Shown here piece by piece: positions 1 through 64,000 of a stretch of 64,000 nucleotides of DNA. Source of the stretch: Candidatus Omnitrophota bacterium (GTDB lineage Bacteria > Omnitrophota > Gorgyraeia > Gygaellales > Profunditerraquicolaceae); assembly GCA_028716965.1 (NCBI GenBank), contig JAQUOV010000006.1:23282-87281 (forward strand), written 5' to 3'. Every line of letters starts with the position of its first letter. Position 1 is the first letter of the stretch. Below the pieces are notes generated by a model. It had not been told where the DNA came from. It was given only the letters and a program-made list of their open reading frames with translations, and did no database searches. The translations under genes were made by a program, and so were the position numbers.

Positions 1-757
1 AGCCGTGGATATATGCCGCGTATTTGGCAGCTTTAAAAGCATCTAATCCTTGAGCCAGGAATGCCCCTGTAATTCCGCTAAGCACATCTCCGCTGCCGGC
101 AGTTGCCATCCCGGGGTTCCCTGTCCGGTTTATATAAAAACCTTTTAACCCATCGGTAACAATGCTTTTGTGTCCTTTAAGAATAATTATACTATTATAA
201 TATTTTGCTGACTTTTTAGCAATCAATTTTCTGTTATTCTTTATAATATCCGTGCTTACGCCAAACAGCCTGGACATCTCCTTTTGGTGCGGAGTTAAAA
301 TAAGTTCGCCCTGATGAGCCTTAAGTATCTCCGGGCAATTATTAAGGGCATTAATCGCATCGGCGTCTACGACTTTCGGGCAGGTTGTTTTACGCATAAT
401 CTTCTTCACCAACGCATAAGTTGATTTATTTCTGCCAAGGCCGGGTCCGATTATCAAAACGTCGGTATTTTTAAGCAGGCCGGATATCCTGGCAAAAGCT
501 TTTAAGCTTAACGTGCCTTCGCTGGTTTCCGCTAAAGGAAAGGTTATCAGTTCTTTTGGCTTAGACCTGATTAACGCTAAATTGATACTTTCAGGTATCC
601 CTAACGTCACCACCCCGGCTCCTGAGCGCAGGGCTGCCTCAGCGCAAAGCAAGGCAGCTCCAGAAAACCTGCTTGAGCCGGCTAAAATCAGGATGCGCCC
701 GTAGTCTCCTTTATGAGAATCAGCTTTTCTTCGTAACAACCGCGCTGGCAAGCGCAT
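1..757 (-). CDS. nnrD: ADP-dependent (S)-NAD(P)H-hydrate dehydratase, YjeF C-terminal domain only; 3' end runs off the window
   Basis: Manual reverse-strand translation from ATG at 755-757 gives MRLPARLLRRKADSHKGDYGRILILAGS..GAALLCAEAALRSGAGVVTLGIPES...GNPGMATAGSGDVLSGITGAFLAQG. These are typical YjeF_C/carbohydrate-kinase-like motifs. The frame is open to position 1. It is absent from the ORF track because it is truncated, and it overlaps the acpS 3' end by about 38 nt. Confidence 0.7.
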   Translation of the reverse strand, partial: MRLPARLLRRKADSHKGDYGRILILAGSSRFSGAALLCAEAALRSGAGVVTLGIPESINLALIRSKPKELITFPLAETSEGTLSLKAFARISGLLKNTDVLIIGPGLGRNKSTYALVKKIMRKTTCPKVVDADAINALNNCPEILKAHQGELILTPHQKEMSRLFGVSTDIIKNNRKLIAKKSAKYYNSIIILKGHKSIVTDGLKGFYINRTGNPGMATAGSGDVLSGITGAFLAQGLDAFKAAKYAAYIHG

Positions 758-1079
758 AAGTTTTAACATGTGAGATTGAAATGCAGACGTTGATAAAATC
801 CCCCTTACCATTTAAAAATGAACAGATGGGCTTGCCCGCCCGGTCATTATTTATCTGGATATCCTGCCAGGAAAGCGAACTGTCTCCGGCCGCTTTAAAA
901 ATCGCTTCTTTAGCGGCGAACCTGCCGGCTAAATGCTGATAAAAAGAATTCTTTTTTCTGGCATTTTTGAGTTCAGCATCAGTAAAAATACGCTTCAGGA
1001 AATCATCCCCCCACTTTTCAACTGCAGAGCGGATACGCCGTACTTCGGTTATATCTACCCCTGTTCCGATGAAGGTCAT
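720..1079 (-). CDS. acpS: holo-[acyl-carrier-protein] synthase
   Basis: 119 aa. The N-terminus (GTGVDITEVRRI) and FAAKEAIFKA motif fit the 4'-phosphopantetheinyl transferase AcpS family. The typical pdxJ-acpS arrangement is present. Confidence 0.85.
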   Translation of the reverse strand: MTFIGTGVDITEVRRIRSAVEKWGDDFLKRIFTDAELKNARKKNSFYQHLAGRFAAKEAIFKAAGDSSLSWQDIQINNDRAGKPICSFLNGKGDFINVCISISHVKTYALASAVVTKKS

Positions 1080-1789
1080 TTAATTAACTGGCGCATTTGT
1101 CTTACCGCCTTATATAATCCTACATATAACGCCTTGCAAATAATGGAATAACCGATATTCAGCTCTTCTATTCCTTTAAGTTCGGCAATCTGCCGGACAT
1201 TTGCATAATCCAGGCCGTGCCCGGCGTTAACAATTAATCCCTGTAGACAGGCGTAATCCATAGCCTGCCGTATTTGGTCAAAAAATGTTTCTTTTTGCTT
1301 GATACTCCTGGCATCAGCATAACGGCCGGTATGTATCTCAATGATCCGGGCACCGATTTTACCTGCGGCATCAATTTGTGTTTTATCGGGGTCAATAAAC
1401 AGGCTTGCACGGATACCGCATCTCTGAAGTTTAAGCACAGCAGCAGAGATGCCTCTCAAATTACCCGCTACGTTTAATCCCCCTTCGGTAGTTAACTCTT
1501 TCCTGTGCTCGGGCACCAGCGTAGCCTGATAAGGCCTTATCTTACAGGCGATCTTCACGATCTCCGGCGAAATAGACATCTCCAGATTAAGCCTGGTCTT
1601 GATACTCCGGCGCAGGCGCCTGACATCTTCATCCTGGATATGCCTGCGGTCCTCTCTTAAATGCGCGACTATACTGTCAGCCCCTGCCTCTTCGCATAGA
1701 AATGCCGCATAAACAGGGTCAGGCAGTTTTCCCCTGCGCGCCTGTCGTAATGTAGCCACATGGTCAATGTTTACACCTAATTTAGGCAT
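1076..1789 (-). CDS. pdxJ: pyridoxine 5'-phosphate synthase
   Basis: 237 aa. It starts MPKLGVNIDHVATLRQARR and contains EDRRHI and NAGHGL motifs characteristic of PdxJ. Confidence 0.9.
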   Translation of the reverse strand: MPKLGVNIDHVATLRQARRGKLPDPVYAAFLCEEAGADSIVAHLREDRRHIQDEDVRRLRRSIKTRLNLEMSISPEIVKIACKIRPYQATLVPEHRKELTTEGGLNVAGNLRGISAAVLKLQRCGIRASLFIDPDKTQIDAAGKIGARIIEIHTGRYADARSIKQKETFFDQIRQAMDYACLQGLIVNAGHGLDYANVRQIAELKGIEELNIGYSIICKALYVGLYKAVRQMRQLIK

Positions 1790-1848
1790 CTCTAACTTAA
1801 AACCTTTTATCTCAAGAATCTTTTAACAACCAGTCCATGAATATAAAA

Positions 1849-3066
1849 TCAAGGTTCTGTATGGAAGGGGTCTCTTATAGCGCTGTATATCTTCAAAGCC
1901 TGGCTTACCTCTTTTATGTCGTGTACACGCACTATATTTGCGCCGCGTTCGGCAGCCATCACGCAGGCTGCTACAGTGCCGGCGGTCCTTTGCGTGGGAT
2001 TTGTTTTTAGGACCTTGCCGATAAACGATTTTCGGCCGGGGCCTATAAGTATAGGCTTGCCCAGGATTTTAAAATCCGCCAGCCTGTTTATAATTTCAAG
2101 GTTTTGCCCGGGCATTTTTCCAAATCCGATCCCCGGGTCTATAATTATCTTCTCGGGCATTATGCCGTAAGCTTCAGCGCAGTCAACGGCGTTCTTTAAC
2201 CAAAAGATGATATCTTCAATCAATGATTTATACGCGATCCTCTCCTGCATATCCACCGGTTTACCGAGCATATGCATGATGACCACCGCGGCCTTGCACT
2301 TTGCGGCTGCCTTAATCATGCGTTTATCCCTTAAGCCGGAAATATCGTTAACTATCTGTGCCCCGTTTTCAAGGGCAGCCATGGCTACCTGCGGTTTAGT
2401 AGTATCTATAGAAATAGGAGCGGTTATATTTTTTACCAGTTTCTTCAGGACAGGCAAAACACGCTTCAACTCTTCTTTGACGGTAATACTTCTGGCGCCA
2501 GGCCGGCTGGATTCTCCTCCCAGGTCAATAATATCAGCTCCGTCTGCAAGCATTGTTTCCGCTTTTTCTAAAGCCAGGCCGGGATAATCATGAGAGCTAA
2601 CATTATACAGGCCGTCCCCGCTGAATGAATCCGGTGTTAGATTAATAACACCCATAATGCGAGGCCTGCCTTTAAACCTTAAAGATCCTTTTTTTAATGG
2701 TAATATAAAATTACTTTTGGTATATTTCTTTATGTTTTCATTCAGTTCGCCTGCAAGCCTGCTTAAACCGAATGGCTGAAGTCTTAATTTACGGATAAGT
2801 GATTGGATTTGGCAGGGCTGTCCGATGATAAGGCATGTGGAATTTCTGGTTTTACCGGTAAGAGTGCCGCGGGAGACCGCAACATCACCGCCTAATGAAA
2901 GCATCTCCTGCTTTAATATATTAGCGGCAATGTTAGATACTGCTTCTAAACGGACCAAAAAAGTAACGGTTTTAGGCAGCATGATCTTGATCCCATAGGG
3001 ATCTACGCCGATACCGCGCATGACCCTTTTTACTTCGCCCTCGCCGCTAAAACTAAAGATACGCAT
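1849..3066 (-). CDS. folP: dihydropteroate synthase with a roughly 130-aa N-terminal extension of unknown function
   Basis: The C-terminal 270 aa carry the DHPS pterin-binding signature (MGVINLTPDSFSGDG, DIIDLGGESSRPGA, VNDISG, IIDPGIGFGK). Residues 1-130 have no DHPS similarity that I can recognise. Confidence 0.85.
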   Translation of the reverse strand: MRIFSFSGEGEVKRVMRGIGVDPYGIKIMLPKTVTFLVRLEAVSNIAANILKQEMLSLGGDVAVSRGTLTGKTRNSTCLIIGQPCQIQSLIRKLRLQPFGLSRLAGELNENIKKYTKSNFILPLKKGSLRFKGRPRIMGVINLTPDSFSGDGLYNVSSHDYPGLALEKAETMLADGADIIDLGGESSRPGARSITVKEELKRVLPVLKKLVKNITAPISIDTTKPQVAMAALENGAQIVNDISGLRDKRMIKAAAKCKAAVVIMHMLGKPVDMQERIAYKSLIEDIIFWLKNAVDCAEAYGIMPEKIIIDPGIGFGKMPGQNLEIINRLADFKILGKPILIGPGRKSFIGKVLKTNPTQRTAGTVAACVMAAERGANIVRVHDIKEVSQALKIYSAIRDPFHTEP

Positions 3067-3073
3067 TTATCTT

Positions 3074-4948
3074 TTAAACAATGTCCCCCTTCTGTATTCC
3101 AAGTATTTTTTTAACCTCTTCTCCGCTTAAAACCTCTTTTGTCAAGAGGGTGTCGGAAAGAAGTTTTAGTTTATCCTGGTTACCCCTCAATAGATCCAGT
3201 GCTTTCCCATAGGCGTGATCAATAATCTTTTTTACCTCTTCGTCTATAATCCTGGCGGTCTGTTCACTGTAATTCTTTTCTTCCATAATATCACGGCCCA
3301 GGAATACCAATCCTTCCCGCTTGCCTAAAGTAAGGTTCCCCAGTGTTTCAGACATACCGAATTGGGTAACCATACGTCGGGCCATAACCGTAGCTACCTC
3401 TAAGTCGTTTTGTGCCCCGGTAGTTACTTCACTTAAACTTATTTCTTCCGAGGCCCTTCCCCCGAGTATCATCGTAATTTCCGCCAACAGTTCTTTCTTA
3501 GTCCAATAATGCCTGTCTTCCAGGGGAGGAGTAAAAGTATAGCCGCCGGACAACCCGCGCGGAATAATGGAAACTTTTTTCAAAGGGTTGACTTCGGGTA
3601 ATAGCAGAGAAAGCAGGGCATGTCCTGATTCATGCAAGGCGGTGATCTCTTTTTCTTTCTTGGAGATTATATGGCTTTTCTTTTCTGGTCCCATCAATAC
3701 CCTCTCTACCGATTTGTCAAAATCAATCTCTTCTACCGCTTCTTTGTTATTGCGCGCTGCCATGAGCGCCGCCTCATTGCATAGATTAGCAAGGTCCGCA
3801 CCGGAAAACCCCGGCGTCTGGCTGGCCACTGATTTTAAATCAACGGTCAAAGCAAGCTTGATTTTACGGGTGTGCACTTTAAGTATCTCTTCACGCCCTT
3901 TGATATCCGGAAGGTTGACGATAATAGTACGGTCAAATCTTCCCGGCCTAAGAAGCGCCGGGTCCAAAGTATCCGGCCGGTTGGTAGCTGCGATAAGTAT
4001 CAAACCCTGCTGGGCATCAAAACCATCCATTTCAACCAAAAGCTGATTAAGGGTCTGTTCACGCTCATCGTTTCCTCCACCGATGCCGGAAAAACGCAGG
4101 CGGCCAACAGCATCAATCTCATCAATAAAGATTATTGCCCCCTTACCCTCAATCTTGCCGGCTTTACGCCCCTGTTCAAACAAGTCTCTTACGCGGCTTG
4201 CTCCCACACCCACAAACATCTCCACAAAGTTAGATCCGGAAATGCTGAAAAATGGCACCCCGGCTTCTCCTGCTACCGCACGTGCGATCAGCGTCTTTCC
4301 GCATCCCGGGGAACCGATCAAAAGCACACCTTTGGGAATTTTCCCTCCAAGACGCTGAAACTTTTTAGGGTCTTTAAGGAACTCGATTACCTCTTTTAAC
4401 TCTTCCTTTGCCTCATCCACACCGGCAACGTCGTTAAAGGTAGCTTTTTCGTTATCACTTTGGATTTTAGATTTAACTTTTCCAAAGCTCATAATCCTGC
4501 TTCCCAGCTGTTCACCCCTGGCCGCCATCATCCACCAGAAGAAGATCAGCAGTAGTATGGGGCCCAGGTTAAAAAGCAATGAGATCCAGAATGTACGTGC
4601 CGGTTTTACCTCAAAATTTTTAAGGTTCTGGCGCATAAGCGAAAGCATCTCCGGGTCGTTTTCGGGAAGGTTAACAAAAAATTTTGAATTATCCGAGAAT
4701 TCCCCCTGCAGAATAATCTCCGTTTTAGTAGCCTGTTTTATGCTTTCAGGATTGTCTCTTAATATGCGGAAAAACTGGCTATACGGAATCTCTTTAGGGA
4801 TCCCGGTTATCGGAATGTTGTTAATGGTGTTGACTAGCATGATGAACAAAAAAATTATCAACAGCCAGCCAAGAGGTGAACGTTTGAATAGATTATTTTT
4901 GTTTATTTTAGGCTTATTTTGTATAGGCATTTGATTCTCCCGGTTCAA
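3074..4948 (-). CDS. ftsH: ATP-dependent zinc metalloprotease FtsH
   Basis: 624 aa. An N-terminal TM region is followed by an AAA+ domain with Walker A GPPGCGKT-like (GSPGCGKT) and DEIDA motifs, then an HESGH zinc protease motif. It sits in the conserved tilS-ftsH-folP neighbourhood. Confidence 0.95.
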
Positions 4949-5043
4949 AGAAACCGCTTTTGACGGTAACTAAAAAACTTTTAAAAATAAATCAGATAAA
5001 TATTATATACTTAAAAAGATGTAAAATCAAGTATTTTACGGAT

Positions 5044-6006
5044 TTAACGCCTGTAAAATCGCATGGTTTTACGGGTTTTTTCAACCGAAATCCCTTTAGG
5101 CAGGTCAACAATAGAGCCGGTTGGCCGGTTATGTAATAAGTCTTCCAGTTCTTTAATATGCTGAAAACCTATCCTGCGGGTATCTCCCTGGATACAGGCA
5201 ATGCTTTGTCTGATCGCCAGCCTTGATATTGCGGGATGCAGCCTTTTGATTGCGCCTATTTTAAGCCGCAGTCTGTTTCCTTTCAACCAGTTCTTTGCAA
5301 CCTGGTCCAGGTACTCATAATCATAAGATACACTTTCGGCCAGGTTAGCTAAAAGCTCAACGATATTATAGTTATACCTCTTTTTAAGCAAAGGCATGAG
5401 ATTATGCCGTATCTTATTACGGAAAAATACCTCTTCCTTGTTAGTAGGGTCAATGCGCGGCCGGATCTTTCTACGCTTCAAGAAATCTTCAATTCTCCTA
5501 CGGCTTGTTTCTAAAAGCGGCCGGATAAAGATAACGCCATCAATTTTGCGTTTCACGGATATTCCGGATAGCCCTGATAATCCGGTCCCTCTCAAAATGC
5601 GCATGAGTATAGTTTCTGCCTGGTCATCAAGGTTATGCCCCAAAGCGACTTTATCCGCTTTAATTCTCTTGGCAGTACGAACGAAGAAATCTAACCTTGC
5701 CTGCCTGCATAGTTCTTCAAGAGAACCTTTTTTCTCCTTCCTTATGGAATCCAGTCTTATAGTAGTTATGGGTACCCCAAGCCTTTTGGCCCAGCTTCCC
5801 ACAAAAAGCGCATCGCGCTGAGAACCTTCGCGTAAACCATGGTCTACATGCGCAATATGTAAACTTAACCCCAGTTTAGATTTGAGATTAAATAGCTGCA
5901 ATAACAGAGACAGGGAATCCGGCCCGCCTGAAACAGCTACCAGGATTTTATCCTGTTTTTGAATTAACGCGTATTTCTTGATCGTATCCAGAAAATTGTT
6001 CGGCAT
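5044..6006 (-). CDS. tilS: tRNA(Ile)-lysidine synthetase
   Basis: 320 aa. PP-loop SGGPDS motif near the N-terminus (VAVSGGPDSLSLL). It lies upstream of ftsH as in many bacteria. Confidence 0.85.
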   Translation of the reverse strand: MPNNFLDTIKKYALIQKQDKILVAVSGGPDSLSLLLQLFNLKSKLGLSLHIAHVDHGLREGSQRDALFVGSWAKRLGVPITTIRLDSIRKEKKGSLEELCRQARLDFFVRTAKRIKADKVALGHNLDDQAETILMRILRGTGLSGLSGISVKRKIDGVIFIRPLLETSRRRIEDFLKRRKIRPRIDPTNKEEVFFRNKIRHNLMPLLKKRYNYNIVELLANLAESVSYDYEYLDQVAKNWLKGNRLRLKIGAIKRLHPAISRLAIRQSIACIQGDTRRIGFQHIKELEDLLHNRPTGSIVDLPKGISVEKTRKTMRFYRR

Positions 6007-6095
6007 GTAGTTATTCTAACATAAAGATTATAAAACTTATATACAGATTTTATCAGCTCCCCGTAAACTCAAAAACATCCTCATTGCATAAAATA

Positions 6096-6124
6096 TTGAC
6101 TTTTTTGGCAATAAATAGTAAATT
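6096..6124 (+). promoter_or_regulatory. candidate sigma70-type promoter (TTGACT-17 nt-TAAATT) driving the flippase gene, possibly giving a leaderless or very short-leader mRNA
   Basis: TTGACT at 6096-6101, a 17-nt spacer, TAAATT at 6119-6124, and ATG at 6131. It lies in the divergent tilS/flippase intergenic region. Confidence 0.3.
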
Positions 6125-6130
6125 AATGCC

Positions 6131-7405
6131 ATGTCCGCACGGATAGTTACACACAAAGAAAGAAAAATCGTCTTTAAGAATTTCCTTTCCCTTACCACCC
6201 TTCAGACCGTTAACTATCTTTTGCCCCTGGTTGTCCTGCCGTATCTTGTAAGGGTGATCGGGATTGAAAAGTTCGGCTTAATTGCCTTTGCGCAAAGTTT
6301 GGTTCAATATTTCATGATCCTTACGGATTACGGGTTTAGCCTGTCGGCAACCAGGAAGATATCACTATGCAAAGATTACCAAAACCAGACAAGCGCCATA
6401 TTTTCATCCGTAATGACGGTAAAACTGCTGCTTGCGGCCTTGAGCTTCCTGATTTTATGCATTCTTATATATTTTGTCCCGAGGTTCAGGAACGACTGGC
6501 TGGTTTATATCTTAAGCTTCGGAGCGGTAGTCGGCAATACCCTCTTCCCGGTGTGGTTTTTCCAGGGTAAAGAAAAAATGAGCTATATAACGCTGATCAA
6601 TGTAATCGGCGGCCTGGCTTACGCGGTATGCATTTTTATTTTTATAAAAGGCCCTAAAGATTACCTCTTGCTTCCGATATTAAGCTCTTTATTATTTTTG
6701 ATCAGCGGTTTATTGGGCCTTTATATTGCTTTCAGCAAATTCAAGTTGGAATTTATCCTTCAGAAATATATCGATATAAAAACCGAGTTGAAAACCGGTT
6801 GGGATATCTTTATCTCTACCGTTTCCATAAATGCCTATACCACTACGCGTATCTTCGCCGTAGGCCTGCTTACCAACAACGCCATTACCGGGTATTTCTC
6901 CCTTGCCGATAGAATCGCTAATTTTATCCAGACCTTCCCCATGGATTCTTTTTCCCGCGCCGTATTCCCCAGGATAAGCAAGGTTTTCGCAAGGAATAAG
7001 AAGAGGGCGCTGGCAATAATGCGCAGGATCCAGTTCGGCATTACCTCAGGTTTTGTAATAAGCCTGCCCATTGCTTATTTTATTGCCCCCTGGATTATCA
7101 GTTTTGCCTGCGGAAGCGTGAACGAAGAGGCAGTACTTATATTAAGGCTGCTGCTTATAGCTGTGTTTTTCGTAGGAGCTAATGCCTTCAGGGTCCAATT
7201 CCTGCTTGTCGCCGGTAAACCTGATTTCTACGCAAAGATCCACGTGACTGCGGCAATTATCGGTTCCCCCCTTATATTCCTGATGATAAAGAGGTTTTCT
7301 TATCCTGGGGCGGCGTTGGCTACGGTAATGATTGAAGCAGGGGTATTTACTATTACCTGGATCACTATTAACAGGCTGGCGCGGGAAATTCTAAAGAATA
7401 AATAA
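6131..7405 (+). CDS. oligosaccharide/polysaccharide flippase family protein (MOP superfamily, Wzx-like)
   Basis: 424 aa with 12 or more predicted hydrophobic helices. The N-terminal NFLSLTTLQTVNYLLPLVVLPYLVRVIG is typical of polysaccharide biosynthesis/Wzx-type transporters. Confidence 0.7.
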   Translation: MSARIVTHKERKIVFKNFLSLTTLQTVNYLLPLVVLPYLVRVIGIEKFGLIAFAQSLVQYFMILTDYGFSLSATRKISLCKDYQNQTSAIFSSVMTVKLLLAALSFLILCILIYFVPRFRNDWLVYILSFGAVVGNTLFPVWFFQGKEKMSYITLINVIGGLAYAVCIFIFIKGPKDYLLLPILSSLLFLISGLLGLYIAFSKFKLEFILQKYIDIKTELKTGWDIFISTVSINAYTTTRIFAVGLLTNNAITGYFSLADRIANFIQTFPMDSFSRAVFPRISKVFARNKKRALAIMRRIQFGITSGFVISLPIAYFIAPWIISFACGSVNEEAVLILRLLLIAVFFVGANAFRVQFLLVAGKPDFYAKIHVTAAIIGSPLIFLMIKRFSYPGAALATVMIEAGVFTITWITINRLAREILKNK

Positions 7406-7444
7406 GCTCATAAAACCAATGAGCAATTAAAGACAGCCCTGAAA

Positions 7445-7601
7445 TTCGCAGGACTGCCTCTCTTGTCTTTGGTGGCGGAGAGTGGCCCTGCTCAGCTATC
7501 GCTTCGCAGGACTGCCTCTCTTGTCTTTGGTGGCGGAGAGTGGCCCTGCTCAGCTATCGCTTCGCAGGACTGCCTCTCTTGTCTTTGGTGGCGGAGAGTG
7601 G
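7445..7601. repeat. tandem array (about 2.7 copies) of a 58-bp repeat; each unit ends with the 16 nt 3'-terminal segment (T-stem 3' strand, acceptor 3' strand, CCA) of the adjacent tRNA
   Basis: The unit ttcgcaggactgcctctcttgtctttggtggcggagagtggccctgctcagctatcgc occurs at 7445-7502 and 7503-7560 and partially at 7561-7601, where it merges into the tRNA. The copies are directly abutting with no spacers. Confidence 0.9.
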
Positions 7602-7662
7602 ATTTAAACCACCGACCAAGCGGGTATGAGCCGCGTGCTCTATCAGGCTGAGCTACTCCGCC
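7586..7662 (-). tRNA. tRNA with CAT anticodon (Met elongator or Ile2/lysidine type), CCA encoded, with an atypical D-loop and T-loop
   Basis: The reverse complement folds as a cloverleaf: GGCGGAG TA GCTC AGCCTGATA GAGC A CGCGG CTCATAC CCGCT TGGTC GGTGG TTTAAAT CCACT CTCCGCC A CCA. It has a G1:C72 pair, so it is not initiator-like. The D-loop lacks the conserved GG and the T-loop has T instead of C56. Confidence 0.6.
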
Positions 7663-7769
7663 AAAATCAATTTAAATTATCAAGTGTTATTACGCGGCTT
7701 GTTTTAAGTATCAAGCCGCCTTATCTATCCTATCGGTGTAGTCCTCCCGAAACTGCAAGCTTGCGAGGA

Positions 7770-7804
7770 GAGCCGCGTGCTCTATCAGGCTGAGCTACTC
7801 CGCC
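7770..7804 (-). pseudogene. isolated copy of the 5' half (positions 1-34, up to the anticodon first base) of the tRNA at 7586-7662
   Basis: 35 nt at 7770-7804 are identical to 7628-7662, and the upstream A-run is also copied. The sequence diverges exactly inside the anticodon loop. Hairpins (gcggcttg..caagccgc; gcaagcttgc palindrome) lie between the two copies. Confidence 0.8.
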
Positions 7805-7823
7805 AAAAACAACTTTTCAAATA

Positions 7824-8612
7824 TTATTTCTTCCTGTATGCCTCTAAATATGAATCACAATAAATATTCTTGTCCAAGATAAGCTCTGCCGTAATCAATG
7901 TATCAATAAGCTCTCTATCCTTGGGGTCAAGTATAGCAGAATCCAGGCCATATGCAACTGCCATTGTCAAAAAAGTGCGGTTAATCAGGCTGCGCAGATG
8001 AGTGCCCTGGGAAACATTACTCAATCCTAAAGTAGTCTTGGGACCGGGTTCGGAAATAATCTTAAATTCGGCGATAGACTCCAGGATATCCCTCATTTGC
8101 GCCTGGGCTACATTAACCGGTAAAACTATGGGATCCAGATACAGGTCTTCGACGGGAAAACATGCTTTTAGGCAATTGTCCACGATAGCTGCCGCCAGTT
8201 CAAGGCGCTGGTCCTTGTTTTGCGGGATGCCCTTTGAACTAATAGTAATACCGATCAGCTTAGATTCGTATTTTTTTGCCAAAGGGATGAGCGCTTCAAG
8301 CTTTTCCGCATCGGCTGTTGTAGAATTTATAATTGTTTTATTCCTGGAAGCCTTCAAGCCCTCTTCAATAACGGCAGGCTTGCTTGAATCCAAACAGAGC
8401 GGCTTATCGGTTACCTCCTGGATTGCCTCAACTAACCAAGGCATATCAACTTGCGGCTGCCCGGAAGCCGGTCCGCAGTTGATATCTAAAGCGTCTGCCC
8501 CGCAGGCAATTTGAGTTAAAGCGCAATTTTGTATTTCTTTTTTATTGCGCTCTTTGATTGCCGAGCCTATGTTAGCGTACATACCGTTAATCAACTCACC
8601 GATAATGAACAT
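7824..8612 (-). CDS. acsE: methyltetrahydrofolate:corrinoid/iron-sulfur protein Co-methyltransferase (pterin-binding, DHPS-like fold)
   Basis: 262 aa. The N-terminal MFIIGELINGM resembles the AcsE/MeTr family start, and the size matches. It is adjacent to the CFeSP subunits. Confidence 0.8.
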   Translation of the reverse strand: MFIIGELINGMYANIGSAIKERNKKEIQNCALTQIACGADALDINCGPASGQPQVDMPWLVEAIQEVTDKPLCLDSSKPAVIEEGLKASRNKTIINSTTADAEKLEALIPLAKKYESKLIGITISSKGIPQNKDQRLELAAAIVDNCLKACFPVEDLYLDPIVLPVNVAQAQMRDILESIAEFKIISEPGPKTTLGLSNVSQGTHLRSLINRTFLTMAVAYGLDSAILDPKDRELIDTLITAELILDKNIYCDSYLEAYRKK

Positions 8613-8636
8613 AAGGTATTCCTTTTAAAAAGTACG

Positions 8637-9572
8637 TTATTTCTTAAAAAGCGTATTGATATAAGCAAGCACCTTCTCAGCTGCTTTCGGATGCCGCATA
8701 ACCAAAAGGTCGGCGCCGGACTGTATCAGGCTGGTGGCGGTAATTACTTCCCAGATAACCCCGTGATCAGGACCGGATTTGGCTTCTTTTGTCCTCCATG
8801 CCTCCTGCCCCGTGAAACAAATAAACGGAGAAGCCAGTGTCTTATCGCCTGATAAAGCGGCAAGCCTGGCCCTCTCCATAATGGAATAGGCATATTCAAG
8901 CCCGTAACCCAATGCCCCGATGGTGGGGTTAATTACGATCCGCTCAAGGCTTAAGCCCATATCCGAAATCAATATATTTAATTGCTTGGCGATATTGATG
9001 TCTATCGGGCTTTCGGCGATAATATTGTGGCCGTCAGCTAATACACTGGCAACCAGGGTCTTATAATTATCCTGGATTGCGCAGCCGATCAAACAGCGTT
9101 CTGCTTTAGCCGCTTCAGAACAGGCAGGTAAAATCAGGTTATCTTTGGCATCATCGCCGCAGCCTATGATTATTAACGGTACATTTACTTTACTTAAAAG
9201 GGTAGAAATAAATTTTGCCGCTTCCTGGGGGCCTTTATTTCCGTAATCAGGGTGGCTGCCCTGCATTCTTACACAAAGTAGTTTTGCTTTAAATTCCCTT
9301 ACGCATTTATCAGCCCAGGCAAAGGGATCATGCAAAACATCTCCGTATGCGCAGACAAGCCCTTCATCCCAATCCTGCGGAGGAGTATCCCAAACTTCAA
9401 AAGCAACCGCGGGCAAATTAGGTATATTGCCCTCCTTGAATAACAAGGGCAGGCTGCTTTCTCCGCCTATCTTTACCGTATTGCCGCGGGAACCCCCCTC
9501 TTCTTTATTTGCTCCGATACTCAGGGTGTAAATTGCACCCGCCCATTTTTCAAGCACTAATTGTGTTTCCAT
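8637..9572 (-). CDS. acsD: corrinoid iron-sulfur protein small subunit (acetyl-CoA decarbonylase/synthase delta subunit)
   Basis: 311 aa, the size expected for the TIM-barrel CFeSP small subunit. It lies between acsE and cooC, as in acs operons. The call rests mainly on context and size. Confidence 0.65.
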   Translation of the reverse strand: METQLVLEKWAGAIYTLSIGANKEEGGSRGNTVKIGGESSLPLLFKEGNIPNLPAVAFEVWDTPPQDWDEGLVCAYGDVLHDPFAWADKCVREFKAKLLCVRMQGSHPDYGNKGPQEAAKFISTLLSKVNVPLIIIGCGDDAKDNLILPACSEAAKAERCLIGCAIQDNYKTLVASVLADGHNIIAESPIDINIAKQLNILISDMGLSLERIVINPTIGALGYGLEYAYSIMERARLAALSGDKTLASPFICFTGQEAWRTKEAKSGPDHGVIWEVITATSLIQSGADLLVMRHPKAAEKVLAYINTLFKK

Positions 9573-10309
9573 ATTTTCTCCCCCAGTGAATTAAGCGCCG
9601 TCAAAATGGGCGCATTTTTATCCAGAGTAAAAATCGAGGCACCTTTTAAACTTAATTCCCCGATTGAAGGGTCTTCCGGTAAAAAACCAAGATACTCCAA
9701 TCCTGTTTCTTCGATTTTTCTCTTCTCTATATCCTCATTAAAACGGTTTACCAATAGAAAGCTTTTTTTTATTTTAAGTTTCAATTGCGTTGAGAGCTCC
9801 TTTATCCTGCGTGCTGATTTTAATCCGATACTTGAGGCATCCGATACCACTATAAGCAGATCGGCAAAACAGCTGGTGCGCCTGGACAAATGCTCTAATC
9901 CCGCCTCATTGTCAATGATTATATAATCATAATCTTTGCTCAATTTGGAGACAACCGACCTTAAAACGTTATTCACGTAACAATAACATCCCGGCCCTTC
10001 GGGTTTACCCATACTCAAGATATCAAACCCGTCTTCTTCCTGGATCGCTGACTGCACCTGGTATTCTATAAAACGTTCTTTCGGCATGCCGGTAGGCACC
10101 TTTTCCGGGTTTGCGGATATATCGTCTAAAATCGCCCCCACGTCGCATCCGGGCTTAAAACCTAGAATCTCACCCAGATTACTATTGGGATCGGCGTCAA
10201 TAGCCAAAACCGAACCAATCTTCTTTTCCCGGATCCTGCGGATAATCAAAGATGCGATCGTAGTCTTCCCCATGCCGCCTTTACCGGCCATCGCGATAAT
10301 CCTGCCCAT
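9557..10309 (-). CDS. cooC: CO dehydrogenase/acetyl-CoA synthase nickel-insertion ATPase (CooC/AcsF, MinD/ParA family)
   Basis: 250 aa with a deviant Walker A motif (AMAGKGGMGKTT). It sits in the acs cluster. Confidence 0.8.
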   Translation of the reverse strand: MGRIIAMAGKGGMGKTTIASLIIRRIREKKIGSVLAIDADPNSNLGEILGFKPGCDVGAILDDISANPEKVPTGMPKERFIEYQVQSAIQEEDGFDILSMGKPEGPGCYCYVNNVLRSVVSKLSKDYDYIIIDNEAGLEHLSRRTSCFADLLIVVSDASSIGLKSARRIKELSTQLKLKIKKSFLLVNRFNEDIEKRKIEETGLEYLGFLPEDPSIGELSLKGASIFTLDKNAPILTALNSLGEKIWKHN

Positions 10310-12235
10310 CTAAAATTTCACCGTAGGGAATTTTGTTAAATCCGTATGAGGGAAAAATAACGCCTGGCTGTATTCATCCATATACCCCGGGTCAACAGAT
10401 AATTCAAAATAGGTGATCCTAGAAGCAATATTATTGGCCATGGTCATGGCCTGGTTTGATAAAAGTATCTGGCTGGCCCCCGCAAGCGCGCTGTTGCCGA
10501 TAAATGAAAATTTAGCAAGCCCTAAATCAGGCAGTAAGCCGATCTTAACCGCCTTCTCAATATCCAGGTAGGTGCCAAATCCGCCTGCGATAAATATCCT
10601 GGATATCTGCGTAAAGCACAGGCCAAGGTGCTTAACTAAAATAGCGGTAGCGGAATATATCGCTGCCTTTGAGCGTTTTAGATTTTCAATATCCGCTTCA
10701 TTAATTACGATATCCGATGAAATATCGGTTTCTTCCTTAAAACAGACCACGAATTCTTTTCCGGTATCTGTTTGACGGATACGCCTGCCCGCGGCTTTGA
10801 TCTTGCCGCCTTTGTCAATTATGCCGGCCTCCAGCATTGAGCTGAGTAGATCAATGTATCCCGAACCGCAGATCCCCTTCGGTTTTTTATCACCGATACT
10901 TGAATATTTGACCTCAAAGCCGGTTTTATCAATACTTATTTTCTGAATAGCCCCGTTGCTGGCGCGCATACCGCTGGTTACGCCGCTGCCCTCAAAGGCC
11001 GGTCCGGCTGAAGCTGCGCAGGCAACCAGGAAATCCTTATTCCCTAAAACAATCTCCCCGTTTGTTCCGATATCAATTAATATGCAAAGTTCATCCTTTT
11101 GATATATGCCGCTTGAGAGCACCCCTGCGGTAGTATCCCCTCCCACGTAACTGGAGACTCCCGGCACGCAGGAAAGCAAACCCCGGGGGTTAATACTTAT
11201 CCCGGCCTCCGCCGCGCGCAAAACAGGCAGAAAATTTGCCGTAGGCACATAGGGGTCTTTGCGGATGTGCGCCGGGTCAACGCTTAAAAGCAGATGGATC
11301 ATTGTGGTGTTCCCCGAACAAACAACGCAGTTAACATCATTTAAATCAATATTATGCTCAAGGATCAATTCACGGATTATCTGGTTCATTGTATTGCAAA
11401 CAGCCTCATGCAGCCTTTCCAGACCGTCGCTTTGCCCGGCATAGACTATGCGCGTAATTACATCGTTTCCAAAAGTAGCCTGTTGGTTATAGGTTGCCTT
11501 GGTCCCAAGGATTTTTTTTGAATTCAGGTCTACCAACTGTCCGGAGATAGTGGTTGTGCCGACATCAAAACAAAAACCGAAGTTTTTATCTGTCGTGTCC
11601 CCGGGTTCAACCAGGACGATCTCTACGGTATCGTTGCGCTTGCCTAACGTAACAGTAACCTTCCATTCGGAATCACGCAATAGTTCACCCAGCTGCCGGA
11701 TATTGAATAAGCCGGTCTGGATTACGGGAAAATCCCCAAGCTGGCGCAAAGCGCGGTATATCCGCTCCAGGTCTCCCGCGTTATCATCAAGCGTAGGCGT
11801 AGGCAACTCCAGGTATAATTTTGTGGCAAAGGGGGAATGTTTAAAAAGGCCTTCTTTGAATTTTGCATTCACCGGCTGGATATCCTCAGCTTTTGAATAA
11901 AGGCTGCCTAAACGCTCCCCTACCTGCGAAGGAGTAAGGCTATCAAAGCTAAGCCGGGAACTTTCAGGGATCTCTACCTCTAAATCGCTATGGATATTCG
12001 TAAGACAACTAAGGTATATATTGTGTTTTCTCTCTTCTGCCGTAATTATCCCGTTAGGCTGGGTACTTACCTGCCCCTTCTTTAGAATAACCTTGCATCT
12101 TCCACAGACACCGTCACCTCCGCAGACAGAGTTGACATATACCCCCGCGGAGATGGCCGCAGAAAGGATAGTCCTGTCTTTTTCCGCAAGGACAGATTTA
12201 TTATCCGGCATGAATGTGACTTTGAATTTTTGCAT
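10310..12235 (-). CDS. reductive activator of corrinoid protein (RACo): N-terminal [2Fe-2S] ferredoxin plus an ASKHA ATPase domain
   Basis: 641 aa. N-terminal plant-type ferredoxin cysteine pattern (CGGDGVCGRCKV) is followed by a large ASKHA-like domain. It sits between cooC and acsC. Confidence 0.8.
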   Translation of the reverse strand: MQKFKVTFMPDNKSVLAEKDRTILSAAISAGVYVNSVCGGDGVCGRCKVILKKGQVSTQPNGIITAEERKHNIYLSCLTNIHSDLEVEIPESSRLSFDSLTPSQVGERLGSLYSKAEDIQPVNAKFKEGLFKHSPFATKLYLELPTPTLDDNAGDLERIYRALRQLGDFPVIQTGLFNIRQLGELLRDSEWKVTVTLGKRNDTVEIVLVEPGDTTDKNFGFCFDVGTTTISGQLVDLNSKKILGTKATYNQQATFGNDVITRIVYAGQSDGLERLHEAVCNTMNQIIRELILEHNIDLNDVNCVVCSGNTTMIHLLLSVDPAHIRKDPYVPTANFLPVLRAAEAGISINPRGLLSCVPGVSSYVGGDTTAGVLSSGIYQKDELCILIDIGTNGEIVLGNKDFLVACAASAGPAFEGSGVTSGMRASNGAIQKISIDKTGFEVKYSSIGDKKPKGICGSGYIDLLSSMLEAGIIDKGGKIKAAGRRIRQTDTGKEFVVCFKEETDISSDIVINEADIENLKRSKAAIYSATAILVKHLGLCFTQISRIFIAGGFGTYLDIEKAVKIGLLPDLGLAKFSFIGNSALAGASQILLSNQAMTMANNIASRITYFELSVDPGYMDEYSQALFFPHTDLTKFPTVKF

Positions 12236-12252
12236 AAGCTGGAAAGCTGTGG

Positions 12253-13584
12253 TTAGTTCAGGTTCTTTAAAAACGCGGGGATTCCCGCAGCTTCTTTGGG
12301 ACCTACGATCACTTTAAAACCCGATTGTTCCTCCAGGTCGCCGCTTAAAACGGCTACATAACCCGGGATAATTAAGTTCCTGTGCTTCACTACATCCTGA
12401 ACACCGAATTTATCCAGCGACTTGGTAATAGATTCGGCGTTGAACTTCTCGGCAGCCCAGGCAGTAAGCACGGACATACCTTCGGTATCTACGCTTAAAA
12501 TATAAGAAGGTATTTTGCTGGCTTCTACTTCTCCCAAGACGGTGAAATAACTCAATGAGAAATTAGTGGTTACCAGGACCGGGGATTTTTCGGACGCCCC
12601 TCCCACGGGATAAAGCTTAGGTTCAATCTGCAGTGGTTTTTGCGGATCAGTATAAATATTCTGCCTTAAGGTTAAAATTGCCAGCACCTCCCATGCTTCA
12701 GTACCCCGGATAAGGACAGCACCGGCATATTTAGATATATAAGCGGTTGCCTCCATCGCTTCTTCATAAAAATCAGCTTTATCTACGATGGCCAGGCTTG
12801 GATAGCCTAAAGCGCGGTTTGATTTCTTAAGCGCCTGGCGGCGCAACTGGGTCAAATCCCATATTTTATCGGTAACGGATTTTGCGCCGGTATCTAAAAT
12901 CAGCTCGTTTACCCCGAGAGCATTAAGCTCTTTACTAAGGAACGCAAGGCCGTCAATATCCTGCGCGACTACCACTAAGGGGAGCTGAAACTCCTTAGCA
13001 ATAGGCGCAATCTGCGCGAAATTATCTTTAGTCGCGCAGTAAAGCAACGGTTTACGCCCCCTGGAGGCGCCTGCCGCCTGCTTAAGGGCAGACAGGTCGC
13101 TGCTCATTAACATAATCGGCAGGGCAGTGTTTTTTAAGACCAGCTCGGTTGCTTCCAGAAATCTCTTTGCATCCGTATTTTTATTTATTGCAATAAGGTT
13201 TACCTCCAGCACCTGGCCCACGCGTTCAAATTTCAGCTGGTTGATTCTTTCAAGTCTCTTCTTTATCTCAATGTCCGATAGGTTATCCTCAATAATAAAA
13301 CCCAGGGCTGTCGGATTACGGAATTTCTCCTCATGCCTGAACATTACCGTTTCATTGCCGATCTCAAGCTTTGCATCACCGCTACCCAAAGTAATGAGCT
13401 TAATCGGAGGCAATGCCTGCTCCTCTAATGCGGCCCGGGCTTGCGCCGAAATAAAAGGGCATTTCTCGATGGCCAGTGTCTTTTTGGCCAGCTGCATCGC
13501 AAAAGCAAGACAGGTAGCTAAACCGCACTGGCGGCAATTTGTTTTAGGGAGCAGCTTATAAATATCCAAACCAGAAAGTGCCAT
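12253..13584 (-). CDS. acsC: corrinoid iron-sulfur protein large subunit (acetyl-CoA decarbonylase/synthase gamma subunit)
   Basis: The N-terminus carries the [4Fe-4S] motif LLPKTNCRQCGLATCLAFAMQ...KCP, followed by TIM-barrel and B12-binding regions. The track ORF begins 12 codons upstream (13620). I place the start at the Met of MALSGLDIYKLL. Confidence 0.85.
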   Translation of the reverse strand: MALSGLDIYKLLPKTNCRQCGLATCLAFAMQLAKKTLAIEKCPFISAQARAALEEQALPPIKLITLGSGDAKLEIGNETVMFRHEEKFRNPTALGFIIEDNLSDIEIKKRLERINQLKFERVGQVLEVNLIAINKNTDAKRFLEATELVLKNTALPIMLMSSDLSALKQAAGASRGRKPLLYCATKDNFAQIAPIAKEFQLPLVVVAQDIDGLAFLSKELNALGVNELILDTGAKSVTDKIWDLTQLRRQALKKSNRALGYPSLAIVDKADFYEEAMEATAYISKYAGAVLIRGTEAWEVLAILTLRQNIYTDPQKPLQIEPKLYPVGGASEKSPVLVTTNFSLSYFTVLGEVEASKIPSYILSVDTEGMSVLTAWAAEKFNAESITKSLDKFGVQDVVKHRNLIIPGYVAVLSGDLEEQSGFKVIVGPKEAAGIPAFLKNLN

Positions 13585-13627
13585 GATTATCTCCTTGCCC
13601 ATAAGGGCACACCCGCGCAATACCTTA

Positions 13628-14305
13628 TTAGCGCGCAGTGCTGTTGATTAAACTGGCGAAGTAACCGGCGCCAAACCCGTTATCAATATTGACTACTGTC
13701 ACACCCGGGGAACAACCGTTTAGCATGGATAAAAGAGCGGCTAACCCGGAAAAGCTGGACCCGTACCCGCAGCTGGTCGGGACCGCAATAACCGGCGATT
13801 TGGCTAAACCGCTGACTAAACTAGCCAACGCACCTTCCATCCCGGCTACTACTATTATTACCTTTGCCTTTTTTAATTTATCTATATTGCTCATCAACCG
13901 GTGGACCCCTGCGACACCGACATCATATAATTTATCAACACAATTCCCCATTACTTGCAGGGTCTGCGCCGCTTCCTCGGCTATCGGGATATCGCTGGTG
14001 CCGGCAGAAATAACTAAAACCCGGCCCTTATAGGGTTTCTTGGGCTTAGCTGAAAAATACCCGATCTTCGCCAGGGGGTTGTATTTTAAAACAGGAATTG
14101 ACTTTTTCAGAACAGAAAATGTAGCCTTGTCTAATTTAGTTAATAACAGGTCTTCTTTTAACTTAATTATCTTTTTAGCTATTTTCTCCAGATGCCCTAT
14201 ATTTTTCCCCGGGCAGTAAATTACTTCTGCAAACCCCTTGCGTTTCTTTCTGTCTGTGTCCAGCTTAGCAAATCCCAGGTCACAGAAACCTTCTCTTAAC
14301 GACAT
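13628..14305 (-). CDS. larB: nickel-pincer cofactor biosynthesis protein LarB (PurE-like pyridinium-3,5-biscarboxylic acid mononucleotide synthase)
   Basis: 225 aa. LGFAKLDTDRKKRKGFAEVIYCPGK matches the LarB N-terminal signature. The C-terminal PurE-like part has the AGTSD and VVNIDNGFGA motifs. Confidence 0.8.
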   Translation of the reverse strand: MSLREGFCDLGFAKLDTDRKKRKGFAEVIYCPGKNIGHLEKIAKKIIKLKEDLLLTKLDKATFSVLKKSIPVLKYNPLAKIGYFSAKPKKPYKGRVLVISAGTSDIPIAEEAAQTLQVMGNCVDKLYDVGVAGVHRLMSNIDKLKKAKVIIVVAGMEGALASLVSGLAKSPVIAVPTSCGYGSSFSGLAALLSMLNGCSPGVTVVNIDNGFGAGYFASLINSTAR

Positions 14306-14309
14306 TTAT

Positions 14310-14618
14310 CTATAAACCCCGGTAAACAAGAAAACCAAACAGGGCTATTAAAAACATAGCAAGGATATAGAAGTCATTGAAATAAAAAAAATCGTGGATC
14401 ATATCCTGCAAAGTTCTTTCTTTCCCCTGGTATTCGGAATGCATAAGAGGATGCTCTTTTTTGTATTGCTCTACCTGGTCTTTCTTAAATCTTAGGTATA
14501 ACCCGCCTATTTTATAAGCCGGGATTACCCCCTTTTCCGCCAGGTCCAAAACATCCTTTTCGAATACGCCCAGGATAAGCGAAACATCCCGGACAGTCAG
14601 CAGTTTTTCTTCAGCCAT
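14310..14618 (-). CDS. excisionase-type helix-turn-helix (HTH_17-like) protein with a C-terminal transmembrane anchor
   Basis: 102 aa. An N-terminal HTH (LTVRDVSLILGVFEKDVLDLAEKGVIPAYKIGGLYLRFKKDQV) is followed by a hydrophobic C-terminal helix (FYILAMFLIALFGFLVY). Confidence 0.55.
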   Translation of the reverse strand: MAEEKLLTVRDVSLILGVFEKDVLDLAEKGVIPAYKIGGLYLRFKKDQVEQYKKEHPLMHSEYQGKERTLQDMIHDFFYFNDFYILAMFLIALFGFLVYRGL

Positions 14619-14624
14619 TTTAGT

Positions 14625-15134
14625 TTATTTTCCTATTTTGCCTGCCGCAACCCAGCTGTCAATCGCCTTACGCTCAAATTTCCAGTCATTCCCTTCTTTA
14701 TTCCCCGGCATCTTACCCGAATTCGCCCACTCCATTACTGAATTTAATTCCACCTCCAGGTATTTTGCCAGCTGTTCGGAATTAAGAAAATCATGCAGCA
14801 TTGAACACTGTCCTTCCAAAACAGCGCCTTCAGCGACATTCAACCTGGCTGGATAAATATGCCCTTCAACAATAGCCTGTGGCAGAAGAGTCAATCTCTC
14901 CTTTGCGGTAATCCTTCCTTTGACCCGGCCACCGATAATTATATTATCTCCGATAATATCCGCGTTGATTACGGCTGTAGAGCCTATGGTAAGGTTACCC
15001 CTGATATCAAGGTTGCCTTCAAATTTACCGTTAATACGCAGATTAACCGGATCTTTAAAAGATAAACTCCCCTGCATTGCGGCATCAACATCCAAAGTCT
15101 TTTCGTCCAGCTTCTTTTTAAATGCCATGCGCAC
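14625..15134 (-). CDS. bactofilin-domain protein fused to a C-terminal excisionase-type HTH (HTH_17-like) DNA-binding domain
   Basis: 169 aa. Residues 15-115 show the beta-helical bactofilin repeat pattern (INGKFEGNLDIRGNLTIGSTAVINADIIGDNIIIGGRVKGRI). The C-terminus (LNSEQLAKYLEVELNSVMEWANSGKMPG..KFERKAIDSWV) is an HTH paralogous to the neighbouring gene. Confidence 0.55.
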   Translation of the reverse strand: MRMAFKKKLDEKTLDVDAAMQGSLSFKDPVNLRINGKFEGNLDIRGNLTIGSTAVINADIIGDNIIIGGRVKGRITAKERLTLLPQAIVEGHIYPARLNVAEGAVLEGQCSMLHDFLNSEQLAKYLEVELNSVMEWANSGKMPGNKEGNDWKFERKAIDSWVAAGKIGK

Positions 15135-15585
15135 CCTCCTTTTTCTTAAGCTTAGGGTTATTTAAAATATCTCTCTCTATGTAGCGCAGTAGATATAGAA
15201 CGATTAAGACCAGAGCCGTGGCGTAGACCGCCATTCTATTAAACCCGCACCCTACCGCCAGGCCGATCCCTGAAACCACCCATAAGCTGGCGGCAGTAGT
15301 CAGCCCTCTTACCCCTTCGGGTTCGCGGATAATCGTACCGGCGCCCAAGAATCCAATACCGGTAATTACCCCCGCGGCAATGCGCGCCGGGTCTAATGAA
15401 GCAGTTTCTTTATATATATCAAAAACATACAGAGATGTCAACATTATAAGACAAGAACCCAAAGCCACCAGGATATGCGTGCGCAGGCCGGCATCCCTGC
15501 GATGGACCTGACGCTCAAGACCGATTGCCCCGCTTAAAAACAAAGTCAATAATAAACGCACGATCATCTGAAGATCAGTAGGCAT
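15118..15585 (-). CDS. mgtC: MgtC/SapB family membrane protein
   Basis: 155 aa with 4-5 TM helices. The N-terminal LLLTLFLSGAIGLERQ motif is characteristic of the MgtC N-terminal domain. Confidence 0.7.
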   Translation of the reverse strand: MPTDLQMIVRLLLTLFLSGAIGLERQVHRRDAGLRTHILVALGSCLIMLTSLYVFDIYKETASLDPARIAAGVITGIGFLGAGTIIREPEGVRGLTTAASLWVVSGIGLAVGCGFNRMAVYATALVLIVLYLLRYIERDILNNPKLKKKEGAHGI

Positions 15586-15594
15586 TAATCCTCC

Positions 15595-16584
15595 TTAATT
15601 ATTAAGCTCTGTATTCAAATACAAGCTGTCTCTTGCGCCCTGTTTATAAAGAAAATAGGCAAGCCCGCTAACCATGGCGGCGTTGTCCATGCATAAACTG
15701 ATAGTGGGGAAAAAACAGTCAATCCCTTCGCTGCGGGCCGAAGAAAGTAATTTTTGGCGTAAACAGCTATTAGCAGCTACCCCTCCTCCGATCAGGAGCC
15801 GCTTGGCATTCTTGCGCCTGCACGCCAGCAAAGATTTTTTTATCAGTACATTTATTACGCTCTCTTGAAACGAAGCAGCCAGGCTGGCATTCCCAGATTT
15901 GATCTTCTGCCGGTTATTTTTTAAATAGTACCAAACAGCTGTTTTTATACCGCTAAAACTGAAATCCAATTCTTCCTGTGTCCCTGAACAAGCGAATTTA
16001 ATCTTATTTTTATTGCCGTCCCGGGCTAACTTTTCAATCAACGGGCCGCCGGGATAACCCAGCCCCATAATTTTAGCCACCTTATCAAAAGCCTCACCGC
16101 AGGCATCATCCCGGGTCTGGCCCAAAACCCGTATATCAGAAAAATCCTTAACATAGAAAAGGCTTGTATGCCCTCCAGAGACCACTAAAGCTACAGAAGG
16201 AAGTTTTATGTTCCGATGACAAAGAATGTTCGCATAAATATGGCTATAGACATGGTTGACTCCCAGTATCGGCTTGCCTAAACTCAAAGCTAATGCCTTG
16301 GCAAAAGAAACTCCCACCAGAAGCGAACCCGGCAGGCCCGGCCCCTTAGTAACCGCAATCAGATCTATATCCTCCGTTTTGATCCCGGCTTCCTTAATTG
16401 CAGCGGAGTATACCCTGCCTATACTTTCCAGCTGCAAACGCGAGGCAATTTCCGGAATTACCCCGCCGTATTTACTATGTATCTTCAGGCTCGAGACAAC
16501 CAGATTAGCCATCACCGACTTGCCGTCCCTGACTATGCCGATACCTGTCTCATCACATGACGTCTCTATTCCCAGAACGATCAT
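15595..16584 (-). CDS. tsaD: tRNA N6-adenosine threonylcarbamoyltransferase
   Basis: 329 aa. It starts MIVLGIETSCDETGIGIV and contains HxxxH (NHVYSH) metal motifs of the Kae1/TsaD family. Confidence 0.9.
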   Translation of the reverse strand: MIVLGIETSCDETGIGIVRDGKSVMANLVVSSLKIHSKYGGVIPEIASRLQLESIGRVYSAAIKEAGIKTEDIDLIAVTKGPGLPGSLLVGVSFAKALALSLGKPILGVNHVYSHIYANILCHRNIKLPSVALVVSGGHTSLFYVKDFSDIRVLGQTRDDACGEAFDKVAKIMGLGYPGGPLIEKLARDGNKNKIKFACSGTQEELDFSFSGIKTAVWYYLKNNRQKIKSGNASLAASFQESVINVLIKKSLLACRRKNAKRLLIGGGVAANSCLRQKLLSSARSEGIDCFFPTISLCMDNAAMVSGLAYFLYKQGARDSLYLNTELNN

Positions 16585-17372
16585 TTAGCTATCTCCGAGA
16601 CAAAAACAAATTTATAACCGTCTTTTACCATCTGAGGTATGACCTCTTTTAGGACCGCAAGTGTATTCCTGCGGTCATGGCCGATTCCTATAGCTTGTCC
16701 TTTTTTCTTAGCCAGATCCCTTAATTTGAATATCTGTGCTTTTATATATGCCGGATCATCACGGTTATCCAGAAATATGTCTCTTTTAGCGAAACGTACC
16801 TTCATTTTCGCGGCTAATAAAGAACAGACGGATTTAGCAGTGACAAAACTATCCAAAAAATATAATTTACGCCTTTTTACTTCAGAGATAATTAACGCGC
16901 TAACCCTGCTGTTTTCGGTAATACGCGAACCCATATGGTTAGAGATGCCTTTTGCAAATAAGACCGAGGCTAAATCCTGGTCAAGGATGCTGCGGATGCG
17001 CAAGGCATCCATGGTTGTTGTGATAGTATTCTTTTCCAGCCGGTATTTTTCTTTTGGCTCCATCGGTAAATGCAGTATGATTTCAAACCCGAAACTATTC
17101 AATTTTCTCGCCACTAGGGCCGAATTATTCAGGTTGGGCAGGACCGCGCAAGTCAAAGGCTGTTTTATCTCTCCGGCATCCTTAAGGTTACTTAAATTAT
17201 AGCCCCAATCGTCTATTACGATAGCTATTTTTCCTTTTATAAGCGCAGCCTTGGGCAGGATCCTCTTGTGTACTGCAGTCAGGATAACAGCGACAAAGAC
17301 AAGAAACGAAAGAATCAAAACGGAGATAATTACCAGCTTTCTATTCATCTGTTTTCTTGCTTTAAACGCCAT
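16581..17372 (-). CDS. divergent polysaccharide deacetylase family protein (YibQ-like)
   Basis: 263 aa with an N-terminal TM helix. The IAIVIDDWGYN and HLPMEP motifs are typical of the YibQ/divergent polysaccharide deacetylase family. Confidence 0.65.
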   Translation of the reverse strand: MAFKARKQMNRKLVIISVLILSFLVFVAVILTAVHKRILPKAALIKGKIAIVIDDWGYNLSNLKDAGEIKQPLTCAVLPNLNNSALVARKLNSFGFEIILHLPMEPKEKYRLEKNTITTTMDALRIRSILDQDLASVLFAKGISNHMGSRITENSRVSALIISEVKRRKLYFLDSFVTAKSVCSLLAAKMKVRFAKRDIFLDNRDDPAYIKAQIFKLRDLAKKKGQAIGIGHDRRNTLAVLKEVIPQMVKDGYKFVFVSEIAK

Positions 17373-17381
17373 ATTCCAGGT

Positions 17382-18674
17382 CTAAACAGGAGGTTGATTC
17401 TCCTCGGATTTTTTATATAACTCTATGGCTCTCAGGGTATTTACAGCCCGCATTATCTGCGGGTCATTTTTATAATCAAAGGTACCTTCAGGAAGCTTGC
17501 CTTTTTTTTCTACGGATTCAACCTCTTTGAATATTTCATCGGTTTTGCTGATATTTACCTGAGCCGCCTTATTGTTACTGCCTTCATTTGAATCCACCTG
17601 GATATCGGGAGTGATCCCCTTGCCGTGAATTATTTTTCCGGAAGGGGTAAAATAATGGCTGGTGGTTAAGCGTAACGCCGAGCCGTCCCCTAAAGGGATA
17701 ACCGTCTGCACTGAGCCCTTGCCGAAAGATTTATTTCCTATAATTATGGCGCGTTTATAATCTTGCAAAACGCCGGCAACGATCTCACTGCCTGAAGCAG
17801 AGCCCTCATTAATCAGTATTACCAACGGCAAATCCAGAATGGCATTCTTATCTCCGGAAAGGAATTCAAAATCCTGATCCCGTTGCCTGCCTTTGGTATA
17901 GGCAATCATTTTATCCGGCGGAATAAACCTGCCGGCAACTTTTACCGCCACATCCAGCAAGCCGCCGGGGTTATTGCGTAAATCTATGATCAGGGCATTT
18001 AGCTTTTGTTTAGAGAGGGTGCTTAAGGCATTGTTCAGTTCCTTTAAAGTGTTCTCCCGGAATTCAGCCAGGCGTATATAGCCGATGCCATCTTCCAATA
18101 TGCGCGCCTGCTTGATATCCTTGATTTTTATGATGTCCCGGGTGATCTTAAAATCCAGGAGTTTTTTTTCGGAATCCCTTAATATAGTCAGGTTAACTGC
18201 CTCCCCGGGTTTGCCGCGCATCTTCTTAACGGCATCCATCAGCGTCATCTCCCGCGTCAACTCATCATTAATCTTTACGATGTGGTCATTTGCTTTTATT
18301 CCGGCTTTCCAGGCCGGGGTATCTTCAATAGGCGTGATTACCGTCAACACCCCGTCTTTTATGGTAATCTCGATACCCAGCCCTCCGAACTTGCCTTGTG
18401 TATCTACTTTCAGTTCGTTATAAGTCTCCGGATCCATGAATTGGCTATGAGGGTCAAGCGAAGCAAGCATGCCTTTCAATGCTCCATAGATTAAATCCTT
18501 CGGTTTAGTATCTTCAACATATTCCTGATTAATAATCGCCATGGTATCCGAGAACAACCCTACCTGCCGGTATAGATCATCATGGTTTTTCTTTTTATTA
18601 GCCGAGTATACCCCTGTTACGCCAACAAGCAAAAGCAGGGTTAATAAAAGCCCAATCAGTATATTTTTACGCAT
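17382..18674 (-). CDS. ctpA: carboxyl-terminal processing protease (S41 family, PDZ domain)
   Basis: 430 aa with an N-terminal signal/TM segment, a PDZ region ([40 protein letters not shown]) and an S41 catalytic region ([11 protein letters not shown]...K). Confidence 0.85.
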   Translation of the reverse strand: [430 protein letters not shown]

Positions 18675-20100
18675 CAGTCAGCCTCCGCTTTATTAATTCT
18701 CCGACGATTTTGGGGTTAGCCTTACCGGCGCTCTTTTTCATTACCTGGCCTACTAAAAACATAAGCGCGTTTGTTTTTCCCGCCCTAAAGCTTGTAACGG
18801 ATTTCTCGTTTTCCCGGATCACCCCGGAGATAACCTGCTCCAGCTCCGCGGTATCGGATATCTGCAGCATGTTATTTTCCCGGATTATAAGCTCTGCCGG
18901 TTTTTGAGAGTCGATCATCTGTGTCAAAACGAGCTTTGCGGAAAGGTGCGAAATAGACTGGTTTTCTACAAAACCGATTAAGCTGATCAAATCCTCCATA
19001 TTAACATTCAACTCATGGAGCTCGACCTTGCGGCTATTGGCCTCGGATAACATAGGGCCGATCAACCAATTGGCCATATTCTTTTTATCTTTCCCCGGAT
19101 ATTTCCGGATGCACTCTTCCGCAAATTGGGCGTTTTTTTTAGAACTCACCAGGATCTTGGCGTCGTATTCGGATAAACCGTAATCACGCATAAAACGCCG
19201 CATTTTATCATGGGGCAATTCAGGCAATTGAGATTTAATCCGGGAGACCATGGTTTGTTCAATGATAAAAACTGTCAGATCGGGGTCGGGAAAATACCTG
19301 TAATCCTTGGCCCCTTCTTTATTACGCATAGAGACGGTTTCCCCATTTTCCGCATCCCAAAGGCGGGTTTCCTGAACCATGGCCTGGCCGGCCTCAAGCA
19401 AGGCAGCCTGGCGGTCTACCTCAAAAACCAAAGCATCCTTTACCCCTTTAAAGGAATTCATATTCTTCAGCTCTGCCTTAACCCCTAACTCTTTAGAGCC
19501 TTCGGGGCGTAAAGAAATATTAGCGTCGCAGCGTAAAGACCCCTTTTCCATATCGCAATCAGAAACATCCAAATATTCAATAATATTTTTTAAGCTGGTT
19601 AAATAATCAAATGCCTCCTGCGGGCTGTTTAAATCCGGCTCACTGACAATCTCAAGCAGGGGGACCCCTGCGCGGTTAAAATCCACCATACTTGCGTTTG
19701 ATTCATGGATAAGCTTGCCCGCGTCCTCCTCAAGATGCACACGGGTGATCCCGATGCGTTTAGTTTTATTATCGCTGAATATATCAAGATAGCCGTGGCG
19801 CGATAACGGCAGATCAAACTGTGAGATCTGGTAATTCTTCGGTAAATCCGGATAAAAATAATTCTTACGGTCAAATTTAGTATGTTCCTGTATCTGGCAG
19901 GAAAAAGCCAAAGCTACTTTAATTGCGGAATTCAGTGCCTCTTTATTGTAGACCGGCAAGGTGCCGGGAAAACCCAGGCATACCGGGCAAACACCGGAAT
20001 TAGGTGTTTTTCCAAAATCAATAGCGCAGCCGCAGAATGCCTTGGTTTTAGTTTTTAACTGCAGGTGAACCTCCAAACCGATAACTGTCTGGTATCTCAT
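18667..20100 (-). CDS. gatB: Asp-tRNA(Asn)/Glu-tRNA(Gln) amidotransferase subunit B
   Basis: 477 aa. It starts [17 protein letters not shown], the canonical GatB N-terminus. A gatCAB operon is present. Confidence 0.9.
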
Positions 20101-21515
20101 AGGCGTGGTTTAACTTTATGCCATTGCGTACTCTGCTCAAAAGCATGGGCCAGCCTGAAAAGCATCCCTTCATTAAAAGGCTTGGCCATAATCTGCAGTC
20201 CTATCGGAAGGCCGCTTTTGGAAAACCCGCACGGTATGGATATCGCAGGTATCCCCGCCAAATTTACCGATATGGTATATATATCCGAAAGGTACATCTG
20301 TAAAGGGTCAGCGGTTTTTTCGCCGATTTTAAAAGCCGGGGTCGGTGAAGTAGGGGTGATAATACAATCAAAATCCTTAAAGACCGCGTCAAAATCATTC
20401 TTTATAAGAGTGCGCACTTTCAAGGCACGTAAATAATACGCGTCATAATAACCGTGGGATAAAGCAAAGGTGCCTAAGATTATCCTGCGTTTGGCTTCCT
20501 CACCGAACCCCTCCGCACGGGTCTTCTTGTACATCTGAATAAGGCTGTCCGATTTGGCGCGATAACCGTATTGCACCCCGTCAAACCTGGCCAGGTTTGA
20601 ACTGGCTTCGGCAGTAGCCACAATGTAGTAAACCGGAACAGCATATTGCGTATGCGGCAAGCTTACCTGTTTTGAAACAGCCCCTAAAGATTCAAGCTTC
20701 TTTATTGCCTCTTCAATAACAAGTTTGACCTCCGGGTCAAGGCCTTCGATAAAATATTCTTTGGGGATGCCGATTTTTACCCCTTTGATATCTTTGCCCA
20801 GGCTATCAGTGTAATCCGGTAGATCCTGGTTTACCGAAGTCGAATCATTAGGGTCATAACCCGAGATAATCCGGGCCAATATTGCCGCATCTTCTACATC
20901 CTTGGTAATCGGGCCGATCTGGTCAAGGCTTGAGGCAAAAGCTATTAATCCAAAACGTGAAACACGGCCGTAAGTAGGCTTTAATCCTACCACGCCGCAA
21001 AAAGATGCAGGCTGGCGTATCGAACCACCCGTATCCGAACCTAACGCCCAAATCGCTTCATCGCTTGCCACAGCGGCAGCTGAGCCTCCGGAGGAACCCC
21101 CGGGCACACATTCCAAATTCCAGGGGTTATGCGTTGGGCCAAAGGATGAATTTTCCGTAGATGAACCAAAAGCAAATTCATCCATATTCGCTTTTAGCGG
21201 GAAAATAGCATTGCCGGACTTTTTTAGCTTACTGATAACCGTCGCGTCGTATGGCGGGCGAAAACCACAAAGGATCTTTGAACAGCATTCCGTATTTAAT
21301 CCTTCAGTGCAAATATTATCTTTAACCGTTACCGGTAAAAGGCCCGCTAAGCCATTTGCCTGGGTATTTCCCGGCTTAAATCTTGCATAAGCTTTGACTT
21401 TAGGCTCAACGGCTTCTATGCGCGCATAAAGCGAATCCAGTATCTGCCCGGAAGCAACCTGCTTGCTTCTAAGCTTATCCAGCAATTCATGGGCGGTCAG
21501 TTGATTTAATTCCAT
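20097..21515 (-). CDS. gatA: Glu-tRNA(Gln) amidotransferase subunit A (amidase signature family)
   Basis: 472 aa with the amidase signature [12 protein letters not shown] and the Ser-cisSer-Lys triad context. Confidence 0.9.
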
Positions 21516-21517
21516 AA

Positions 21518-21805
21518 TTATTCGATCACCTTTGGGACGCTGAAGAAGTTCCCGTTTTTGCTTGGGGCATTTTCCAGGGCTTGATCAACAGTTAAACAAG
21601 TACGCACTTCATCCTCACGCAATACATTACTGATAGGCAAAATATGGCTGGCAGGTTCAACCATGGCTATATTTAGAACGCTTAGCTTATCAATAAAACC
21701 TAAAATATCATGCAATTGCCGTGATAGTTTCTCTAATTCACCGGGCCCTAATTCGATGCGCGCTAAGTGCGCAACCTGTTCTACTGTCCCTTTATCTATT
21801 GCCAT
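21518..21805 (-). CDS. gatC: Asp/Glu-tRNA amidotransferase subunit C
   Basis: 95 aa, immediately upstream of gatA. Typical GatC size and conserved LARIEL region. Confidence 0.8.
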
Positions 21806-21996
21806 CTTCTCCTCCGCTTGGCAAATATTTTATCATCTTTATCTCAAAAGTCAATGAACACTTGGTTTACGAACCAAACAGCATATAAGTTTTTAACTAA
21901 CCCAGCCCTTGTAAGCTTAAGCGGGCAAAGATAATCCTGAAGGCTGCAAAGCGATTAACTGCGGGGATAATACTATGTGGCATCCCCCATTTTAAG

Positions 21997-22024
21997 TTGA
22001 CAAAGGCAATAAAACCTGTAAAAT
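21997..22024 (+). promoter_or_regulatory. candidate sigma70 promoter (TTGACA-16 nt-TAAAAT) about 33 nt upstream of the 1061-aa gene
   Basis: Consensus -35 TTGACA at 21997-22002 and -10 TAAAAT at 22019-22024. It lies in the divergent gatC/large-ORF intergenic region. Confidence 0.45.
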
Positions 22025-22057
22025 ACTACTAATTAACTGCAGCAAATATATAAAAAT

Positions 22058-25000
22058 ATGAAATTAAAGCCAAAATATTATTTAAATAAAGAAGGTCAAT
22101 TCGTTATTGAAAATTATAATTACGCAAAACCTTTTGCAAATTTCTTCCCGGGGATTGCCGGAAAATACGGTATCCCGATGTGGGTTTTTTACGTTAACCG
22201 CGGGCAATGTATCTCCAGTTTTGGCATTAAAGATAAGGACCAGTCAATCCTGGAGTTCTTCCCGGCAAATAAATCCTGGCAGTTTGTTTCAACCAATGGG
22301 TTCCGCACATTTATCAAGGTCAAAACCGCAAAAGGCCCCCTTTACTATGAACCTTTCCATAACGGGTATGTGAACCTGAAATACCGGATCGCTAACTCCA
22401 TGCGCATAGGTTCAAGCCAGCTGATTATAGAAGAAGAAAACCTTAGCTTGGGGATCAAGACCCGCGTGGAATACTTTGATATACCTAACGATGCTTATGC
22501 CGGCTTAAGCCGTACCGTAAGCATTGAAAATACCGGGCGCAGCCACAAATGCATACAACTGATTGACGGACTGCCGCAAGTTGTCCCTTTCGGCACGCAT
22601 AATTTCTTCTTAAAAAAACTCGGCCGCACGATTGAAGCCTGGATGAATGTTGAAAACCTGGAGAATAATATCCCTTTTTATAAGCTTGAGGTTGACCCAT
22701 CGGACCGCCCGGAAGTAATACATATAAGTGGCGGTAATTTCTACCTGGGTTTTTATTTCAAAGGCTCAAAGCCCGAAATCATCCGGCCTATTGTTGACCC
22801 GGAAGCTGTTTTCGGGCCGGTAACCGATTTCTCCTACCCTGCGCAATTCCTGGCTACCCCCAAATTCCCGTATCCCGCAAAGCAAATGACCAAAAGCAAA
22901 ACCCCTGCTTCGCTTCTCTTAATGGGTATGGGCCTGGCGCCTAAAGAACAAAAAACATTTTATTCAATAATCGGGCAGGCGCGAAACGTAAAAACTTTAA
23001 ATGCTCTAGTGCCTAAGATTACCAGGCTCGGCTATACTGAGAAGAAAATGGGGGAAAATATAGACCTTATCCGTAAGTTAAAAGAAGGTATAGAGACTAA
23101 GAGCGCTTCCAGAGAATTCAACCTCTATGCGGGGCAAACTTATCTGGATAATATTATGCGCGGGGGCTACCCCGAGGTTTTCAAATCCGGACTGGTATTC
23201 TATCTTTATTCCCGCAAGCACGGTGACCTGGAAAGGGACTACAATAAATTCCAGCTGCAGCCAAACTATCTTTCCCAGGGTAACGGGAATTACCGGGATA
23301 TCAACCAGAACCGCCGCAATGACTGCTGGTTTAACCCTGAGGTAAAAGACGAGAATGTAATCTTTTTTATTAACCTGCTTCAGACGGACGGTTTCAACCC
23401 GCTGGTGGTAAAACCCGACGCTTTCCTGTTTAAAGAAGGCGTTGACTTATTTGGGCTGCTTGAGAAGATTGCCCGCAAAGACGATATTGATAAACTCGCT
23501 GTTTATTTCAAAAAACCGTTTACCCCGGGAGACCTTATCTTCTTCATCGAAGAAAATAGGATACAGCTGCATGTTTCTTATGACGATTTTCTGGACAGAA
23601 TACTTTCCTCCTCCTTAAGAATACAGGAAGCAGAGCATGCGGAAGGTTTCTGGACCGACCATTGGACCTATAACTTAGATTTAATCGAAAGCTACCTGCG
23701 GATTTACCCGGAGAAATTTAACGAATTATTCTTTGAGAAGAAACTTTTCACCTTCTATGATAATGCCGAATTAGTCAGGCCGCGCAGCGAAAGATACATC
23801 CTTTACAACGGCAAACCCAGGCAGCTGCATTGCCTGGTACTTGACGCAATAAAGAAAGAGATGCTGCACAAACGGACAGATAATCCCCATATCTTAAGGA
23901 CCCAGCACGGCAGCGGCGAAATCTACCATACTACCCTTATTGCCAAGCTTTTATGCCTGGCACTTAACAAGCTGGCTTCCCTTGACCCTTTTGGTATCGG
24001 CATCGAGATGGAAGCCGGTAAACCTAACTGGTTTGATTCCCTTAACGGACTACCTGCCCTCTTTGGCTCATCAATCTGCGAAACTTTTGAACTTAAGCGC
24101 CTGCTTATAATGGTCAAGAAGGCTTTAGAAAATTACCAAACTGATGAAATTGAGCTTGCTGAAGAGATTGCTAATTTCATGGGACAACTTTCCGTTATCT
24201 TACCCGAAGAGGCCTTCCCCTATTGGGATAAAAGTAATACCATAAAAGAAGAGTACCGGCACAATAGCCGCTTAGGTTTCTCCGGAAACCATACATATGT
24301 ACAAACTAAAGAACTACTCTCTTTTCTAACCAACGCTTTAAATAAAGTTGAATCCGGTTTAGATAAAGCCCTTAATAAGGCGGACGGCACATATCATTCA
24401 TATTTCATCAATGACGTAGTTGAATTCGCACTGGTCAAAGACCATTACTTAAAACCCAAGAAATTCAAACAAAGGCGCCTCCCGCTGTTCCTTGAAGGAC
24501 AAATGCACGCGTTAAGGCTGGCCCGGGATGTCAACCAAGCTGCCGATATTTATAAAGCAACCAGGAAAAGCGCGCTTTTTGATAAGGAATTACGCATGTA
24601 TAAAGTGACCGCTTCTCTTAAAAGCATGCCGAAGGAGATTGGCAGATGCAGGGTATTTACCCCGGGATGGCTGGAGAATGAGTCCGTCTGGCTGCATATG
24701 GAATACAAGTATATGCTGGAGTTGCTTAAGAAAAACCTGGCTAAGGAATTCTATTCGGAATTCAAGAATGTGCTTATCCCTTTCCAGGATGCACAAAGAT
24801 ATGGCCGCAGCATTTTAGAGAACTCTTCATTCCTGGCAAGCAGCGCATTTCCTGATAAGAAGTTGCACGGTAACGGTTTTGTGGCCAGGCTGTCAGGCTC
24901 AACTGCCGAATTCCTGCAAATTTGGCTGGTTATGAACGTCGGAAGCAACCCATTCTACCTGAACGATAACAAACAGCTTAATCTGTCTTTTAATCCATGT

Positions 25001-25243
25001 TTGCCGGATTGGCTATTTGACCGCAAGGGAGAATATTCTTTTAATTTTTTAAGTTCCATTAAAATAACCTACCATAACCCCGCAAGAAAAAATACTTTCG
25101 GCAAAAATAGCGCGCAGGTATCCAAAATAATTATTTACGAAAATCTCTCGCCCATAGAGATGGCTGGCACAATTATTCCTGCCCCCTACGCGCAAAGAAT
25201 AAGATTGCGCCAAATTGACAAAATAGATATTTACCTGGAATAA
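22058..25243 (+). CDS. large glycoside-phosphorylase/hydrolase-superfamily protein (GH94/cellobiose-phosphorylase-like alpha/alpha toroid), divergent
   Basis: 1061 aa. The central motif GNGNYRDINQNRRND aligns with the GH94 catalytic-region motif G(M/R)GFRDSNQD. The N-terminal beta-sandwich-like region (KPFANFFPGIAGKYGIPMWVFYVNRGQ) resembles GH94 N-domains. No closer identification is possible from sequence alone. Confidence 0.45.
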   Translation: MKLKPKYYLNKEGQFVIENYNYAKPFANFFPGIAGKYGIPMWVFYVNRGQCISSFGIKDKDQSILEFFPANKSWQFVSTNGFRTFIKVKTAKGPLYYEPFHNGYVNLKYRIANSMRIGSSQLIIEEENLSLGIKTRVEYFDIPNDAYAGLSRTVSIENTGRSHKCIQLIDGLPQVVPFGTHNFFLKKLGRTIEAWMNVENLENNIPFYKLEVDPSDRPEVIHISGGNFYLGFYFKGSKPEIIRPIVDPEAVFGPVTDFSYPAQFLATPKFPYPAKQMTKSKTPASLLLMGMGLAPKEQKTFYSIIGQARNVKTLNALVPKITRLGYTEKKMGENIDLIRKLKEGIETKSASREFNLYAGQTYLDNIMRGGYPEVFKSGLVFYLYSRKHGDLERDYNKFQLQPNYLSQGNGNYRDINQNRRNDCWFNPEVKDENVIFFINLLQTDGFNPLVVKPDAFLFKEGVDLFGLLEKIARKDDIDKLAVYFKKPFTPGDLIFFIEENRIQLHVSYDDFLDRILSSSLRIQEAEHAEGFWTDHWTYNLDLIESYLRIYPEKFNELFFEKKLFTFYDNAELVRPRSERYILYNGKPRQLHCLVLDAIKKEMLHKRTDNPHILRTQHGSGEIYHTTLIAKLLCLALNKLASLDPFGIGIEMEAGKPNWFDSLNGLPALFGSSICETFELKRLLIMVKKALENYQTDEIELAEEIANFMGQLSVILPEEAFPYWDKSNTIKEEYRHNSRLGFSGNHTYVQTKELLSFLTNALNKVESGLDKALNKADGTYHSYFINDVVEFALVKDHYLKPKKFKQRRLPLFLEGQMHALRLARDVNQAADIYKATRKSALFDKELRMYKVTASLKSMPKEIGRCRVFTPGWLENESVWLHMEYKYMLELLKKNLAKEFYSEFKNVLIPFQDAQRYGRSILENSSFLASSAFPDKKLHGNGFVARLSGSTAEFLQIWLVMNVGSNPFYLNDNKQLNLSFNPCLPDWLFDRKGEYSFNFLSSIKITYHNPARKNTFGKNSAQVSKIIIYENLSPIEMAGTIIPAPYAQRIRLRQIDKIDIYLE

Positions 25244-27516
25244 TAACGACCTGCCGCATTTAATACGCTTAAAACGGAAAGATTCACAGCCGCAATCGTA
25301 AAACAGCTCCAGGTTATCCCAAGTACAGGGATTAAGAAAACGCCGGTCAGAAACGCGCCGAAACTTGAACCTAACAGGTCCACACCGTAAGTTAACCCTG
25401 AAACCCGCCCCTTCTGCTGTTTACCCACCAGGTATATTTTATTCACTACGGGGAATTGCATGCCGGCAATCAGGCCGGTAAATAGCGAGAAAAGAGGGAA
25501 GATAAAGCCTGCCCCTAATTGTAATATAAACTCCTTGCCGGAAAATGACAACCAGGAGAATAACAGTGGAAGCCCTAACGACAAAACAGAAAATAAGATT
25601 CCCGCCAGGGCCAGGAATCTAAGCGGTTTTTTAAAATGTTTCATCAAAATACTTATAAAAAAACTTCCCGCAGCCAGGCCCGCCATAAAGACCGTAAGCA
25701 GAAGCCCGATTTGGTAAAATAAATAGCCGTAAATAACCTGGAAGGAAAACAATATTATTATCTGTATAGACATGGCGGAAAAACCCCCTGCCATAAGCGC
25801 CATCAGGCCTGCCGCTTTATAAAAATCTTTATTCTTAAGCGTTCCTACTAAACCCCACAAAATAATCAAAAAGCAGATACCTGTTACGGAAATAATGACT
25901 TTCTTGAAGCTGGCACCTTGAAGTATTTTCCTAAAGACCTTATCGCCCAGGCGCGCTGCCCAGAAGGAAATATTGTAATAATATGCGCTGGGTTGAAAGT
26001 CGTAATTTAACTTAACCTTCCCCTTTTCCGCCAAGACGCCTTCAGTATAGGAGATAATAGATGGGGATAATTTAGAAAACAGGTAATACTCCCGCACATA
26101 TTTTAAATCCAGGTTCCTTTCTTTGGCCCTATCCATTAAAATATTATAGTCATAGGTAAGACCCCCTGCTTTATCGCAAGCCAGGAAATATGCGGTCTCT
26201 CCGGGGATAACCAGGACATCCTTAAACACCTTTTTTAACCCCAGGTAAACAGACCTTAGGTATTCCCCCAGTTCCGGGCTGATATAACTTTCCGAAGAAC
26301 TTAAAGCAAACGAAAAAACCCCACCCCTATTCAGGACCCGCTTTACTTCCTTAAAGAATTCAACGGTATAGTACCTGTTTAACTGTGCGGTATAAGGGTC
26401 CCCAAGGCGCACAATTACGCAATCATATTTTTTATGTGTGCTTTTGATAAAAAACCTGCCATCCAGATTATAGATGGAAACCTTCGCCTGTTTTAAAGGC
26501 TCATATTCCTTTGCAGGAAGATACTTCTCTGCCATTTCTACAATTAGAGGGTCAAGTTCAAGGTAATCAATGCTTCTTACAGGGTATTTAAGCATTTCCC
26601 CTATTAATCCTGCCACCCCTCCTCCTATTAAAAGTAAATCCTGCGCGTCTTTATGTTCCAAGAGGGCAAAATGCACTGTTTCCTCGCAGGCAAGTCTATC
26701 CGGCACGCTGTAAAGATGAAGACCATTGTCAAAAAAAGAATACTGGCTGTCCCTTTTTGTTACCATAATATTGCCATAGATTGAATTTTTTGCTCCAAGT
26801 ATAGTGTACCCCTGCCACTGCCTGTTACGCGAATGTTCATCAAGCTTGCCCCAGGTGCCGGAAAACCATAAAACTGATACCGCAACAAAAATCAACGCTA
26901 AGGCGCCTGTAAACATCCTGCCTGTTTTCTTTGCTCCTCTCTGGTGCCGTAAAGCGATGGCTGTCAGGATATTCAACAATCCCAAAGCCACGCCAATATC
27001 AATAGAGCTCATGAAACGGATAAAAATGAAGCTTGCTATTAAGCCGCCGAGCAAAGAACCTACGGATTCCCAGGAATAGGCTGCGCCGATACTTTGCGCC
27101 GGCTCTGCAGATTTAGCTTGATAAACCCTGCAGCCTAAAGAAAACATAAAACCTAAAAGCATACAGACCGGCGCAAGGATAAAAAAACTTGATAAAAGCA
27201 TGGGGATAAAACCGATAATCTCTCCGGGTGCAAGAGAAAAATAAAGCTTTATTGACCTGATTGCCAATATGCTTAAAACAATAAGGAAGCTTAAGACAAC
27301 CTGGGCAACCGAAAACAGGTTCAGCTTTGATTTGGCCTTATCGGCAAAACCGCCTAAGGCCCAGCTGCCCGCCGCTCCCCAAATAAGCCAGCTGCCGAGG
27401 ACCAATCCAATAGACAACTCATTCCCGTAAAAAACGGTTAGAAACTCGCGCAGTATGACTATCTGCACCGACATGGCGGTAAAACCAATTAAAAAAATGG
27501 AAAGTAGGATTGTCAT
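25231..27516 (-). CDS. fused polytopic membrane / spermidine synthase-like (aminopropyltransferase fold) protein
   Basis: 761 aa. About 8 N-terminal TM helices are followed by a soluble domain with spermidine-synthase motifs (LLIGGGVAGLIGEMLKY...LELDPLIVEMAEKYLP; DCVIVRLGDPYTAQ), then more TM helices at the C-terminus. Confidence 0.7.
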   Translation of the reverse strand: MTILLSIFLIGFTAMSVQIVILREFLTVFYGNELSIGLVLGSWLIWGAAGSWALGGFADKAKSKLNLFSVAQVVLSFLIVLSILAIRSIKLYFSLAPGEIIGFIPMLLSSFFILAPVCMLLGFMFSLGCRVYQAKSAEPAQSIGAAYSWESVGSLLGGLIASFIFIRFMSSIDIGVALGLLNILTAIALRHQRGAKKTGRMFTGALALIFVAVSVLWFSGTWGKLDEHSRNRQWQGYTILGAKNSIYGNIMVTKRDSQYSFFDNGLHLYSVPDRLACEETVHFALLEHKDAQDLLLIGGGVAGLIGEMLKYPVRSIDYLELDPLIVEMAEKYLPAKEYEPLKQAKVSIYNLDGRFFIKSTHKKYDCVIVRLGDPYTAQLNRYYTVEFFKEVKRVLNRGGVFSFALSSSESYISPELGEYLRSVYLGLKKVFKDVLVIPGETAYFLACDKAGGLTYDYNILMDRAKERNLDLKYVREYYLFSKLSPSIISYTEGVLAEKGKVKLNYDFQPSAYYYNISFWAARLGDKVFRKILQGASFKKVIISVTGICFLIILWGLVGTLKNKDFYKAAGLMALMAGGFSAMSIQIIILFSFQVIYGYLFYQIGLLLTVFMAGLAAGSFFISILMKHFKKPLRFLALAGILFSVLSLGLPLLFSWLSFSGKEFILQLGAGFIFPLFSLFTGLIAGMQFPVVNKIYLVGKQQKGRVSGLTYGVDLLGSSFGAFLTGVFLIPVLGITWSCFTIAAVNLSVLSVLNAAGRYYSR

Positions 27517-27539
27517 TTAAAATTTTCCCTGCTGTTGGT

Positions 27540-28199
27540 TCATGGACGAAATAGTATAAAGTTTAACCCCATCAAAACTAAAAGCACTGCGCAGATAAAC
27601 CGGAAGATCGATAAGCCCAGGCTTGATTTTAATACTTTTGCCGGGAACCAGCTGATTATTCCTGATAATCCGGCAATAACCAGGAGGTTTGAAATAAATG
27701 TTCCCAATCCGAAGGCAAGAGCGAAAAGCATCCCCTGAAAGGCGCTTTTGGAAATAATCGTAATTTCAAAAAGCAGGGCCAAAAGCGGCGCGCAAGGAAG
27801 TAACCCTATAGTGAAACCTAAAATAATCAGGCTGCTTAAGGCAACGGTTTTATTCGCAGGTATACGGCATCTGCAGTAGTCCTGCCCTCCGGCAAAGAAA
27901 ACCAGGATTCCCAGGACAATAACTATTATCCCCCCTAAAGGCTTTAAGTATAAGACAAATACGGAATTACCGAATCTCCTGAGCAGGGTTGCCGAGAATC
28001 CGGCCAAATAACCCAAAATAAGGTAAGCAAACAAACGTGCAGAAAGAAATAACGATACCTGCGCCAATCCCCTGCCCCATTTAAGCGTCCTTCCGGCAAG
28101 GTATGCGATAAGTATAGGCGTACAGGACAAAAAGCATGGCCCGGCAAAACCAAAACTCAGGCCAATCCCGAAAAGCTGTAAATAAGTCAGAGGTCCCAT
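27540..28199 (-). CDS. CcdA/DsbD-like thiol-disulfide transporter family membrane protein (DsbD_2-like)
   Basis: 219 aa, about 6 TM helices. There are two proline-cysteine motifs in membrane helices (FAGPCFLSCTP in TM1 and LLPCAPLL in TM4), as in CcdA-type reductant conduits. Confidence 0.45.
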   Translation of the reverse strand: MGPLTYLQLFGIGLSFGFAGPCFLSCTPILIAYLAGRTLKWGRGLAQVSLFLSARLFAYLILGYLAGFSATLLRRFGNSVFVLYLKPLGGIIVIVLGILVFFAGGQDYCRCRIPANKTVALSSLIILGFTIGLLPCAPLLALLFEITIISKSAFQGMLFALAFGLGTFISNLLVIAGLSGIISWFPAKVLKSSLGLSIFRFICAVLLVLMGLNFILFRP

Positions 28200-29200
28200 C
28201 TACCGGCTATTTTATTGCCGCAGAATTCACATTTCCCATCTTTAATATGATTTTCTAAAATCTCATAACCCACTCTCTTTACAACAATCTTCCCGCATTT
28301 CGGGCAATATGTGTTTTCCCCCGGATGCCCGGGGAGATTGCCGATATAAACATATTTTAATCCCGCGTTCTTAGCGATCCTATACGCCTCTTCGAGTTTT
28401 TCAACCGGCGTAGGAGGAAGATTCAATAATCTGAAAGCCGGCATAAAACGGCTGAAATGAACCGGGACCTGGTCCCCCAGATTCTCCTTTATCCACACGC
28501 ACATCTCCTTAATCCTTGCTGACTCGTCGTTTAAACCGGGGATAATCAGGCAGGTTATCTCAAGCCAAACACCGGATTTACTGATTGTCTTAAGGGTCTC
28601 CAAAACCGGGCCTATCTGCGCCATCTCTCCGATTTTAGCGTAAACCTCGGGAGAAAACCCTTTGAGATCCACATTAACTGCATCCATATATTTAAGCAAT
28701 TCACCTAACGGCTCCTGATTTATATAGCCGCAGGTATGCATCGTGTTTTTCAACCCTTTTGCATGGGCGAGCTTTGCGATATCAAGCATATACTCATAAA
28801 ATACCGTTGGTTCGGTGTAGGTATAAGCGATAAAACGGCAGTTGTTTTTTATGCACTGGACTACCGCCTCCTCCGGGGAAAGGCTGTAACTTTGGGCCTC
28901 ATCAGGCTTTGATTGGGATATCTGCCAGTTTTGGCAGAAAATACAACGCATGTTGCATCCGGCAACGGCAAGCGAATAAACCGCCTCACCCGGAGAGACA
29001 TGAAAAAAAGGTTTCTTTTCAATAGGATCAATATGGATAGCTACGGGGTTACCATACCCAAGGGTATAGAGTTTCCCTTCTTTATTTAAACGCACAGTAC
29101 AAAAACCGCGCTGCCCTGGTGAAAGAACGCATTTACGCGGGCACAAAAGGCATTGCAAAGTAGTATCTTTGACGGTCTTCCAATAAAGGGCCGGATGCAT
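28187..29200 (-). CDS. amrS: AmmeMemoRadiSam-system-type radical SAM enzyme (PflA-like activase family)
   Basis: It has the CNMRCIFCQNW radical SAM cluster motif, a C-terminal CxxC...CxxC zinc ribbon and conserved AmrS-like blocks. The track ORF extends 28 codons further upstream (to 29284) with a signal-peptide-like segment. I prefer the internal Met start (MHPALYWK). Confidence 0.7.
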   Translation of the reverse strand: MHPALYWKTVKDTTLQCLLCPRKCVLSPGQRGFCTVRLNKEGKLYTLGYGNPVAIHIDPIEKKPFFHVSPGEAVYSLAVAGCNMRCIFCQNWQISQSKPDEAQSYSLSPEEAVVQCIKNNCRFIAYTYTEPTVFYEYMLDIAKLAHAKGLKNTMHTCGYINQEPLGELLKYMDAVNVDLKGFSPEVYAKIGEMAQIGPVLETLKTISKSGVWLEITCLIIPGLNDESARIKEMCVWIKENLGDQVPVHFSRFMPAFRLLNLPPTPVEKLEEAYRIAKNAGLKYVYIGNLPGHPGENTYCPKCGKIVVKRVGYEILENHIKDGKCEFCGNKIAGRWDL

Positions 29201-29370
29201 CTCTGGCTTAGAAGTTTCTTCGGCCCGGCTGTTTATCAAAAAGATACCTAAGCAAAGAATGATTGTTACTGCCAATTTCTTCATTGTAAAATCTCCTGAT
29301 ACCGGCGCCTTACGCAGATACCGAAATTATTATATAACAGCTATACCCTTATTTCAAATCAAATGGAAGG

Positions 29371-29402
29371 AATAAAAAAAACCGGGAATTTAGATTCCCG
29401 GT
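29371..29402 (-). terminator. rho-independent terminator downstream of the 124-aa ORF
   Basis: A 9-bp perfect stem (accgggaat / attcccggt) with a 4-nt loop. On the transcribed minus strand it is followed by an 8-nt U-run. Confidence 0.6.
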
Positions 29403-29427
29403 AAAATGAATGGTTGATATTTACAGG

Positions 29428-29802
29428 CTAAACTACTTGTTCGCCTGTTTTCTCGGTTGCGGTAAGCTGGATGCTTAAGGTATGAATAAAAACAATAAGA
29501 AAAACCTTCCCTTTATTTACCGCCAAAAGGCCTCCTTTGATCTTACAGAAAAAGCGTTCACGTTTTTCCCTGGTATTTCTTTCTTTTAAAACATAGAGAT
29601 AAGGTGCGGGTTTTTCCGCTGCGGAATTCTCAATCTGTTTCACCATGCAGGCAAAATGCCGGCGGACAACGCTGTGCACGCCTTCCTTATCCGCTATCTC
29701 CGAACTGGCAATCACCCTGCGGCTTCTGTCCGGAGAAGTCATATTTTTGTAAAGTAAGTCTCTCATCTCTTCCTTAGAATTAGCTGGATTGCCAACCGGC
29801 AA
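29428..29802 (-). CDS. hypothetical protein (124 aa), monocistronic with its own terminator
   Basis: ORF with no recognisable domain. It is basic and flanked by a 140-bp upstream intergenic region and a strong intrinsic terminator. Confidence 0.35.
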   Translation of the reverse strand: MPVGNPANSKEEMRDLLYKNMTSPDRSRRVIASSEIADKEGVHSVVRRHFACMVKQIENSAAEKPAPYLYVLKERNTREKRERFFCKIKGGLLAVNKGKVFLIVFIHTLSIQLTATEKTGEQVV

Positions 29803-29941
29803 TCCAGCTGCCCTCTGTGGCTAGTGGGGCTTATTTGATTAAGCTGCTTTGTACAAAACAATTATGCAATTAAATAAAGCATATTTCAATAGTAAACGGG
29901 CTCAAAAAGAAAGCGTTTGCTTTAATATTATAGTCGGAAAG

Positions 29942-30580
29942 TTAATTCTTTGGTTTCTTAAAAGAGAGGCGCGGCTCCTTGCCCTGTGCTATTCTCAAGA
30001 GATTAGCCTTGTGCCTGATGAGTACAAAAACGCAGAGTATTAGGCTGGCAATAATCAGTATTAGGGGTTGCTTGAAGAAAAGGATAGAAACCGGAAGGGA
30101 TATTGCGGCAGCGATTGAAGACAAAGAAACTATCTTGGAGATTGCAAAAACAGTTACCCAGGTAAGCACTAATATTCCAATTACCATGCCTAATCCGGGT
30201 AATTTTAAAGCCAGCCCAAGCAAAACTCCAAATGAAGTTGCTATACCTTTTCCCCCTTTAAACTTGAGGAAAATAGTCCAATTATGTCCAGAGATGCAAC
30301 ATAGTCCCATAATAATGCGCAAGTTCTGCGCCTGCAAGATAGCAACCTTATCGGCAAAATAATCACCCAGCAAAACTACCGCTGCTAAACCTTTAAGAAT
30401 ATCTAATAATAGGACAGTAATACCCGTGCTCTTACCCAGTACGCGCAAAGCATTAGTTGCCCCGATATTGCCTGAGCCAACCTGACGGATATCGACTCCT
30501 TTGAACCTGCCAAAAAGATAAGCCGTAGGTATTGATCCTAATAAATAACTAGCTATTAACGCGGCGATTATCCAAAGCAT
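29942..30580 (-). CDS. plsY: glycerol-3-phosphate acyltransferase PlsY
   Basis: 212 aa. GSGNIGATNALR motif with about 5 TM helices. Confidence 0.85.
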   Translation of the reverse strand: MLWIIAALIASYLLGSIPTAYLFGRFKGVDIRQVGSGNIGATNALRVLGKSTGITVLLLDILKGLAAVVLLGDYFADKVAILQAQNLRIIMGLCCISGHNWTIFLKFKGGKGIATSFGVLLGLALKLPGLGMVIGILVLTWVTVFAISKIVSLSSIAAAISLPVSILFFKQPLILIIASLILCVFVLIRHKANLLRIAQGKEPRLSFKKPKN

Positions 30581-31142
30581 ATAAGATTTTAAACCCTCTC
30601 TTTACGTAGTCTATACCCGAAATAACCGTAAAAATCACCGCCACCCACCAGACAAAATCAGCCAATCTATATTGCAAAAGAACGCAAACAACTGAAAGCA
30701 TCTGGAATGTAGTAGTCAGCTTCCCCCATCTCGTAGGATGAACGTCTAAAGATTGCTTAACCATATAAATAACCAGCGCCCCTATAATGATAATTACATC
30801 CCGCGATATAACTATGAAACTTACCCAGAGCGGGAATTTAAGCCACAGCCTGCTGACAGGAGATAAAAATATAAAAGCGCTCATCAGCAAAAGCTTATCC
30901 CCCAGGGGATCCAAAATTAACCCCGCCTTTGACTGTAATTTTGCTTTTCTGGCGATAAAGCCGTCCAACCCGTCGGAAAGTACCCCTAAAATAAAAATAA
31001 TTAAGGCCAGCACTCTCAAGAAATCCTTTTCAGGGGTATAATACACCAGGCAGGCAATAAAAAACGGGACGCTTAAAATACGGAATGTCGAGATTTTATT
31101 CGCTATGTTCATTTGATTATTCTTATACGGCGTATCGGCCAA
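30549..31142 (-). CDS. pgsA: CDP-alcohol phosphatidyltransferase (CDP-diacylglycerol--glycerol-3-phosphate 3-phosphatidyltransferase-like)
   Basis: 197 aa. D-G-x2-A-R...G...D...D motif (SDGLDGFIARK ... GDKLL) and multiple TM helices. Confidence 0.75.
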   Translation of the reverse strand: MADTPYKNNQMNIANKISTFRILSVPFFIACLVYYTPEKDFLRVLALIIFILGVLSDGLDGFIARKAKLQSKAGLILDPLGDKLLLMSAFIFLSPVSRLWLKFPLWVSFIVISRDVIIIIGALVIYMVKQSLDVHPTRWGKLTTTFQMLSVVCVLLQYRLADFVWWVAVIFTVISGIDYVKRGFKILYALDNRRVNS

Positions 31143-31684
31143 TAAATGACCATTGCCTGGCCCAACAGGTTTTCCTTGGGCACAAACCCCCAGTAACGGC
31201 TGTCTTTGGAAGAAACGGAGTTATCTCCCAGGACAAAATAGGAATCTTCCGGCACAGTAATTTTCTGTCCTTCCGCAGCAAAATCCCCTCTATTATAATA
31301 ATAGGTTTGTTTAAAAATAGGCTCTCCCGCCGGTTTGTCGTCAACATAGATCGACCCGCCTTTTATCTCTATAGTTTCACCCGGCAGACCAACCAGTCTC
31401 TTGATAAAATCCTTGCTTTTATCTTCAGGATAGACAAAAACCACCACATCCCCTCTTTTCGGCTGCCTGAACGCCGGCAAATAAAAATTAATAAGCGGTA
31501 CTTTAGCGCCATAAATAAACTTATTCACCAGTATAAGGTCGCCCTCCTGCAAGGTCATGCGCATTGACCCTGTGGGAATCTTGAATGCCTGCACCACGAA
31601 GGTCCTAATAACCATAGCCAGCAGGAAAGCTATGACGATAGATTCGATCCAATCGCGTAACACAGATTTCTTTTTCAAACTCAT
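31109..31684 (-). CDS. lepB: signal peptidase I
   Basis: 191 aa with S26 boxes (GSMRMTLQEGD; GDNSVSSKDSRYWGFV). Confidence 0.85.
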   Translation of the reverse strand: MSLKKKSVLRDWIESIVIAFLLAMVIRTFVVQAFKIPTGSMRMTLQEGDLILVNKFIYGAKVPLINFYLPAFRQPKRGDVVVFVYPEDKSKDFIKRLVGLPGETIEIKGGSIYVDDKPAGEPIFKQTYYYNRGDFAAEGQKITVPEDSYFVLGDNSVSSKDSRYWGFVPKENLLGQAMVIYWPIRRIRIIK

Positions 31685-33480
31685 ATTTTCAATACCTCCA
31701 GAAATGCTTCTTGCGGAATCTCAACCTTGCCAAACTGTTTAAGCCGCTTCTTGCCTTTCTTCTGTATATCCCAGAGCTTGCGTTTACGGGTAATATCACC
31801 TCCGGAACATTTGCTCGTGGCATGTTTTCCAACCGGCCTTACTCTTTCAGAAGCCAGGATCTGGCTGCCTATAGCTGCCTGGATGACAACTTCAAATAAC
31901 TGCCGGGGGATCAGCTCTTTTAATTTACCGACCAAAAGATGCGCGCGCGAAGTAGCCTTTTCTTTAAACATTAACGAGGAAAAGGCATCGCAGATCTGGC
32001 CGTTTAATAATATATCAAGTTTTACCAGGTTTGTCGGAAGGTATTCTTTAAACTCGTAATCCATGGAGCCATAACCCCTGGTAACCGATTTGATGCGATC
32101 ATAGAAATCAACGATTATTTCAGAAAGAGGTATCTGAAAAATCACTTTTACCCGGTCCTCGCTCAGGTACTCATTTGAAACAAAAACTCCCCTGCGGGAT
32201 TTTGTAAAATCGCATACCGCTTCTATGGAATCTACCGGCACTATCATTAAAAGGCTTGCGTACGGCTCCTGCGCCTCCACGATATCCTGCGAGGCGCAAA
32301 GCTTAACCGGAGTGTCCACTTCAATAAGCTGGCCGTCCTTGGTTTTTATACGGTAAACCACGTTTGGCACAGTAAGGATGAGGTTTAAATTATACTCCCG
32401 CTCAAGCCGCTCCTGCACAATCTCCATATGCAAAAGGCCTAAGAAGCCGCAGCGGAAACCTGTCCCGAAAGACTGTGAACTCTCCGGCTCAAAAACAAAA
32501 GAAGCATCTGAAAGCTTTAACTTATCCATGGCATCGCGCAATTCCGGGAAATCCGCGGGGTTAACCGGATAAATCCCGCAAAAAACCAAAGGTTTAACCT
32601 TACGATAACCAGGCAAAGCTTGCGAACAGGGATTTTTAGGCTCGGTAATCGTATCCCCGATAACTACCTCCCTGGGATCGCGCAGATTGGCGGTAAAATA
32701 ACCAACCTCTCCGCAAGTCAAAGAATCCACGGCGCAATATTTCAAATCCTTAAAAACACCCAGTTCTTCAATCTTATAAGTTTTTCCCGTATGGAACATC
32801 TTTAAATTAGTTTTAGGAGTGATCAGGCCGTCAACAACCTTCACAAAAACAACCACCCCTTTAAAAGGATCAAAACGGCAATCAAAAATCAGTGCCTTAA
32901 GCGGTGCATTTATTTGTCCGCTGGGGCTGGGGATAGTCTCAACTATCCTATCCAGAACATCAATAACCCCGGTACCTTCTTTTGCCGAAGCCAGGATTAT
33001 CTCTTCATCCTTAAAACCCAGTACAGTCTCCACCTGAGACTTAACATGCGGGACATCCGCGGAGATTAGATCGATTTTGTTAATTACCGGAATAACCTGC
33101 AGGTTGCTCTCCAGTGCAAGGTAATAATTGCCGACTGTTTGCGCTTCTATGCCCTGTCCGGCGTCAATTACCAGTACCGCACCTTCACAGGCAGCCAGGG
33201 ATTTAGAAACTTCATAAGTAAAATCAACGTGGCCGGGAGTATCAATAAGGTTTAAGATATACTCCTTATTGAATTTCTTAGAGAAATAATTTAACCTGAC
33301 CATGGAAGCCTTGATCGTAATACCGCGCTCTTTCTCCAGCTCCATATCATCAAGCAGCTGGTCTCCTTTATGCCTTACGTCAACGGCGCCGGTTAACTCC
33401 AATATCCGGTCCGCCAGGGTAGATTTACCGTGATCAATATGGGCAATAATAGAAAAATTCCTAAGCAGCGAATTATCCAT
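31681..33480 (-). CDS. lepA: elongation factor 4 (LepA)
   Basis: 599 aa. N-terminal translational GTPase motifs (IIAHIDHGKSTLADR; DTPGHVDF) and the LepA-specific C-terminal domain. Confidence 0.95.
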   Translation of the reverse strand: MDNSLLRNFSIIAHIDHGKSTLADRILELTGAVDVRHKGDQLLDDMELEKERGITIKASMVRLNYFSKKFNKEYILNLIDTPGHVDFTYEVSKSLAACEGAVLVIDAGQGIEAQTVGNYYLALESNLQVIPVINKIDLISADVPHVKSQVETVLGFKDEEIILASAKEGTGVIDVLDRIVETIPSPSGQINAPLKALIFDCRFDPFKGVVVFVKVVDGLITPKTNLKMFHTGKTYKIEELGVFKDLKYCAVDSLTCGEVGYFTANLRDPREVVIGDTITEPKNPCSQALPGYRKVKPLVFCGIYPVNPADFPELRDAMDKLKLSDASFVFEPESSQSFGTGFRCGFLGLLHMEIVQERLEREYNLNLILTVPNVVYRIKTKDGQLIEVDTPVKLCASQDIVEAQEPYASLLMIVPVDSIEAVCDFTKSRRGVFVSNEYLSEDRVKVIFQIPLSEIIVDFYDRIKSVTRGYGSMDYEFKEYLPTNLVKLDILLNGQICDAFSSLMFKEKATSRAHLLVGKLKELIPRQLFEVVIQAAIGSQILASERVRPVGKHATSKCSGGDITRKRKLWDIQKKGKKRLKQFGKVEIPQEAFLEVLKI

Positions 33481-34134
33481 TTATTTACATAACTTAAGCA
33501 TCTTTTCAACAACCTGTTCTATGGAAAGTTCCGTGGTATCAATATATATGGCGTCTATAGCCTTACGCAGGGGAGAGACCTTCCGGCTTGAGTCAATCTT
33601 ATCGCGGTTAGAAAGGTCTTTGGCAACCTCATCCTCTGCGACATCCTGGTTTAACCCTTTTAATTCTTTGAACCTGCGGCTGGCGCGGACCTGCGCAGAA
33701 GCATCAATAAAGAATTTTTTCTGGGCATCGGGAAAAACTACCGTGCCGATATCCCTACCCTCTAAAACGCAGTCGCCTTTCTGCCCCATCTCCCTTTGCA
33801 TCTTAACCAATACCTGGCGCACCCCCTTGATCTTGGAGACATCGGAAACAAACCTTGTGATCCGCACCTGGCGTATATCGGAAGAAACATCCCTGTTATC
33901 AAGAAAAACGCTTAACGAGCCATCGGCATTGTTGCACAGGTCTATCCTGGAGTTTAAAGCCAGCTCGTAAACCTTATTCTCATCATGGATATCGGTATTA
34001 TTTTCCAGGGCCTTTAAAGTTATGGCCCTATACATTGCTCCTGTATCTATATAAAGAAAGCCCAGTTTTCTTGCCAATATTTTGGCTACCGTACTTTTAC
34101 CGGCCCCGGCTGGTCCGTCAATAGCAACAATCAT
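33481..34134 (-). CDS. cmk: cytidylate kinase
   Basis: 217 aa. IVAIDGPAGAGKSTVAK P-loop and the YIDTGAMYR motif. Confidence 0.9.
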   Translation of the reverse strand: MIVAIDGPAGAGKSTVAKILARKLGFLYIDTGAMYRAITLKALENNTDIHDENKVYELALNSRIDLCNNADGSLSVFLDNRDVSSDIRQVRITRFVSDVSKIKGVRQVLVKMQREMGQKGDCVLEGRDIGTVVFPDAQKKFFIDASAQVRASRRFKELKGLNQDVAEDEVAKDLSNRDKIDSSRKVSPLRKAIDAIYIDTTELSIEQVVEKMLKLCK

Positions 34135-34961
34135 CCTAATCTTTCTCTTTTTTTATTAGCTTCCACGAGGATATTAGACAAAAACATTTTATCATTTCTT
34201 TTTAAGGCAAGCTTTAAAACGGCAAGTTTTTCCTGGAAAGCTGAAATACAGGACAATAAGTTCCTGCGGTTACTTAAAAAAACCTCGCTCCAAAGATTGG
34301 GGTCTGCAGCTGAAATACGCGTAGTGTCTTTCAAGCCCCTTGAGCTTAAGCTTAAGAGTTCATCCGGGATACAACCCATTAAGGAAAAAGCAACAGCATG
34401 CGGCAGATGGCTGGTAAATGCTAAGATCTGATCATGCTCTTCAGGAGAAAGGATAACTACCCGGCTGCCCAATTTACGCCAGAGCAAAACAATCTTACTC
34501 AAAATCTTTTTATCGGTCTTAACAGTAGGAGTTATAATACAAATTGAGTCTTTAAAGATCTCCGGCTGCAGATTAACAGCCCCTCTCTTTTCCGAACCCG
34601 ACAAAGGATGGCACCCGATAAAATTAGGGATGGCCCGGCTGATAGCAGAGACGATCTTCCCCTTAGTACTGCCCACATCAATAACTACGCAGCCTTTCTT
34701 AATCCTCTTTGAAACCTTTAACGCAATATCAATGATAGAATTCACCGGCGTTGCCAATACGAGCAGATCCGCATCTTTTACCTCTCCCAAAGATTTACCT
34801 ACTCGGTCTATAGCCCCGCAACCCTTGGCTAATCTGGCATTCTTCCGGTGGCGGCTTAATCCGGTAACCTGAGAAACCAGGCGTTTTTTCTTCAAGGCAA
34901 AACCCAGGGAGCTGCCAATTAAACCGGTGCCGATAATTACCGTCTTATTAAACAAACTCAT
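34131..34961 (-). CDS. tyrA: prephenate/arogenate dehydrogenase
   Basis: 276 aa with an N-terminal Rossmann motif (VIIGTGLIGSSLG). It sits in a cluster with DAHP synthase, aminotransferase and pheA. Confidence 0.8.
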   Translation of the reverse strand: MSLFNKTVIIGTGLIGSSLGFALKKKRLVSQVTGLSRHRKNARLAKGCGAIDRVGKSLGEVKDADLLVLATPVNSIIDIALKVSKRIKKGCVVIDVGSTKGKIVSAISRAIPNFIGCHPLSGSEKRGAVNLQPEIFKDSICIITPTVKTDKKILSKIVLLWRKLGSRVVILSPEEHDQILAFTSHLPHAVAFSLMGCIPDELLSLSSRGLKDTTRISAADPNLWSEVFLSNRRNLLSCISAFQEKLAVLKLALKRNDKMFLSNILVEANKKRERLG

Positions 34962-35977
34962 AAGATCCTTCTCTCTACGGAATCCGCAATCCCCCTAAGC
35001 TGGCTCATAAGGCTGGAGAATTTATCCGGCATAAGCGACTGCTCACCGTCGGAAACAGCCTCTTCGGGACGGTCATGTACTTCAATGATCAGGCCGTCAC
35101 AACCGGCGGCAACTGCCGCCTTGGCCAAGGCCGGCACCAACCCCCATTTTCCCGCAGCATGCGAAGGGTCAATAATAATCGGAAGGTGCGATAGCTGTTT
35201 GGTAACCGGTATCGCGCTTATATCCAATGTATTGCGCGTGGAATCTTCAAAAGTACGTATACCCCGTTCGCAAAGGATCACCGAGAAGTTGCCTCCGCTT
35301 AATATATATTCGGCAGACATAAGCATATCTTTTACGGTAGAAGCCATACCGCGCTTTAAAAGTACAGGCTTCTTGGTAGCCCCTACCTCTTTTAACAGAT
35401 TAAAGTTCTGCATATTCCGGCAGCCGATCTGAAGGATATCCACGTAACCGGCGACCATCTCTACATCCCGGGAATCCATCACTTCGCTTACCGTAACCAA
35501 CCCCAGTTCATCACCCACCTGTTTAAGCATCTCCAAGCCTGCCTTGCCTAATCCCTGAAAGCTATAAGGAGATGTCCTGGGTTTAAAAGCCCCCCCGCGC
35601 AGCACGGTTGCTCCGGCTTTCTTTATTTGCCTGCCGATTTCAAACAACCGGTCAATATTCTCTATCGAACAAGGACCTGCCATAACCACCAGTTCCCTGC
35701 CTCCGATCTTTACCCCTTTTCCCAATTCAATTACCGAATCTTCTTTTTTAAATTCGCGGGAAACCAGGCGGTAAGGAGAAAGTACGGGGATAACCTTTTC
35801 AACTCCCGGGAAAACTTCAAGCGGAGTAACCCGCAAAATATCTTCCGGGCCGATGACCCCGATAATCGTCCTCTCCGCACCTTTAGAAACATGAGGAGTC
35901 AAACCCAAAGTTTTTACTTTGTCAATAATATGGCTGACCTCTGCCTCGGTTGCTTCCGGCCTTAAGACAATAATCAT
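34958..35977 (-). CDS. aroF: 3-deoxy-7-phosphoheptulonate (DAHP) synthase, type I-beta with an N-terminal ferredoxin-like regulatory domain
   Basis: 339 aa. An N-terminal domain of about 70 aa is followed by a KDO8P/DAHP synthase barrel (GPCSIE, KPRTSPYSFQGLG, DPSHAAG motifs). The architecture resembles Thermotoga-type DAH7PS. Confidence 0.85.
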   Translation of the reverse strand: MIIVLRPEATEAEVSHIIDKVKTLGLTPHVSKGAERTIIGVIGPEDILRVTPLEVFPGVEKVIPVLSPYRLVSREFKKEDSVIELGKGVKIGGRELVVMAGPCSIENIDRLFEIGRQIKKAGATVLRGGAFKPRTSPYSFQGLGKAGLEMLKQVGDELGLVTVSEVMDSRDVEMVAGYVDILQIGCRNMQNFNLLKEVGATKKPVLLKRGMASTVKDMLMSAEYILSGGNFSVILCERGIRTFEDSTRNTLDISAIPVTKQLSHLPIIIDPSHAAGKWGLVPALAKAAVAAGCDGLIIEVHDRPEEAVSDGEQSLMPDKFSSLMSQLRGIADSVERRIL

Positions 35978-37125
35978 CAGTTCTTCTCCTTAAGTATTTT
36001 TCTTAACACGCGGATAAATCTCTCATTCTCTTTCTGAGTGCCGATAGTCACGCGGATAAAATCTTTTAAGCCGTATTGTTTCATCTGGCGCACGATCACT
36101 CCGAATTTAAGCATCGCCTTAAAAATCTCAAGCCCGTCTTTACCCGTATCAACCAGGACAAAATTTGCCGCTGAAGGCAGAAAACCCAGGCCCATCCTGG
36201 AAAGTTCCTGGTAAATAAAATCCTTTCCTTTTAAAACCAGCCGGCGCGTATTTTTGATGAAATCTTTGTCATCTAAAGCAGCTATGCCTCCTGCCTGGGC
36301 CAGCATGTTAACATTAAAAGGCTGCCTGACCCTCTCCATATAAGAAACCAGCTCGCGCTCAGCCATGGCGTATCCTAAGCGCAGCCCAGCCAAACCGTAA
36401 GACTTGGAAAAAGTCTTAAGTATAATAATCTTCTTTTTCCTTCTAAGGTAAGCTAAAGAATCGGGATAATCATCAACGTCAATAAAAGCATCATATGCCT
36501 CGTCGAAAACAACCAGTATTGAATCCGGTAAAGCCCCCAGAAAATCCGCTACCTCATATTTAGTTACATAGGTTCCCGTAGGATTATTGGGGTTGGCGAT
36601 AAAAACAAGCTTGGTCTTCTTATCCACCAGCTTAAGCATAGCAGCCAGGTCGTATTTGAAATAACGCAGGGGCGCCTTCTTGATCTTACGGTCATTGACC
36701 TGCGCAATAATCTCATATTCCAGGAATGTAGTATCTGAAGTAACGATATTCTCATCCGGTTCAACAAAGGTCTTGATAATTATATCGATAAGCTCATCAG
36801 AGCCATTGCCAAGAATGAAATTTTCCGGATCAAGAGAAAGATGCCGGGCAAGGCGCCTCTTAAGATAAAACCCCTGTGAATCCGGATAACGGTTGATGCC
36901 GGATAAACATTTTTTAATTGCGCTGACTGCTTTAGGACTCGGGCCTAACGGGTTCTCGTTGGAGGCCAGCTTAATTACCTCGCGCAGCCCCAGCTGCCTC
37001 TTAGTTTCCTCTATAGGCTTTCCGGAAACATAAGCCTTTACATTTAGAATATTGCTACGCACTAACTCTTTCACTATTATTATTCTCCTATGGGATAAGA
37101 ACCCAATATTTTCAAATACGTGCAC
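35977..37125 (-). CDS. hisC: histidinol-phosphate / aromatic aminotransferase (class II PLP enzyme)
   Basis: 382 aa with LASNENPLGPSP and the KTFSKSYGLAGLRLGY PLP-lysine region. Its position in the aromatic cluster suggests a role in Phe/Tyr synthesis as well. Confidence 0.75.
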   Translation of the reverse strand: MHVFENIGFLSHRRIIIVKELVRSNILNVKAYVSGKPIEETKRQLGLREVIKLASNENPLGPSPKAVSAIKKCLSGINRYPDSQGFYLKRRLARHLSLDPENFILGNGSDELIDIIIKTFVEPDENIVTSDTTFLEYEIIAQVNDRKIKKAPLRYFKYDLAAMLKLVDKKTKLVFIANPNNPTGTYVTKYEVADFLGALPDSILVVFDEAYDAFIDVDDYPDSLAYLRRKKKIIILKTFSKSYGLAGLRLGYAMAERELVSYMERVRQPFNVNMLAQAGGIAALDDKDFIKNTRRLVLKGKDFIYQELSRMGLGFLPSAANFVLVDTGKDGLEIFKAMLKFGVIVRQMKQYGLKDFIRVTIGTQKENERFIRVLRKILKEKN

Positions 37126-38141
37126 TTGTGCTCTAACTCGTTTAACGCCTTCTTTACTTTATCATCATCCTGATGACCCAAAATATCAACAAAGAAATAA
37201 TACTCCCAGGCTTTTTTCTTTGACGGGCGGGATTCAATCTTGGTAAGGTTGACCCCGTACTTACGGAAAGGAAGCAGCATCTCATATAAGGCGCCTACGC
37301 GGTCTTTGATTGAAAAGAGCAACGATGTCTTATCATGGCCGGTGCGGGCTGCCACATTCTTTCCCACTACCAGAAAACGCGTGATATTCCGCAAAGAATC
37401 CTGGATCCCGGAAGCCAATACCTTTAAACCGTAAGTTTTAGAAGCCAAAAGCGAGGCTATGGCTGCGCTATTTTTATCCTTCTTTGCCAGCTCAGCCGCG
37501 CGGGTGGTACTGGAAACATCCGCTAATTCAGAATTAGGCAGATTCTTTTGCAGCCAGATGCGGCATTGGCCAAAAACCTGCGGGTTGGAATAAATCTTAC
37601 GAATCTTGTCCTTCGGGCAGTTTGCCAATAAATTATGCGATACATTCAAGATCACTTGTGAACAGATCTTCAGTTCGGAATCTACCAGCATATCCAAAGT
37701 ATGCGTTACTGCCCCTTCTATGGAATTTTCAACTGGTACTACTCCATAGTCGGCAGCACCCCTTTCTACCTCCAGGAATACATCAGGGATAGTAGCGCAG
37801 GCAATAAAGCTCATCTGCGAACCAAACCTTTTTAAAGCTGCCAGGTTACTGAAAGATGCCTGCGGTCCCATGTAAGCTATCCTTAAAAGTTTCTCTAAAG
37901 CAAGGCTTGCCGACATAATCTCGCGGTATATTGCCTCAATAGCGTCCTTTTTTAAAGGGCCTTTATTCAAATCGGCGACCTTATGCAGAACTTGCATCTC
38001 CCTTTCGGGAGAATAAATGCTTTTCCCGGTATTAATTTTTATCCTGCCGATTTCTTTGGTTATTTCAGCACGCAGGTTCAGTAAACTAATAAGCTTACGG
38101 TCCAAAAGGTCAATTTTCTTACGCATTTTATTCAAGGGCAT
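37080..38141 (-). CDS. pheA: bifunctional chorismate mutase / prephenate dehydratase
   Basis: An N-terminal CM_2 domain (KIDLLDRKLISLLNLRAEI) is followed by a PDT domain (IAYMGPQASFS) and a C-terminal ACT domain. The start is placed at the internal Met (MPLNK). The track ORF starts 15 codons further upstream. Confidence 0.85.
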   Translation of the reverse strand: MPLNKMRKKIDLLDRKLISLLNLRAEITKEIGRIKINTGKSIYSPEREMQVLHKVADLNKGPLKKDAIEAIYREIMSASLALEKLLRIAYMGPQASFSNLAALKRFGSQMSFIACATIPDVFLEVERGAADYGVVPVENSIEGAVTHTLDMLVDSELKICSQVILNVSHNLLANCPKDKIRKIYSNPQVFGQCRIWLQKNLPNSELADVSSTTRAAELAKKDKNSAAIASLLASKTYGLKVLASGIQDSLRNITRFLVVGKNVAARTGHDKTSLLFSIKDRVGALYEMLLPFRKYGVNLTKIESRPSKKKAWEYYFFVDILGHQDDDKVKKALNELEHKCTYLKILGSYPIGE

Positions 38142-38142
38142 C

Positions 38143-38820
38143 TTAAACCTCCTGATTAGTACTTTCACGGCCGGTAAGATTTCCATTTAGCCCGGATAAT
38201 GGCCGCTTGGGCATCCCCTCTTGAGGAACCCCGGGATTTAACCCAAGGGGCTCTGTTTCAGGTAATGATTCGATATTATTATCTTCCATCTCTTTTGCCA
38301 TAGCGGTAAAGTCATCCATTTTCGGAAGATCATCCAGGGATTTCAACCCGAAATGCTCTAAAAACTGACGGGTTGTCCCAAAGACAAACGGCCTGCCGGG
38401 GATCTTCTTCCTGCCGCATATGCGGATCAAATTCTTATCCAACAGGCTCTTCATAACCCCGTCAACATTTACATTCCTCAAAGATTCTATTTCGGACTTC
38501 GTAAGAGGCTGTTTATAGGCGATAATTGCCAGGCTCTCAAGGGCCGGCTTGGATAGCTTATCGCTAAAGCGGTATTTGAAAAGCTTTTTTAGAAATGGCG
38601 CAAACGCAGAGGAGGTAATCATCTGGAATCCCCCGGCAATCTCAACTACGCGTATGCCCCTGTTTTGCGCTTCATATTCAGCCCGTAAATCATCAATGCT
38701 TTTACGCACGCCTGCTGATTCCGAAATACCCAGGACCTTCTTTATCTGTTCCACGGTCACCGGCTTATCCGATGCAAAAATCAACGCTTCAATTACCGAC
38801 TTTAAGTTATTCTCTTCCAT
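38143..38820 (-). CDS. scpB: segregation and condensation protein B
   Basis: 225 aa. VIEALIFASDKPVTVEQI and the winged-helix repeats are typical of ScpB. Confidence 0.8.
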   Translation of the reverse strand: MEENNLKSVIEALIFASDKPVTVEQIKKVLGISESAGVRKSIDDLRAEYEAQNRGIRVVEIAGGFQMITSSAFAPFLKKLFKYRFSDKLSKPALESLAIIAYKQPLTKSEIESLRNVNVDGVMKSLLDKNLIRICGRKKIPGRPFVFGTTRQFLEHFGLKSLDDLPKMDDFTAMAKEMEDNNIESLPETEPLGLNPGVPQEGMPKRPLSGLNGNLTGRESTNQEV

Positions 38821-38908
38821 TTTAGTCAGGCCGCAGCTTATCTAACGATAACAAACATAAGCCAGATGGCCAAATTAATACTTTGCCAGCAAGGCAAAAT
38901 ATGCATCT

Positions 38909-39532
38909 TTATTTTAAACGTTTCTGCTTGTAAACCAGGTTTAATAATTCTTCAGTAGTCCCGGCCTGTGTATTTGATTCCGTGGCTTTCTTAATCATGC
39001 TTAAAGCTTCCGATCTCTTGTATCCCAGCTGCAGCAACACATCCAGGGCCTCTTCGGATATATCTTTTGACGAAACCTTAAGCTGCATATTACGGTCCTG
39101 AATTAAACCGAATTTACCAACCTTGTTTTGCAGCTTGGCCACAATCTCTTTTGCCCTTTGCTCTCCTATACCGGGAAGGGATTTAAGAAAGAATAGGTCT
39201 CCTTCATCAATTGCCCTGGCGATTAACGATATAGGTTTATTTAGCGCCTTTAATGCCGCGCGCGGGCCGATACCGGAAACAGTAATAAAGATCTCAAAAA
39301 AATCCTTCTCCACCTGGCTGAGGAACCCAATAAGCACAGGAACGCTCTTTGCTTGCTCAACCTGATAGTAGTGGTAGGTCAACAAGGTGATCCTGCCGTC
39401 TTCAGCGCAGGATTCATCAATGCGCTGCATGACACAGGCAGGGATAAAAACATCATAGCCTATACCGTCTAAATCCAGGACCAGACAATTTACCCCTTTT
39501 TCCGAAATCTTCCCCGTAATCCTAGAGATCAT
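38909..39532 (-). CDS. ruvA: Holliday junction branch migration complex subunit RuvA
   Basis: 207 aa. It starts MISRITGKISEKGVNCLVLDLDGIGYDV, with an HhH motif (LKSLPGIGEQRAKEI). Confidence 0.9.
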   Translation of the reverse strand: MISRITGKISEKGVNCLVLDLDGIGYDVFIPACVMQRIDESCAEDGRITLLTYHYYQVEQAKSVPVLIGFLSQVEKDFFEIFITVSGIGPRAALKALNKPISLIARAIDEGDLFFLKSLPGIGEQRAKEIVAKLQNKVGKFGLIQDRNMQLKVSSKDISEEALDVLLQLGYKRSEALSMIKKATESNTQAGTTEELLNLVYKQKRLK

Positions 39533-40011
39533 ATTCTTGACTTTACAATATAACTATGCGCTATGGCCAAAGCTAAAGCGTCGGTAACATCCATATAACG
39601 CGGTAAGGTTTTTAACTTTAAAGTATCTGCTACCATCCTCTGTACCTGGCCTTTAGAAGCCAACCCCTTCCCTACGATCGCCTTCTTTATGCGGGTAGCC
39701 CCATATTCAAAAAAAGGGATCCCTTTGTTTGCCGCAGCCAGGCAAATAACGCCCCTTGCCTGCCCTAGAATATATGATGTCGTAGGATGCCGGTAATGTG
39801 AATATATCTTTTCAAGTACCAGGCAATGCGGGCGCGTATCATCAATTAATTTAATAATCCCGCGGTATATTTTACCCAGCCGCTTTGAAGTATCCTCTTT
39901 TGCACTGGTCTGGATTATCCCTGCTTCAAGCAAAGCCAGGTGTCCTGCTTTTGCCTGGATAGCGCCATAGCCGGTGATAGCTAAAGCAGGGTCTATTCCC
40001 AGAATAATCAT
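39529..40011 (-). CDS. ruvC: crossover junction endodeoxyribonuclease RuvC
   Basis: 160 aa. It starts MIILGIDPALAITGYG, with a RuvC acidic catalytic residue pattern. Confidence 0.9.
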   Translation of the reverse strand: MIILGIDPALAITGYGAIQAKAGHLALLEAGIIQTSAKEDTSKRLGKIYRGIIKLIDDTRPHCLVLEKIYSHYRHPTTSYILGQARGVICLAAANKGIPFFEYGATRIKKAIVGKGLASKGQVQRMVADTLKLKTLPRYMDVTDALALAIAHSYIVKSRI

Positions 40012-40763
40012 TATTCTGAAGCAACCTCATTCATAATCTCATCCGGAATATCAAAATTAGCATAAACCTGTTGCACATCATCATGCTCTTCCAGGGCCTC
40101 CACCAAAGCCAAAACCTGTCTTGCTTCATTGCCTGTAAGTTTTACGGTAGAAGAAGGGATCATGGTTAATTCGGCATCCTCCCATTTGATACCTTTATCT
40201 TGAAGCGCCTGTTTAACCTTTTCCAGGTCTTGAACGGAAGTATAAATTTCATACACATTATCTTCATGTTTCATATCTTCGGCTCCGGCATCTAAGACAA
40301 TATTCATAAGCTCATCTTCCTTGACTTTATCTTTAGCCACCGAAATATACCCTTTTTGGGTAAACATCCAGCTGACTGAACCTGCGCCAGCCATATTCCC
40401 GCCCCTTTTTGATACGATATTGCGCAATTCTGCAGTTGAACGGTTTTTATTATCGGTAAGAGAATCAATTAAAATCGCTACTCCTCCGGGGCCATAGGCC
40501 TCATACATCACCGACTCATAGACTACCCCGGGTAGTTCTCCCGTACCCCGCTTGATCGCCATCTTCACGTTATCTGACGGCATATTAGCTTCTTTAGCTT
40601 TCTGCATTATTGCGCGCAGGCGCGGGTTAGTATCGGGATTGCCTCCGCCGTCTCTGGCTACTACAACAAGCTCTTTAATAATCTTAGTAAAAATAGCCCC
40701 TCTCTTGGCATCTGCTATGCCTTTTTTGCCTTTGTTCGTCTTCCATTTAGAATGACCTGACAT
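40011..40763 (-). CDS. yebC: YebC/PmpR family DNA-binding transcriptional regulator
   Basis: 250 aa. It starts MSGHSKWKTNKGKKGIADAKRGAIFTK, the YebC family hallmark. Confidence 0.9.
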   Translation of the reverse strand: MSGHSKWKTNKGKKGIADAKRGAIFTKIIKELVVVARDGGGNPDTNPRLRAIMQKAKEANMPSDNVKMAIKRGTGELPGVVYESVMYEAYGPGGVAILIDSLTDNKNRSTAELRNIVSKRGGNMAGAGSVSWMFTQKGYISVAKDKVKEDELMNIVLDAGAEDMKHEDNVYEIYTSVQDLEKVKQALQDKGIKWEDAELTMIPSSTVKLTGNEARQVLALVEALEEHDDVQQVYANFDIPDEIMNEVASE

Positions 40764-40884
40764 GATTTCCTCCTTAAGTTTTAACCAGGTTCAAAACTTC
40801 GCGTAAGACACAAAGCTTTGAACTTCTTCTTTAAACTTTCTTAATAATTTCATTTAATAATAGCTGAATCGTAATTTAAGCGCA

Positions 40885-41291
40885 GGCAGAATAAGCCGGG
40901 TTCTGTCTTGATGCGAATTTGCGCATCGGTTAGTGGCTATTCCTCTCAATCGGCGCGTTGCCGCGCTGACTTTAGCAGTTTACCCGAGATTATCTCCCGC
41001 CAAAGCGGGAAGCGCGCCGGATGAACGCTCATCTCCTATTCTACATTGCTCCACGCAGAGATTGCCGCGTTTCACATTACCCCGCGCCTTTTATTCATTC
41101 TTTTTTGAATAACTAAAAGGTGCGGGGCTACTCGTCTCTGTGGCTCTCCCGTCAAAAAATGACGGGCCCGCCGCAATTTCTTGGCGGGGATCCTCCGTAT
41201 ATTCACATATACGGGACGGGGATTACCCGTTGCGTTATCCTCCGGAGCCCGGACTTTCCTCCCTACTCACATAGGGCAGCCACATTCTGCC
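40885..41291 (-). ncRNA. rnpB: RNase P RNA (bacterial type A), about 407 nt
   Basis: The minus strand reads GGCAGAAU..GGGAGGAAAGUCCGGGCUCC near the 5' end (the universal P4 strand). It ends with a P18-like hairpin followed by ACAGAACCCGGCUUAUUCUGCC. The P1 (GGCAGAAU/AUUCUGCC) and P2 (GUGGCU/AGCCAC) pairings are present. Confidence 0.8.
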
Positions 41292-41307
41292 TGCTCATTA
41301 TCAAAGA

Positions 41308-41733
41308 CTATCTGAAACCTGAGGGGCTATTCTTTATAATCGCCTTCACTGCCCCTGTCGCCAATCTATCAGCAAAACTGTTTTTCTCCCTGGGGATATG
41401 ATTAACCAGGGCTTTTTCAAACCCGCTTAAAAGACGCACTGCCCGTTCATGCAGGCATTTTAACCCTTCGTTCCTGACTTTATAAACCCCGCTTATTTGC
41501 CTGGCCAAAAGCTGGCTGTCAGTATTAATCTCCAGGTTTTTGGCTTTCAACAGGAGCGCTTCTTCAAGCGCGCATATGAGAGCGGTATATTCGGCTATAT
41601 TATTCGTGGCTTTACCAATGTAACTTGAAATGCGCTTAAGTATCTGTCCGTTACGGTAAATTACGATGCCAATTCCGCTGTGTCCGGGGTTACCCTTTGA
41701 AGCACCGTCAATATAAATCTCCAGATAACTCAT
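41308..41733 (-). CDS. rnhA: ribonuclease HI
   Basis: LEIYIDGASKGNPGHSGIGIVI...EYTALICALE...D matches the RNase H fold DEDD motifs. The start is placed at the internal Met (MSYLEIY), overlapping the upstream gene stop by 4 nt. Confidence 0.8.
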   Translation of the reverse strand: MSYLEIYIDGASKGNPGHSGIGIVIYRNGQILKRISSYIGKATNNIAEYTALICALEEALLLKAKNLEINTDSQLLARQISGVYKVRNEGLKCLHERAVRLLSGFEKALVNHIPREKNSFADRLATGAVKAIIKNSPSGFR

Positions 41734-42449
41734 TCCGCAATGTAAAAAATACGGTTGCACACTTCACAGGTAACAACATGTTCATACATCTTAATTAAAT
41801 TTATTACCTGTGCTGGCACTGACATATGGCACCCTCCGCAGGAGTTATCTACAACCGTAACTATCGCCAGGCCGTCCCGGCTGGCAAGTATTCTTTCATA
41901 CTCGGCCAGCATCTTGGGATCTACTTCCGGGGTGACTTGCTTCCTTTGCGCCTGCAGTTGGCTCAAGCGGTCATCAATCACTTTTACGCGTAAATCAATA
42001 TTCTTCTTCTGCTCCAGGAATATTTTTTCCTCTTCTTTCAGTTTAACATTCTCCTGGTCAATCTGCGCCTTTATCTTATCCGAATCCTCAAACGACATAA
42101 GGATCTTTTCTTCAATCAGCGAGCCGTCGGCTTTGGCATCGGCGATCTGCTGCAACATAGCTTGAAACTCCTTGTTCGTCTTCAAGGAATACAGCTGTCC
42201 TTGCAGCTTCTTTACGGCTTCAACATTAGTAGCAAGCTCCAACTCCTTCTCCTTGCGCTGTTTTTGTAATTCCAGGGAGTTTTTTTCAAGTAAGGACAAA
42301 CTTTGCTTCTTCGCCTCAAAAGCATCCTCTATAGCTTTAAGCTCCAAGGGCTTGGCCTCTTTCTCATTTTTTAAAGCGTAAATCTCGCTATCTAATCCCT
42401 GCAGCTTTACTAAGCCGATAATCTGCGTTTTTAGATCAATCGTAGCCAA
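41730..42449 (-). CDS. C4-type zinc-ribbon domain protein (COG1579/DUF164 family) with a long coiled-coil
   Basis: 239 aa. An extended coiled-coil is followed by a C-terminal CGGCHM...CEVCNRI zinc ribbon. Conserved linkage with rnhA (and Nif3) is known for this family. Confidence 0.7.
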   Translation of the reverse strand: MATIDLKTQIIGLVKLQGLDSEIYALKNEKEAKPLELKAIEDAFEAKKQSLSLLEKNSLELQKQRKEKELELATNVEAVKKLQGQLYSLKTNKEFQAMLQQIADAKADGSLIEEKILMSFEDSDKIKAQIDQENVKLKEEEKIFLEQKKNIDLRVKVIDDRLSQLQAQRKQVTPEVDPKMLAEYERILASRDGLAIVTVVDNSCGGCHMSVPAQVINLIKMYEHVVTCEVCNRIFYIAE

Positions 42450-42483
42450 CTCGTCTCCTCGTTAAGGCTGTCCTGGTTAAATT

Positions 42484-42557
42484 TGGGCGATAGAGGACTC
42501 GAACCTCTGACATCTACAATGTGAATGTAGCGCTCTAACCAACTGAGCCAATCGCCC
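42484..42557 (-). tRNA. tRNA-Val (anticodon CAC)
   Basis: The reverse complement is GGGCGAT TG GCTC AGTTGGTTA GAGC G CTACA TTCACAT TGTAG ATGTC AGAGG TTCGAGT CCTCT ATCGCCC A. It has a canonical cloverleaf, GG in the D-loop and a TTCGAGT T-loop. CCA is not encoded. Confidence 0.85.
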
Positions 42558-42560
42558 TTA

Positions 42561-42608
42561 AAAAATATACCAACTGACCCCACAGGTACTCCAACCCCGG
42601 ACCAGTCG
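42561..42608 (-). pseudogene. degenerate partial duplicate of the 3' half plus 3' trailer of the tRNA at 42675-42748
   Basis: About 85 percent identity between 42571-42608 and 42671-42708, with the similar aaatata-caac trailer also copied. It lacks any 5' half, D-arm or anticodon arm. Confidence 0.6.
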
Positions 42609-42674
42609 CTCCTTTATAAACTCGTCGCTTTCCATTGGTCCAGAGTCAAAAATGTGGGCCCCAAATATATCAAC

Positions 42675-42748
42675 TGGGCCCACAGGGACTCGAACCCCGG
42701 ACCAATTGATTATGAGTCAACTGCTCTAACCGACTGAGCTATGGGCCC
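42675..42748 (-). tRNA. tRNA with CAT anticodon (elongator Met or Ile2/lysidine), canonical structure
   Basis: The reverse complement is GGGCCCA TA GCTC AGTCGGTTA GAGC A GTTGA CTCATAA TCAAT TGGTC CGGGG TTCGAGT CCCTG TGGGCCC A. It has a G1:C72 pair, so it is not initiator-like. CCA is not encoded. Confidence 0.85.
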
Positions 42749-42803
42749 TAAATAATACTATATATTACTATTTTTAACGCTTTTTAGCAAGCTAAAAAAG
42801 GGA

Positions 42804-45800
42804 TTATTTTTCTTTCTTGATAACAGCAAGGAAGTTGTTTACGATTCGGGGGTCAAACTGGGTCCCGGAAGCTCTTTTGATCATATCAATGGCCTTGGCC
42901 TTGGCAAAAGCCTTATGATACGGCCGGTCGCTGATTAAGGCCTGATAAACATCGGCAATAGCGATAATCCGGGCTCCGATAGGTATCTCTTCGCCTTTTA
43001 TGCCGAGGGGGTAGCCTTTACCGTCCCATCTCTCGTGATGATAGAAAATAAACGGGATTAAGGCATGCAGGAATTGGATGGGGCGGATAATATCTGCTCC
43101 GATCTGCGGATGCTTCTTGATCTCCTCAAATTCTTTCTTGTTCAGCTTACCTTTTTTAAGCAGTATGTTTTCGCTGATGCCGATCTTGCCTAAGTCATGC
43201 AGCATCGCCGCCTGCCTAAGCAGCTCCACGTCGTCACCGGGCAGTTTAAGCTGTTTGGCAATTTCCGTCGCGTAATGTACGGTGTTTTCAACATGCTCAC
43301 CGGTATAATGATCCTTTAATTCAATGGTTTTAGCAAAAGCAAAGATTGACTCTGCCAGCCCCTGTTTTGATTTTATAGTAAGCTTATCAATTGTCTTCTT
43401 TAAACTCCTTACTCCGGCGGCCCTTAATATCTTGTCTTTTTTAGGCAGATTGTTCATCTCTAAAGTAGAATAAACGCAATTACCGCCCTGCTCTTTAGCT
43501 TTACTTAATGCCATATTGGCTAAATTAACTAAATCCGTGCCGCTTCTTACTCTATCGTCCGGGAAGGAAACCGAAACCAGGCTTAATTTCAAGCGTACGC
43601 TGTGTTTTTTATTCCCGAATTTAATAAAATTCAGTGATTCAAGCAGTTTCTGCGCCATATTGAAAGCCGACTCCCTGTTCAGCCTTGGCGAAATAATCAA
43701 AAACTCCTCTCCGGCATAACGGATTAATGTATCATAACGCTTAACCATGCGTTTAAGCTGTCTGGCCAGTTGTTTCAAAACCAAATCTCCAAAAGTAAAA
43801 CCATAAACTTCATTTATGGATTTAAAATAATCTACGTCAAGCATAATAATCGCCAGGTTGTGGGCATACCTGCGGGCGCGGTCAAACTCCCCTTCGATAG
43901 CATCCTGCAGGTAACGACGGTTATAGAGCCCGGTTTGCGAATCAACAAGCGAAATACTCTTTAGTTTCTCATAAGACTTAAGCAGCTCCTGATGAAGTTT
44001 GCTCTTTTCCAGCTCCGCTTTCTTGTGCAGTGATACCTCCCTTAAAAGGTCTGCTGTCCGTTCTTCCACGATCTCTTCGAGATGTTCACGGTAACGCCGT
44101 AGTCCTTCCTCAATCTTTACTCTTTCGCTTATATCAATATTTACCTCGGCAACCAGCCATTCCCCATTTTCATCCTGAAAAGGTATGGAGGTTACTGAAA
44201 TCGGCCGATTACCCTCTTTAGCTAATAGCTCATGGCTGACTACGGTCTTCTTTGTTCTAAAAGCCTTTTCCAAAGCACAACCTGGACAGGGGCTCTTACG
44301 CTCCATGAAATAATCAAAGCATTGCTTCCCCTTCCAGGGACCGTAAATTTTAGCCCACTCCGGGTCAATATAACGGATATAATACTGCCTATCAATAATA
44401 TCAAGACCGGTTTTAGTCGCCCCTAATATAAACTCGATCTGTTGGCGCAATTTCTTCGCCAACAGTTCCGCCTCTTCTTTTGACTTGACCTCCGCTTCCA
44501 GTTCTTTTGTGCGGTACTCTACCAAAAGCTCCAGTTTCTCACGGTATACCTGAAGCTCAAACTCATATTCCTTGTCTTTGGTAATATCCCGGTTGCTGGC
44601 TCTACGCCCAAGCAGCCTGAGCTCTTTATCGCGTATAGGCACACTCACGTGGCTGACCCATCTAACCTGACCATTGCGATTAATTATGCGAAAATCGGTT
44701 TCTAGTTTGCAGCAATTATTTACTGCCTCGCTTACCTTTTTACGCAAGTCTTCAATATCATCCTTATGCACGATCTTTTCAATTAAACCGGAGTCATTCA
44801 TAAAATCGCCCTGCGCATACCCCGTAATGCGCTGGCAAGAAGGAGAGACATAGATCATCTTATTGTCCGTACCCTGCCAATACTCCCAGTCATATGTAAA
44901 ATCGGCTATGGTGCGGAACCTTTCTTCGCTTATGCGCAGGGCCTCTTCGGTATTTTTACGGTCTGTTATATCACGCGCATACTCTATTGCACCGATAAGC
45001 TTTTTTGTTTTTTCATCAAACATCGGAAAACTATAAATATCAAAATACCCCGAAATATCCCCATCTTTATCATACATGGGTATAACGGCGTAGGCCGGCT
45101 TTAAGGTTTGCAGGGTCTCTTTCACCGGGCAATTCTGACAAGGCTCATGCCGGTCATAAAAAGCCGCGTAACATTTCTTTCCTACAACAGGCATATTATG
45201 CGCATGCCATTTTTCATTGGTCGGGTTAACGCGTAAGATATTCATTCCGGTATCCAATACGCTTAGGCTGTCCTGGATGCTGTAAAATACGCTATTTAAG
45301 AATCCTCCCGCTTTAAGCAACTCCTCTTCTGCCCTTGCCCTTTCCTTTATCTCTTTGCGTAAATTTTCATTCAGGCTGGTCAGCTCTGCGGTCCTTACCT
45401 TAACCCTTATTTCAAGCTCAGAACGGATATCCTTTTGCCTCTCTTCTTCTTTTTTACGCTGAGAGATATCCCTGGCTATACCTGTAGTGCCGATCACATT
45501 TCCGTGATCGTCAAAAATCGGAGTTTTGACTGTTTCTATCCAGGCTTCTCCGCCCTGCTTATTAACAAGCCTTTCTTCAATACATTTACGCTTCTTGCTG
45601 TTCATTACCTCACGGTCATCAGCGCGGTAGCTCTCTGCCAAATCCCTGGGCCAGAGGTCAAAATCGGTCTTGCCTACAATCTCATCGGCCCTAAAACCGC
45701 AAGCCTTGGCAAAGGCGTCATTGACCACGATAAATCTGCTATCGGTATCCTTAAGCCAGGCGATATCCGGGATATTATTCAAAATAGCTTTTTGCTGAAG

Positions 45801-45914
45801 CTCCGTGTTACGCAGCTTCATAACCGCCAACTCCGGATTATCCCTGAAATCTTTGAGTTTATTCAACTCATTCCAGGTTAATTTTACTTTATCCTTCTGC
45901 TGTTCATTTCCCAT
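42804..45914 (-). CDS. multi-PAS sensor protein with GGDEF diguanylate cyclase and HD-GYP phosphodiesterase domains
   Basis: 1036 aa with at least three PAS/PAC-like repeats. The GGDEF region contains RYAGEEFLII. The C-terminal HD-GYP has HHERWDGKGYP and HDLGKIGI motifs. Confidence 0.85.
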   Translation of the reverse strand: MGNEQQKDKVKLTWNELNKLKDFRDNPELAVMKLRNTELQQKAILNNIPDIAWLKDTDSRFIVVNDAFAKACGFRADEIVGKTDFDLWPRDLAESYRADDREVMNSKKRKCIEERLVNKQGGEAWIETVKTPIFDDHGNVIGTTGIARDISQRKKEEERQKDIRSELEIRVKVRTAELTSLNENLRKEIKERARAEEELLKAGGFLNSVFYSIQDSLSVLDTGMNILRVNPTNEKWHAHNMPVVGKKCYAAFYDRHEPCQNCPVKETLQTLKPAYAVIPMYDKDGDISGYFDIYSFPMFDEKTKKLIGAIEYARDITDRKNTEEALRISEERFRTIADFTYDWEYWQGTDNKMIYVSPSCQRITGYAQGDFMNDSGLIEKIVHKDDIEDLRKKVSEAVNNCCKLETDFRIINRNGQVRWVSHVSVPIRDKELRLLGRRASNRDITKDKEYEFELQVYREKLELLVEYRTKELEAEVKSKEEAELLAKKLRQQIEFILGATKTGLDIIDRQYYIRYIDPEWAKIYGPWKGKQCFDYFMERKSPCPGCALEKAFRTKKTVVSHELLAKEGNRPISVTSIPFQDENGEWLVAEVNIDISERVKIEEGLRRYREHLEEIVEERTADLLREVSLHKKAELEKSKLHQELLKSYEKLKSISLVDSQTGLYNRRYLQDAIEGEFDRARRYAHNLAIIMLDVDYFKSINEVYGFTFGDLVLKQLARQLKRMVKRYDTLIRYAGEEFLIISPRLNRESAFNMAQKLLESLNFIKFGNKKHSVRLKLSLVSVSFPDDRVRSGTDLVNLANMALSKAKEQGGNCVYSTLEMNNLPKKDKILRAAGVRSLKKTIDKLTIKSKQGLAESIFAFAKTIELKDHYTGEHVENTVHYATEIAKQLKLPGDDVELLRQAAMLHDLGKIGISENILLKKGKLNKKEFEEIKKHPQIGADIIRPIQFLHALIPFIFYHHERWDGKGYPLGIKGEEIPIGARIIAIADVYQALISDRPYHKAFAKAKAIDMIKRASGTQFDPRIVNNFLAVIKKEK

Positions 45915-46008
45915 ATATTAACAGGTTAAAAAACAGCAGCCATCCGAAAGGATAGGCTGCTTCAAGATTTAAATCAATATGCATGCTGTGACCCGTAATT
46001 TTATAAGG

Positions 46009-47565
46009 TTAATACTCCCTCTGATGCGCTAAAGTCATGTCCATAAAAGTACGCAACCTGCGCGAACGCGAAGGATGACGAAGTTTTTTTAATGCCTTGG
46101 CTTCAATTTGCCTGACCCTTTCGCGGGTGACCCTGAAAACATTGCCTACCTCCTCCAGGGTGCGCGAAGAACCATCATGTATCCCGAAACGCAAGATCAA
46201 TATCTTTTTTTCCCTTTCCGTTAACGTACCCAAAGCAGAGTTCATCTCATCCTTGAGCATCGAACGCACAGTTTCATTCGCCGGAGAGACAGCTTTCTTA
46301 TCCTGGATAAAATCGCCGAAATGCGTATCCCCCTCATCCCCTATAGGCATCTGCAGGGAGATAGGTTCCTGGGCAATCTTTAATATGGACTTTATTTTAC
46401 CCTGCGGAAAACGCATTTTATGCGCGATCTCTTCAGGGGTAGGCTCACGGCCGTTTTTCTGCACAAAGACCCTTGAAAAACGTATTATTTTGTTTATCGT
46501 TTCTGTCATATGCACTGGTATTCTGATGGTCCGCGCCTGGTCGGCAATCGAACGGGTAATCGCCTGGCGTATCCACCAGGTGGCGTATGTAGAGAATTTA
46601 TATCCACGCTTATATTCAAATTTCTCCACGGCCCGCATAAGGCCGATATTGCCTTCCTGGATCAAATCAAGGAATGAAAGCCCGCGGTTGGTGTATTTCT
46701 TGGCAATACTTACAACCAGGCGCAGGTTTGCCTCCACCAGTTTTTTCTTTGTGCGGCTGAATTTAAGATGGGCAGACTTGATCAGCTTAATCTGCTCCTT
46801 GATCTTAGCGTAAGGTTCCGCTATCTCTTTAACTATCTGCGACTTGCGCTCCTTATTACTCTTAGCTGAGCGTTTTATATGCTCCAGTTCCCGGACCAGT
46901 ACAGTTAACTTGCGTACCGCCGCTTCAATTACAGAAGTGGTAAAATTAAGCTGCAAAATAAAATCAATGATTTTGTTTTCGCTGCGTGAATGCTTGGCCT
47001 TTGCCAAAAAACGCTTGAATCTGCCGATCACGTTATTTTTCTTTATTTTAATATCTTCTTTGACTACCTCCTCCATGTTGATTTTGTCTTCGAGGATATC
47101 GTTGGCGACAGCCAAGACTTCATTTCTGGCAAATTTAGTGGCCAGGACCACCCGCTTAAATTTATCTTCAGCCTCTTCAATCTTCTTAGCCAATTCAATC
47201 TCATTTTCACGGCTCAAAAGCGAAATAGACCCCATCTGTTTTAAATACATTTTTACCGGGTCATCCAAAGGCATAAAGCGTTCTTCGCTTTTGTTGTTCT
47301 GCTCGCTGAGTAATTCATCCCTTGCCGATGACAAAGCCTGCTTGTCCTGTTGGGTTCTTCCGGCTGGCAAGCCCGCCTCGGTCTCTCCCTCAACCACCTG
47401 GATATCTTCATTGCCCAGCAATTCAAAAAGATGGTCGATCGCTACTGTGCTTGAGAGGTCCTCGGGCAAAAGGTCATTTACTTCATCATAGGTAAGAAAC
47501 CCCTTGCGCTTACCCAGGGCGATCAACTTCTCCATATCTTTAGTAGGTCGCTGGTTCTTCTTCAT
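46009..47565 (-). CDS. rpoD: RNA polymerase sigma factor RpoD (sigma-70)
   Basis: 518 aa. It has the region 2 motif ([37 protein letters not shown]) and the region 4 HTH motif ([20 protein letters not shown]). Confidence 0.95.
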
Positions 47566-47567
47566 CC

Positions 47568-49334
47568 TTATTCGCCTTTCTTTATCAGGTTATGGAATTC
47601 TTTAATAAGACTGTCCAATTTTTGTTCATCACCCAAAGACTGCGCGCTTTTTATCTGTATGTGCAGGCGCTCTCTTTGAGACCTCAATCTTTGCACTTTA
47701 ATGCGCGAGATACAGTCATTTACCGCTTTTTCTCTTTCCTGCCCCATAAGCTCCGGCATAAACATAGACTCACAAACCAGCTGGCTGGCATCATCTTCGT
47801 TGAAATAATTCATCAAAATGCTGGGTTCTATGTTCTTGCCCTGGGTAAATAAATCATGCATTACTGAGACGATCTTAGCGGTGCGCAAATCGGCAAAGTC
47901 AGCGGGTGAAAGTTCCTGCATAATCTTTTCAATCAGCTCTTTTTCTTCAAGCATAAATTTAATCAACAGCTTCTCTGCCGGATTAATCCACGAAACTGAT
48001 TTTTTAACGCATGAACTTTCGTCTGAACGTACGGCCGGGCCCGGCTTGATTTTATTCAACTCTTCAAGTATGTAATGCTCCGCGATCTTAATCTCCTCTG
48101 AAAGCCGCTTTATATACTCGCTTCTGAGAATAGCATTATCAAATTTATTAATAGTAGAAAGCATCTCGGAGGCTATCCTGCTTTTACCATGCGCATCCTT
48201 TATATTATGACGGCATTTTAAAACCTCAAGCTTATAGTCAAAAAGGCTTTTGGCGTCCTGGAGCCTATCTTTTAGGCTGTTAACTCCCTGCCGGCGGACC
48301 AAGGTATCCGGATCCATGCCTTTAGGCAGAGGAACGACCTTCACATTCATGCCTTCTTCAATAAGTATATCCAGGCTTCTTAAGGTAGCTATCTCGCCGG
48401 CAGTATCGCCGTCATAAATCATTACTACATTGTGGGTATAACGCTTAAGCAGCCTGATCTGCTCTAAAGTAAGCGCGGTCCCCTGTGAAGCTACAATATT
48501 ACTCAACCCCTCCTGATATGGAATCATAAAATCCAGATAGCCTTCTACGATTATTGCAAAATCATTTTCTCTTATATGCTCCTTGGATAAATTCAGCCCG
48601 AAAAGATTCCTGCCTTTGATATAAACCGGGGTCTCCGGAGAATTAACATACTTGGGCAAGGTTTTATCCATTACCCTGGCGCCAAAACCGACTACGCGGC
48701 TGCGGATATCAAAAATCGGGAAAATAATACGGTTGCGAAAACGGTCATAATACCCTCCCCCATCTTTAGGCAGGATAAGACCCGCCTTTTCCATCAGGGA
48801 AAGACCGATGAGCTTTGATCTTAAGAAATTAACCATGTTATCCCAGCCCGCAGGCGCCAGCCCCAGATGAAAATCTTTAATTGTTTGGGCCTTGATCCCC
48901 CTATTCAAAAGATAATCGCGGCAGCTTGATCCCCCCGGAGTACAAAGGTTATTTTCATAAAAGTTTAAAGCCAGCTCATTAATCTTGTAAAGCTGGCTTG
49001 TTAAGCTTGCATGTCTGGCTATCTCCGGTTTATCTTGTTCAGGTAAGCTAATCCCGGCTTTCTTTGCCAGCATTTCTACAGCTTCCGGGAATTCCATTCT
49101 CTCATGGCGCATCAGGAATTTAAAAGCATTGCCTGATTCCCCGCAGCCGAAACAATGGTAAATCTGGCGGTCCGGAGAGACCACAAAAGAAGGGGTCTTT
49201 TCGTGATGAAACGGGCAGTTAGCCTTGAAATTACGACCGGCTTTTTTAAGCGGGATATATCCGGAGATAAGTTCAACTATGTCCACCCTGCCGAGTATAT
49301 CTTCCAGCAAATTTTCGGGTATACGCGCAGACAT
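47568..49334 (-). CDS. dnaG: DNA primase
   Basis: 588 aa. CHC2 zinc finger ([30 protein letters not shown]) and a TOPRIM domain ([13 protein letters not shown]). It lies immediately upstream of rpoD. Confidence 0.95.
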
Positions 49335-49335
49335 C

Positions 49336-50220
49336 TTACCCTCTCCTAATCCTGGTAAAACCGGAACAGGCGATTACCTGGAATTGCTGTTTTGCGGCTT
49401 TCTCTATCCTGTCCAATAGCAGATTTAATCCCAATGTATCACTGGATATATGCCCGGCGATAACCACATTCAGGTTTGCCTCTTTGGCTTTTTTGAGATG
49501 CTCTTCGCTTAAATGCATGGAAACCAATGTCCTTACTCCGGCCTTATAAAGCTTGGCAAAAGCTTCTTTTGGCCCTTCCGTTCCTCCCGTCATTTCAAGC
49601 ATTATTTTGCCTACAGGCCTTTTTTGATTACCCAGGATTAAACGCGGACCGGTATTGAATCTTCCGGCGATCTGATACTCGGTGATAGAGCTTAATATTT
49701 CAACCACATCCCCGACCAGGCGGGGAGTAGTGCCTTTTTGTTTAAAAATACCGCTTAAAAACCTGTGTACATGATTATCGGCGGGAGTATGCATGTTCAT
49801 AAAAGGCAAATTGAGAAGCCTTGCGGCATCCACAGGGCGGGTATGGTTCTGCGGTAAGACCCTGCGTTCTACCTCCCGCATTCTTTCTTCAAGCAGCCTG
49901 GCGGCTGCTTTATTGGCGACTCCTGCCTGCCTTAATAAATCCACCTGCAGCCTCATAACCTCATGCAATCCCGTATAAGCCTTACCTTCAGGATGATGGC
50001 CAATTACCAGGTCCAAGCCTTCTTTTTCACGGATACGGTCGGCAAGCATAAGTTCGCCCACCTCAATATCAATGCCCACCATGATCTTATTTACTTGCGT
50101 ATTAAAATCCCCGAAAAGGATTGCCGAATCCGGGAAAGAAACGATACTGCGTTTATTCTTACGCGGGTCAGCGTCACGGCCGAAGGCTACCGCCTGGTTG
50201 TAAAAATCAATCAATTTCAT
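49336..50220 (-). CDS. Nif3-like dinuclear metal center protein (GTP cyclohydrolase 1 type 2 homolog family)
   Basis: 294 aa. DLVIGHHPEG and the C-terminal VVIAGHISSD match the two His-rich Nif3 metal-binding motifs. Its position beside dnaG/rpoD and near COG1579/rnhA matches known Nif3 contexts. Confidence 0.6.
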   Translation of the reverse strand: MKLIDFYNQAVAFGRDADPRKNKRSIVSFPDSAILFGDFNTQVNKIMVGIDIEVGELMLADRIREKEGLDLVIGHHPEGKAYTGLHEVMRLQVDLLRQAGVANKAAARLLEERMREVERRVLPQNHTRPVDAARLLNLPFMNMHTPADNHVHRFLSGIFKQKGTTPRLVGDVVEILSSITEYQIAGRFNTGPRLILGNQKRPVGKIMLEMTGGTEGPKEAFAKLYKAGVRTLVSMHLSEEHLKKAKEANLNVVIAGHISSDTLGLNLLLDRIEKAAKQQFQVIACSGFTRIRRG

Positions 50221-50798
50221 TGTTTGATAAAGTTATCCCTGATCTTGCCTACAGCGGGGTTAAATTTTTGCTGGGGGAAGAATTTAGAGAAAACACCCTC
50301 CCAGATCCAGCTATATGTTTGAGCGGAAACCGAAACAGCCCGGCTGCCTAAACAAGAATGCCTTACTGAACTGCCGAAATAGCCTACATTTGAAACAATC
50401 AGCACAAAGATTAATAAGCCTATGGTAAAATACCCTCGTACTAACCCCAGGATAAGGCCGCCATACTTGTTAAGATTGGGTACGGCCTCCATTTTCATAA
50501 AACGGTAAAAAGTGGAGCGTAAAAGCACAAACACCATATAGCCTGCTACAGCCAAAATAATGAAGGTTATAAAATCTATAAACCCCAATGGCATCTTCTC
50601 CGGAAAATAACGAAGCTGAAAAGCATGCGAAAGAGTGGTGTAATAATGCGAAGAAATAAATATTGCCGACAATATGCCTAAGAGCTTAAATAATTCTATA
50701 ACCAAACCCGTCTTAACAGCAACGTAACATATTCTAAATAATATAATTAGGATAATAACATCCAGAAAATTAAACTGCCAGATAGGGGTATTAACCAC
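50217..50798 (-). CDS. cvpA: CvpA family (colicin V production) membrane protein
   Basis: 193 aa with 4 TM helices. The N-terminal FNFLDVIILIILF..GLVIE and GLVRGY motifs are typical of CvpA. Confidence 0.7.
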   Translation of the reverse strand: MVNTPIWQFNFLDVIILIILFRICYVAVKTGLVIELFKLLGILSAIFISSHYYTTLSHAFQLRYFPEKMPLGFIDFITFIILAVAGYMVFVLLRSTFYRFMKMEAVPNLNKYGGLILGLVRGYFTIGLLIFVLIVSNVGYFGSSVRHSCLGSRAVSVSAQTYSWIWEGVFSKFFPQQKFNPAVGKIRDNFIKQ

Positions 50799-50872
50799 TC
50801 ATATCCTCCATTATTTGAATACTGGAAAGTATAACATATATTCGGGTGGCTTGTCAAGGAAAGGGCTTTCTT

Positions 50873-51823
50873 TTACCTTCTGAACCAGGATATTGTGCGC
50901 TCAAGCCCTTCCTGCAGGCAGACAGCAGGTTCCCAGGACAGCAGTCTTCTGGCTTTAGCGATATCCGGCTGGCGCTGGCGCGGATCGTCAGCAGGAAGCC
51001 GTTTATATATGATACTGCTTTTTGACCCGCTTATCTTCAAAACCAGCTTAGCCAGCTGCATTATAGTAAACTCATCAGGATTACCTAAATTTACAGGCTC
51101 ATTTATCTTTGAAAGCATCAACCGCATTACCCCTTCCACTAAATCATCAATATAGCAGAAACTCCGCGTCTGGCACCCTTCCCCGTAAACAGTTAAAGGT
51201 TTATTTCTTATCGCGGAAAATATAAAGTTAGGCATTACCCTGCCGTCATTATGGCGCATCTTTGGCCCATAGGTATTAAAAATACGCACAATTTTTGTAT
51301 CCAGGTTGTGCACCCGGTGATAAGCCATAGTAATGGCCTCGGCGAAACGCTTGGATTCATCATAGCATCCTCGTACACCTACAGGATTGACATTGCCCCA
51401 ATAACTTTCTTTTTGCGGGTGCTCTAACGGATCGCCATAAACCTCTGAAGTAGAAAACAGCAAGAAAACGGCTTTCTTCCTTTTTGCAAGGCCCAATGCG
51501 TTATGCGTACCCAAAGAGCCGACCTTCAGCGTCTGGATAGGAAAATCCAGGTAATCCTTAGGCGAAGCCAGGGAAGCGCAGTGCAAGACATAATCCACTT
51601 TACCAGCTATACTGATATAATTCGAAACATCAAGCTTGTTAAAACGAAAGGCTTTATATTTAAGCAGCGCCCGGATATTTCCGGCAGAGCCGGTGATGAG
51701 ATTATCCAGGCAGATTACGGCGTAATCATTATTCAGCAGCTTTTCGCACATGTGCGAGCCGATAAAACCTGCGCCACCGGTAATTAACACTGTTCTCTTA
51801 CGCATTATTTTTCCAATAATCAA
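50873..51823 (-). CDS. uxs: UDP-glucuronate decarboxylase (UDP-xylose synthase), extended SDR
   Basis: It has [13 protein letters not shown], the YDESKRFAE catalytic YxxxK region and [10 protein letters not shown], all typical of UXS. The true start is probably the internal Met ([11 protein letters not shown]). Confidence 0.7.
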
Positions 51824-52883
51824 CGGTAAGCTTTAGGCCGTTTACAAAATCAACCGCAGGCTTAAATTTCAGGATTTTCCTTGAGGCGCTTATATCTGCC
51901 AGCGTCTTGAATACATCCCCGGCCCGCCGGCTAAGCAATAAAGGCAATATATTCTTCCCTAAGATTTTGTTTAATATCCTTACCAAATCCAGGATCGTGG
52001 TATCCTTGCCTCCGGCAACATTAAAAACCCCATATCTTACTTTATCCGCTTTTACAGCCAAAAGGTTAGCGTCTACTACGTTCTGCACAAAAGTAAAATC
52101 GCGCGACTGCTTTCCGTTGCCAAACACTGGCGGCCGGCGGTTATTCAAGAGGCAATTGATGAATTTCGGGATCACCACCGCATACTCATCGTCAAGCGCC
52201 TGGCGCGGACCAAAAACATTAAAATAGCGCAAGGCAATTGCCGGTAATGCAAAATGCAAGCTGAATATCCTGCAATAATGCTCGCCTGTCAATTTTGTCA
52301 ACGCGTACGGCGAGACGGGCTCAGGGACAAAGCTTTCTTTTTCGGGAAACGTATTGACCTCTCCATAAACAGAGCTGGAAGAAGCAAAGACAAACCGCTT
52401 AACCCTGTTCCTGCTTGCGGCCTCAAGCATGTTTAATGTCCCGCCGATATTAACCCGGTTGTATCCGCGCGGATCAGTCATAGATTTAGGCACGCTTCGC
52501 AGTGCTGCCTGATGCAGCACAAAATCAATGCCCCGCGCTGCTTTAAAACATATGGCCGGAGAACAAATATCACCCTTGATCAAATCAATCTTTTTTTCTA
52601 CACCACGGAGGTTGGCGATCCTGCCGCTTGAAAAATCATCCAGCACGCGCACATAATGTTTCTGCCTAATTAAAGCCTCAACAATATGCGAACCGATAAA
52701 ACCTGCCCCTCCTGTTACCAGAAACCTGCTCACCACCCGCCTTCTTTCCTGTCCGATTTTCTTAACCACAACTTTACGATAATTAATCTCATTTTTCAAT
52801 CTTTTAAGTTTAAGGAAAATGCGCAGTTTATAACCGCTCCACCTTATCTTGATGCATACCTTTAAATATATTCCTTGAATCAA
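51798..52883 (-). CDS. NAD-dependent epimerase/dehydratase family protein (UDP-sugar 4-epimerase-like)
   Basis: It has a [12 protein letters not shown] Rossmann motif and a YALTK catalytic motif. The first roughly 45 codons of the track ORF are probably not translated, as a GTG/TTG start near 52740 is likely. Confidence 0.6.
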
Positions 52884-54138
52884 AAATTAATTTTGCATGC
52901 TTCAATAAACGGAAGTAATCTACCCCTGAATGGTCGGTAGCAATTAGGACGCAGTCAAACTCCCTGATCTTCTTAGCGCTTAGGGTTACCGATTTGAGGT
53001 TGATCTCTTTCAATCTAAGGAATGGTATAAGCGGATCAGAATAAGCGACGCCAGCTGCATGCCTTCTTAAACTGTTAATCACATCTATACTCGGGGACTT
53101 ACGCAGGTCCTTCACATCTTTTTTATATGTAACACCCATGATTAGTATCTTTGAGTCTTTAATTTTTTTATTGTACCGGCCAAGGGACTCTTCAATTCTT
53201 TTTACGATATATTCAGGCATATAATTTATTACATTTGAAGCCAGGCTGATAAAACGGGAATGAAAACCAAAACTTTTGGCTTTCCAGTGCAGGTACAGCG
53301 GGTCTTTAGGGATGCAGTGCCCTCCTACGCCAGGCCCGGGATAAAACGGCATGAAGCCAAAAGGCTTGGTACTGGCAGCATGGATTACCTCCCAAACATC
53401 AATCTTCATTTTATGCGCCATCATTGACAACTCATCGATTAAACCGATATTAATCAGGCGAAAGGTGTTCTCAAGGAGTTTTACAGTTTCGGCGCAGCGC
53501 GCGCTGCTTACAGGCACTACCTGCTTAATAATAATGCCATAAACTAAGACGGCCAGGCGGGTAGCTTTAGGGCTTAAGCCCCCCACAACTTTGGGGATTT
53601 TATGCACGGGGAACCTTTTATTACCCGGGTCTATCCTTTCAGGAGAAAAACAAAGGTAATAATCTTTCCCGTGCACGAAACCGCGATTCTTAAAAATCGG
53701 CATGATCTCTTCTTCCGTTGTCCCGGGGTAAGTAGTGCTTTCCAGAATCACAAGCGCGCCATTCTTTATATGCAGCGCAGCTTCTTTTACCGCATTTCTT
53801 ATAAATGAGATATCCGGCAGGTTCCTGCCCTTAAGCGGAGTAGGGACACAAACCAGAACTACATCGGCTTTTCTAATATCCGAAAAATCAGAGCTTGCTT
53901 TAAAATAACCGTTTTTCAAGCTGTCCCTTAACTGTTTATCGCTGATATCGCTGATATAGGACTTAAGATTAACAATAGACTTGAGCCGGTCGCAGTCTAT
54001 CTCAATACCGATTACCGAAACGCGTTTCCTGGCAAACTCCAAGGCCAGCGGGAAACCCACATAACCTAAGCCGATCACAGCTATTTTCAACTGCCTATTT
54101 TTAATCTTTTTGCTTAAATCCAAAATAGCTTTATCCAT
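52828..54138 (-). CDS. nucleotide-sugar dehydrogenase (UDP-N-acetyl-D-mannosamine/glucosamine dehydrogenase family, WecC/WbpA-like)
   Basis: An N-terminal KIAVIGLGYVGFPLA NAD motif is followed by a central dimerisation domain and a C-terminal UDP-binding domain. The start is placed at the Met of MDKAILDL, downstream of the track start. Confidence 0.65.
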   Translation of the reverse strand: MDKAILDLSKKIKNRQLKIAVIGLGYVGFPLALEFARKRVSVIGIEIDCDRLKSIVNLKSYISDISDKQLRDSLKNGYFKASSDFSDIRKADVVLVCVPTPLKGRNLPDISFIRNAVKEAALHIKNGALVILESTTYPGTTEEEIMPIFKNRGFVHGKDYYLCFSPERIDPGNKRFPVHKIPKVVGGLSPKATRLAVLVYGIIIKQVVPVSSARCAETVKLLENTFRLINIGLIDELSMMAHKMKIDVWEVIHAASTKPFGFMPFYPGPGVGGHCIPKDPLYLHWKAKSFGFHSRFISLASNVINYMPEYIVKRIEESLGRYNKKIKDSKILIMGVTYKKDVKDLRKSPSIDVINSLRRHAAGVAYSDPLIPFLRLKEINLKSVTLSAKKIREFDCVLIATDHSGVDYFRLLKHAKLIFDSRNIFKGMHQDKVERL

Positions 54139-55429
54139 TCCCCCTGCCCACTCCGATATAGGTAAACCCCATTTCTTTAAGCAACCCGGGGTCATATATA
54201 TTTCTTGCATCAATAAGCAGCATCCGTTTTAGTACCTTCTTTAAGCGGGTAAAATCCATCTCTTTGAATTCATTCCATTCTGTAGCGACGATAAGGCAGT
54301 CTGCTGACCTGGCTGCCTGGTAGAGGTCTTTGCAAAAAACAACATTTTTTAAAGATTCTTTTGCTTTACTCATTGCTTTAGGGTCATAAACCCTGACCTT
54401 AGCCCCTTCCTGTATCAAAGCCTTAACTAAATCAATGCTGGGGGCATTCCTTAAATCATCGGTATTGGGCTTAAAAGCAAGCCCTAAAACCGCTATCGTC
54501 TTATCTTTTATAATCCACAGCTCATCCTTGATTTTCTGCAAAACAAACCTCTTCTGCTCTTCATTGACATTCTTTACTGCTTTAAGGATCTTGAAATCAT
54601 AACCTAATTTCTCGGCAATATTTATAAAGGCTTCCAGGTCCTTAGGAAAACAGGAACCCCCATAACCTATGCCGGCGTGCAGGAAATAACGGCCGATACG
54701 GTTATCTAAACCCATCCCCTGGGCAACTTCTTTTACATCCGCCCCCACTTTATCACAAATACGGGATATAGCATTAATGAAGGAAATCTTGGTGGCCAAG
54801 AATGCGTTGGATGCATGCTTAATCAGCTCGGCAGATTTTATGTTAGTAACTAAAATCGGCCGGTTTAACGGCCGGTACAAATTAAGCATTATCTGCTTTG
54901 CCTTTGCGTTTTCTACTCCCAATACAATCCTGTCGGGATGAGTAAAATCATTTATCGCCGAACCTTCCCTTAAGAACTCCGGGTTGGAGACTACGTCAAA
55001 CTTATGCCTCTTCTTAAGATAAGTTGAAACTGTCTTCTTGATCCAGGCACATGTCTCAACCGGAACAGTAGATTTCTCCACTATCAGGCGGTAACCATCC
55101 ATATTCTGCGCGATGCAGCGTGCGACATTTTCTATGCAAGTTAAATCCGCTTCACCGTTTTCAAGCGTAGGCGTCCCTACGGCGATAAAGATCACTTCGC
55201 TGGCCTTTACGGCAGAACTGATACTTGAGGTAAACTTAAGCCTATTATTTTTAAGGTTAAGTTTGATCATCTCCTCCAGGCCGGGTTCATAAATAGGTAT
55301 TGCCCCTTTCTTAAGAAAAGTGATCTTCTTAACGTTATTGTCAGCGCAAACAACTTTATTGCCTAATTCGGCAAAACAGGCACCGGCAACCAATCCCACG
55401 TATCCTGAGCCAATGATGGAAATATTCAT
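54131..55429 (-). CDS. ugd: UDP-glucose 6-dehydrogenase
   Basis: 432 aa. It starts MNISIIGSGYVGLVAGACFAELGN and has a catalytic Cys region (GGSCFPKD) typical of UDP-glucose dehydrogenases. Confidence 0.8.
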   Translation of the reverse strand: MNISIIGSGYVGLVAGACFAELGNKVVCADNNVKKITFLKKGAIPIYEPGLEEMIKLNLKNNRLKFTSSISSAVKASEVIFIAVGTPTLENGEADLTCIENVARCIAQNMDGYRLIVEKSTVPVETCAWIKKTVSTYLKKRHKFDVVSNPEFLREGSAINDFTHPDRIVLGVENAKAKQIMLNLYRPLNRPILVTNIKSAELIKHASNAFLATKISFINAISRICDKVGADVKEVAQGMGLDNRIGRYFLHAGIGYGGSCFPKDLEAFINIAEKLGYDFKILKAVKNVNEEQKRFVLQKIKDELWIIKDKTIAVLGLAFKPNTDDLRNAPSIDLVKALIQEGAKVRVYDPKAMSKAKESLKNVVFCKDLYQAARSADCLIVATEWNEFKEMDFTRLKKVLKRMLLIDARNIYDPGLLKEMGFTYIGVGRGNG

Positions 55430-55455
55430 TTTGAGTGCTTAAAATTTTAAGGATT

Positions 55456-57681
55456 CTACTGCGATCCGGATTTCTTTTTAGTCATAGCCTGGTCAAATCC
55501 AAACTCATTTTCAGGGAAAGCCTTAAGCCTAAAGGTAAAAAATATAGTTGTGCCGGTATCAGATTTCTTATTCAATGTAAAATCAAATTCCCAGCAATGT
55601 AAATCCCGGGTAAAAGCATACTCTTGCTCCTGCGAGCCGCGGTCAAGCGCAGATGTCTGCTTAAGGTTATAGCGTTGATACATGTGGAATTTCCATTTAG
55701 GGGTCAGCCGCCAGTCAAAACCCAAGGTAAACTCATTTTTGCCTTTTCTTTCATAGCGCTGCCCGATGCTGAATGAACGCTCTTTGCCCAAGTCAAAAGT
55801 CAAATCATAGTTTGCCAAGGAAAATTTATTGTAATTAATATTTGTGTGATCTGAATGTTCAAAGGTCACGTCGGATTCAAACCTCATCCAGGAATAGGGC
55901 AGGACCTTTAATTTATAAAGGATATCCGAAAAATTGCTTTTCAGGTTCTCACCGGACCGGGGAGTAAGAAATGCGTTATCCCCTGTTTTCGGGTCAATCA
56001 CATATTCGGTTGTGATCAAGAAATCAACAAAATCCACGCTTTGGCCGTTACGCTTAGTCTGCAGCTTATTGGATAAACCCAAGGTAGCGGTATTGCCACG
56101 GTAAATATGGTCTACGGTGGCATCGATTTGTTTTATATTAGTAAATGGAATAGTAGGAGGGTGGGTATATAAATACTCTATAGTAGGGGTAATAATATGG
56201 CGTAAGCCGTTAAGATCCAACCCCAGAAAATTGGTCTTAACATCAAAAATACGGAAAAACTTGGTGCTCATATCCGCTCCGCTGTAAAAAACTGTGCGCA
56301 CAATCCCGGTTTGGTCGTTAGCGCCTTTATCATAAAATGTCTGGCGGCTGGAAACAAAAGGTCTAAACTGAATAAAAGCAACCTTGGTTGGTAAAGAAAA
56401 GGTATTCTTGCTATCTATCCTGGTGTCAGTAAGACCATTATTAACTTCGGGATCCACGCCATTGTCCTTTTTCTTATTATAAGTACCCATTTGGTTTATG
56501 CTCTCAAAATAAAAAGGCGTCTCCCCCAATTGGAGGCTTGGCAGATTATAGTTTATCTCCGGCTTCTTTTCTATCTGGTCAAACCAGCGGTTAGTGCGCA
56601 TTTGCAAAAGCACATCCAGGCTGGAATAATTGAAAGCATGATGAAATAATGCGTAGCTTAATGGCTGGGAATCTTTTTCATATTCACGAAAGAAATAATC
56701 CTGAAGAAAACTACGGCTGTTGGGATAGCTGCTGTCTTCTTTCCTTCTTTGATCGGTAATTTTAAAGAACTCCGCAGTAACGTTGGTGCGTTCATCAATA
56801 TTCCATTTATGGCGCCAACGCATAAAATAACGATAGTAATCCGAGTACGGAGATTCATCAGGTTGATCAGGAGGCGTTTCAAGCGTATAGTAGAATTTAA
56901 AATCCCCTTTGCCTACAGGGGTATTTATATAGTTCACCTCAAAACCTTCCCCCCAGCCTAATTTACTACGGTAATCAAGGAAGCCTTTGGCATTTACCTT
57001 CTCTGTAAGGTTATAACGCCAAACACTTAAAAGATAGGGGCCCCAATCCTTGCGCGTGCCGGGTTCAACCTGCACATGCATAATCGGCTCTTTCATTGAA
57101 TAGTTAAAACGCGGAAGATAAGCCGTCGGAACCGCCCCGAGATAAAGGGTGGTTTGCTGGGACTGGACTTTGTCTCCGGGAAACATGCTAATCTTTTTTG
57201 AGGCTAAACGGTAATGCGGATGGTCAAAACTGCAGGTGGTAAAATACCCGCCTTTAGACACAAACTCGCTCTCGCTTACCTTTTCTATTTTTTTGGATTT
57301 CCCAAAATAAGGGTTGGCGCGAAAATCCGCGTCGTAAATTACACCGGTTTTATTCGCGAAGTCATAAACTATCCTTTCGCCGGTAATCACCCCCTTTGCG
57401 TCTTCAATCCGGGCATTGCCTTCGGCTAAACCTTCCTTTGTCTGCATATTTACCTTTAATTTATTACAGGTTAGCTTGGAGCCTTTATAGATGACCTCAA
57501 TATTTCCGGTTGCTACAACCTCCCTGTTATCGGCAGAATACTCCACATTATCCCCGTTAATAATTATGGGGGATTCCCGGTTATCCGCAGCGTACGATAA
57601 ACCGGCGCAAGAAAACAAAACAAATAGCAGGATGGCTGCCAAGAAAATGGAGTGCGAGTGGTTGAAAAACCTATTTAGCAT
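55456..57681 (-). CDS. lptD: LPS-assembly outer-membrane protein LptD (OstA family)
   Basis: 741 aa. A signal peptide and an N-terminal OstA-like beta-jellyroll ([25 protein letters not shown]...) are followed by a large C-terminal beta-barrel region rich in aromatic residues and Gly. Confidence 0.7.
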
Positions 57682-58330
57682 TATTAGATTGAGGGATTTT
57701 TTTGTAATCTTCCAGGAACCTGCTTACACCGGCATCCGTTAAAGGATGCTTGATCAACTGTTCAATCACTGAATACGGTATTGTGGCAATATCTGCTCCG
57801 ATTAAAGCCGCCTTGACCACATGTACGGGGTTACGCACGGAAGCAACGATTATCTGCGTATTAAAGCTGTAATTGGAGTAAATTTTCTTTATGTCGCTGA
57901 TTAAACCAATCCCCTCCTGGGCAATATCATCCAGCCTGCCGATAAAAGGCGAAACATAAGTTGCTCCTGCCTTAGCTGCCAGCAAAGCCTGGGTGGGTGA
58001 AAAACAAAGTGTTACATTGGTCCTGATGCCTTCAGCTGAAAGCACCTTTACCGCTTTCAAGCCCTCCCTGGTAAGCGGGACCTTGACTACAATATTCTTG
58101 GCCAGCTTAACCAGCGTACGGGCCTCATCCACCATTCCGGAAGATTCAAGGCTGATCACTTCAGCACTGACCGGCCCGCTGACTAAAGCGCATATCTCTT
58201 TTAAAACCTGTTCGGCATTCCGGCCTTCCCTTGCCATAAGAGTAGGATTGGTAGTTACTCCGTCAATAAGCCCAAGGCTGGCTGCTTCTTTTATCTCTTT
58301 AACATTTGCAGTATCAATAAAAATCTTCAT
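57671..58330 (-). CDS. fructose-6-phosphate aldolase / short transaldolase (Fsa/TalC family)
   Basis: 219 aa. It starts [16 protein letters not shown]...GVTTNPTL and has a Schiff-base lysine region (VKVPLT). Confidence 0.85.
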
Positions 58331-58373
58331 CCCGCACCTTCCTGTTACTGATTCATTGAGATTATAAACCAGC

Positions 58374-59300
58374 TTATTTATTCAGTCTTTCTTTAACTAA
58401 GTAACCTGCCCCGATTATTCCGGCATCATTTCCTAACTTAGCCTTAAAGATACTTACCCTTTTTGCCTGCACGCTCATTGCGCGCAAGAGAATAACCTGA
58501 TTAATACTTTTGAATAACGCCCTGCCTGCGTAAGATATGCCGCCGCCGATTACGATTGCGTCAAGATTAAGCAGATTTACGATCCCGCTTAAAACCGAAC
58601 CTATCTTCCTGCCCACTTCATCCCAAAATCTTACTGCCCTGGCATTATCAGCCTGCGCCAAGCGGCTTACTTTTTCAAGCGTAATATCAGGACCGAATAT
58701 CTTGCGCGCTTCTTTGATGATCCTGGTATTGCCTACATAAGCCTCAAGGCAGCCGCGTGAACCACATCCACATACAGGGCCATCTTCGTTAAGCGGTACA
58801 TGCCCGATTTCGCCGGCAGCATTATCTTTGCCCCTGTAAAGAGAGTTGCCGATAATCAACCCACCGCCCACCCCCGTGCCTAATGTAATACATAAGACAT
58901 TCCCGTACCCTTTCGCCGAACCTGCTTTATGCTCTGCCAGGGCCATTAACTTGGCGTCATTATCAATAAAAACCCGCAGGCCGGTTTTATGCTCCAGAAC
59001 CTTTTTTAACCTCACTTCTTTCCATTCCGGTATATTGGGAAGGAAATGTACCAATCCCTTAAAAGTATCTACCGGCCCGGGCAAACCAATACCTACTCCC
59101 ATGATAGAACTCTTAGTTAAATTCAACCTCAAGATAAAGCTGTTTATGGAATCAATTATGCCGCCGATAAGTTCCTGCTTGCTGCTGAAACTCTTTGTGC
59201 TAAATGAGGTTTTGGCCTTGATCTTCAGGTGGCTATCAAGCAAAGCGCATTTTAAGTTAGTCCCCCCTAAATCTATAGCAATAATGAATCTTTTAACCAT
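58374..59300 (-). CDS. glk: ROK family glucokinase
   Basis: 308 aa. It has [16 protein letters not shown], the ROK zinc motif ([21 protein letters not shown]) and the GIGLPGPVD region. Confidence 0.8.
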
Positions 59301-59405
59301 GGGTGGTATTCTATATTAAAAAACGTAATTTTTCAAGGATATTCTAACCGCCGAAGCTCAGAAGAATCATTAGGGTAAAACATGGGGATGCGGGATAAAA
59401 GAGTG

Positions 59406-60401
59406 TCAGGAAGGGCAAAAAATGACCTTATTCCTTCCTGTCCCCTTAGCCAAATACAAGGCCTGGTCAGCTTTTTCAATTAAATCCTGCATATTTTCAG
59501 CATTATCCGGGAAAGTTGATACGCCGATGCTCACAGTTACCTTCAATTCTTCATCATATGCCTTGATTACTGACTCCTCGATTGCCTGGCGGATACGTTC
59601 AGCGGCAAAAGAAGCCTGCTCCTTATCTGTTTCCGCTAATACTATTACAAGCTCCTCTCCTCCGTATCTGCCGATAAAATCTATTTGCCTGACCATATCG
59701 CTTATGGTTTTAGAAACCTGCCGCAATATAGCATCTCCGACCAGATGCCCGTAATGGTCATTAAACTGTTTAAAATTATCCAGGTCTATCATGAGAAAAC
59801 AAAGGTGCAGTTTATTCCTTCTGGAACGCTTAAGCTCTTCAGCGAAACGCTCAAGGAAATACCTTCGGCAGTAAACCTGGGTAAGCGAGTCGGTAATCGC
59901 CAGGCCCTGGACCTTCTGATAAAAGAGGGCCCTGCGAAATCCGATTAAAAACTGCTGGGAGAGTATTTCAAACTTTTCTTTATCCTTATCCGGAATACCA
60001 TCCACTACCAGATAACCGGCAATCTGGTTCTCCGCGGTGCTTAAAGGCAACACCGTATAATCTTTATAATTGATCAGCCCTGAGCTATTTTTTATATACT
60101 GACAATCCCTGACCTCAATATGTTTTTTCAGGTTATCGCGGAAGATGGCAAAAACCTGCTCCTCATCCAGGCTCTTGCAGACATCCATAGTCAATTCATA
60201 AAGCGCTAAAGTTTCGGCAAATACCCTATTAAGTCTGGAGTTCTCTGCATCCAGGGCCTCTTTCTCCTCTTTTAGCTTATTAAACTCCTTAAGTAAATCG
60301 GCGCTTTCAGCATGCCTCTGCATGAGGCGCAGGGACAAAATATCATACAGAAACACAGCCCAGGAAACTGTCAGGATCAAAAATATGATTATATAGAACA
60401 T
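59406..60401 (-). CDS. membrane-anchored GGDEF-domain diguanylate cyclase
   Basis: 331 aa. An N-terminal TM helix and coiled-coil are followed by a GGDEF domain (RYGGEELVIVL; DxLT...RR..F motifs). Confidence 0.8.
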   Translation of the reverse strand: MFYIIIFLILTVSWAVFLYDILSLRLMQRHAESADLLKEFNKLKEEKEALDAENSRLNRVFAETLALYELTMDVCKSLDEEQVFAIFRDNLKKHIEVRDCQYIKNSSGLINYKDYTVLPLSTAENQIAGYLVVDGIPDKDKEKFEILSQQFLIGFRRALFYQKVQGLAITDSLTQVYCRRYFLERFAEELKRSRRNKLHLCFLMIDLDNFKQFNDHYGHLVGDAILRQVSKTISDMVRQIDFIGRYGGEELVIVLAETDKEQASFAAERIRQAIEESVIKAYDEELKVTVSIGVSTFPDNAENMQDLIEKADQALYLAKGTGRNKVIFCPS

Positions 60402-61672
60402 ACCCGGTTTCTTCCTTTGCGCTTGGCGTCATACATGGCTTTATCCGCCTGCTGGATCAACTCATCATCGTCTTTTGTGTCAAGCGGAAAACAGGCCAGC
60501 CCGATAGAGACCGTAATAGATGTATTCTGGCGGCGCAGGAGGATCTTTTCCTTTTCAATCTTCTGCCGCAGCTCTTCAGCTACCGCATTAGCTTTCTTTT
60601 TATCTATCCCCGGCAACATAACTAAAAACTCCTCTCCCCCAAACCGGCACAACAAAGGGTTCAGCTCGCTTAAGCCCCCCTTTAACAGGAAGCTTACTTT
60701 CTTTAAAACAATATCTCCGGCAGTATGGCCGAATTTATCATTATATTGTTTGAAAAAATCAATATCGATCATCATCAGGGCAAGGCGCTGGTCAAGGCGC
60801 TGGCATCTCTTAGCTTCATCTTTTAACCTGCCGATAAAATACTGCCTGGTATAAAGGCCGGTCAAATCATCATGTATGGCCAAATCCTGTGTTTTTTGAA
60901 AAAGCAAACTGTTTTCCAGGGCTACCGCTCCAAGCCCGGAAACCAGGGAAAGAAAACGCAAATCATCCTGGTTAAAAGAACCGCTCTTATCCCTTTCAAG
61001 GCGCAGCAGTCCGAGGAGGGAATGATGGCTAATGAGCGGGGAACTGATCAATGATAAAACCGGGCGCATCTCCCGGCTGCGGATGGCATCCAAATCAAAA
61101 CGAAAATCATTTTTTAGGTCCTCAATGATGAGCTCGCGCGAATGCCTTAATACCCAGTAGTCAAAGATATCCCCTTCTTTAGAACGAATGGCCGTCTGGT
61201 TGTCTTCCTTTATGGAATGTATGAGGTTTAATTTCTGGCTGTGGTTATCCAGCAGGTAAAAAAGAACGATCCCCGAGGAATTTGAAATTAAAGAATAGAC
61301 CGTAGAGCTTAATACCTTGACTACAACCTCAAGCCTTAAGCTGCGGGTAAGGTCTTCAATGACTTTCTTTAGGTTATCATAACGGGTGATCTTAAATTTA
61401 AGCGAAAGGCTAAAATCCCGTACTTTTTCAATCTCAACATTGATAACATTTATCTGCTCTTTGATATTTTCAGCCTGAGTTAAGGCTAAAGCATCCTTAT
61501 CGGAAAAAAAACGCAGCAAATAGAATAAAATAAACGTATTTGCTGGTATAAAAATAAGGAAGGCGGACAAACTGATTTTTTGATGGAAAAAGAAAGGATT
61601 GATTATCAGCAGGATAAGAGAGGATAATGACAAAAATAAGCAGATCTTTTTTCGAGAGATACCCTGCTTCAT
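60389..61672 (-). CDS. membrane sensor GGDEF-domain diguanylate cyclase with a central GAF-like region
   Basis: 427 aa. 2-3 N-terminal TM helices and a central putative sensory domain are followed by a C-terminal GGDEF (RFGGEEFLVML). Confidence 0.8.
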   Translation of the reverse strand: MKQGISRKKICLFLSLSSLILLIINPFFFHQKISLSAFLIFIPANTFILFYLLRFFSDKDALALTQAENIKEQINVINVEIEKVRDFSLSLKFKITRYDNLKKVIEDLTRSLRLEVVVKVLSSTVYSLISNSSGIVLFYLLDNHSQKLNLIHSIKEDNQTAIRSKEGDIFDYWVLRHSRELIIEDLKNDFRFDLDAIRSREMRPVLSLISSPLISHHSLLGLLRLERDKSGSFNQDDLRFLSLVSGLGAVALENSLLFQKTQDLAIHDDLTGLYTRQYFIGRLKDEAKRCQRLDQRLALMMIDIDFFKQYNDKFGHTAGDIVLKKVSFLLKGGLSELNPLLCRFGGEEFLVMLPGIDKKKANAVAEELRQKIEKEKILLRRQNTSITVSIGLACFPLDTKDDDELIQQADKAMYDAKRKGRNRVCSI

Positions 61673-61704
61673 ACAGCCTTCTCATTAGTCCAGGATGAGA
61701 AACT

Positions 61705-62808
61705 TCAGACGATAGTCTCTTCGGTGTTTTTATCGAAAAAATGTACCTTGCTCATATCAAAGACTACATCCATCTCCTGGTTGACCTTTGGCCGGTCATG
61801 CGCGCCGACGCGCGCGATAAAGGTATGCCTGCCCGTATTAAGATATAGATAAACCTCCGAGCCCATCGGCTCAAACACTTCGCAGTTTACCCTGACAATG
61901 TTCTCCGGCGGGGCATCCGAAACAAATAATTTATCATATATATCCTCGGAACGGATACCGAAGAACACATCGTTTCCCACGTAGCTGGCCATCTTCTTGT
62001 ACATATCTTCAACCAGCTTGACCTTAATCTTACCCTCATCAAAATACATCCTGCCTTCTTTTTTAATGATCTTTCCCTTCATGATGTTCATCGGCGGAGA
62101 ACCGATAAAGCTGGCGACAAACTTATTTTTCGGGTGGTCATAAACATCAATGGGATCATCCAATTGATTAAGTATACCGTCCTTCATTACCGCAATACGG
62201 TCCCCCATAGTCATAGCTTCAACCTGGTCATGGGTCACATATATAATCGTGGTCTGCAGCCTTATGTGCAGCTTATGGATTTCCGTGCGCATCTGTACGC
62301 GCATCTTGGCGTCAAGATTGCTTAAAGGTTCGTCAAAGAGGAAAACCATGGGTTTACGCACAATAGCCCTGCCTACCGCCACGCGCTGGCGTTCCCCGCC
62401 GGAAAGCTCCCGCGGCTTACGGTTCAATAAGCGTTTAATCCCCAATATATCCGCGGCCTCGCTTACTCTCTGGATAATTTCCTGTTTGGGAAGGTGCCTC
62501 AGGCGCAGGCCAAATGACATATTTTCAAAAACTGTCATATGCGGATAAAGAGCGTAATTCTGAAAGACCATGGCAATATCCCGGTCTTTAGCCGGGACAT
62601 CATTGACACGCTTATTGCCTATGAAGATATCCCCTGAGCTTATCTCTTCAAGTCCGGCGACCATCCTTAAGGTAGTGGATTTACCGCACCCCGAAGGGCC
62701 TACCAGGACCATAAACTCTTTGTTCTCGATACCCAGGTTCACATTGCTGACCGCCATGACATTACCCGGGAAAACTTTACAAACATTCTTCAAACTTACC
62801 TGAGCCAT
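61705..62808 (-). CDS. ugpC: ABC transporter ATP-binding protein, MalK/UgpC/MsmX carbohydrate-importer type; no permease genes adjacent
   Basis: 367 aa with Walker A (GPSGCGKST), signature ([14 protein letters not shown]) and Walker B ([10 protein letters not shown]) motifs. The C-terminal TOBE regulatory domain is typical of MalK-like ATPases. Confidence 0.85.
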
Positions 62809-62835
62809 TTAATTACTCCTCTAAGTTTTGTCCAG

Positions 62836-62866
62836 AAAAATCCTCGTAAGCGGAACGAACGAGGGT
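62836..62866 (-). terminator. possible intrinsic terminator downstream of accD
   Basis: The cctcgt / acgagg stem (6 bp, 11-nt loop) is followed on the minus strand by UUUUU. The loop is large, so the prediction is weak. Confidence 0.3.
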
Positions 62867-62929
62867 ACACTCATTTAAATGTGCACTTGGCTTATAGAAC
62901 TAATATCAGCTTTTAACTATTATACAAAT

Positions 62930-63769
62930 TTAACTAAAATAATCAAGCAGTTGGCTGAGATTATTCTTCATATCCTTGCGATGCACAATCATATCAATGA
63001 GCCCGTGGTCCAGCAAAAATTCCGAGCGCTGAAAACCAATGGGCAGCTTTTGCCTTATTGTCTGTTCAATAACCCGCGGGCCGGTAAAACCGATCAAAGC
63101 TTTAGGCTCGGCCATAATTATATCCCCGACGCTGGCAAATGAAGCCATGATCCCGGCCATCGTGGGGTTGGTAAGCACAGATACATATAATAACCTTGCC
63201 TTGCGGTGATAGGATAAGGCTGCGCATGTTTTGGCCATCTGCATAAGGCTGTACATCCCCTCATACATACGCGCTCCGCCTCCTGAACCAGATACGATAA
63301 CTATGGGAAGTTTATTTTTTGTAGCATATTCAATAGCCCGGGTTATCTTCTCCCCTACTACCGAACCCATAGATCCCATAATAAAACGCGAATCGGTTAC
63401 AGCCAGCACCGCCGGTTTTCCTTCAATCCTGCCTTCCCCGGAAACAACCGCATCTTTTAACCCGGTTAATTCCTGGTCCCGCTTCAGTTTCTCCTTATAT
63501 GTCTTTGGCCCTTTAAAGTCAAGCGGGTCAACCGCAAGCATATCCTTATCAAATTCAGAGAAGGTGTCTTTATCAAATAACATATTTATTCTTTCGTAAG
63601 CGGTCAACCCGAAGTGGTAGTTACATTTCGGGCAAACCTTAAAATTCTCTTCAAGGGTCTTATTATATAATGTTTCCAGGCACTCTTCGCATTTTGTCCA
63701 CAAGCCGTCGGGGATCTCTTTTTTCTTTACGCGGACGATCGTATATTTTGGTTTACCGAAGAGGGCCAT
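62930..63769 (-). CDS. accD: acetyl-CoA carboxylase carboxyltransferase subunit beta
   Basis: 279 aa. An N-terminal zinc ribbon (CEECLETLY...CPKCNYH) is followed by a carboxyltransferase domain (GGARMYEG). Confidence 0.9.
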   Translation of the reverse strand: MALFGKPKYTIVRVKKKEIPDGLWTKCEECLETLYNKTLEENFKVCPKCNYHFGLTAYERINMLFDKDTFSEFDKDMLAVDPLDFKGPKTYKEKLKRDQELTGLKDAVVSGEGRIEGKPAVLAVTDSRFIMGSMGSVVGEKITRAIEYATKNKLPIVIVSGSGGGARMYEGMYSLMQMAKTCAALSYHRKARLLYVSVLTNPTMAGIMASFASVGDIIMAEPKALIGFTGPRVIEQTIRQKLPIGFQRSEFLLDHGLIDMIVHRKDMKNNLSQLLDYFS

Positions 63770-63779
63770 ATTTCGTCAA

Positions 63780-64000
63780 CTATTTAAAGTCCTCCAGTTT
63801 ATTGATTACCAGTCCGGAAAGCACCTTTGGATAGAAATAGGTGGATTTAGGAGGCATTTTATTGCCGCTCAAAGCAACGTCTATAATCTGCTCTATCTTT
63901 ACCGGATTCAGGAAAAACGCCACCTTCAGGGGGTCCGCATCAACCTCCTTGATAAACTCATCGGGATCAGGGTCGTATCTTACGGCAGGCAGGTTATCCA
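63780..64000 (-). CDS. DUF1015-domain protein, C-terminal 73 codons only (5' end outside window)
   Basis: The minus-strand frame is open to the window edge and ends ...NKMPPKSTYFYPKVLSGLVINKLEDFK-stop. The KSTYFYPKLLSGL-like C-terminal motif is characteristic of DUF1015 proteins. Confidence 0.55.
   Translation of the reverse strand, partial: DNLPAVRYDPDPDEFIKEVDADPLKVAFFLNPVKIEQIIDVALSGNKMPPKSTYFYPKVLSGLVINKLEDFK

Follow-up and report, generated by a model that had tools for sequence, protein, structure and literature searches.

Genomic islands and prophages integrated at tRNA genes reportedly use attachment (att) sites in three sublocations: the anticodon loop, the T-loop and the 3' end. 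The tRNA-Met locus analysed here, from a Candidatus Omnitrophota bacterium and lying in a 64,000-nucleotide stretch of DNA (the window, meaning that whole stretch), and its relatives resemble such sites in that the tRNA 3' segment is directly repeated beyond the end of an intact gene, breaks lie in the anticodon loop and T-loop, repeats accumulate through serial events, and displaced copies can hold the sequence of a former allele. Unlike those sites, they have no integrase, their repeats lie 42–150 nt rather than kilobases apart, conserved covarying hairpins abut each partial tRNA copy (echo), 5' echoes occur upstream, and whole tRNA genes are replaced or nested instead of having only the 3' part swapped.

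Integron arrays are characterized by attC hairpin sites, the integrase IntI and the core sequences RYYYAAC and GTTRRRY, and integrase-less attC clusters exist. Here too, short units share one orientation and a common terminal core, units occur with and without open reading frames (ORFs), and the hairpin combines paired arms with an unpaired spacer and a terminal loop that varies, which in the case of attC is a resemblance only; unlike integrons, the locus lacks attC cores and IntI, its core is the tRNA 3' end, echo length is variable and the arrays are tiny. The Escherichia coli element 3'ETS(leuZ) is a functional tRNA trailer that serves as an sRNA sponge. It is likewise a conserved element encoded directly after a tRNA and is co-transcribed with it, as the modules described here presumably are, but it has no copy of the tRNA end and no tandem amplification.

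Archaea and some algae have disrupted tRNA genes, which are intron-containing, split or permuted and carry a bulge–helix–bulge motif (PMC3978253). They have in common with the present case structured inserts in the anticodon loop or T-loop and tRNA pieces lying side by side, and they differ from it in that ours is bacterial and its T-loop insert sits, by eye, between a symmetric UUU/AAA internal loop and not a bulge–helix–bulge. An archaeal-type intron, split or permuted tRNA was rejected: an intact gene is always present, so the tRNA pieces are redundant, and no bulge–helix–bulge was seen by eye at the junctions. Plastid genomes carry partial or multiplied tRNA genes at rearrangement endpoints, for example a trnI-CAU triplication (PMC4122936) and a case in the bean plastome (PMC1940014). 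There, partial copies arose beside an intact gene, also a CAU tRNA, by illegitimate or homology-facilitated recombination; those genomes are organellar, and they are not known to show a conserved hairpin module or a lineage-wide recurrence at one orthologous locus. Literature searches on Omnitrophota tRNA, partial tRNA repeats and homology-facilitated illegitimate recombination at tRNA genes yielded no description of the pattern.

A tRNA-Met gene flanked by its own pieces

ARAGORN called the gene as tRNA-Met with anticodon CAT, and the Rfam tRNA model RF00005 scored it at 59 bits against a gathering score of 29 (Table 1). The initial annotation had remarked on the missing D-loop GG and T-loop C56, and both are indeed absent (D-loop AGCCUGAUA; T-loop UUUAAAU, with U56); its suggestion that the tRNA may be non-functional or specialised, on the other hand, finds no support in the comparison, for this is a phylum-standard gene, identical or near-identical in more than 110 Omnitrophota species-level genomes (at least 119 genome loci). 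The D-loop A19 (...GAU A) is paired with the T-loop UUU (U56) in 230 of 230 tRNA-Met copies among the matches listed, and A19:U56 evidently replaces G19:C56 as a compensated tertiary pair. Judged from sequence, the gene appears to be the standard elongator type of Candidatus Omnitrophota and is not aberrant; G1:C72 and the anticodon stem CGCGG, read directly, argue against an initiator.

TilS enzymes use the pairs G3:C70, C4:G69 and C5:G68 as identity elements (PMC11947777). A tilS gene is encoded near the tRNA, as had been pointed out, but the link drawn between the two finds little support: tRNA-Met has C3:G70 and G4:C69, the inverse of the identity pairs, whereas a second CAU tRNA at 42675–42748, adjoining tRNA-Val, has G3:C70, C4:G69 and C5:G68 and is the likely TilS substrate in the window. 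At 320 aa, the TilS of the window is short, and it may not recognise the acceptor stem.

Table 1. Features of the tRNA-Met locus and its neighbours in the window.
Feature	Coordinates	Strand	Basis
acsE-like pterin-binding methyltransferase gene; conserved upstream neighbour, defines the orthologous locus	7824–8612	−	Pfam PF00809; tblastn synteny, most loci
5' echo: tRNA nt 1–34 (7804–7770) with 11-nt leader-like flank (7815–7805)	7770–7815	−	repeat search, family D2
Upstream module, between 5' echo and tRNA	7663–7769	−	fold, comparison
Upstream hairpin P1	7769–7742	−	
Upstream linker CTACACCG...	7741–7720	−	
Upstream hairpin GCGGCTTG/CAAGCCGC, loop holding TTGATA	7719–7694	−	
AT-rich leader of tRNA	7693–7663	−	
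Elongator-type tRNA-Met(CAU), intact, CCA encoded	7586–7662	−	ARAGORN; Rfam tRNA
Trailer echo module 1, 58 nt	7528–7585	−	TRF, 16-mer search, fold, covariance model R1
Module 1 linker AAGACAA	7585–7579	−	
Module 1 hairpin	7578–7536	−	
Module 1 echo, 16-nt copy of tRNA nt 61–76	7543–7528	−	
Trailer echo module 2, 100% identical to module 1 (echo 7485–7470)	7470–7527	−	TRF, repeats, 16-mer; R1 match 7474–7520
Third module, truncated	7429–7469	−	sequence, fold
Terminator-like stem-loop with T-rich tail, between array and convergent flippase gene	7406–7424	−	consensus scan, pattern match only
Polysaccharide-biosynthesis (flippase-type) gene, convergent on tRNA; conserved downstream neighbour	6131–7405	+	Pfam PF01943; synteny
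tilS, PP-loop ATP_bind_3 protein gene	5044–6006	−	domain match

The tandem array of 58-bp units described earlier, with about 2.7 copies ending in the 3'-terminal 16 nt of the tRNA, was recovered by TRF (period 58 bp, 2.7 copies, 100% matches, 0 indels, score 314, 7445–7601), the exact count of this perfect repeat being uncertain in a short-read assembly. The 16-mer TGGTGGCGGAGAGTGG (reverse complement of CCACTCTCCGCCACCA) has exactly three sites in the window, starting at 7470, 7528 and 7586, against an expectation of 0.01 by dinucleotide shuffle, and 0 of 100 shuffles reached three. The site at 7586–7601 is the true tRNA 3' end (T-stem 3' strand, acceptor 3' strand, A73 and CCA); each array unit terminates in this segment, nt 61–76, so that the claimed anchoring to the tRNA 3' end withstood re-examination, always in register, with 42 nt between successive repeats. 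A complete trailer module consists of a linker of 7–8 nt, a 43-nt stem-loop and a tail, the final 16 nt of which copy the tRNA. Module 1 folds as RNA at −25.7 kcal/mol (z = −4.2) and is matched by covariance model R1 at 7532–7578 with 61.3 bits. The truncated third module holds the first 25 nt of a module (7469–7445) followed by unique DNA, and forms a 13-bp hairpin at 7461–7429 followed by UCUUUAAUU (−20.5 kcal/mol, z = −4.2). Hairpins homologous to this terminal one were found in three related loci (L043, L063, L095), and it is probably the end of the tRNA transcription unit.

Upstream of the gene, the reported perfect copy of tRNA nt 1–34 is confirmed. Positions 7770–7815 and 7628–7673 share 46 nt at 96% identity, with no mismatch in nt 1–34 (canonical numbering) and two in the 11-nt leader flank; the copy stops past C34, inside the anticodon loop, with 107 nt between it and the tRNA. 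The upstream unit, 142 bp in all, comprises the copy of nt 1–34, two hairpins and the tRNA's own leader, and its 84-nt insert folds at −26.5 kcal/mol (z = −3.2). Orthologous 5' echoes are present in L009, L015/L003, L031, L107, L082 and L014, and the module architecture is the same in L015, L031, L107 and L009, where P1 has changed yet is still paired. A promoter in the upstream hairpin (TTGATA-16-TAATAA) received no call in the consensus scan and therefore stays speculation.

Echo modules across Omnitrophota

Related loci (at least 230, all from metagenome assemblies) were collected via the tRNA itself. Echo modules of the same kind occur at about one quarter of the 230 related loci listed. 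Each joins a linker and a covarying hairpin to a copy of the tRNA 3' end; they invariably lie downstream, on the tRNA strand, and often in tandem. Of the 232 elongator-type tRNA-Met genes listed, 59 are followed within 350 nt by an exact 3' echo of 10 nt, and 24 are preceded by an exact 5' echo of 12 nt. In 1.54 Mb there are 39 echoes that include the T-loop end, every one of them downstream and on the strand of the tRNA, with none upstream and none inverted, and covariance model R1 gave 65 matches in 48 of 200 sources, all on the tRNA strand, 8–455 nt after an intact tRNA-Met and none elsewhere. Echoes in relatives span 7 to about 50 nt, and exact echoes lie 48–1128 nt from the tRNA end across all loci examined. 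Orthologous loci can also be clean (L169, L032, L028), and L047 is the unfilled equivalent of L018. Tandem amplification has happened independently several times (L018, 4 × 48; L115, 2 × 52; L027, 2 × 70; L082, 2 × 121; also L029 and L142), and upstream modules are repeated in L015 and L107.

Within the 64 kb of the window, the 16-mer and the module are confined to the tRNA-Met locus, and in the 1.38 Mb around the loci the module motifs and R1 matches occur only after tRNA-Met. A dispersed repeat (MITE, REP or PATE) was rejected, copies elsewhere being absent from both sequence sets, and a generic minisatellite, the outcome that the initial annotation had said would overturn its reading, is contradicted by the restriction of the module to the downstream side and strand of this gene. 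Units of the array are head-to-tail and identical, as plain slippage would have them, yet they are in register with the tRNA 3' end, and a single unit is conserved across species.

The array could in principle be an accident or artefact confined to this locus, either a minisatellite produced by strand slippage or a short-repeat mis-assembly, without wider meaning, and some features invite that reading: the copies show no difference at all, an independent Logan contig stops at the repeat boundary (window position 7474, 30 nt into the first repeat unit), and similar arrays in L029, L043 and L048 contain scaffold gaps. The sole match in an exact-protein look-up of the flippase was a 1.9-kb contig that ends in the repeat; the same look-up for the acsE-like gene returned 0 matches. 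We nevertheless regard an accident as scarcely credible, with a single module present in dozens of independent assemblies from different studies and assemblers, covarying and tied to the orthologous locus, and with the upstream 5' echo common to L009, L015, L031 and L107.

Conservation and pairing of the hairpin

In the module hairpin, 97.2% of alignment cells are paired, compensatory changes affect 6 of 12 pairs, and 0 of 500 shuffles reached the observed score. The basal arm (GAGAG, GCGAC or GCGAG) follows the tRNA allele (CTCTC, GTCGC or CTCGC), and 14 of the 18 distinct units retain a U.G pair on the sense strand. Between species with acsE-like proteins 74–88% identical, the module is 92–98% identical and the leader only 56–80%, while the 40 nt downstream of the module are 38–54% identical where they are unique DNA and 70–80% where they are another repeat unit. 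The hairpin is conserved far beyond its flanks and therefore probably works as RNA too. Its pairing and sequence are evidently maintained, which marks it as something other than a neutral scar, and its most likely role is that of a trailer, processing or termination structure within the precursor transcript of the tRNA. Module hairpins are not the general terminator style of this genome, as the window holds only seven perfect GC-rich hairpins in 64 kb, none resembling the module.

These patterns also bear on a reading in which the entire system is a structured RNA: hairpin and tRNA-3'-end copy together would be a functional small RNA or cis element, co-transcribed and released by tRNA-processing enzymes, that needs its tRNA-like ...GCCACCA tail in order to function; it could serve as a decoy or substrate for an enzyme reading tRNA 3' ends, or as a protective or processing element, and tandem copies would be dosage variants. 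Arguing for it are the conservation of the module, loop included, while linker and flanks drift; the compensatory changes in both helices and the U.G pair kept on the sense strand only; the restriction of modules to the tRNA strand, ahead of terminator-like hairpins; GNRA and UUCG tetraloops in related modules; and the fold z-score of −4.2. We still consider it unlikely as a full account. Rfam 15, run at permissive E-values on the window region and eight rich loci, returned only tRNA, other matches having E of at least 0.3 and lying far below gathering scores; about three-quarters of loci have no module, including the close relatives L169, L032, L028 and L054; many non-homologous module types have only the echo in common; the echo tail has decayed in L077 and L014; echoes of a foreign allele break the basal stem in L090 and L139; and the 5' echoes and nested genes are left unexplained.

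Replacement, nesting and cargo

Evidence of exchange comes from the echoes themselves. Twenty-four of 97 echoes, in 20 loci, match a tRNA-Met allele other than that of the resident gene, which is itself self-consistent (L090 and L139 are examples), so at these loci the whole resident tRNA, not merely its 3' part, has been replaced. In several loci, among them L069, L074, L076, L008, L038, L137 and L164, a complete tRNA-Met interrupts a broken one at its T-loop or anticodon loop. Two intron types were rejected for such inserts: a group I intron after CTCATAC/TTAAATGAG in L008 and L038 (the slash marking the junction), where Rfam gave no match and what comes next is a complete second tRNA in place of a 3' exon; and a bulge–helix–bulge-type intron in the T-loop, where, by eye, unpaired UUU and AAA face each other without staggered bulges. 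Three loci carry small cargo ORFs, over 0.7–1.1 kb, between the tRNA and a partial copy: a PEGA lipoprotein in L154, two small membrane ORFs in L223, and an AbiEii-like nucleotidyltransferase with a small ORF in L215, where a 3' half-tRNA echo follows the toxin-like cassette.

Searches with phmmer for XerD, lambda Int and Hin gave no match at E ≤ 10 among 4,536 ORFs in 1.6 Mb (the window and 239 loci), a screen of three query proteins over 2–14 kb per locus in which an FtsH positive control was detected; this agrees with the earlier statement that the window encodes no integrase, no Xer-, lambda-Int- or Hin-like ORF being found there. IMG/VR scans with the tRNA 3' end, the module spacer, the variable-loop module and the second tRNA-Met allele all returned 0 matches, and a viral origin of the modules was rejected accordingly.

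The initial annotation had viewed the locus as a repeatedly used or decayed att site, with breakpoints at the two sublocations favoured by tyrosine integrases. The breakpoints in the anticodon loop and at the T-arm are borne out by repeat comparison, and the recurrence is real, given allele swaps in 20 loci, nested genes and three cargo loci; what gains no support is the classical tyrosine-integrase att site, in view of the failure to find a recombinase in 1.6 Mb around 240 loci, the 42-nt intervals, the upstream 5' copy and whole-tRNA replacement. In the fuller form of this idea, tyrosine-integrase islands or prophages lost their cargo and integrase and left attL/attR remnants. Direct repeats of the tRNA 3' end, the loop breakpoints and the half-tRNA echo of L215 are what it would predict, but we judge it very unlikely: no integrase turned up at any of the 240 loci screened, the intervals are just 48–1128 nt, remnants should decay where these modules are conserved and covarying, such elements do not yield upstream 5' echoes or whole-tRNA replacement, and IMG/VR holds no match.

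Integron-like or IMEX-like cassettes, that is, hairpin sites ending in the tRNA 3' terminus and serially inserted by a recombinase encoded elsewhere, with the units of the window lacking ORFs, would accommodate the arrays of heterogeneous modules with a common terminal core (L082, L115, L120, L138), the paired basal arms, unpaired spacer and very variable terminal loop of the hairpin, the ORF-bearing cassettes in L154, L223 and L215, the strict orientation, and the empty and filled orthologous sites L047 and L018. This, too, seems quite improbable to us. No recombinase was found in the 1.6 Mb of flanks; the unit, read from its sequence, has no attC-type GTTRRRY/RYYYAAC core; neither echo length (7 to about 50 nt) nor breakpoint is constant; a single reciprocal crossover does not account for the replacement of whole genes or for nested cases joined non-homologously on both sides; and viral contigs gave no match.

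Origin of the echoes

The reading we prefer, and hold with about even confidence, is that tRNA-Met is an insertion and replacement hotspot at which pieces of displaced genes persist, and that the array of the window was expanded by unequal recombination. Segments with a complete tRNA-Met and hairpin-rich flanks would repeatedly recombine into or onto the resident Omnitrophota gene, with breakpoints falling in cloverleaf loops (the anticodon loop, the T-loop and the T-stem/acceptor junction). The gene being presumably essential, only products with one intact copy would persist, and because of this survival filter the displaced 5' and 3' pieces would stay as echoes. Unequal recombination or replication slippage between the 16-nt direct repeats could then have produced the perfect tandem array. 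The route may be homology-anchored or illegitimate recombination, with the phylum-wide identical tRNA as portable homology, or alternatively an unlinked recombinase, but hardly a locally encoded integrase. We infer essentiality as the filter, the recombination route and transcription of the modules from these patterns.

Several observations press on the hotspot reading. All echoes in the window match the resident tRNA, and local duplication alone could therefore explain this locus. Genomes with a single module (L087, L107, L015) have no second linker-hairpin, which should be there after simple tandem duplication. The nested cases have non-homologous junctions on both sides and so are not readily explained by homology-anchored recombination. 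The strong conservation of the hairpin sequence, which extends to the loop, is easier to understand for an element with a dedicated function than for by-products of recombination.

A more far-reaching proposal, which we offer tentatively and lean against, is a hitherto undescribed echo-module system of Omnitrophota, in which hairpin units that finish with the 3' end of the neighbouring tRNA (mainly tRNA-Met, occasionally tRNA-Gly and tRNA-Thr) are serially inserted. Such units would be either recombinase-orphan integron-like cassettes, sometimes with a replacement tRNA or small cargo, or processed RNAs mimicking the tRNA 3' end.

Implications

For annotators, the odd D-loop and T-loop of Omnitrophota tRNA-Met are a lineage norm and no defect, partial tRNA matches beside this gene are to be expected, and assemblies are prone to break at echo arrays. 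The conserved, covarying hairpin tied to tRNA-Met is in no RNA database and offers a concrete target for transcript-end mapping. If the hotspot reading is true, the most conserved short genes would serve as portable landing pads for DNA exchange, without a visible integrase, in an ultra-small uncultured phylum, and the stacked ends of displaced genes would be a readable record of past allele replacements.

Structure of the tRNA-Met locus

An intact tRNA-Met gene in the window is flanked by partial copies of its own ends (echoes), a 3′ echo downstream and a 5′ echo upstream. All sequence features described in the initial annotation were recovered in place, far beyond chance, using ARAGORN, Tandem Repeats Finder, 16-mer shuffles and repeat pairing.

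Features of the window, with supporting evidence
Feature	Position	Strand	Evidence or remark
tRNA-Met gene, anticodon CAT	7586-7662	minus	ARAGORN; Rfam tRNA model, 59 bits (gathering score 29)
Tandem repeat, period 58 bp	7445-7601		Tandem Repeats Finder; 2.7 copies, 100% matches
Second repeat family	7628-7673 paired with 7770-7815		46 nt, 96%; 7770-7815 is the 5′ echo
Partial third unit	7469-7445		Follows two full units; continues into unique DNA
Further terminator-like site	7424-7406		Beyond the third-unit hairpin
Hairpin P1	7769-7742		After the 5′ echo
Second upstream hairpin	7719-7694		Separated from P1 by a linker; AT-rich leader follows
tilS	5044-6006
Second CAU tRNA	42675-42748	minus	Adjoins tRNA-Val; anticodon loop CUCAUAA
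tRNA-Val	42484-42557	minus
RNase P RNA, bacterial class A	40878-41294	minus	153 bits; large insertions compared with the consensus

On the tRNA strand, each 58-nt unit (the trailer module) comprises the linker AAGACAA, the stem-loop GAGAG-GCA-GTCCTGC-[GAAGCGATAGCTGA]-GCAGGGC-CA-CTCTC and the tail CGCCACCA, with its final 16 nt copying tRNA nt 61–76, and folds at −25.7 kcal/mol (z = −4.2). The 16-mer at the tRNA 3′ end, CCACTCTCCGCCACCA as read on the tRNA strand, occurs three times, at 7470, 7528 and 7586 (0.01 expected from shuffles). The start of the third unit forms a 13-bp hairpin with unique DNA, followed by UCUUUAAUU (−20.5 kcal/mol, z = −4.2). The 5′ echo, 107 nt upstream of the gene, matches tRNA nt 1–34 without mismatches and an 11-nt leader with two. 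GC-rich hairpins are rare elsewhere in the window. Repeat copy number is that of a short-read assembly; an independent Logan contig (L001, SRR22315506) with an identical flippase gene stops at window position 7474, after 30 nt of the first repeat unit, as k-mer graphs typically break at repeats.

The tRNA had been considered possibly defective or specialised, a view that the comparison does not support: it is ordinary for its lineage. A one-genome-per-species scan with the tRNA D-arm as pattern returned at least 119 loci, nearly all from Candidatus Omnitrophota MAGs or SAGs, and all carry the same tRNA-Met gene, often base-for-base identical. The D-loop ...YCYGAU-A and T-loop UUU[A/G]AAU occur together in 230 of 230 elongator-type copies among the matches listed; the joint replacement of G19 and C56 by A19 and U56 is a compensated tertiary pair in all of these Omnitrophota copies. 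The window tRNA-Met has G1:C72, which argues against an initiator. It carries C3:G70 and G4:C69 in its acceptor stem, and the pairs that serve as TilS identity elements (G3:C70, C4:G69 and C5:G68; PMC11947777) are found on the second CAU tRNA, which is probably tRNA-Ile2 and the true substrate of the encoded TilS. The suggested link between tilS and the tRNA-Met accordingly lacks support, and their proximity is most likely coincidental; the window TilS is, however, a short protein (320 aa) that may ignore the acceptor stem.

Echoes and modules recur across the phylum

Upstream of the tRNA-Met, on the tRNA strand, are genes for an acsE-like pterin-binding methyltransferase, CdhD, a CooC-type ATPase and RACo; downstream are a convergent polysaccharide-biosynthesis (flippase-type) gene, then tilS and ftsH. 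The order ftsH–tilS–flippase/tRNA-Met–acsE-like–cdhD–cooC–RACo (window 1–12235) is kept at most loci across much of the phylum, as is the convergence of acsE-like gene and flippase gene on the tRNA-Met, so orthologous loci can be compared. The comparison loci (genome loci L002–L120 and metagenome loci L121–L240) are assemblies derived from metagenomes and were retrieved by means of the tRNA sequence, with 2–14 kb compared around each tRNA.

Among the 232 elongator-type tRNA-Met genes in the matches listed from these loci and the window, an exact 10-nt 3′ echo is present within 350 nt downstream in 59, and an exact 12-nt 5′ echo upstream in 24; exact echoes lie 48–1128 nt from the tRNA end. Downstream on the tRNA strand there are 39 occurrences of a motif including the T-loop end, against none upstream or inverted, in about 1.5 Mb. 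Module motifs concentrate at the tRNA. A covariance model of 18 distinct units gave 65 matches in 48 of 200 sources, all on the tRNA strand and 8–455 nt past an intact tRNA-Met. The pattern is rarer at other tRNAs, with 2/33 downstream (Fisher p = 0.014 versus 59/232) and 1/33 upstream. In these cases (L164 and L218, tRNA-Gly; L201, tRNA-Thr), ~130 nt of GC-rich hairpins precede a copy of the tRNA 3′ part, or a 5′ fragment is present upstream.

Several module types exist: that of the window, a T-arm copy with a two-hairpin insert at the exact T-loop centre, and others in which a hairpin takes in the tRNA tail. T-loop inserts lie exactly between U56 and A57 (L069, L074, L076, L164, L097, L040, L068) and are built as TCCCGC-hairpin-GCGGGA followed by a short joint and then a second stem, which in some cases surrounds an entire tRNA-Met gene and its leader. 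The mini-palindrome CCCTGCCTGCCGGCAGGCAGGG replaces the D-loop in upstream fragments (5′ echoes of L009, L014, L036, L112, L122, L168) and, in different genomes, lies within the T-stem of downstream ones (3′ echoes of L074, L086). GCTTGA repeatedly stands in place of GCTCA in tRNA fragments (window 7708–7717, L009, L014, L082, L130, L137, L164), in the D-arm (AGCTTGAG) as well as in a remnant of the anticodon loop (GGCTTGATAC); the window case yields a TTGATA hexamer in the loop of a hairpin upstream of the tRNA-Met. Tandem amplification has happened many times independently (L018, 4 × 48 nt; L115, 2 × 52; L027, 2 × 70; L082, 2 × 121; also L029 and L142), and repeated upstream modules occur in L015/L003 and L107.

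The module hairpin is maintained

In the alignment of the 18 distinct units, standard pairs fill 97.2% of cells and both partners have changed in 6 of 12 hairpin pairs, a result that neither any of 500 shuffles nor any slid register approaches. Basal-arm sequence and tRNA allele covary (GAGAG-CTCTC, GCGAC-GTCGC, GCGAG-CTCGC). At one position, 14 of the 18 units have U·G and the others U-A, a combination that works only on the tRNA-sense strand and so implicates RNA or that one DNA strand. Where the acsE-like proteins of two species are 74–88% identical, their modules are 92–98% identical, loop included, compared with 56–80% for the leader and 38–54% for unique downstream DNA, which means that the hairpin is unlike a neutral scar and reflects selection or recent horizontal spread. 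Conservation, covariation and the strand-specific wobble pair indicate that the hairpin also functions in its own right. The simplest setting for this would be a tRNA precursor, whose transcription we infer; alternatively, the module may be a specialised small RNA whose 3′ tail resembles that of a tRNA. Rfam holds no family matching the module.

Signs of insertion and replacement at tRNA-Met

Of 97 downstream echoes, 24 (at 20 loci) carry the 3′ strand of a tRNA-Met allele other than the resident one, and the resident gene at these loci is self-consistent. In L090 and L139 the hairpin basal arm fits the resident gene, not the foreign echo, as expected if a new gene and its trailer were joined onto an old 3′ end. 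Elsewhere a complete inner tRNA-Met with its own leader is flanked by the two parts of a broken gene, in the T-loop (L069, L074, L076, L164) or the anticodon loop (L008, L038, L137); the inner gene of L069 is bridged by a 12-bp stem, and L137 occupies the same acsE–flippase locus as the window. Clean orthologous loci exist (L169, with a 100-nt intergenic region, L032 and L028), and L047 is the empty counterpart of L018, with the same flanks. Nor is simple vertical descent the pattern: among the matches listed, the window's nearest relative by acsE (L009, 91%) shares the 5′ echo and P1 and has a different trailer hairpin, and the trailer module of the more distant L107 (acsE 77%) is 98% identical to that of the window.

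Cargo is rare and small, namely a PEGA-domain lipoprotein (L154), two small membrane ORFs (L223) and, in L215, an AbiEii-like nucleotidyltransferase (182 aa) with a 65-aa partner ORF. The last lies about 45–790 nt past the tRNA, between the tRNA-Met and a 3′ half-tRNA of a different allele, and looks like a small toxin-antitoxin-like cassette.

The reported lack of an integrase in the window extends to the comparison loci: phmmer queries with XerD, lambda Int and Hin (E ≤ 10) matched none of 4,536 ORFs (≥80 aa) in 1.6 Mb from the window and 239 loci, and an FtsH positive control was recovered in scores of loci. IMG/VR scans for locus sequences were empty. The proposal of a repeatedly used attachment site finds partial support, in a modified form with no integrase, from the foreign-allele echoes and nested genes, and none as a classical integrase site. 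A classical integrase is unlikely as the joining enzyme: the search returned none, the intervals are very short, and exchange involves whole genes and not just 3′ parts. Recombination of a homology-anchored or illegitimate kind, with the phylum-wide identical tRNA as portable homology, would agree with the lack of enzymes but accommodates poorly the doubly non-homologous junctions of the nested cases. It is also possible that an unlinked recombinase acts on hairpin-shaped sites.

In the best-supported account, the Omnitrophota tRNA-Met would be a hotspot at which DNA bearing an intact tRNA-Met and structured flanks becomes inserted in, or attached to, the resident copy. The arrangements seen all keep one intact gene, as expected if tRNA-Met is, as we infer, single-copy and essential, so displaced 5′ and 3′ pieces would pile up beside it on their proper sides and in proper orientation. 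The resulting direct repeats would then promote unequal recombination or slippage, which would explain the perfectly identical tandem units in the window and elsewhere. We found no description of this pattern in the literature searched. The window locus thus belongs to a phylum-wide pattern that is so far undescribed, and it merits follow-up.

Follow-up and report, generated by a model that had tools for sequence, protein, structure and literature searches.

Bactofilins are widespread, only few of their clients are known, and their connection to other components of the cell is an open question. In Bacillota, the MerR-like helix-turn-helix (HTH) proteins BacR (YhbD) and Cap0037, both of the DUF4004 family, are encoded beside the bactofilins BacE/BacF and Cap0036, respectively (PMC13649987; PMC5050335). 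For BacR, physical binding to the bactofilins and a localization at the membrane were shown, and Cap0037 and Cap0036 are present in a ratio of 1:1 (PMC13649987; PMC5050335). The bactofilin BacA recruits the bitopic protein PbpC via the cytoplasmic tail of PbpC, and PbpC can replace the membrane-targeting sequence (MTS) (PMC12448750). BacA-LmdC is reported as a further bactofilin-client pair of the Alphaproteobacteria (PMC10945521). A bactofilin scaffold tied to chromosome organization via HTH-bearing adaptors was described as the BacNOP-PadC-ParABS system of Myxococcus xanthus (PMC5703909). Finally, the chromosome anchor RacA of Bacillus subtilis couples a MerR-like winged HTH (wHTH) to DivIVA, a membrane-associated polymeric scaffold, which it joins non-covalently by a coiled coil.

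The locus analyzed here is a conserved two-gene module of the Omnitrophota, which consists of a bactofilin with a fused C-terminal wHTH and a tail-anchored wHTH protein, and the nearest described analogues are BacR/Cap0037-bactofilin of the Firmicutes and BacA-PbpC. A literature search gave no paper that describes precisely this architecture. The statement of the first-pass annotation that it is not a described system agrees with this result, but has to be qualified, as the link between BacR/Cap0037 and bactofilins is already described in Firmicutes. As in these pairs, the bactofilin gene has an immediate neighbor that encodes a small protein with a MerR-like HTH at its N-terminus. BacR and Cap0037, however, are DUF4004 proteins of ~210 aa, which bind DNA and keep a canonical recognition helix (...LYRW...) and whose genes lie upstream of the bactofilin gene. 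Here, the partner gene is located downstream (yhbDEF and CA_P0037-36 have the opposite order), its product is tail-anchored with an Asp at the position of the Arg, and the bactofilin carries a wHTH of its own. The DUF4004 profile PF13171 gave no match in the fusion or the partner at E ≤0.1, whereas Cap0037 itself was matched with 4e-87. As the partner profile also reached a probability of only 0.9% against Cap0037 in hhalign, a membership of the partner in DUF4004 was rejected.

Both genes are located on the (-) strand of the window, the stretch of 64 kb that was analyzed as a whole and that comes from an Omnitrophota MAG. The fusion gene extends over 14625..15128 (ORF list, Pfam, homologues), with the ATG start codon at 15128 and the stop codon at 14625-14627, and encodes 167 aa. 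It had been annotated before as 169 aa with a GTG start at 15134, but the homologues comprise 167 aa and all of them begin with MAFKKK, which sets the start to the ATG at 15128. Therefore, the overlap with the upstream mgtC gene is 11 nt instead of the 17 nt given previously. The gap of 6 nt between the two genes of the pair was correct. The partner gene (14310..14618; ORF list, 1245 homologues) encodes the tail-anchored wHTH protein of 102 aa.

The N-terminal tail MAFKKKLD of the fusion (aa 1-8; 15105..15128, (-) strand) is a candidate bactofilin MTS, based on its conservation and its likeness to the consensus. The motif MAFKK[KN]xE is kept in 83 orthologues. MAFKKK, which is conserved within the clade of the window, resembles the global bactofilin MTS consensus MFSKKKK (PMC12448750). 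Diverged members vary in the sequence of the tail, which is basic. In the AF2 model, the tail is disordered (pLDDT <50). Judged from the sequence, the fusion may bind the membrane via this tail.

The tail is followed by the bactofilin beta-helix (aa 12-108; 14805..15095, (-) strand). The Pfam family Bactofilin (PF04519; IPR007607) was matched over the profile positions 3-97 of 98 with an E-value of 2e-23 and 82.9 bits (cutoff 27.9), and all 22 diverse members of the fusion family that were tested also matched PF04519. Sequence matches in the PDB were the bactofilin of T. thermophilus (6RIA, 2e-5) and BacA (2N3D, 2.8e-5). The AF2 model of the fusion (pLDDT 86; >90 over residues 30-110) comprises a beta-helix at residues 11-108 and then a winged HTH. 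With Foldseek, a right-handed beta-helix like that of BacA and TtBac was found (2N3D: TMt 0.84, rmsd 2.1; 6RIB: TMt 0.77). Based on the TMt of 0.84 to 2N3D, the N-terminal domain is therefore a true bactofilin, as annotated in the first pass. A hexapeptide acetyltransferase repeat was ruled out by the Pfam match, the PDB matches and the bactofilin fold found by Foldseek.

[quoted passage not shown] The mutation F130R abolishes the polymerization of BacA. The fusion may polymerize into filaments independently of nucleotides. The linker between the beta-helix and the wHTH comprises only ~8 residues in the clade of the window, and with such a short linker the wHTH could interfere with the C-terminal (tail-to-tail) polymerization interface of the bactofilin. 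Among the relatives of 50-58% identity that consist of a bactofilin only, several (P0259, P0262, P0270, P0275 and P0282) appear to be frameshifted or truncated fusions rather than an architecture of their own.

The C-terminal domain of the fusion (aa 114-162; 14643..14789, (-) strand) was identified as a MerR/excisionase-like winged HTH (HTH_17) with an acidic "recognition" surface, using PF12728, a profile search against the PDB and AF2. The E-value for HTH_17 (PF12728) was about 1.3e-8 to 1.4e-8, with 35.3 bits (cutoff 27). The AF2 model contains helices at residues 117-124, 128-137 and 153-161 and a wing at residues 143-152. The profile search returned BldC and RacA (1.2e-4 each) and Foldseek BldC, RdfS, Xis and RacA for this domain. 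BldC is the best match in sequence and structure (E 1.2e-4; rmsd ~1.5 A over 49 residues). In addition, Foldseek returned wHTH folds that were solved in protein-protein complexes, namely CbpM-CbpA (3UCS) and Rpp (6HN7).

The partner carries the same kind of domain at aa 6-55 (14454..14603, (-) strand; PF12728, TIGR01764, hhalign). It was matched by HTH_17 (PF12728) with an E-value of 3.7e-9 and 37.1 bits (cutoff 27) and by TIGR01764 "excise" with 35.3 bits (cutoff 28.8). The HTH domains of both proteins are homologous (hhalign probability 97.6%, E 3.7e-12), with an identity of only 20%. An excisionase-type HTH_17 domain, as proposed earlier for both proteins, is thus present, with PF12728 above the cutoff and a wHTH topology in both AF2 models. 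Within the 64-kb window, an HTH of this type is carried by these two ORFs only.

The HTH of the partner is followed by a variable linker (aa 56-74; 14397..14453, (-) strand) of low identity and low pLDDT. Its median identity among 76 orthologues is 16%, and its length varies by ~20-45 aa in distant lineages. The most conserved part of the partner is the juxtamembrane aromatic motif H-D-F-F-Y-F-N-D-F-Y-I (aa 75-85; 14364..14396, (-) strand), with a median identity of 91% compared to 74% for the HTH and 44% for the transmembrane (TM) segment. It is still recognizable beside fusions with an identity of 36-50% to that of the window (DLFYFNDFYF, DFFYFYDFYI, DFWRYNGFYL). The likeness around "HDF" between the linker of the fusion (MLHDFLN) and the motif of the partner (IHDFFYFNDFY) was judged to be coincidental; in the fusion, this stretch is the first strand of the wHTH. 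At the C-terminus of the partner, a TM helix at aa 82-100 (14319..14375, (-) strand; hydropathy, AF2) is followed by 2 residues only. The best 19-mer has a Kyte-Doolittle hydropathy of 2.06, and over 83 orthologues, all of which possess such a C-terminal hydrophobic 19-mer, the minimum is 1.84, with 0-4 residues after it. AF2 predicted a helix at residues 82-100 (pLDDT 81-90), which together with the hydropathy confirms the proposed membrane anchoring. The overall pLDDT of the partner model, which was built without diverged partner sequences, was only 68, and the model was excluded from the fold search.

For the question of DNA binding, position-specific contacts were used, since the net charge is not decisive: 33 of 38 members have a fused wHTH with a pI of 4.1-6, but RacA, which does bind DNA, also carries a charge of about -1 in the aligned stretch (hand count), and the pI was dropped as a decisive test. 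The positions K26, T27, R30, K33, H46, R47 and R48 of BldC and K15 and R19 of RacA were compared in 108 fusions and 84 partners. RacA homologues share K15 and R19 without exception, and both residues read DNA (PMC4914108), while the mutations R30A and H46E abolish the DNA binding of BldC (PMC5859096). The base-reading Arg (R30 of BldC, R19 of RacA) was found to be E or D in 96 of 108 fusions and in 77 of 84 partners. In the fusions, K26 is further replaced by N/S in 80, K33 by N in 78 and H46 by D/E in 65 sequences. In the partners, T27 is replaced by D/E in 77 and K33 by E in 72 sequences, whereas the equivalents of K26 and R48 are kept. Where RacA has K15 and R19, the fusion has N/S and E/D, and the partner has K and D/E, respectively. 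HTH_17 domains typically carry two Arg in front of the wing Trp (GRRW), which are replaced by N-D in these proteins.

In the proteins of the window, E133, D148 and N136 of the fusion align with R30, H46 and K33 of BldC, and D25, D22 and E28 of the partner with R30, T27 and K33. BldC itself is a free basic protein of 68 aa, which needs R30, H46, R47 and R48 for DNA binding; E, D, W and K are found at these positions in the fusion. Contact positions of BldC are retained at S130, W134, K144 and K150 of the fusion and at K21, K36 and R43 of the partner, where K45 occupies the further basic wing position R50. The wing of the partner is basic, with an invariant R43 and conserved K36, K45 and K46. 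Wing-mediated or otherwise non-canonical DNA binding by these retained residues is possible, as judged by the alignments. The claim of a cytoskeletal polymer that binds DNA directly does not find support in this form: in both HTH families, residues by which BldC and RacA contact DNA are replaced, mostly by acidic ones.

Among the readings considered, we tentatively prefer one in which the bactofilin forms a membrane-bound scaffold, to which a dedicated tail-anchored client or anchor is joined via repurposed wHTH modules. This adaptor reading is preferred over a tether for DNA because both copies of the wHTH have lost the base-reading Arg. The 167-aa protein would polymerize via its beta-helix into filaments, which would be held on the cytoplasmic face of the membrane by the arrayed MAFKKK tails. 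Each subunit would display a C-terminal wHTH that offers an acidic and hydrophobic surface in place of the DNA-reading Arg. The co-translated partner of 102 aa would present its cytoplasmic wHTH on the flexible linker, with the aromatic motif at the membrane surface, and might dock on the polymer by a wHTH-wHTH contact (head-to-tail as in BldC or Xis-type proteins), by the aromatic motif or by both. Its role would thereby be that of PbpC for BacA, a membrane anchor or client devoted to the scaffold. Instead of binding specific DNA sequences, the module would provide a stable landmark or skeleton attached to the membrane.

The contact between fusion and partner and its interface are proposed by analogy. 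The hydrophobic residues F21, V23 and W31 of the head-to-tail interface of BldC correspond to L124, V126 and W134, which are invariant in the fusions of the clade of the window. A charge-swapped salt bridge between E125 of the fusion and R10 of the partner (compare R22-E16' of BldC) showed no compensatory pattern in four diverged pairs and is kept as a speculation. More generally, compensatory changes between candidate interface residues were not seen in the few diverged pairs. As in BacA-PbpC and BacA-LmdC, a membrane-bound bactofilin polymer with an N-terminal MTS would be combined with a single-pass membrane protein recruited via its cytoplasmic part. The clients PbpC and LmdC, however, are cell-wall enzymes with large periplasmic domains, which are bound by short peptides, whereas the partner has next to nothing outside the cytoplasm (0-4 residues) and presents a folded wHTH and the aromatic motif. 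If the wHTHs are protein adaptors, the module clearly illustrates how a DNA-binding fold was taken over for the assembly of a cytoskeleton, and it would extend the link between BacR and bactofilins beyond the Firmicutes. Against this reading speaks that, apart from a DNA-binding fold, neither protein has a non-structural module, and that a scaffold with an anchor has no obvious output without a further effector.

A tether for chromosomal DNA in the style of RacA-DivIVA is a somewhat less probable, but serious alternative. Here, the wHTH arrays on the polymer and the membrane-anchored wHTH would hold the DNA by the avidity of many weak sites or by non-canonical or wing contacts, and the nucleoid or an origin-proximal region would be fixed to the membrane in very small cells. 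In its favor, the relatives with a solved structure that are nearest to the fused domain bind DNA; RacA is one of them, with a DNA-binding domain that ranks among the top matches in the PDB. Moreover, neither protein offers a candidate for an effector other than the wHTH. The link between wHTH and scaffold, non-covalent in RacA-DivIVA, is covalent in the fusion; a coiled coil of the RacA type was not found in the fusion, whose C-terminal end is the wHTH in the AF2 model. The basic wing of the partner and the conserved W134 (W31 of BldC, a phosphate contact) fit such a tether, and oligomerization is argued to increase the DNA affinity of weak HTH domains (PMC4914108). In addition, genes of more distant bactofilin-HTH fusions are found in a gene cluster that also encodes a ParA/MinD-like ATPase and an actin-like protein, and one fusion without a partner has a basic recognition helix (SMVRKWAREG). 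This is opposed by the Glu or Asp in place of the base-reading Arg in ~90% of both families, the acidic equivalent of H46 in most fusions, the loss of the Args of GRRW and the low pI of the fused domain; the equivalent mutations R30A and H46E abolish the binding of BldC. The more specific proposal that the fusion unites RacA and DivIVA in one polypeptide appears unlikely. In this case, a membrane-bound bactofilin filament with wHTHs ~3 nm apart would grip DNA by avidity and a non-canonical wing contact, together with the partner, for a nucleotide-independent anchoring or positioning of the nucleoid in ultra-small Omnitrophota cells. In BacNOP-PadC-ParABS, the link to DNA is by contrast indirect, via the ParB-like CTPase PadC and ParA, and this module contains no ParB or ParA homologue. 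If the wHTHs do bind DNA, the pair would be a minimal tether between chromosome and membrane.

Quite improbable is a switch similar to BacR, with one or both wHTHs acting as a transcription factor whose access to DNA is set by sequestration on the membrane-bound bactofilin polymer and which tunes the operon or answers envelope stress. In Firmicutes, BacR and Cap0037 are encoded beside bactofilins, and BacE/F bind BacR, retain it at the membrane and thereby prevent it from binding DNA. Cap0037 is autoregulatory and has a predicted C-terminal TM segment, and on pSOL1 a DUF4004 gene is directly followed by a Bactofilin gene. Envelope genes are also frequent among the neighbors of the pair (ctpB, a divergent polysaccharide deacetylase, SPOR and PDZ proteins). 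The partner, however, is permanently anchored in the membrane without a feature for cleavage or release and lies outside DUF4004, and the YRW that BacR and Cap0037 keep in the recognition helix has D/E at the respective position in fusion and partner. Furthermore, the pair is located in a tightly packed operon without an upstream intergenic region in the window. Promoter-like sites were found at chance level: the counts of a promoter and terminator scan of 12000-22500 were on a par with those of shuffled sequence, so that the scan is uninformative on a separate transcription unit.

The fusion is encoded in ~400 species-level Omnitrophota genomes. The partner is located directly downstream in all of the 83 closely related loci that were fetched (median gap ~7 nt), but these loci share the whole synteny block from gatB to RACo and the adjacency within this set is not independent evidence. 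For diverged lineages, with fusions of 36-50% identity, 10 contexts were compared. The partner is again the next gene downstream in 7 of them, mostly amid different neighbors. That the two proteins are independent, adjacent only by common inheritance of a compact housekeeping operon, and that the fusion carries its HTH as a neutral or vestigial appendage, would agree with the shared block and with the missing partner beside two diverged fusion lineages (L090/L093 and L098), but it is very improbable given that four of the seven diverged contexts have no flanking gene in common with the window, that the fused HTH is as constrained as the bactofilin core (82.5% vs 84%) and that no other ORF of the window carries this type of HTH. 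The survey of related genomes thus bears out the functional pair proposed at first, as the adjacency survives in the diverged contexts.

In 61 of 68 loci, the fusion is the most conserved protein of the gene block, with a median identity of 83% compared to 67% for TsaD. The fusion is under strong purifying selection, which fits a protein with many interfaces. The module is conserved across an uncultured phylum, with a fusion that is more conserved than TsaD and the neighboring housekeeping genes.

The pair belongs to a long run of co-directional housekeeping genes, which extends from gatCAB to those for acetyl-CoA synthase. Its position between mgtC and larB, as reported in the first pass, is correct, but hardly informative on the function, since the pair is part of this run and larB is swapped for other genes in related lineages. 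The gene mgtC (15118..15585, (-) strand), whose stop codon overlaps the start of the fusion gene by the 11 nt, encodes a membrane protein of the MgtC/SapB family with the TM domain only (PF02308, E 5.5e-41). In L084, L086, L088 and L091, the pair has no mgtC gene in front of it. MgtC may at most be weakly considered as a third component, as the gene recurs upstream in several lineages and immediately precedes the pair in L095, L096 and L097. Beyond mgtC, L095 has other genes (BatD, TPR) than the window.

The fusion protein (14625..15128 (-) of the window, 167 aa) matches Bactofilin (PF04519) in Pfam with an E-value of 2e-23 (82.9 bits, cutoff 27.9). In a phmmer search of the PDB, the only hits were the bactofilins of T. 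thermophilus (6RIA, 2e-5) and C. crescentus (BacA, 2N3D, 2.8e-5). The alternative of an acetyltransferase repeat was also considered, and hexapeptide-repeat proteins scored far weaker in this search. The AF2 model (mean pLDDT 86, alignment of 38 sequences) consists of a beta-helix at residues 11-108 followed by a winged HTH (wHTH) domain. Foldseek matched the first domain to BacA (TMt 0.84, rmsd 2.1) as well as to the T. thermophilus protein TtBac. This identifies the N-terminal region as a genuine bactofilin, as proposed in the first-pass annotation. L104 of the fusion aligns with F130 of BacA, a conserved Phe of the C-terminal polymerisation interface for which F130R abolishes assembly, and the position is L or F across the family. 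The tail MAFKKK resembles MFSKKKK, the global consensus of the bactofilin membrane-targeting sequence, MTS (PMC12448750).

The fusion gene had been called from a GTG (14625..15134 (-), 169 aa). Since all homologues share the length of 167 aa and the N-terminus MAFKKK, the start was reassigned to the ATG at 15128. The overlap with the MgtC-family gene (15118..15585 (-)) is therefore 11 nt instead of 17 nt; the 6-nt gap to the partner gene (14310..14618 (-), 102 aa) stands, as does the placement of the pair between mgtC and larB (13628..14305 (-); LarB identity backed by NCBIfam), both ORFs lying on the minus strand. The C-terminal segment of the partner is strongly hydrophobic, with a best 19-mer hydropathy of 2.06. 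Among 83 orthologues the minimum was 1.84, with 0-4 residues beyond the segment. In the partner model, of lower confidence (pLDDT 68), the wHTH precedes a disordered linker, and helices span residues 70-80 and 82-100, the latter over the proposed transmembrane (TM) helix. Conservation in the close clade is mosaic: 74% in the HTH, 16% in the linker, 91% in the juxtamembrane motif HDFFYFNDFYI and 44% in the TM segment. The aromatic motif is still recognisable in diverged pairs.

Both HTH assignments were confirmed. HTH_17 (PF12728) is matched by the fusion at 1.4e-8 (35.3 bits, cutoff 27), so that both of its Pfam domains lie above cutoff, and by the partner at 3.7e-9. The partner also passes the cutoff of the NCBIfam model 'excise' (TIGR01764). 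In the fusion model the domain comprises helices 117-124 and 128-137, a wing at 143-152 and a helix at 153-161; Foldseek returned BldC, the RdfS excisionase, Pukovnik Xis, RacA and a small terminase subunit. By profile comparison, the HTH domains of fusion and partner are remote homologues (hhalign probability 97.6%, E 3.7e-12, 20% identity). Profiles of both domains detected no third copy in the 64-kb window.

In a profile search, the closest solved relatives of the fused domain were BldC (6AMK, 6AMA; E about 1e-4), RacA (5I41; E 1.2e-4) and mycobacteriophage Xis. RacA, the chromosome-anchoring protein of B. subtilis, connects its MerR-like wHTH with DivIVA, a scaffold at the membrane (PMC4914108), and the resemblance to RacA and BldC made the earlier idea of a polymer that binds DNA directly attractive. 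BldC contacts bases through K26 and R30, phosphates through T27, T29, W31 and K33, and the minor groove through the wing residues H46, R47 and R48; R30A and H46E each abolish DNA binding (PMC5859096). K15 and R19 of RacA, which correspond to BldC K26 and R30, are its sole DNA-reading residues and completely conserved among RacA homologues (PMC4914108). The BldC contact positions were counted in 108 fusions and 84 partners. At R30, E or D was found in 96 fusions and 77 partners. K26 is N or S in 80 fusions and is kept as K in 75 partners, T27 is S in 78 and D or E in 77, and K33 is N in 78 and E in 72, respectively. In the wing, H46 is replaced by D or E (65 fusions) and by Y or F (83 partners), and R47 by W (97) and L (80). 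R48 is K or R in 93 fusions and R in all 84 partners, and R50 is E in 84 fusions and a still basic K in 76 partners. The window proteins read NSVMEWANSG...GNDWKFE (fusion) and EKDVLDLAEKG...GGLYLRFKK (partner) over this region; canonical HTH_17 repeats from the same search read ...TVYTWSQKGKLP..IGRRWKFR. Both proteins thus have the fold of a DNA binder with the canonical DNA-reading surface replaced, and direct DNA binding by the polymer was not upheld, as the published contacts are not carried over. The fused domain has a pI of 4.1-6 in 33 of 38 members, a value which alone is not decisive because the aligned RacA stretch also has a charge of about -1.

The residues F21, V23 and W31 form a hydrophobic head-to-tail protein interface in BldC (PMC5859096). 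They correspond to L124, V126 and W134 of the fusion, which are invariant in the window clade. Foldseek also returned wHTH folds from protein-protein complexes, namely CbpM with the CbpA J-domain (3UCS) and Rpp (6HN7), which, judging by the entry titles, act via protein contacts and not DNA.

The reading tentatively preferred here is that the fusion would polymerise into a filament apposed to the membrane, whose subunits would display the acidic, hydrophobic wHTH as an adaptor for protein contacts. The partner, co-translated and tail-anchored, could dock on this filament via its wHTH, the aromatic juxtamembrane motif or both, as a dedicated anchor or a client, resulting in a stable membrane landmark or skeleton. 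A parallel exists in PbpC, a bitopic membrane protein whose cytoplasmic tail mediates its recruitment by BacA and which is able to substitute for the BacA MTS (PMC12448750). Somewhat less probable is a direct tether to DNA that relies on avidity or on a contact of a non-canonical kind: apart from the wHTH no module is effector-like, and the wing of the partner remains basic, but the DNA-reading surface is replaced in both proteins. The fused domain has RacA among its best PDB matches, and the fusion, like RacA-DivIVA, would link a MerR-like wHTH to a membrane-associated scaffold; the K15/R19 positions, however, are N/S and E/D in most fusions and K and D/E in most partners.

The nearest described system is BacR/Cap0037 (DUF4004) of the Bacillota, N-terminal MerR-like HTH proteins encoded beside bactofilin genes (PMC13649987, PMC5050335). 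BacR is bound by BacE/F, which keeps it at the membrane and blocks DNA binding (PMC13649987). Cap0037, with a predicted C-terminal TM segment, is present at a 1:1 ratio with Cap0036 (PMC5050335). The order DUF4004, then Bactofilin was confirmed on pSOL1. It is reversed in the Omnitrophota pair, which has also lost the Arg and whose bactofilin carries its own wHTH. The Firmicute precedent notwithstanding, a BacR-like regulatory switch is considered improbable here. Pfam and hhalign against Cap0037 ruled out the partner as a DUF4004 protein. Full-text searches found no literature on bactofilins in Omnitrophota or on a bactofilin with HTH_17, so the claim of an undescribed system holds for this combination but has to be qualified by the Bacillota precedent. 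Database annotation is generic ('polymer-forming cytoskeletal protein' for P0001 and 'helix-turn-helix domain-containing protein' for P0121, both 100% identical to the proteins of the pair). The system was therefore classed as a bactofilin scaffold paired with an HTH-bearing membrane protein dedicated to it.

The partner gene lies directly 3' of the fusion in 83/83 close-clade loci (median gap ~7 nt). These share the whole block gatB-ctpB-deacetylase-tsaD-mgtC-pair-larB-cdhE-RACo, so this adjacency is not independent evidence. Within the block, the fusion is the best-conserved protein in 61/68 loci (median identity 83%; TsaD 67%, CtpB 69%, LarB 78%), its two domains being equally constrained (84% and 82.5%). 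The decisive evidence for the pair as a unit comes from seven diverged loci, in which the next gene 3' of fusions with 36-50% identity encodes an HTH_17 protein of 94-119 aa that ends in a TM segment. The pair is flanked 5' and 3', respectively, by tsaD and SNase, tilS (L084), HINT genes and greA, acpS (L086), a response regulator-kinase and a chorismate-binding enzyme (L088), SPOR, TPR-PDZ and small ORFs (L091), BatD, TPR, mgtC and a PDZ protein (L095), tsaD, mgtC and polA (L096), and tsaD, mgtC and larB, cupin, T2SSE (L097). That the two are independent proteins is very unlikely given these loci, even with the shared close-clade synteny and two fusion lineages without the partner (the 25%-identity fusions of L090 and L093, and L098).

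The mgtC gene directly 5' of the fusion (window 15118-15585 (-), L095 3535-3972, L096 3526-3975, L097 3333-3992) keeps its place in L095 despite different genes farther upstream (BatD, TPR). This MgtC/SapB-family protein may be a third component; it comprises no more than the membrane domain (145-155 aa) in the window, L095 and L096, and its length in L097 is 219 aa. Downstream of the pair, L084 (6173-10546) has SNase, tilS, a glycosyltransferase, an ORF without assigned function and ftsH. In the window (3074-14305) tilS and ftsH are ~8 kb farther away, separated from the pair by larB and an acetyl-CoA synthase/corrinoid-protein block (cdhE, RACo, CooC-like ATPase, cdhD, pterin-binding methyltransferase), the block having been gained or lost as one unit.

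The partnerless 25%-identity fusions (P0369, P0415, P0423) end a conserved cluster (L090 290-5567, L093 723-6471) of a 145-aa ORF, a Volactin-like actin (PF25216), a 200-aa ORF, a 465-aa ParA/MinD-like ATPase with an AMPK1_CBM domain and two ~216-aa ORFs, which looks like a multi-cytoskeletal positioning cluster. At L098 (4001-5399), the recognition helix of the fusion P0424 (46% identity) is basic and looks canonical (SMVRKWAREG). The HTH-TM partner is missing there too, and the gene 3' of the fusion encodes 234 aa with a TM segment at the N-terminus and a charged region resembling a coiled coil.

In a set of 5.8 billion proteins, 2270 matches to the fusion and 1245 to the partner were found. 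Both domains were present in every one of the best 120 of the 2270 fusion matches (at least 82% identity). When the representatives of clusters at 50% identity were searched exhaustively, ~20 clusters showed the architecture in full length (25-55% identity). Both Pfam domains were detected in 22/22 family members tested, with an inter-domain linker of 0 to ~20 aa (only ~8 residues in the window clade). Diverged fusions with a source name belong to Omnitrophota or the 'PVC group'. The window itself matches a MAG of the Omnitrophota. With each GTDB species represented by one genome, a fusion relative was found in 400 genomes, the best 80 of which are Omnitrophota MAGs, save a few bins with other labels. 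The 'bactofilin-only' representatives P0259, P0262, P0270, P0275 and P0282 look like frameshifted fusion copies. In the metagenome contigs L001 and L003 (3551-4530 in each), tsaD is split into two ORFs (171 aa and 141 or 154 aa), probably by an assembly frameshift; it is intact in L002.

Likeness to the fused HTH also retrieved P0318 (231 aa) and P0325 (135 aa), with three and two tandem HTH_17 repeats, respectively, and canonical basic wings (GRxWxF). Promoter-like and terminator-like sites around the pair occurred at chance frequency only. Two ORFs, at 22058-25243 (+) (1061 aa) and 55456-57681 (-) (741 aa), had no Pfam match at E <=1e-5, the former being the sole long plus-strand gene within a minus-strand region. 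The remainder of the window is ordinary chromosomal housekeeping: acpS, pdxJ, ftsH, tilS, acetyl-CoA synthase/corrinoid protein genes, gatCAB, lepA, aromatic amino-acid biosynthesis genes, scpB, ruvAC, rpoD, dnaG and sugar-nucleotide enzymes.

P0278 (253 aa), of the same bactofilin subfamily (..FSDPVNLRIQGSFEGKL..), carries a C-terminal PilZ domain where the fusion has HTH_17, which makes the C-terminal position of the scaffold look like an exchangeable slot for adaptors. A 1036-aa PAS-PAS-GGDEF-HD (HD-GYP-like) protein encoded at 42804-45914 (-) of the window indicates c-di-GMP signalling in this genome, which bears on the bactofilin-PilZ variant.
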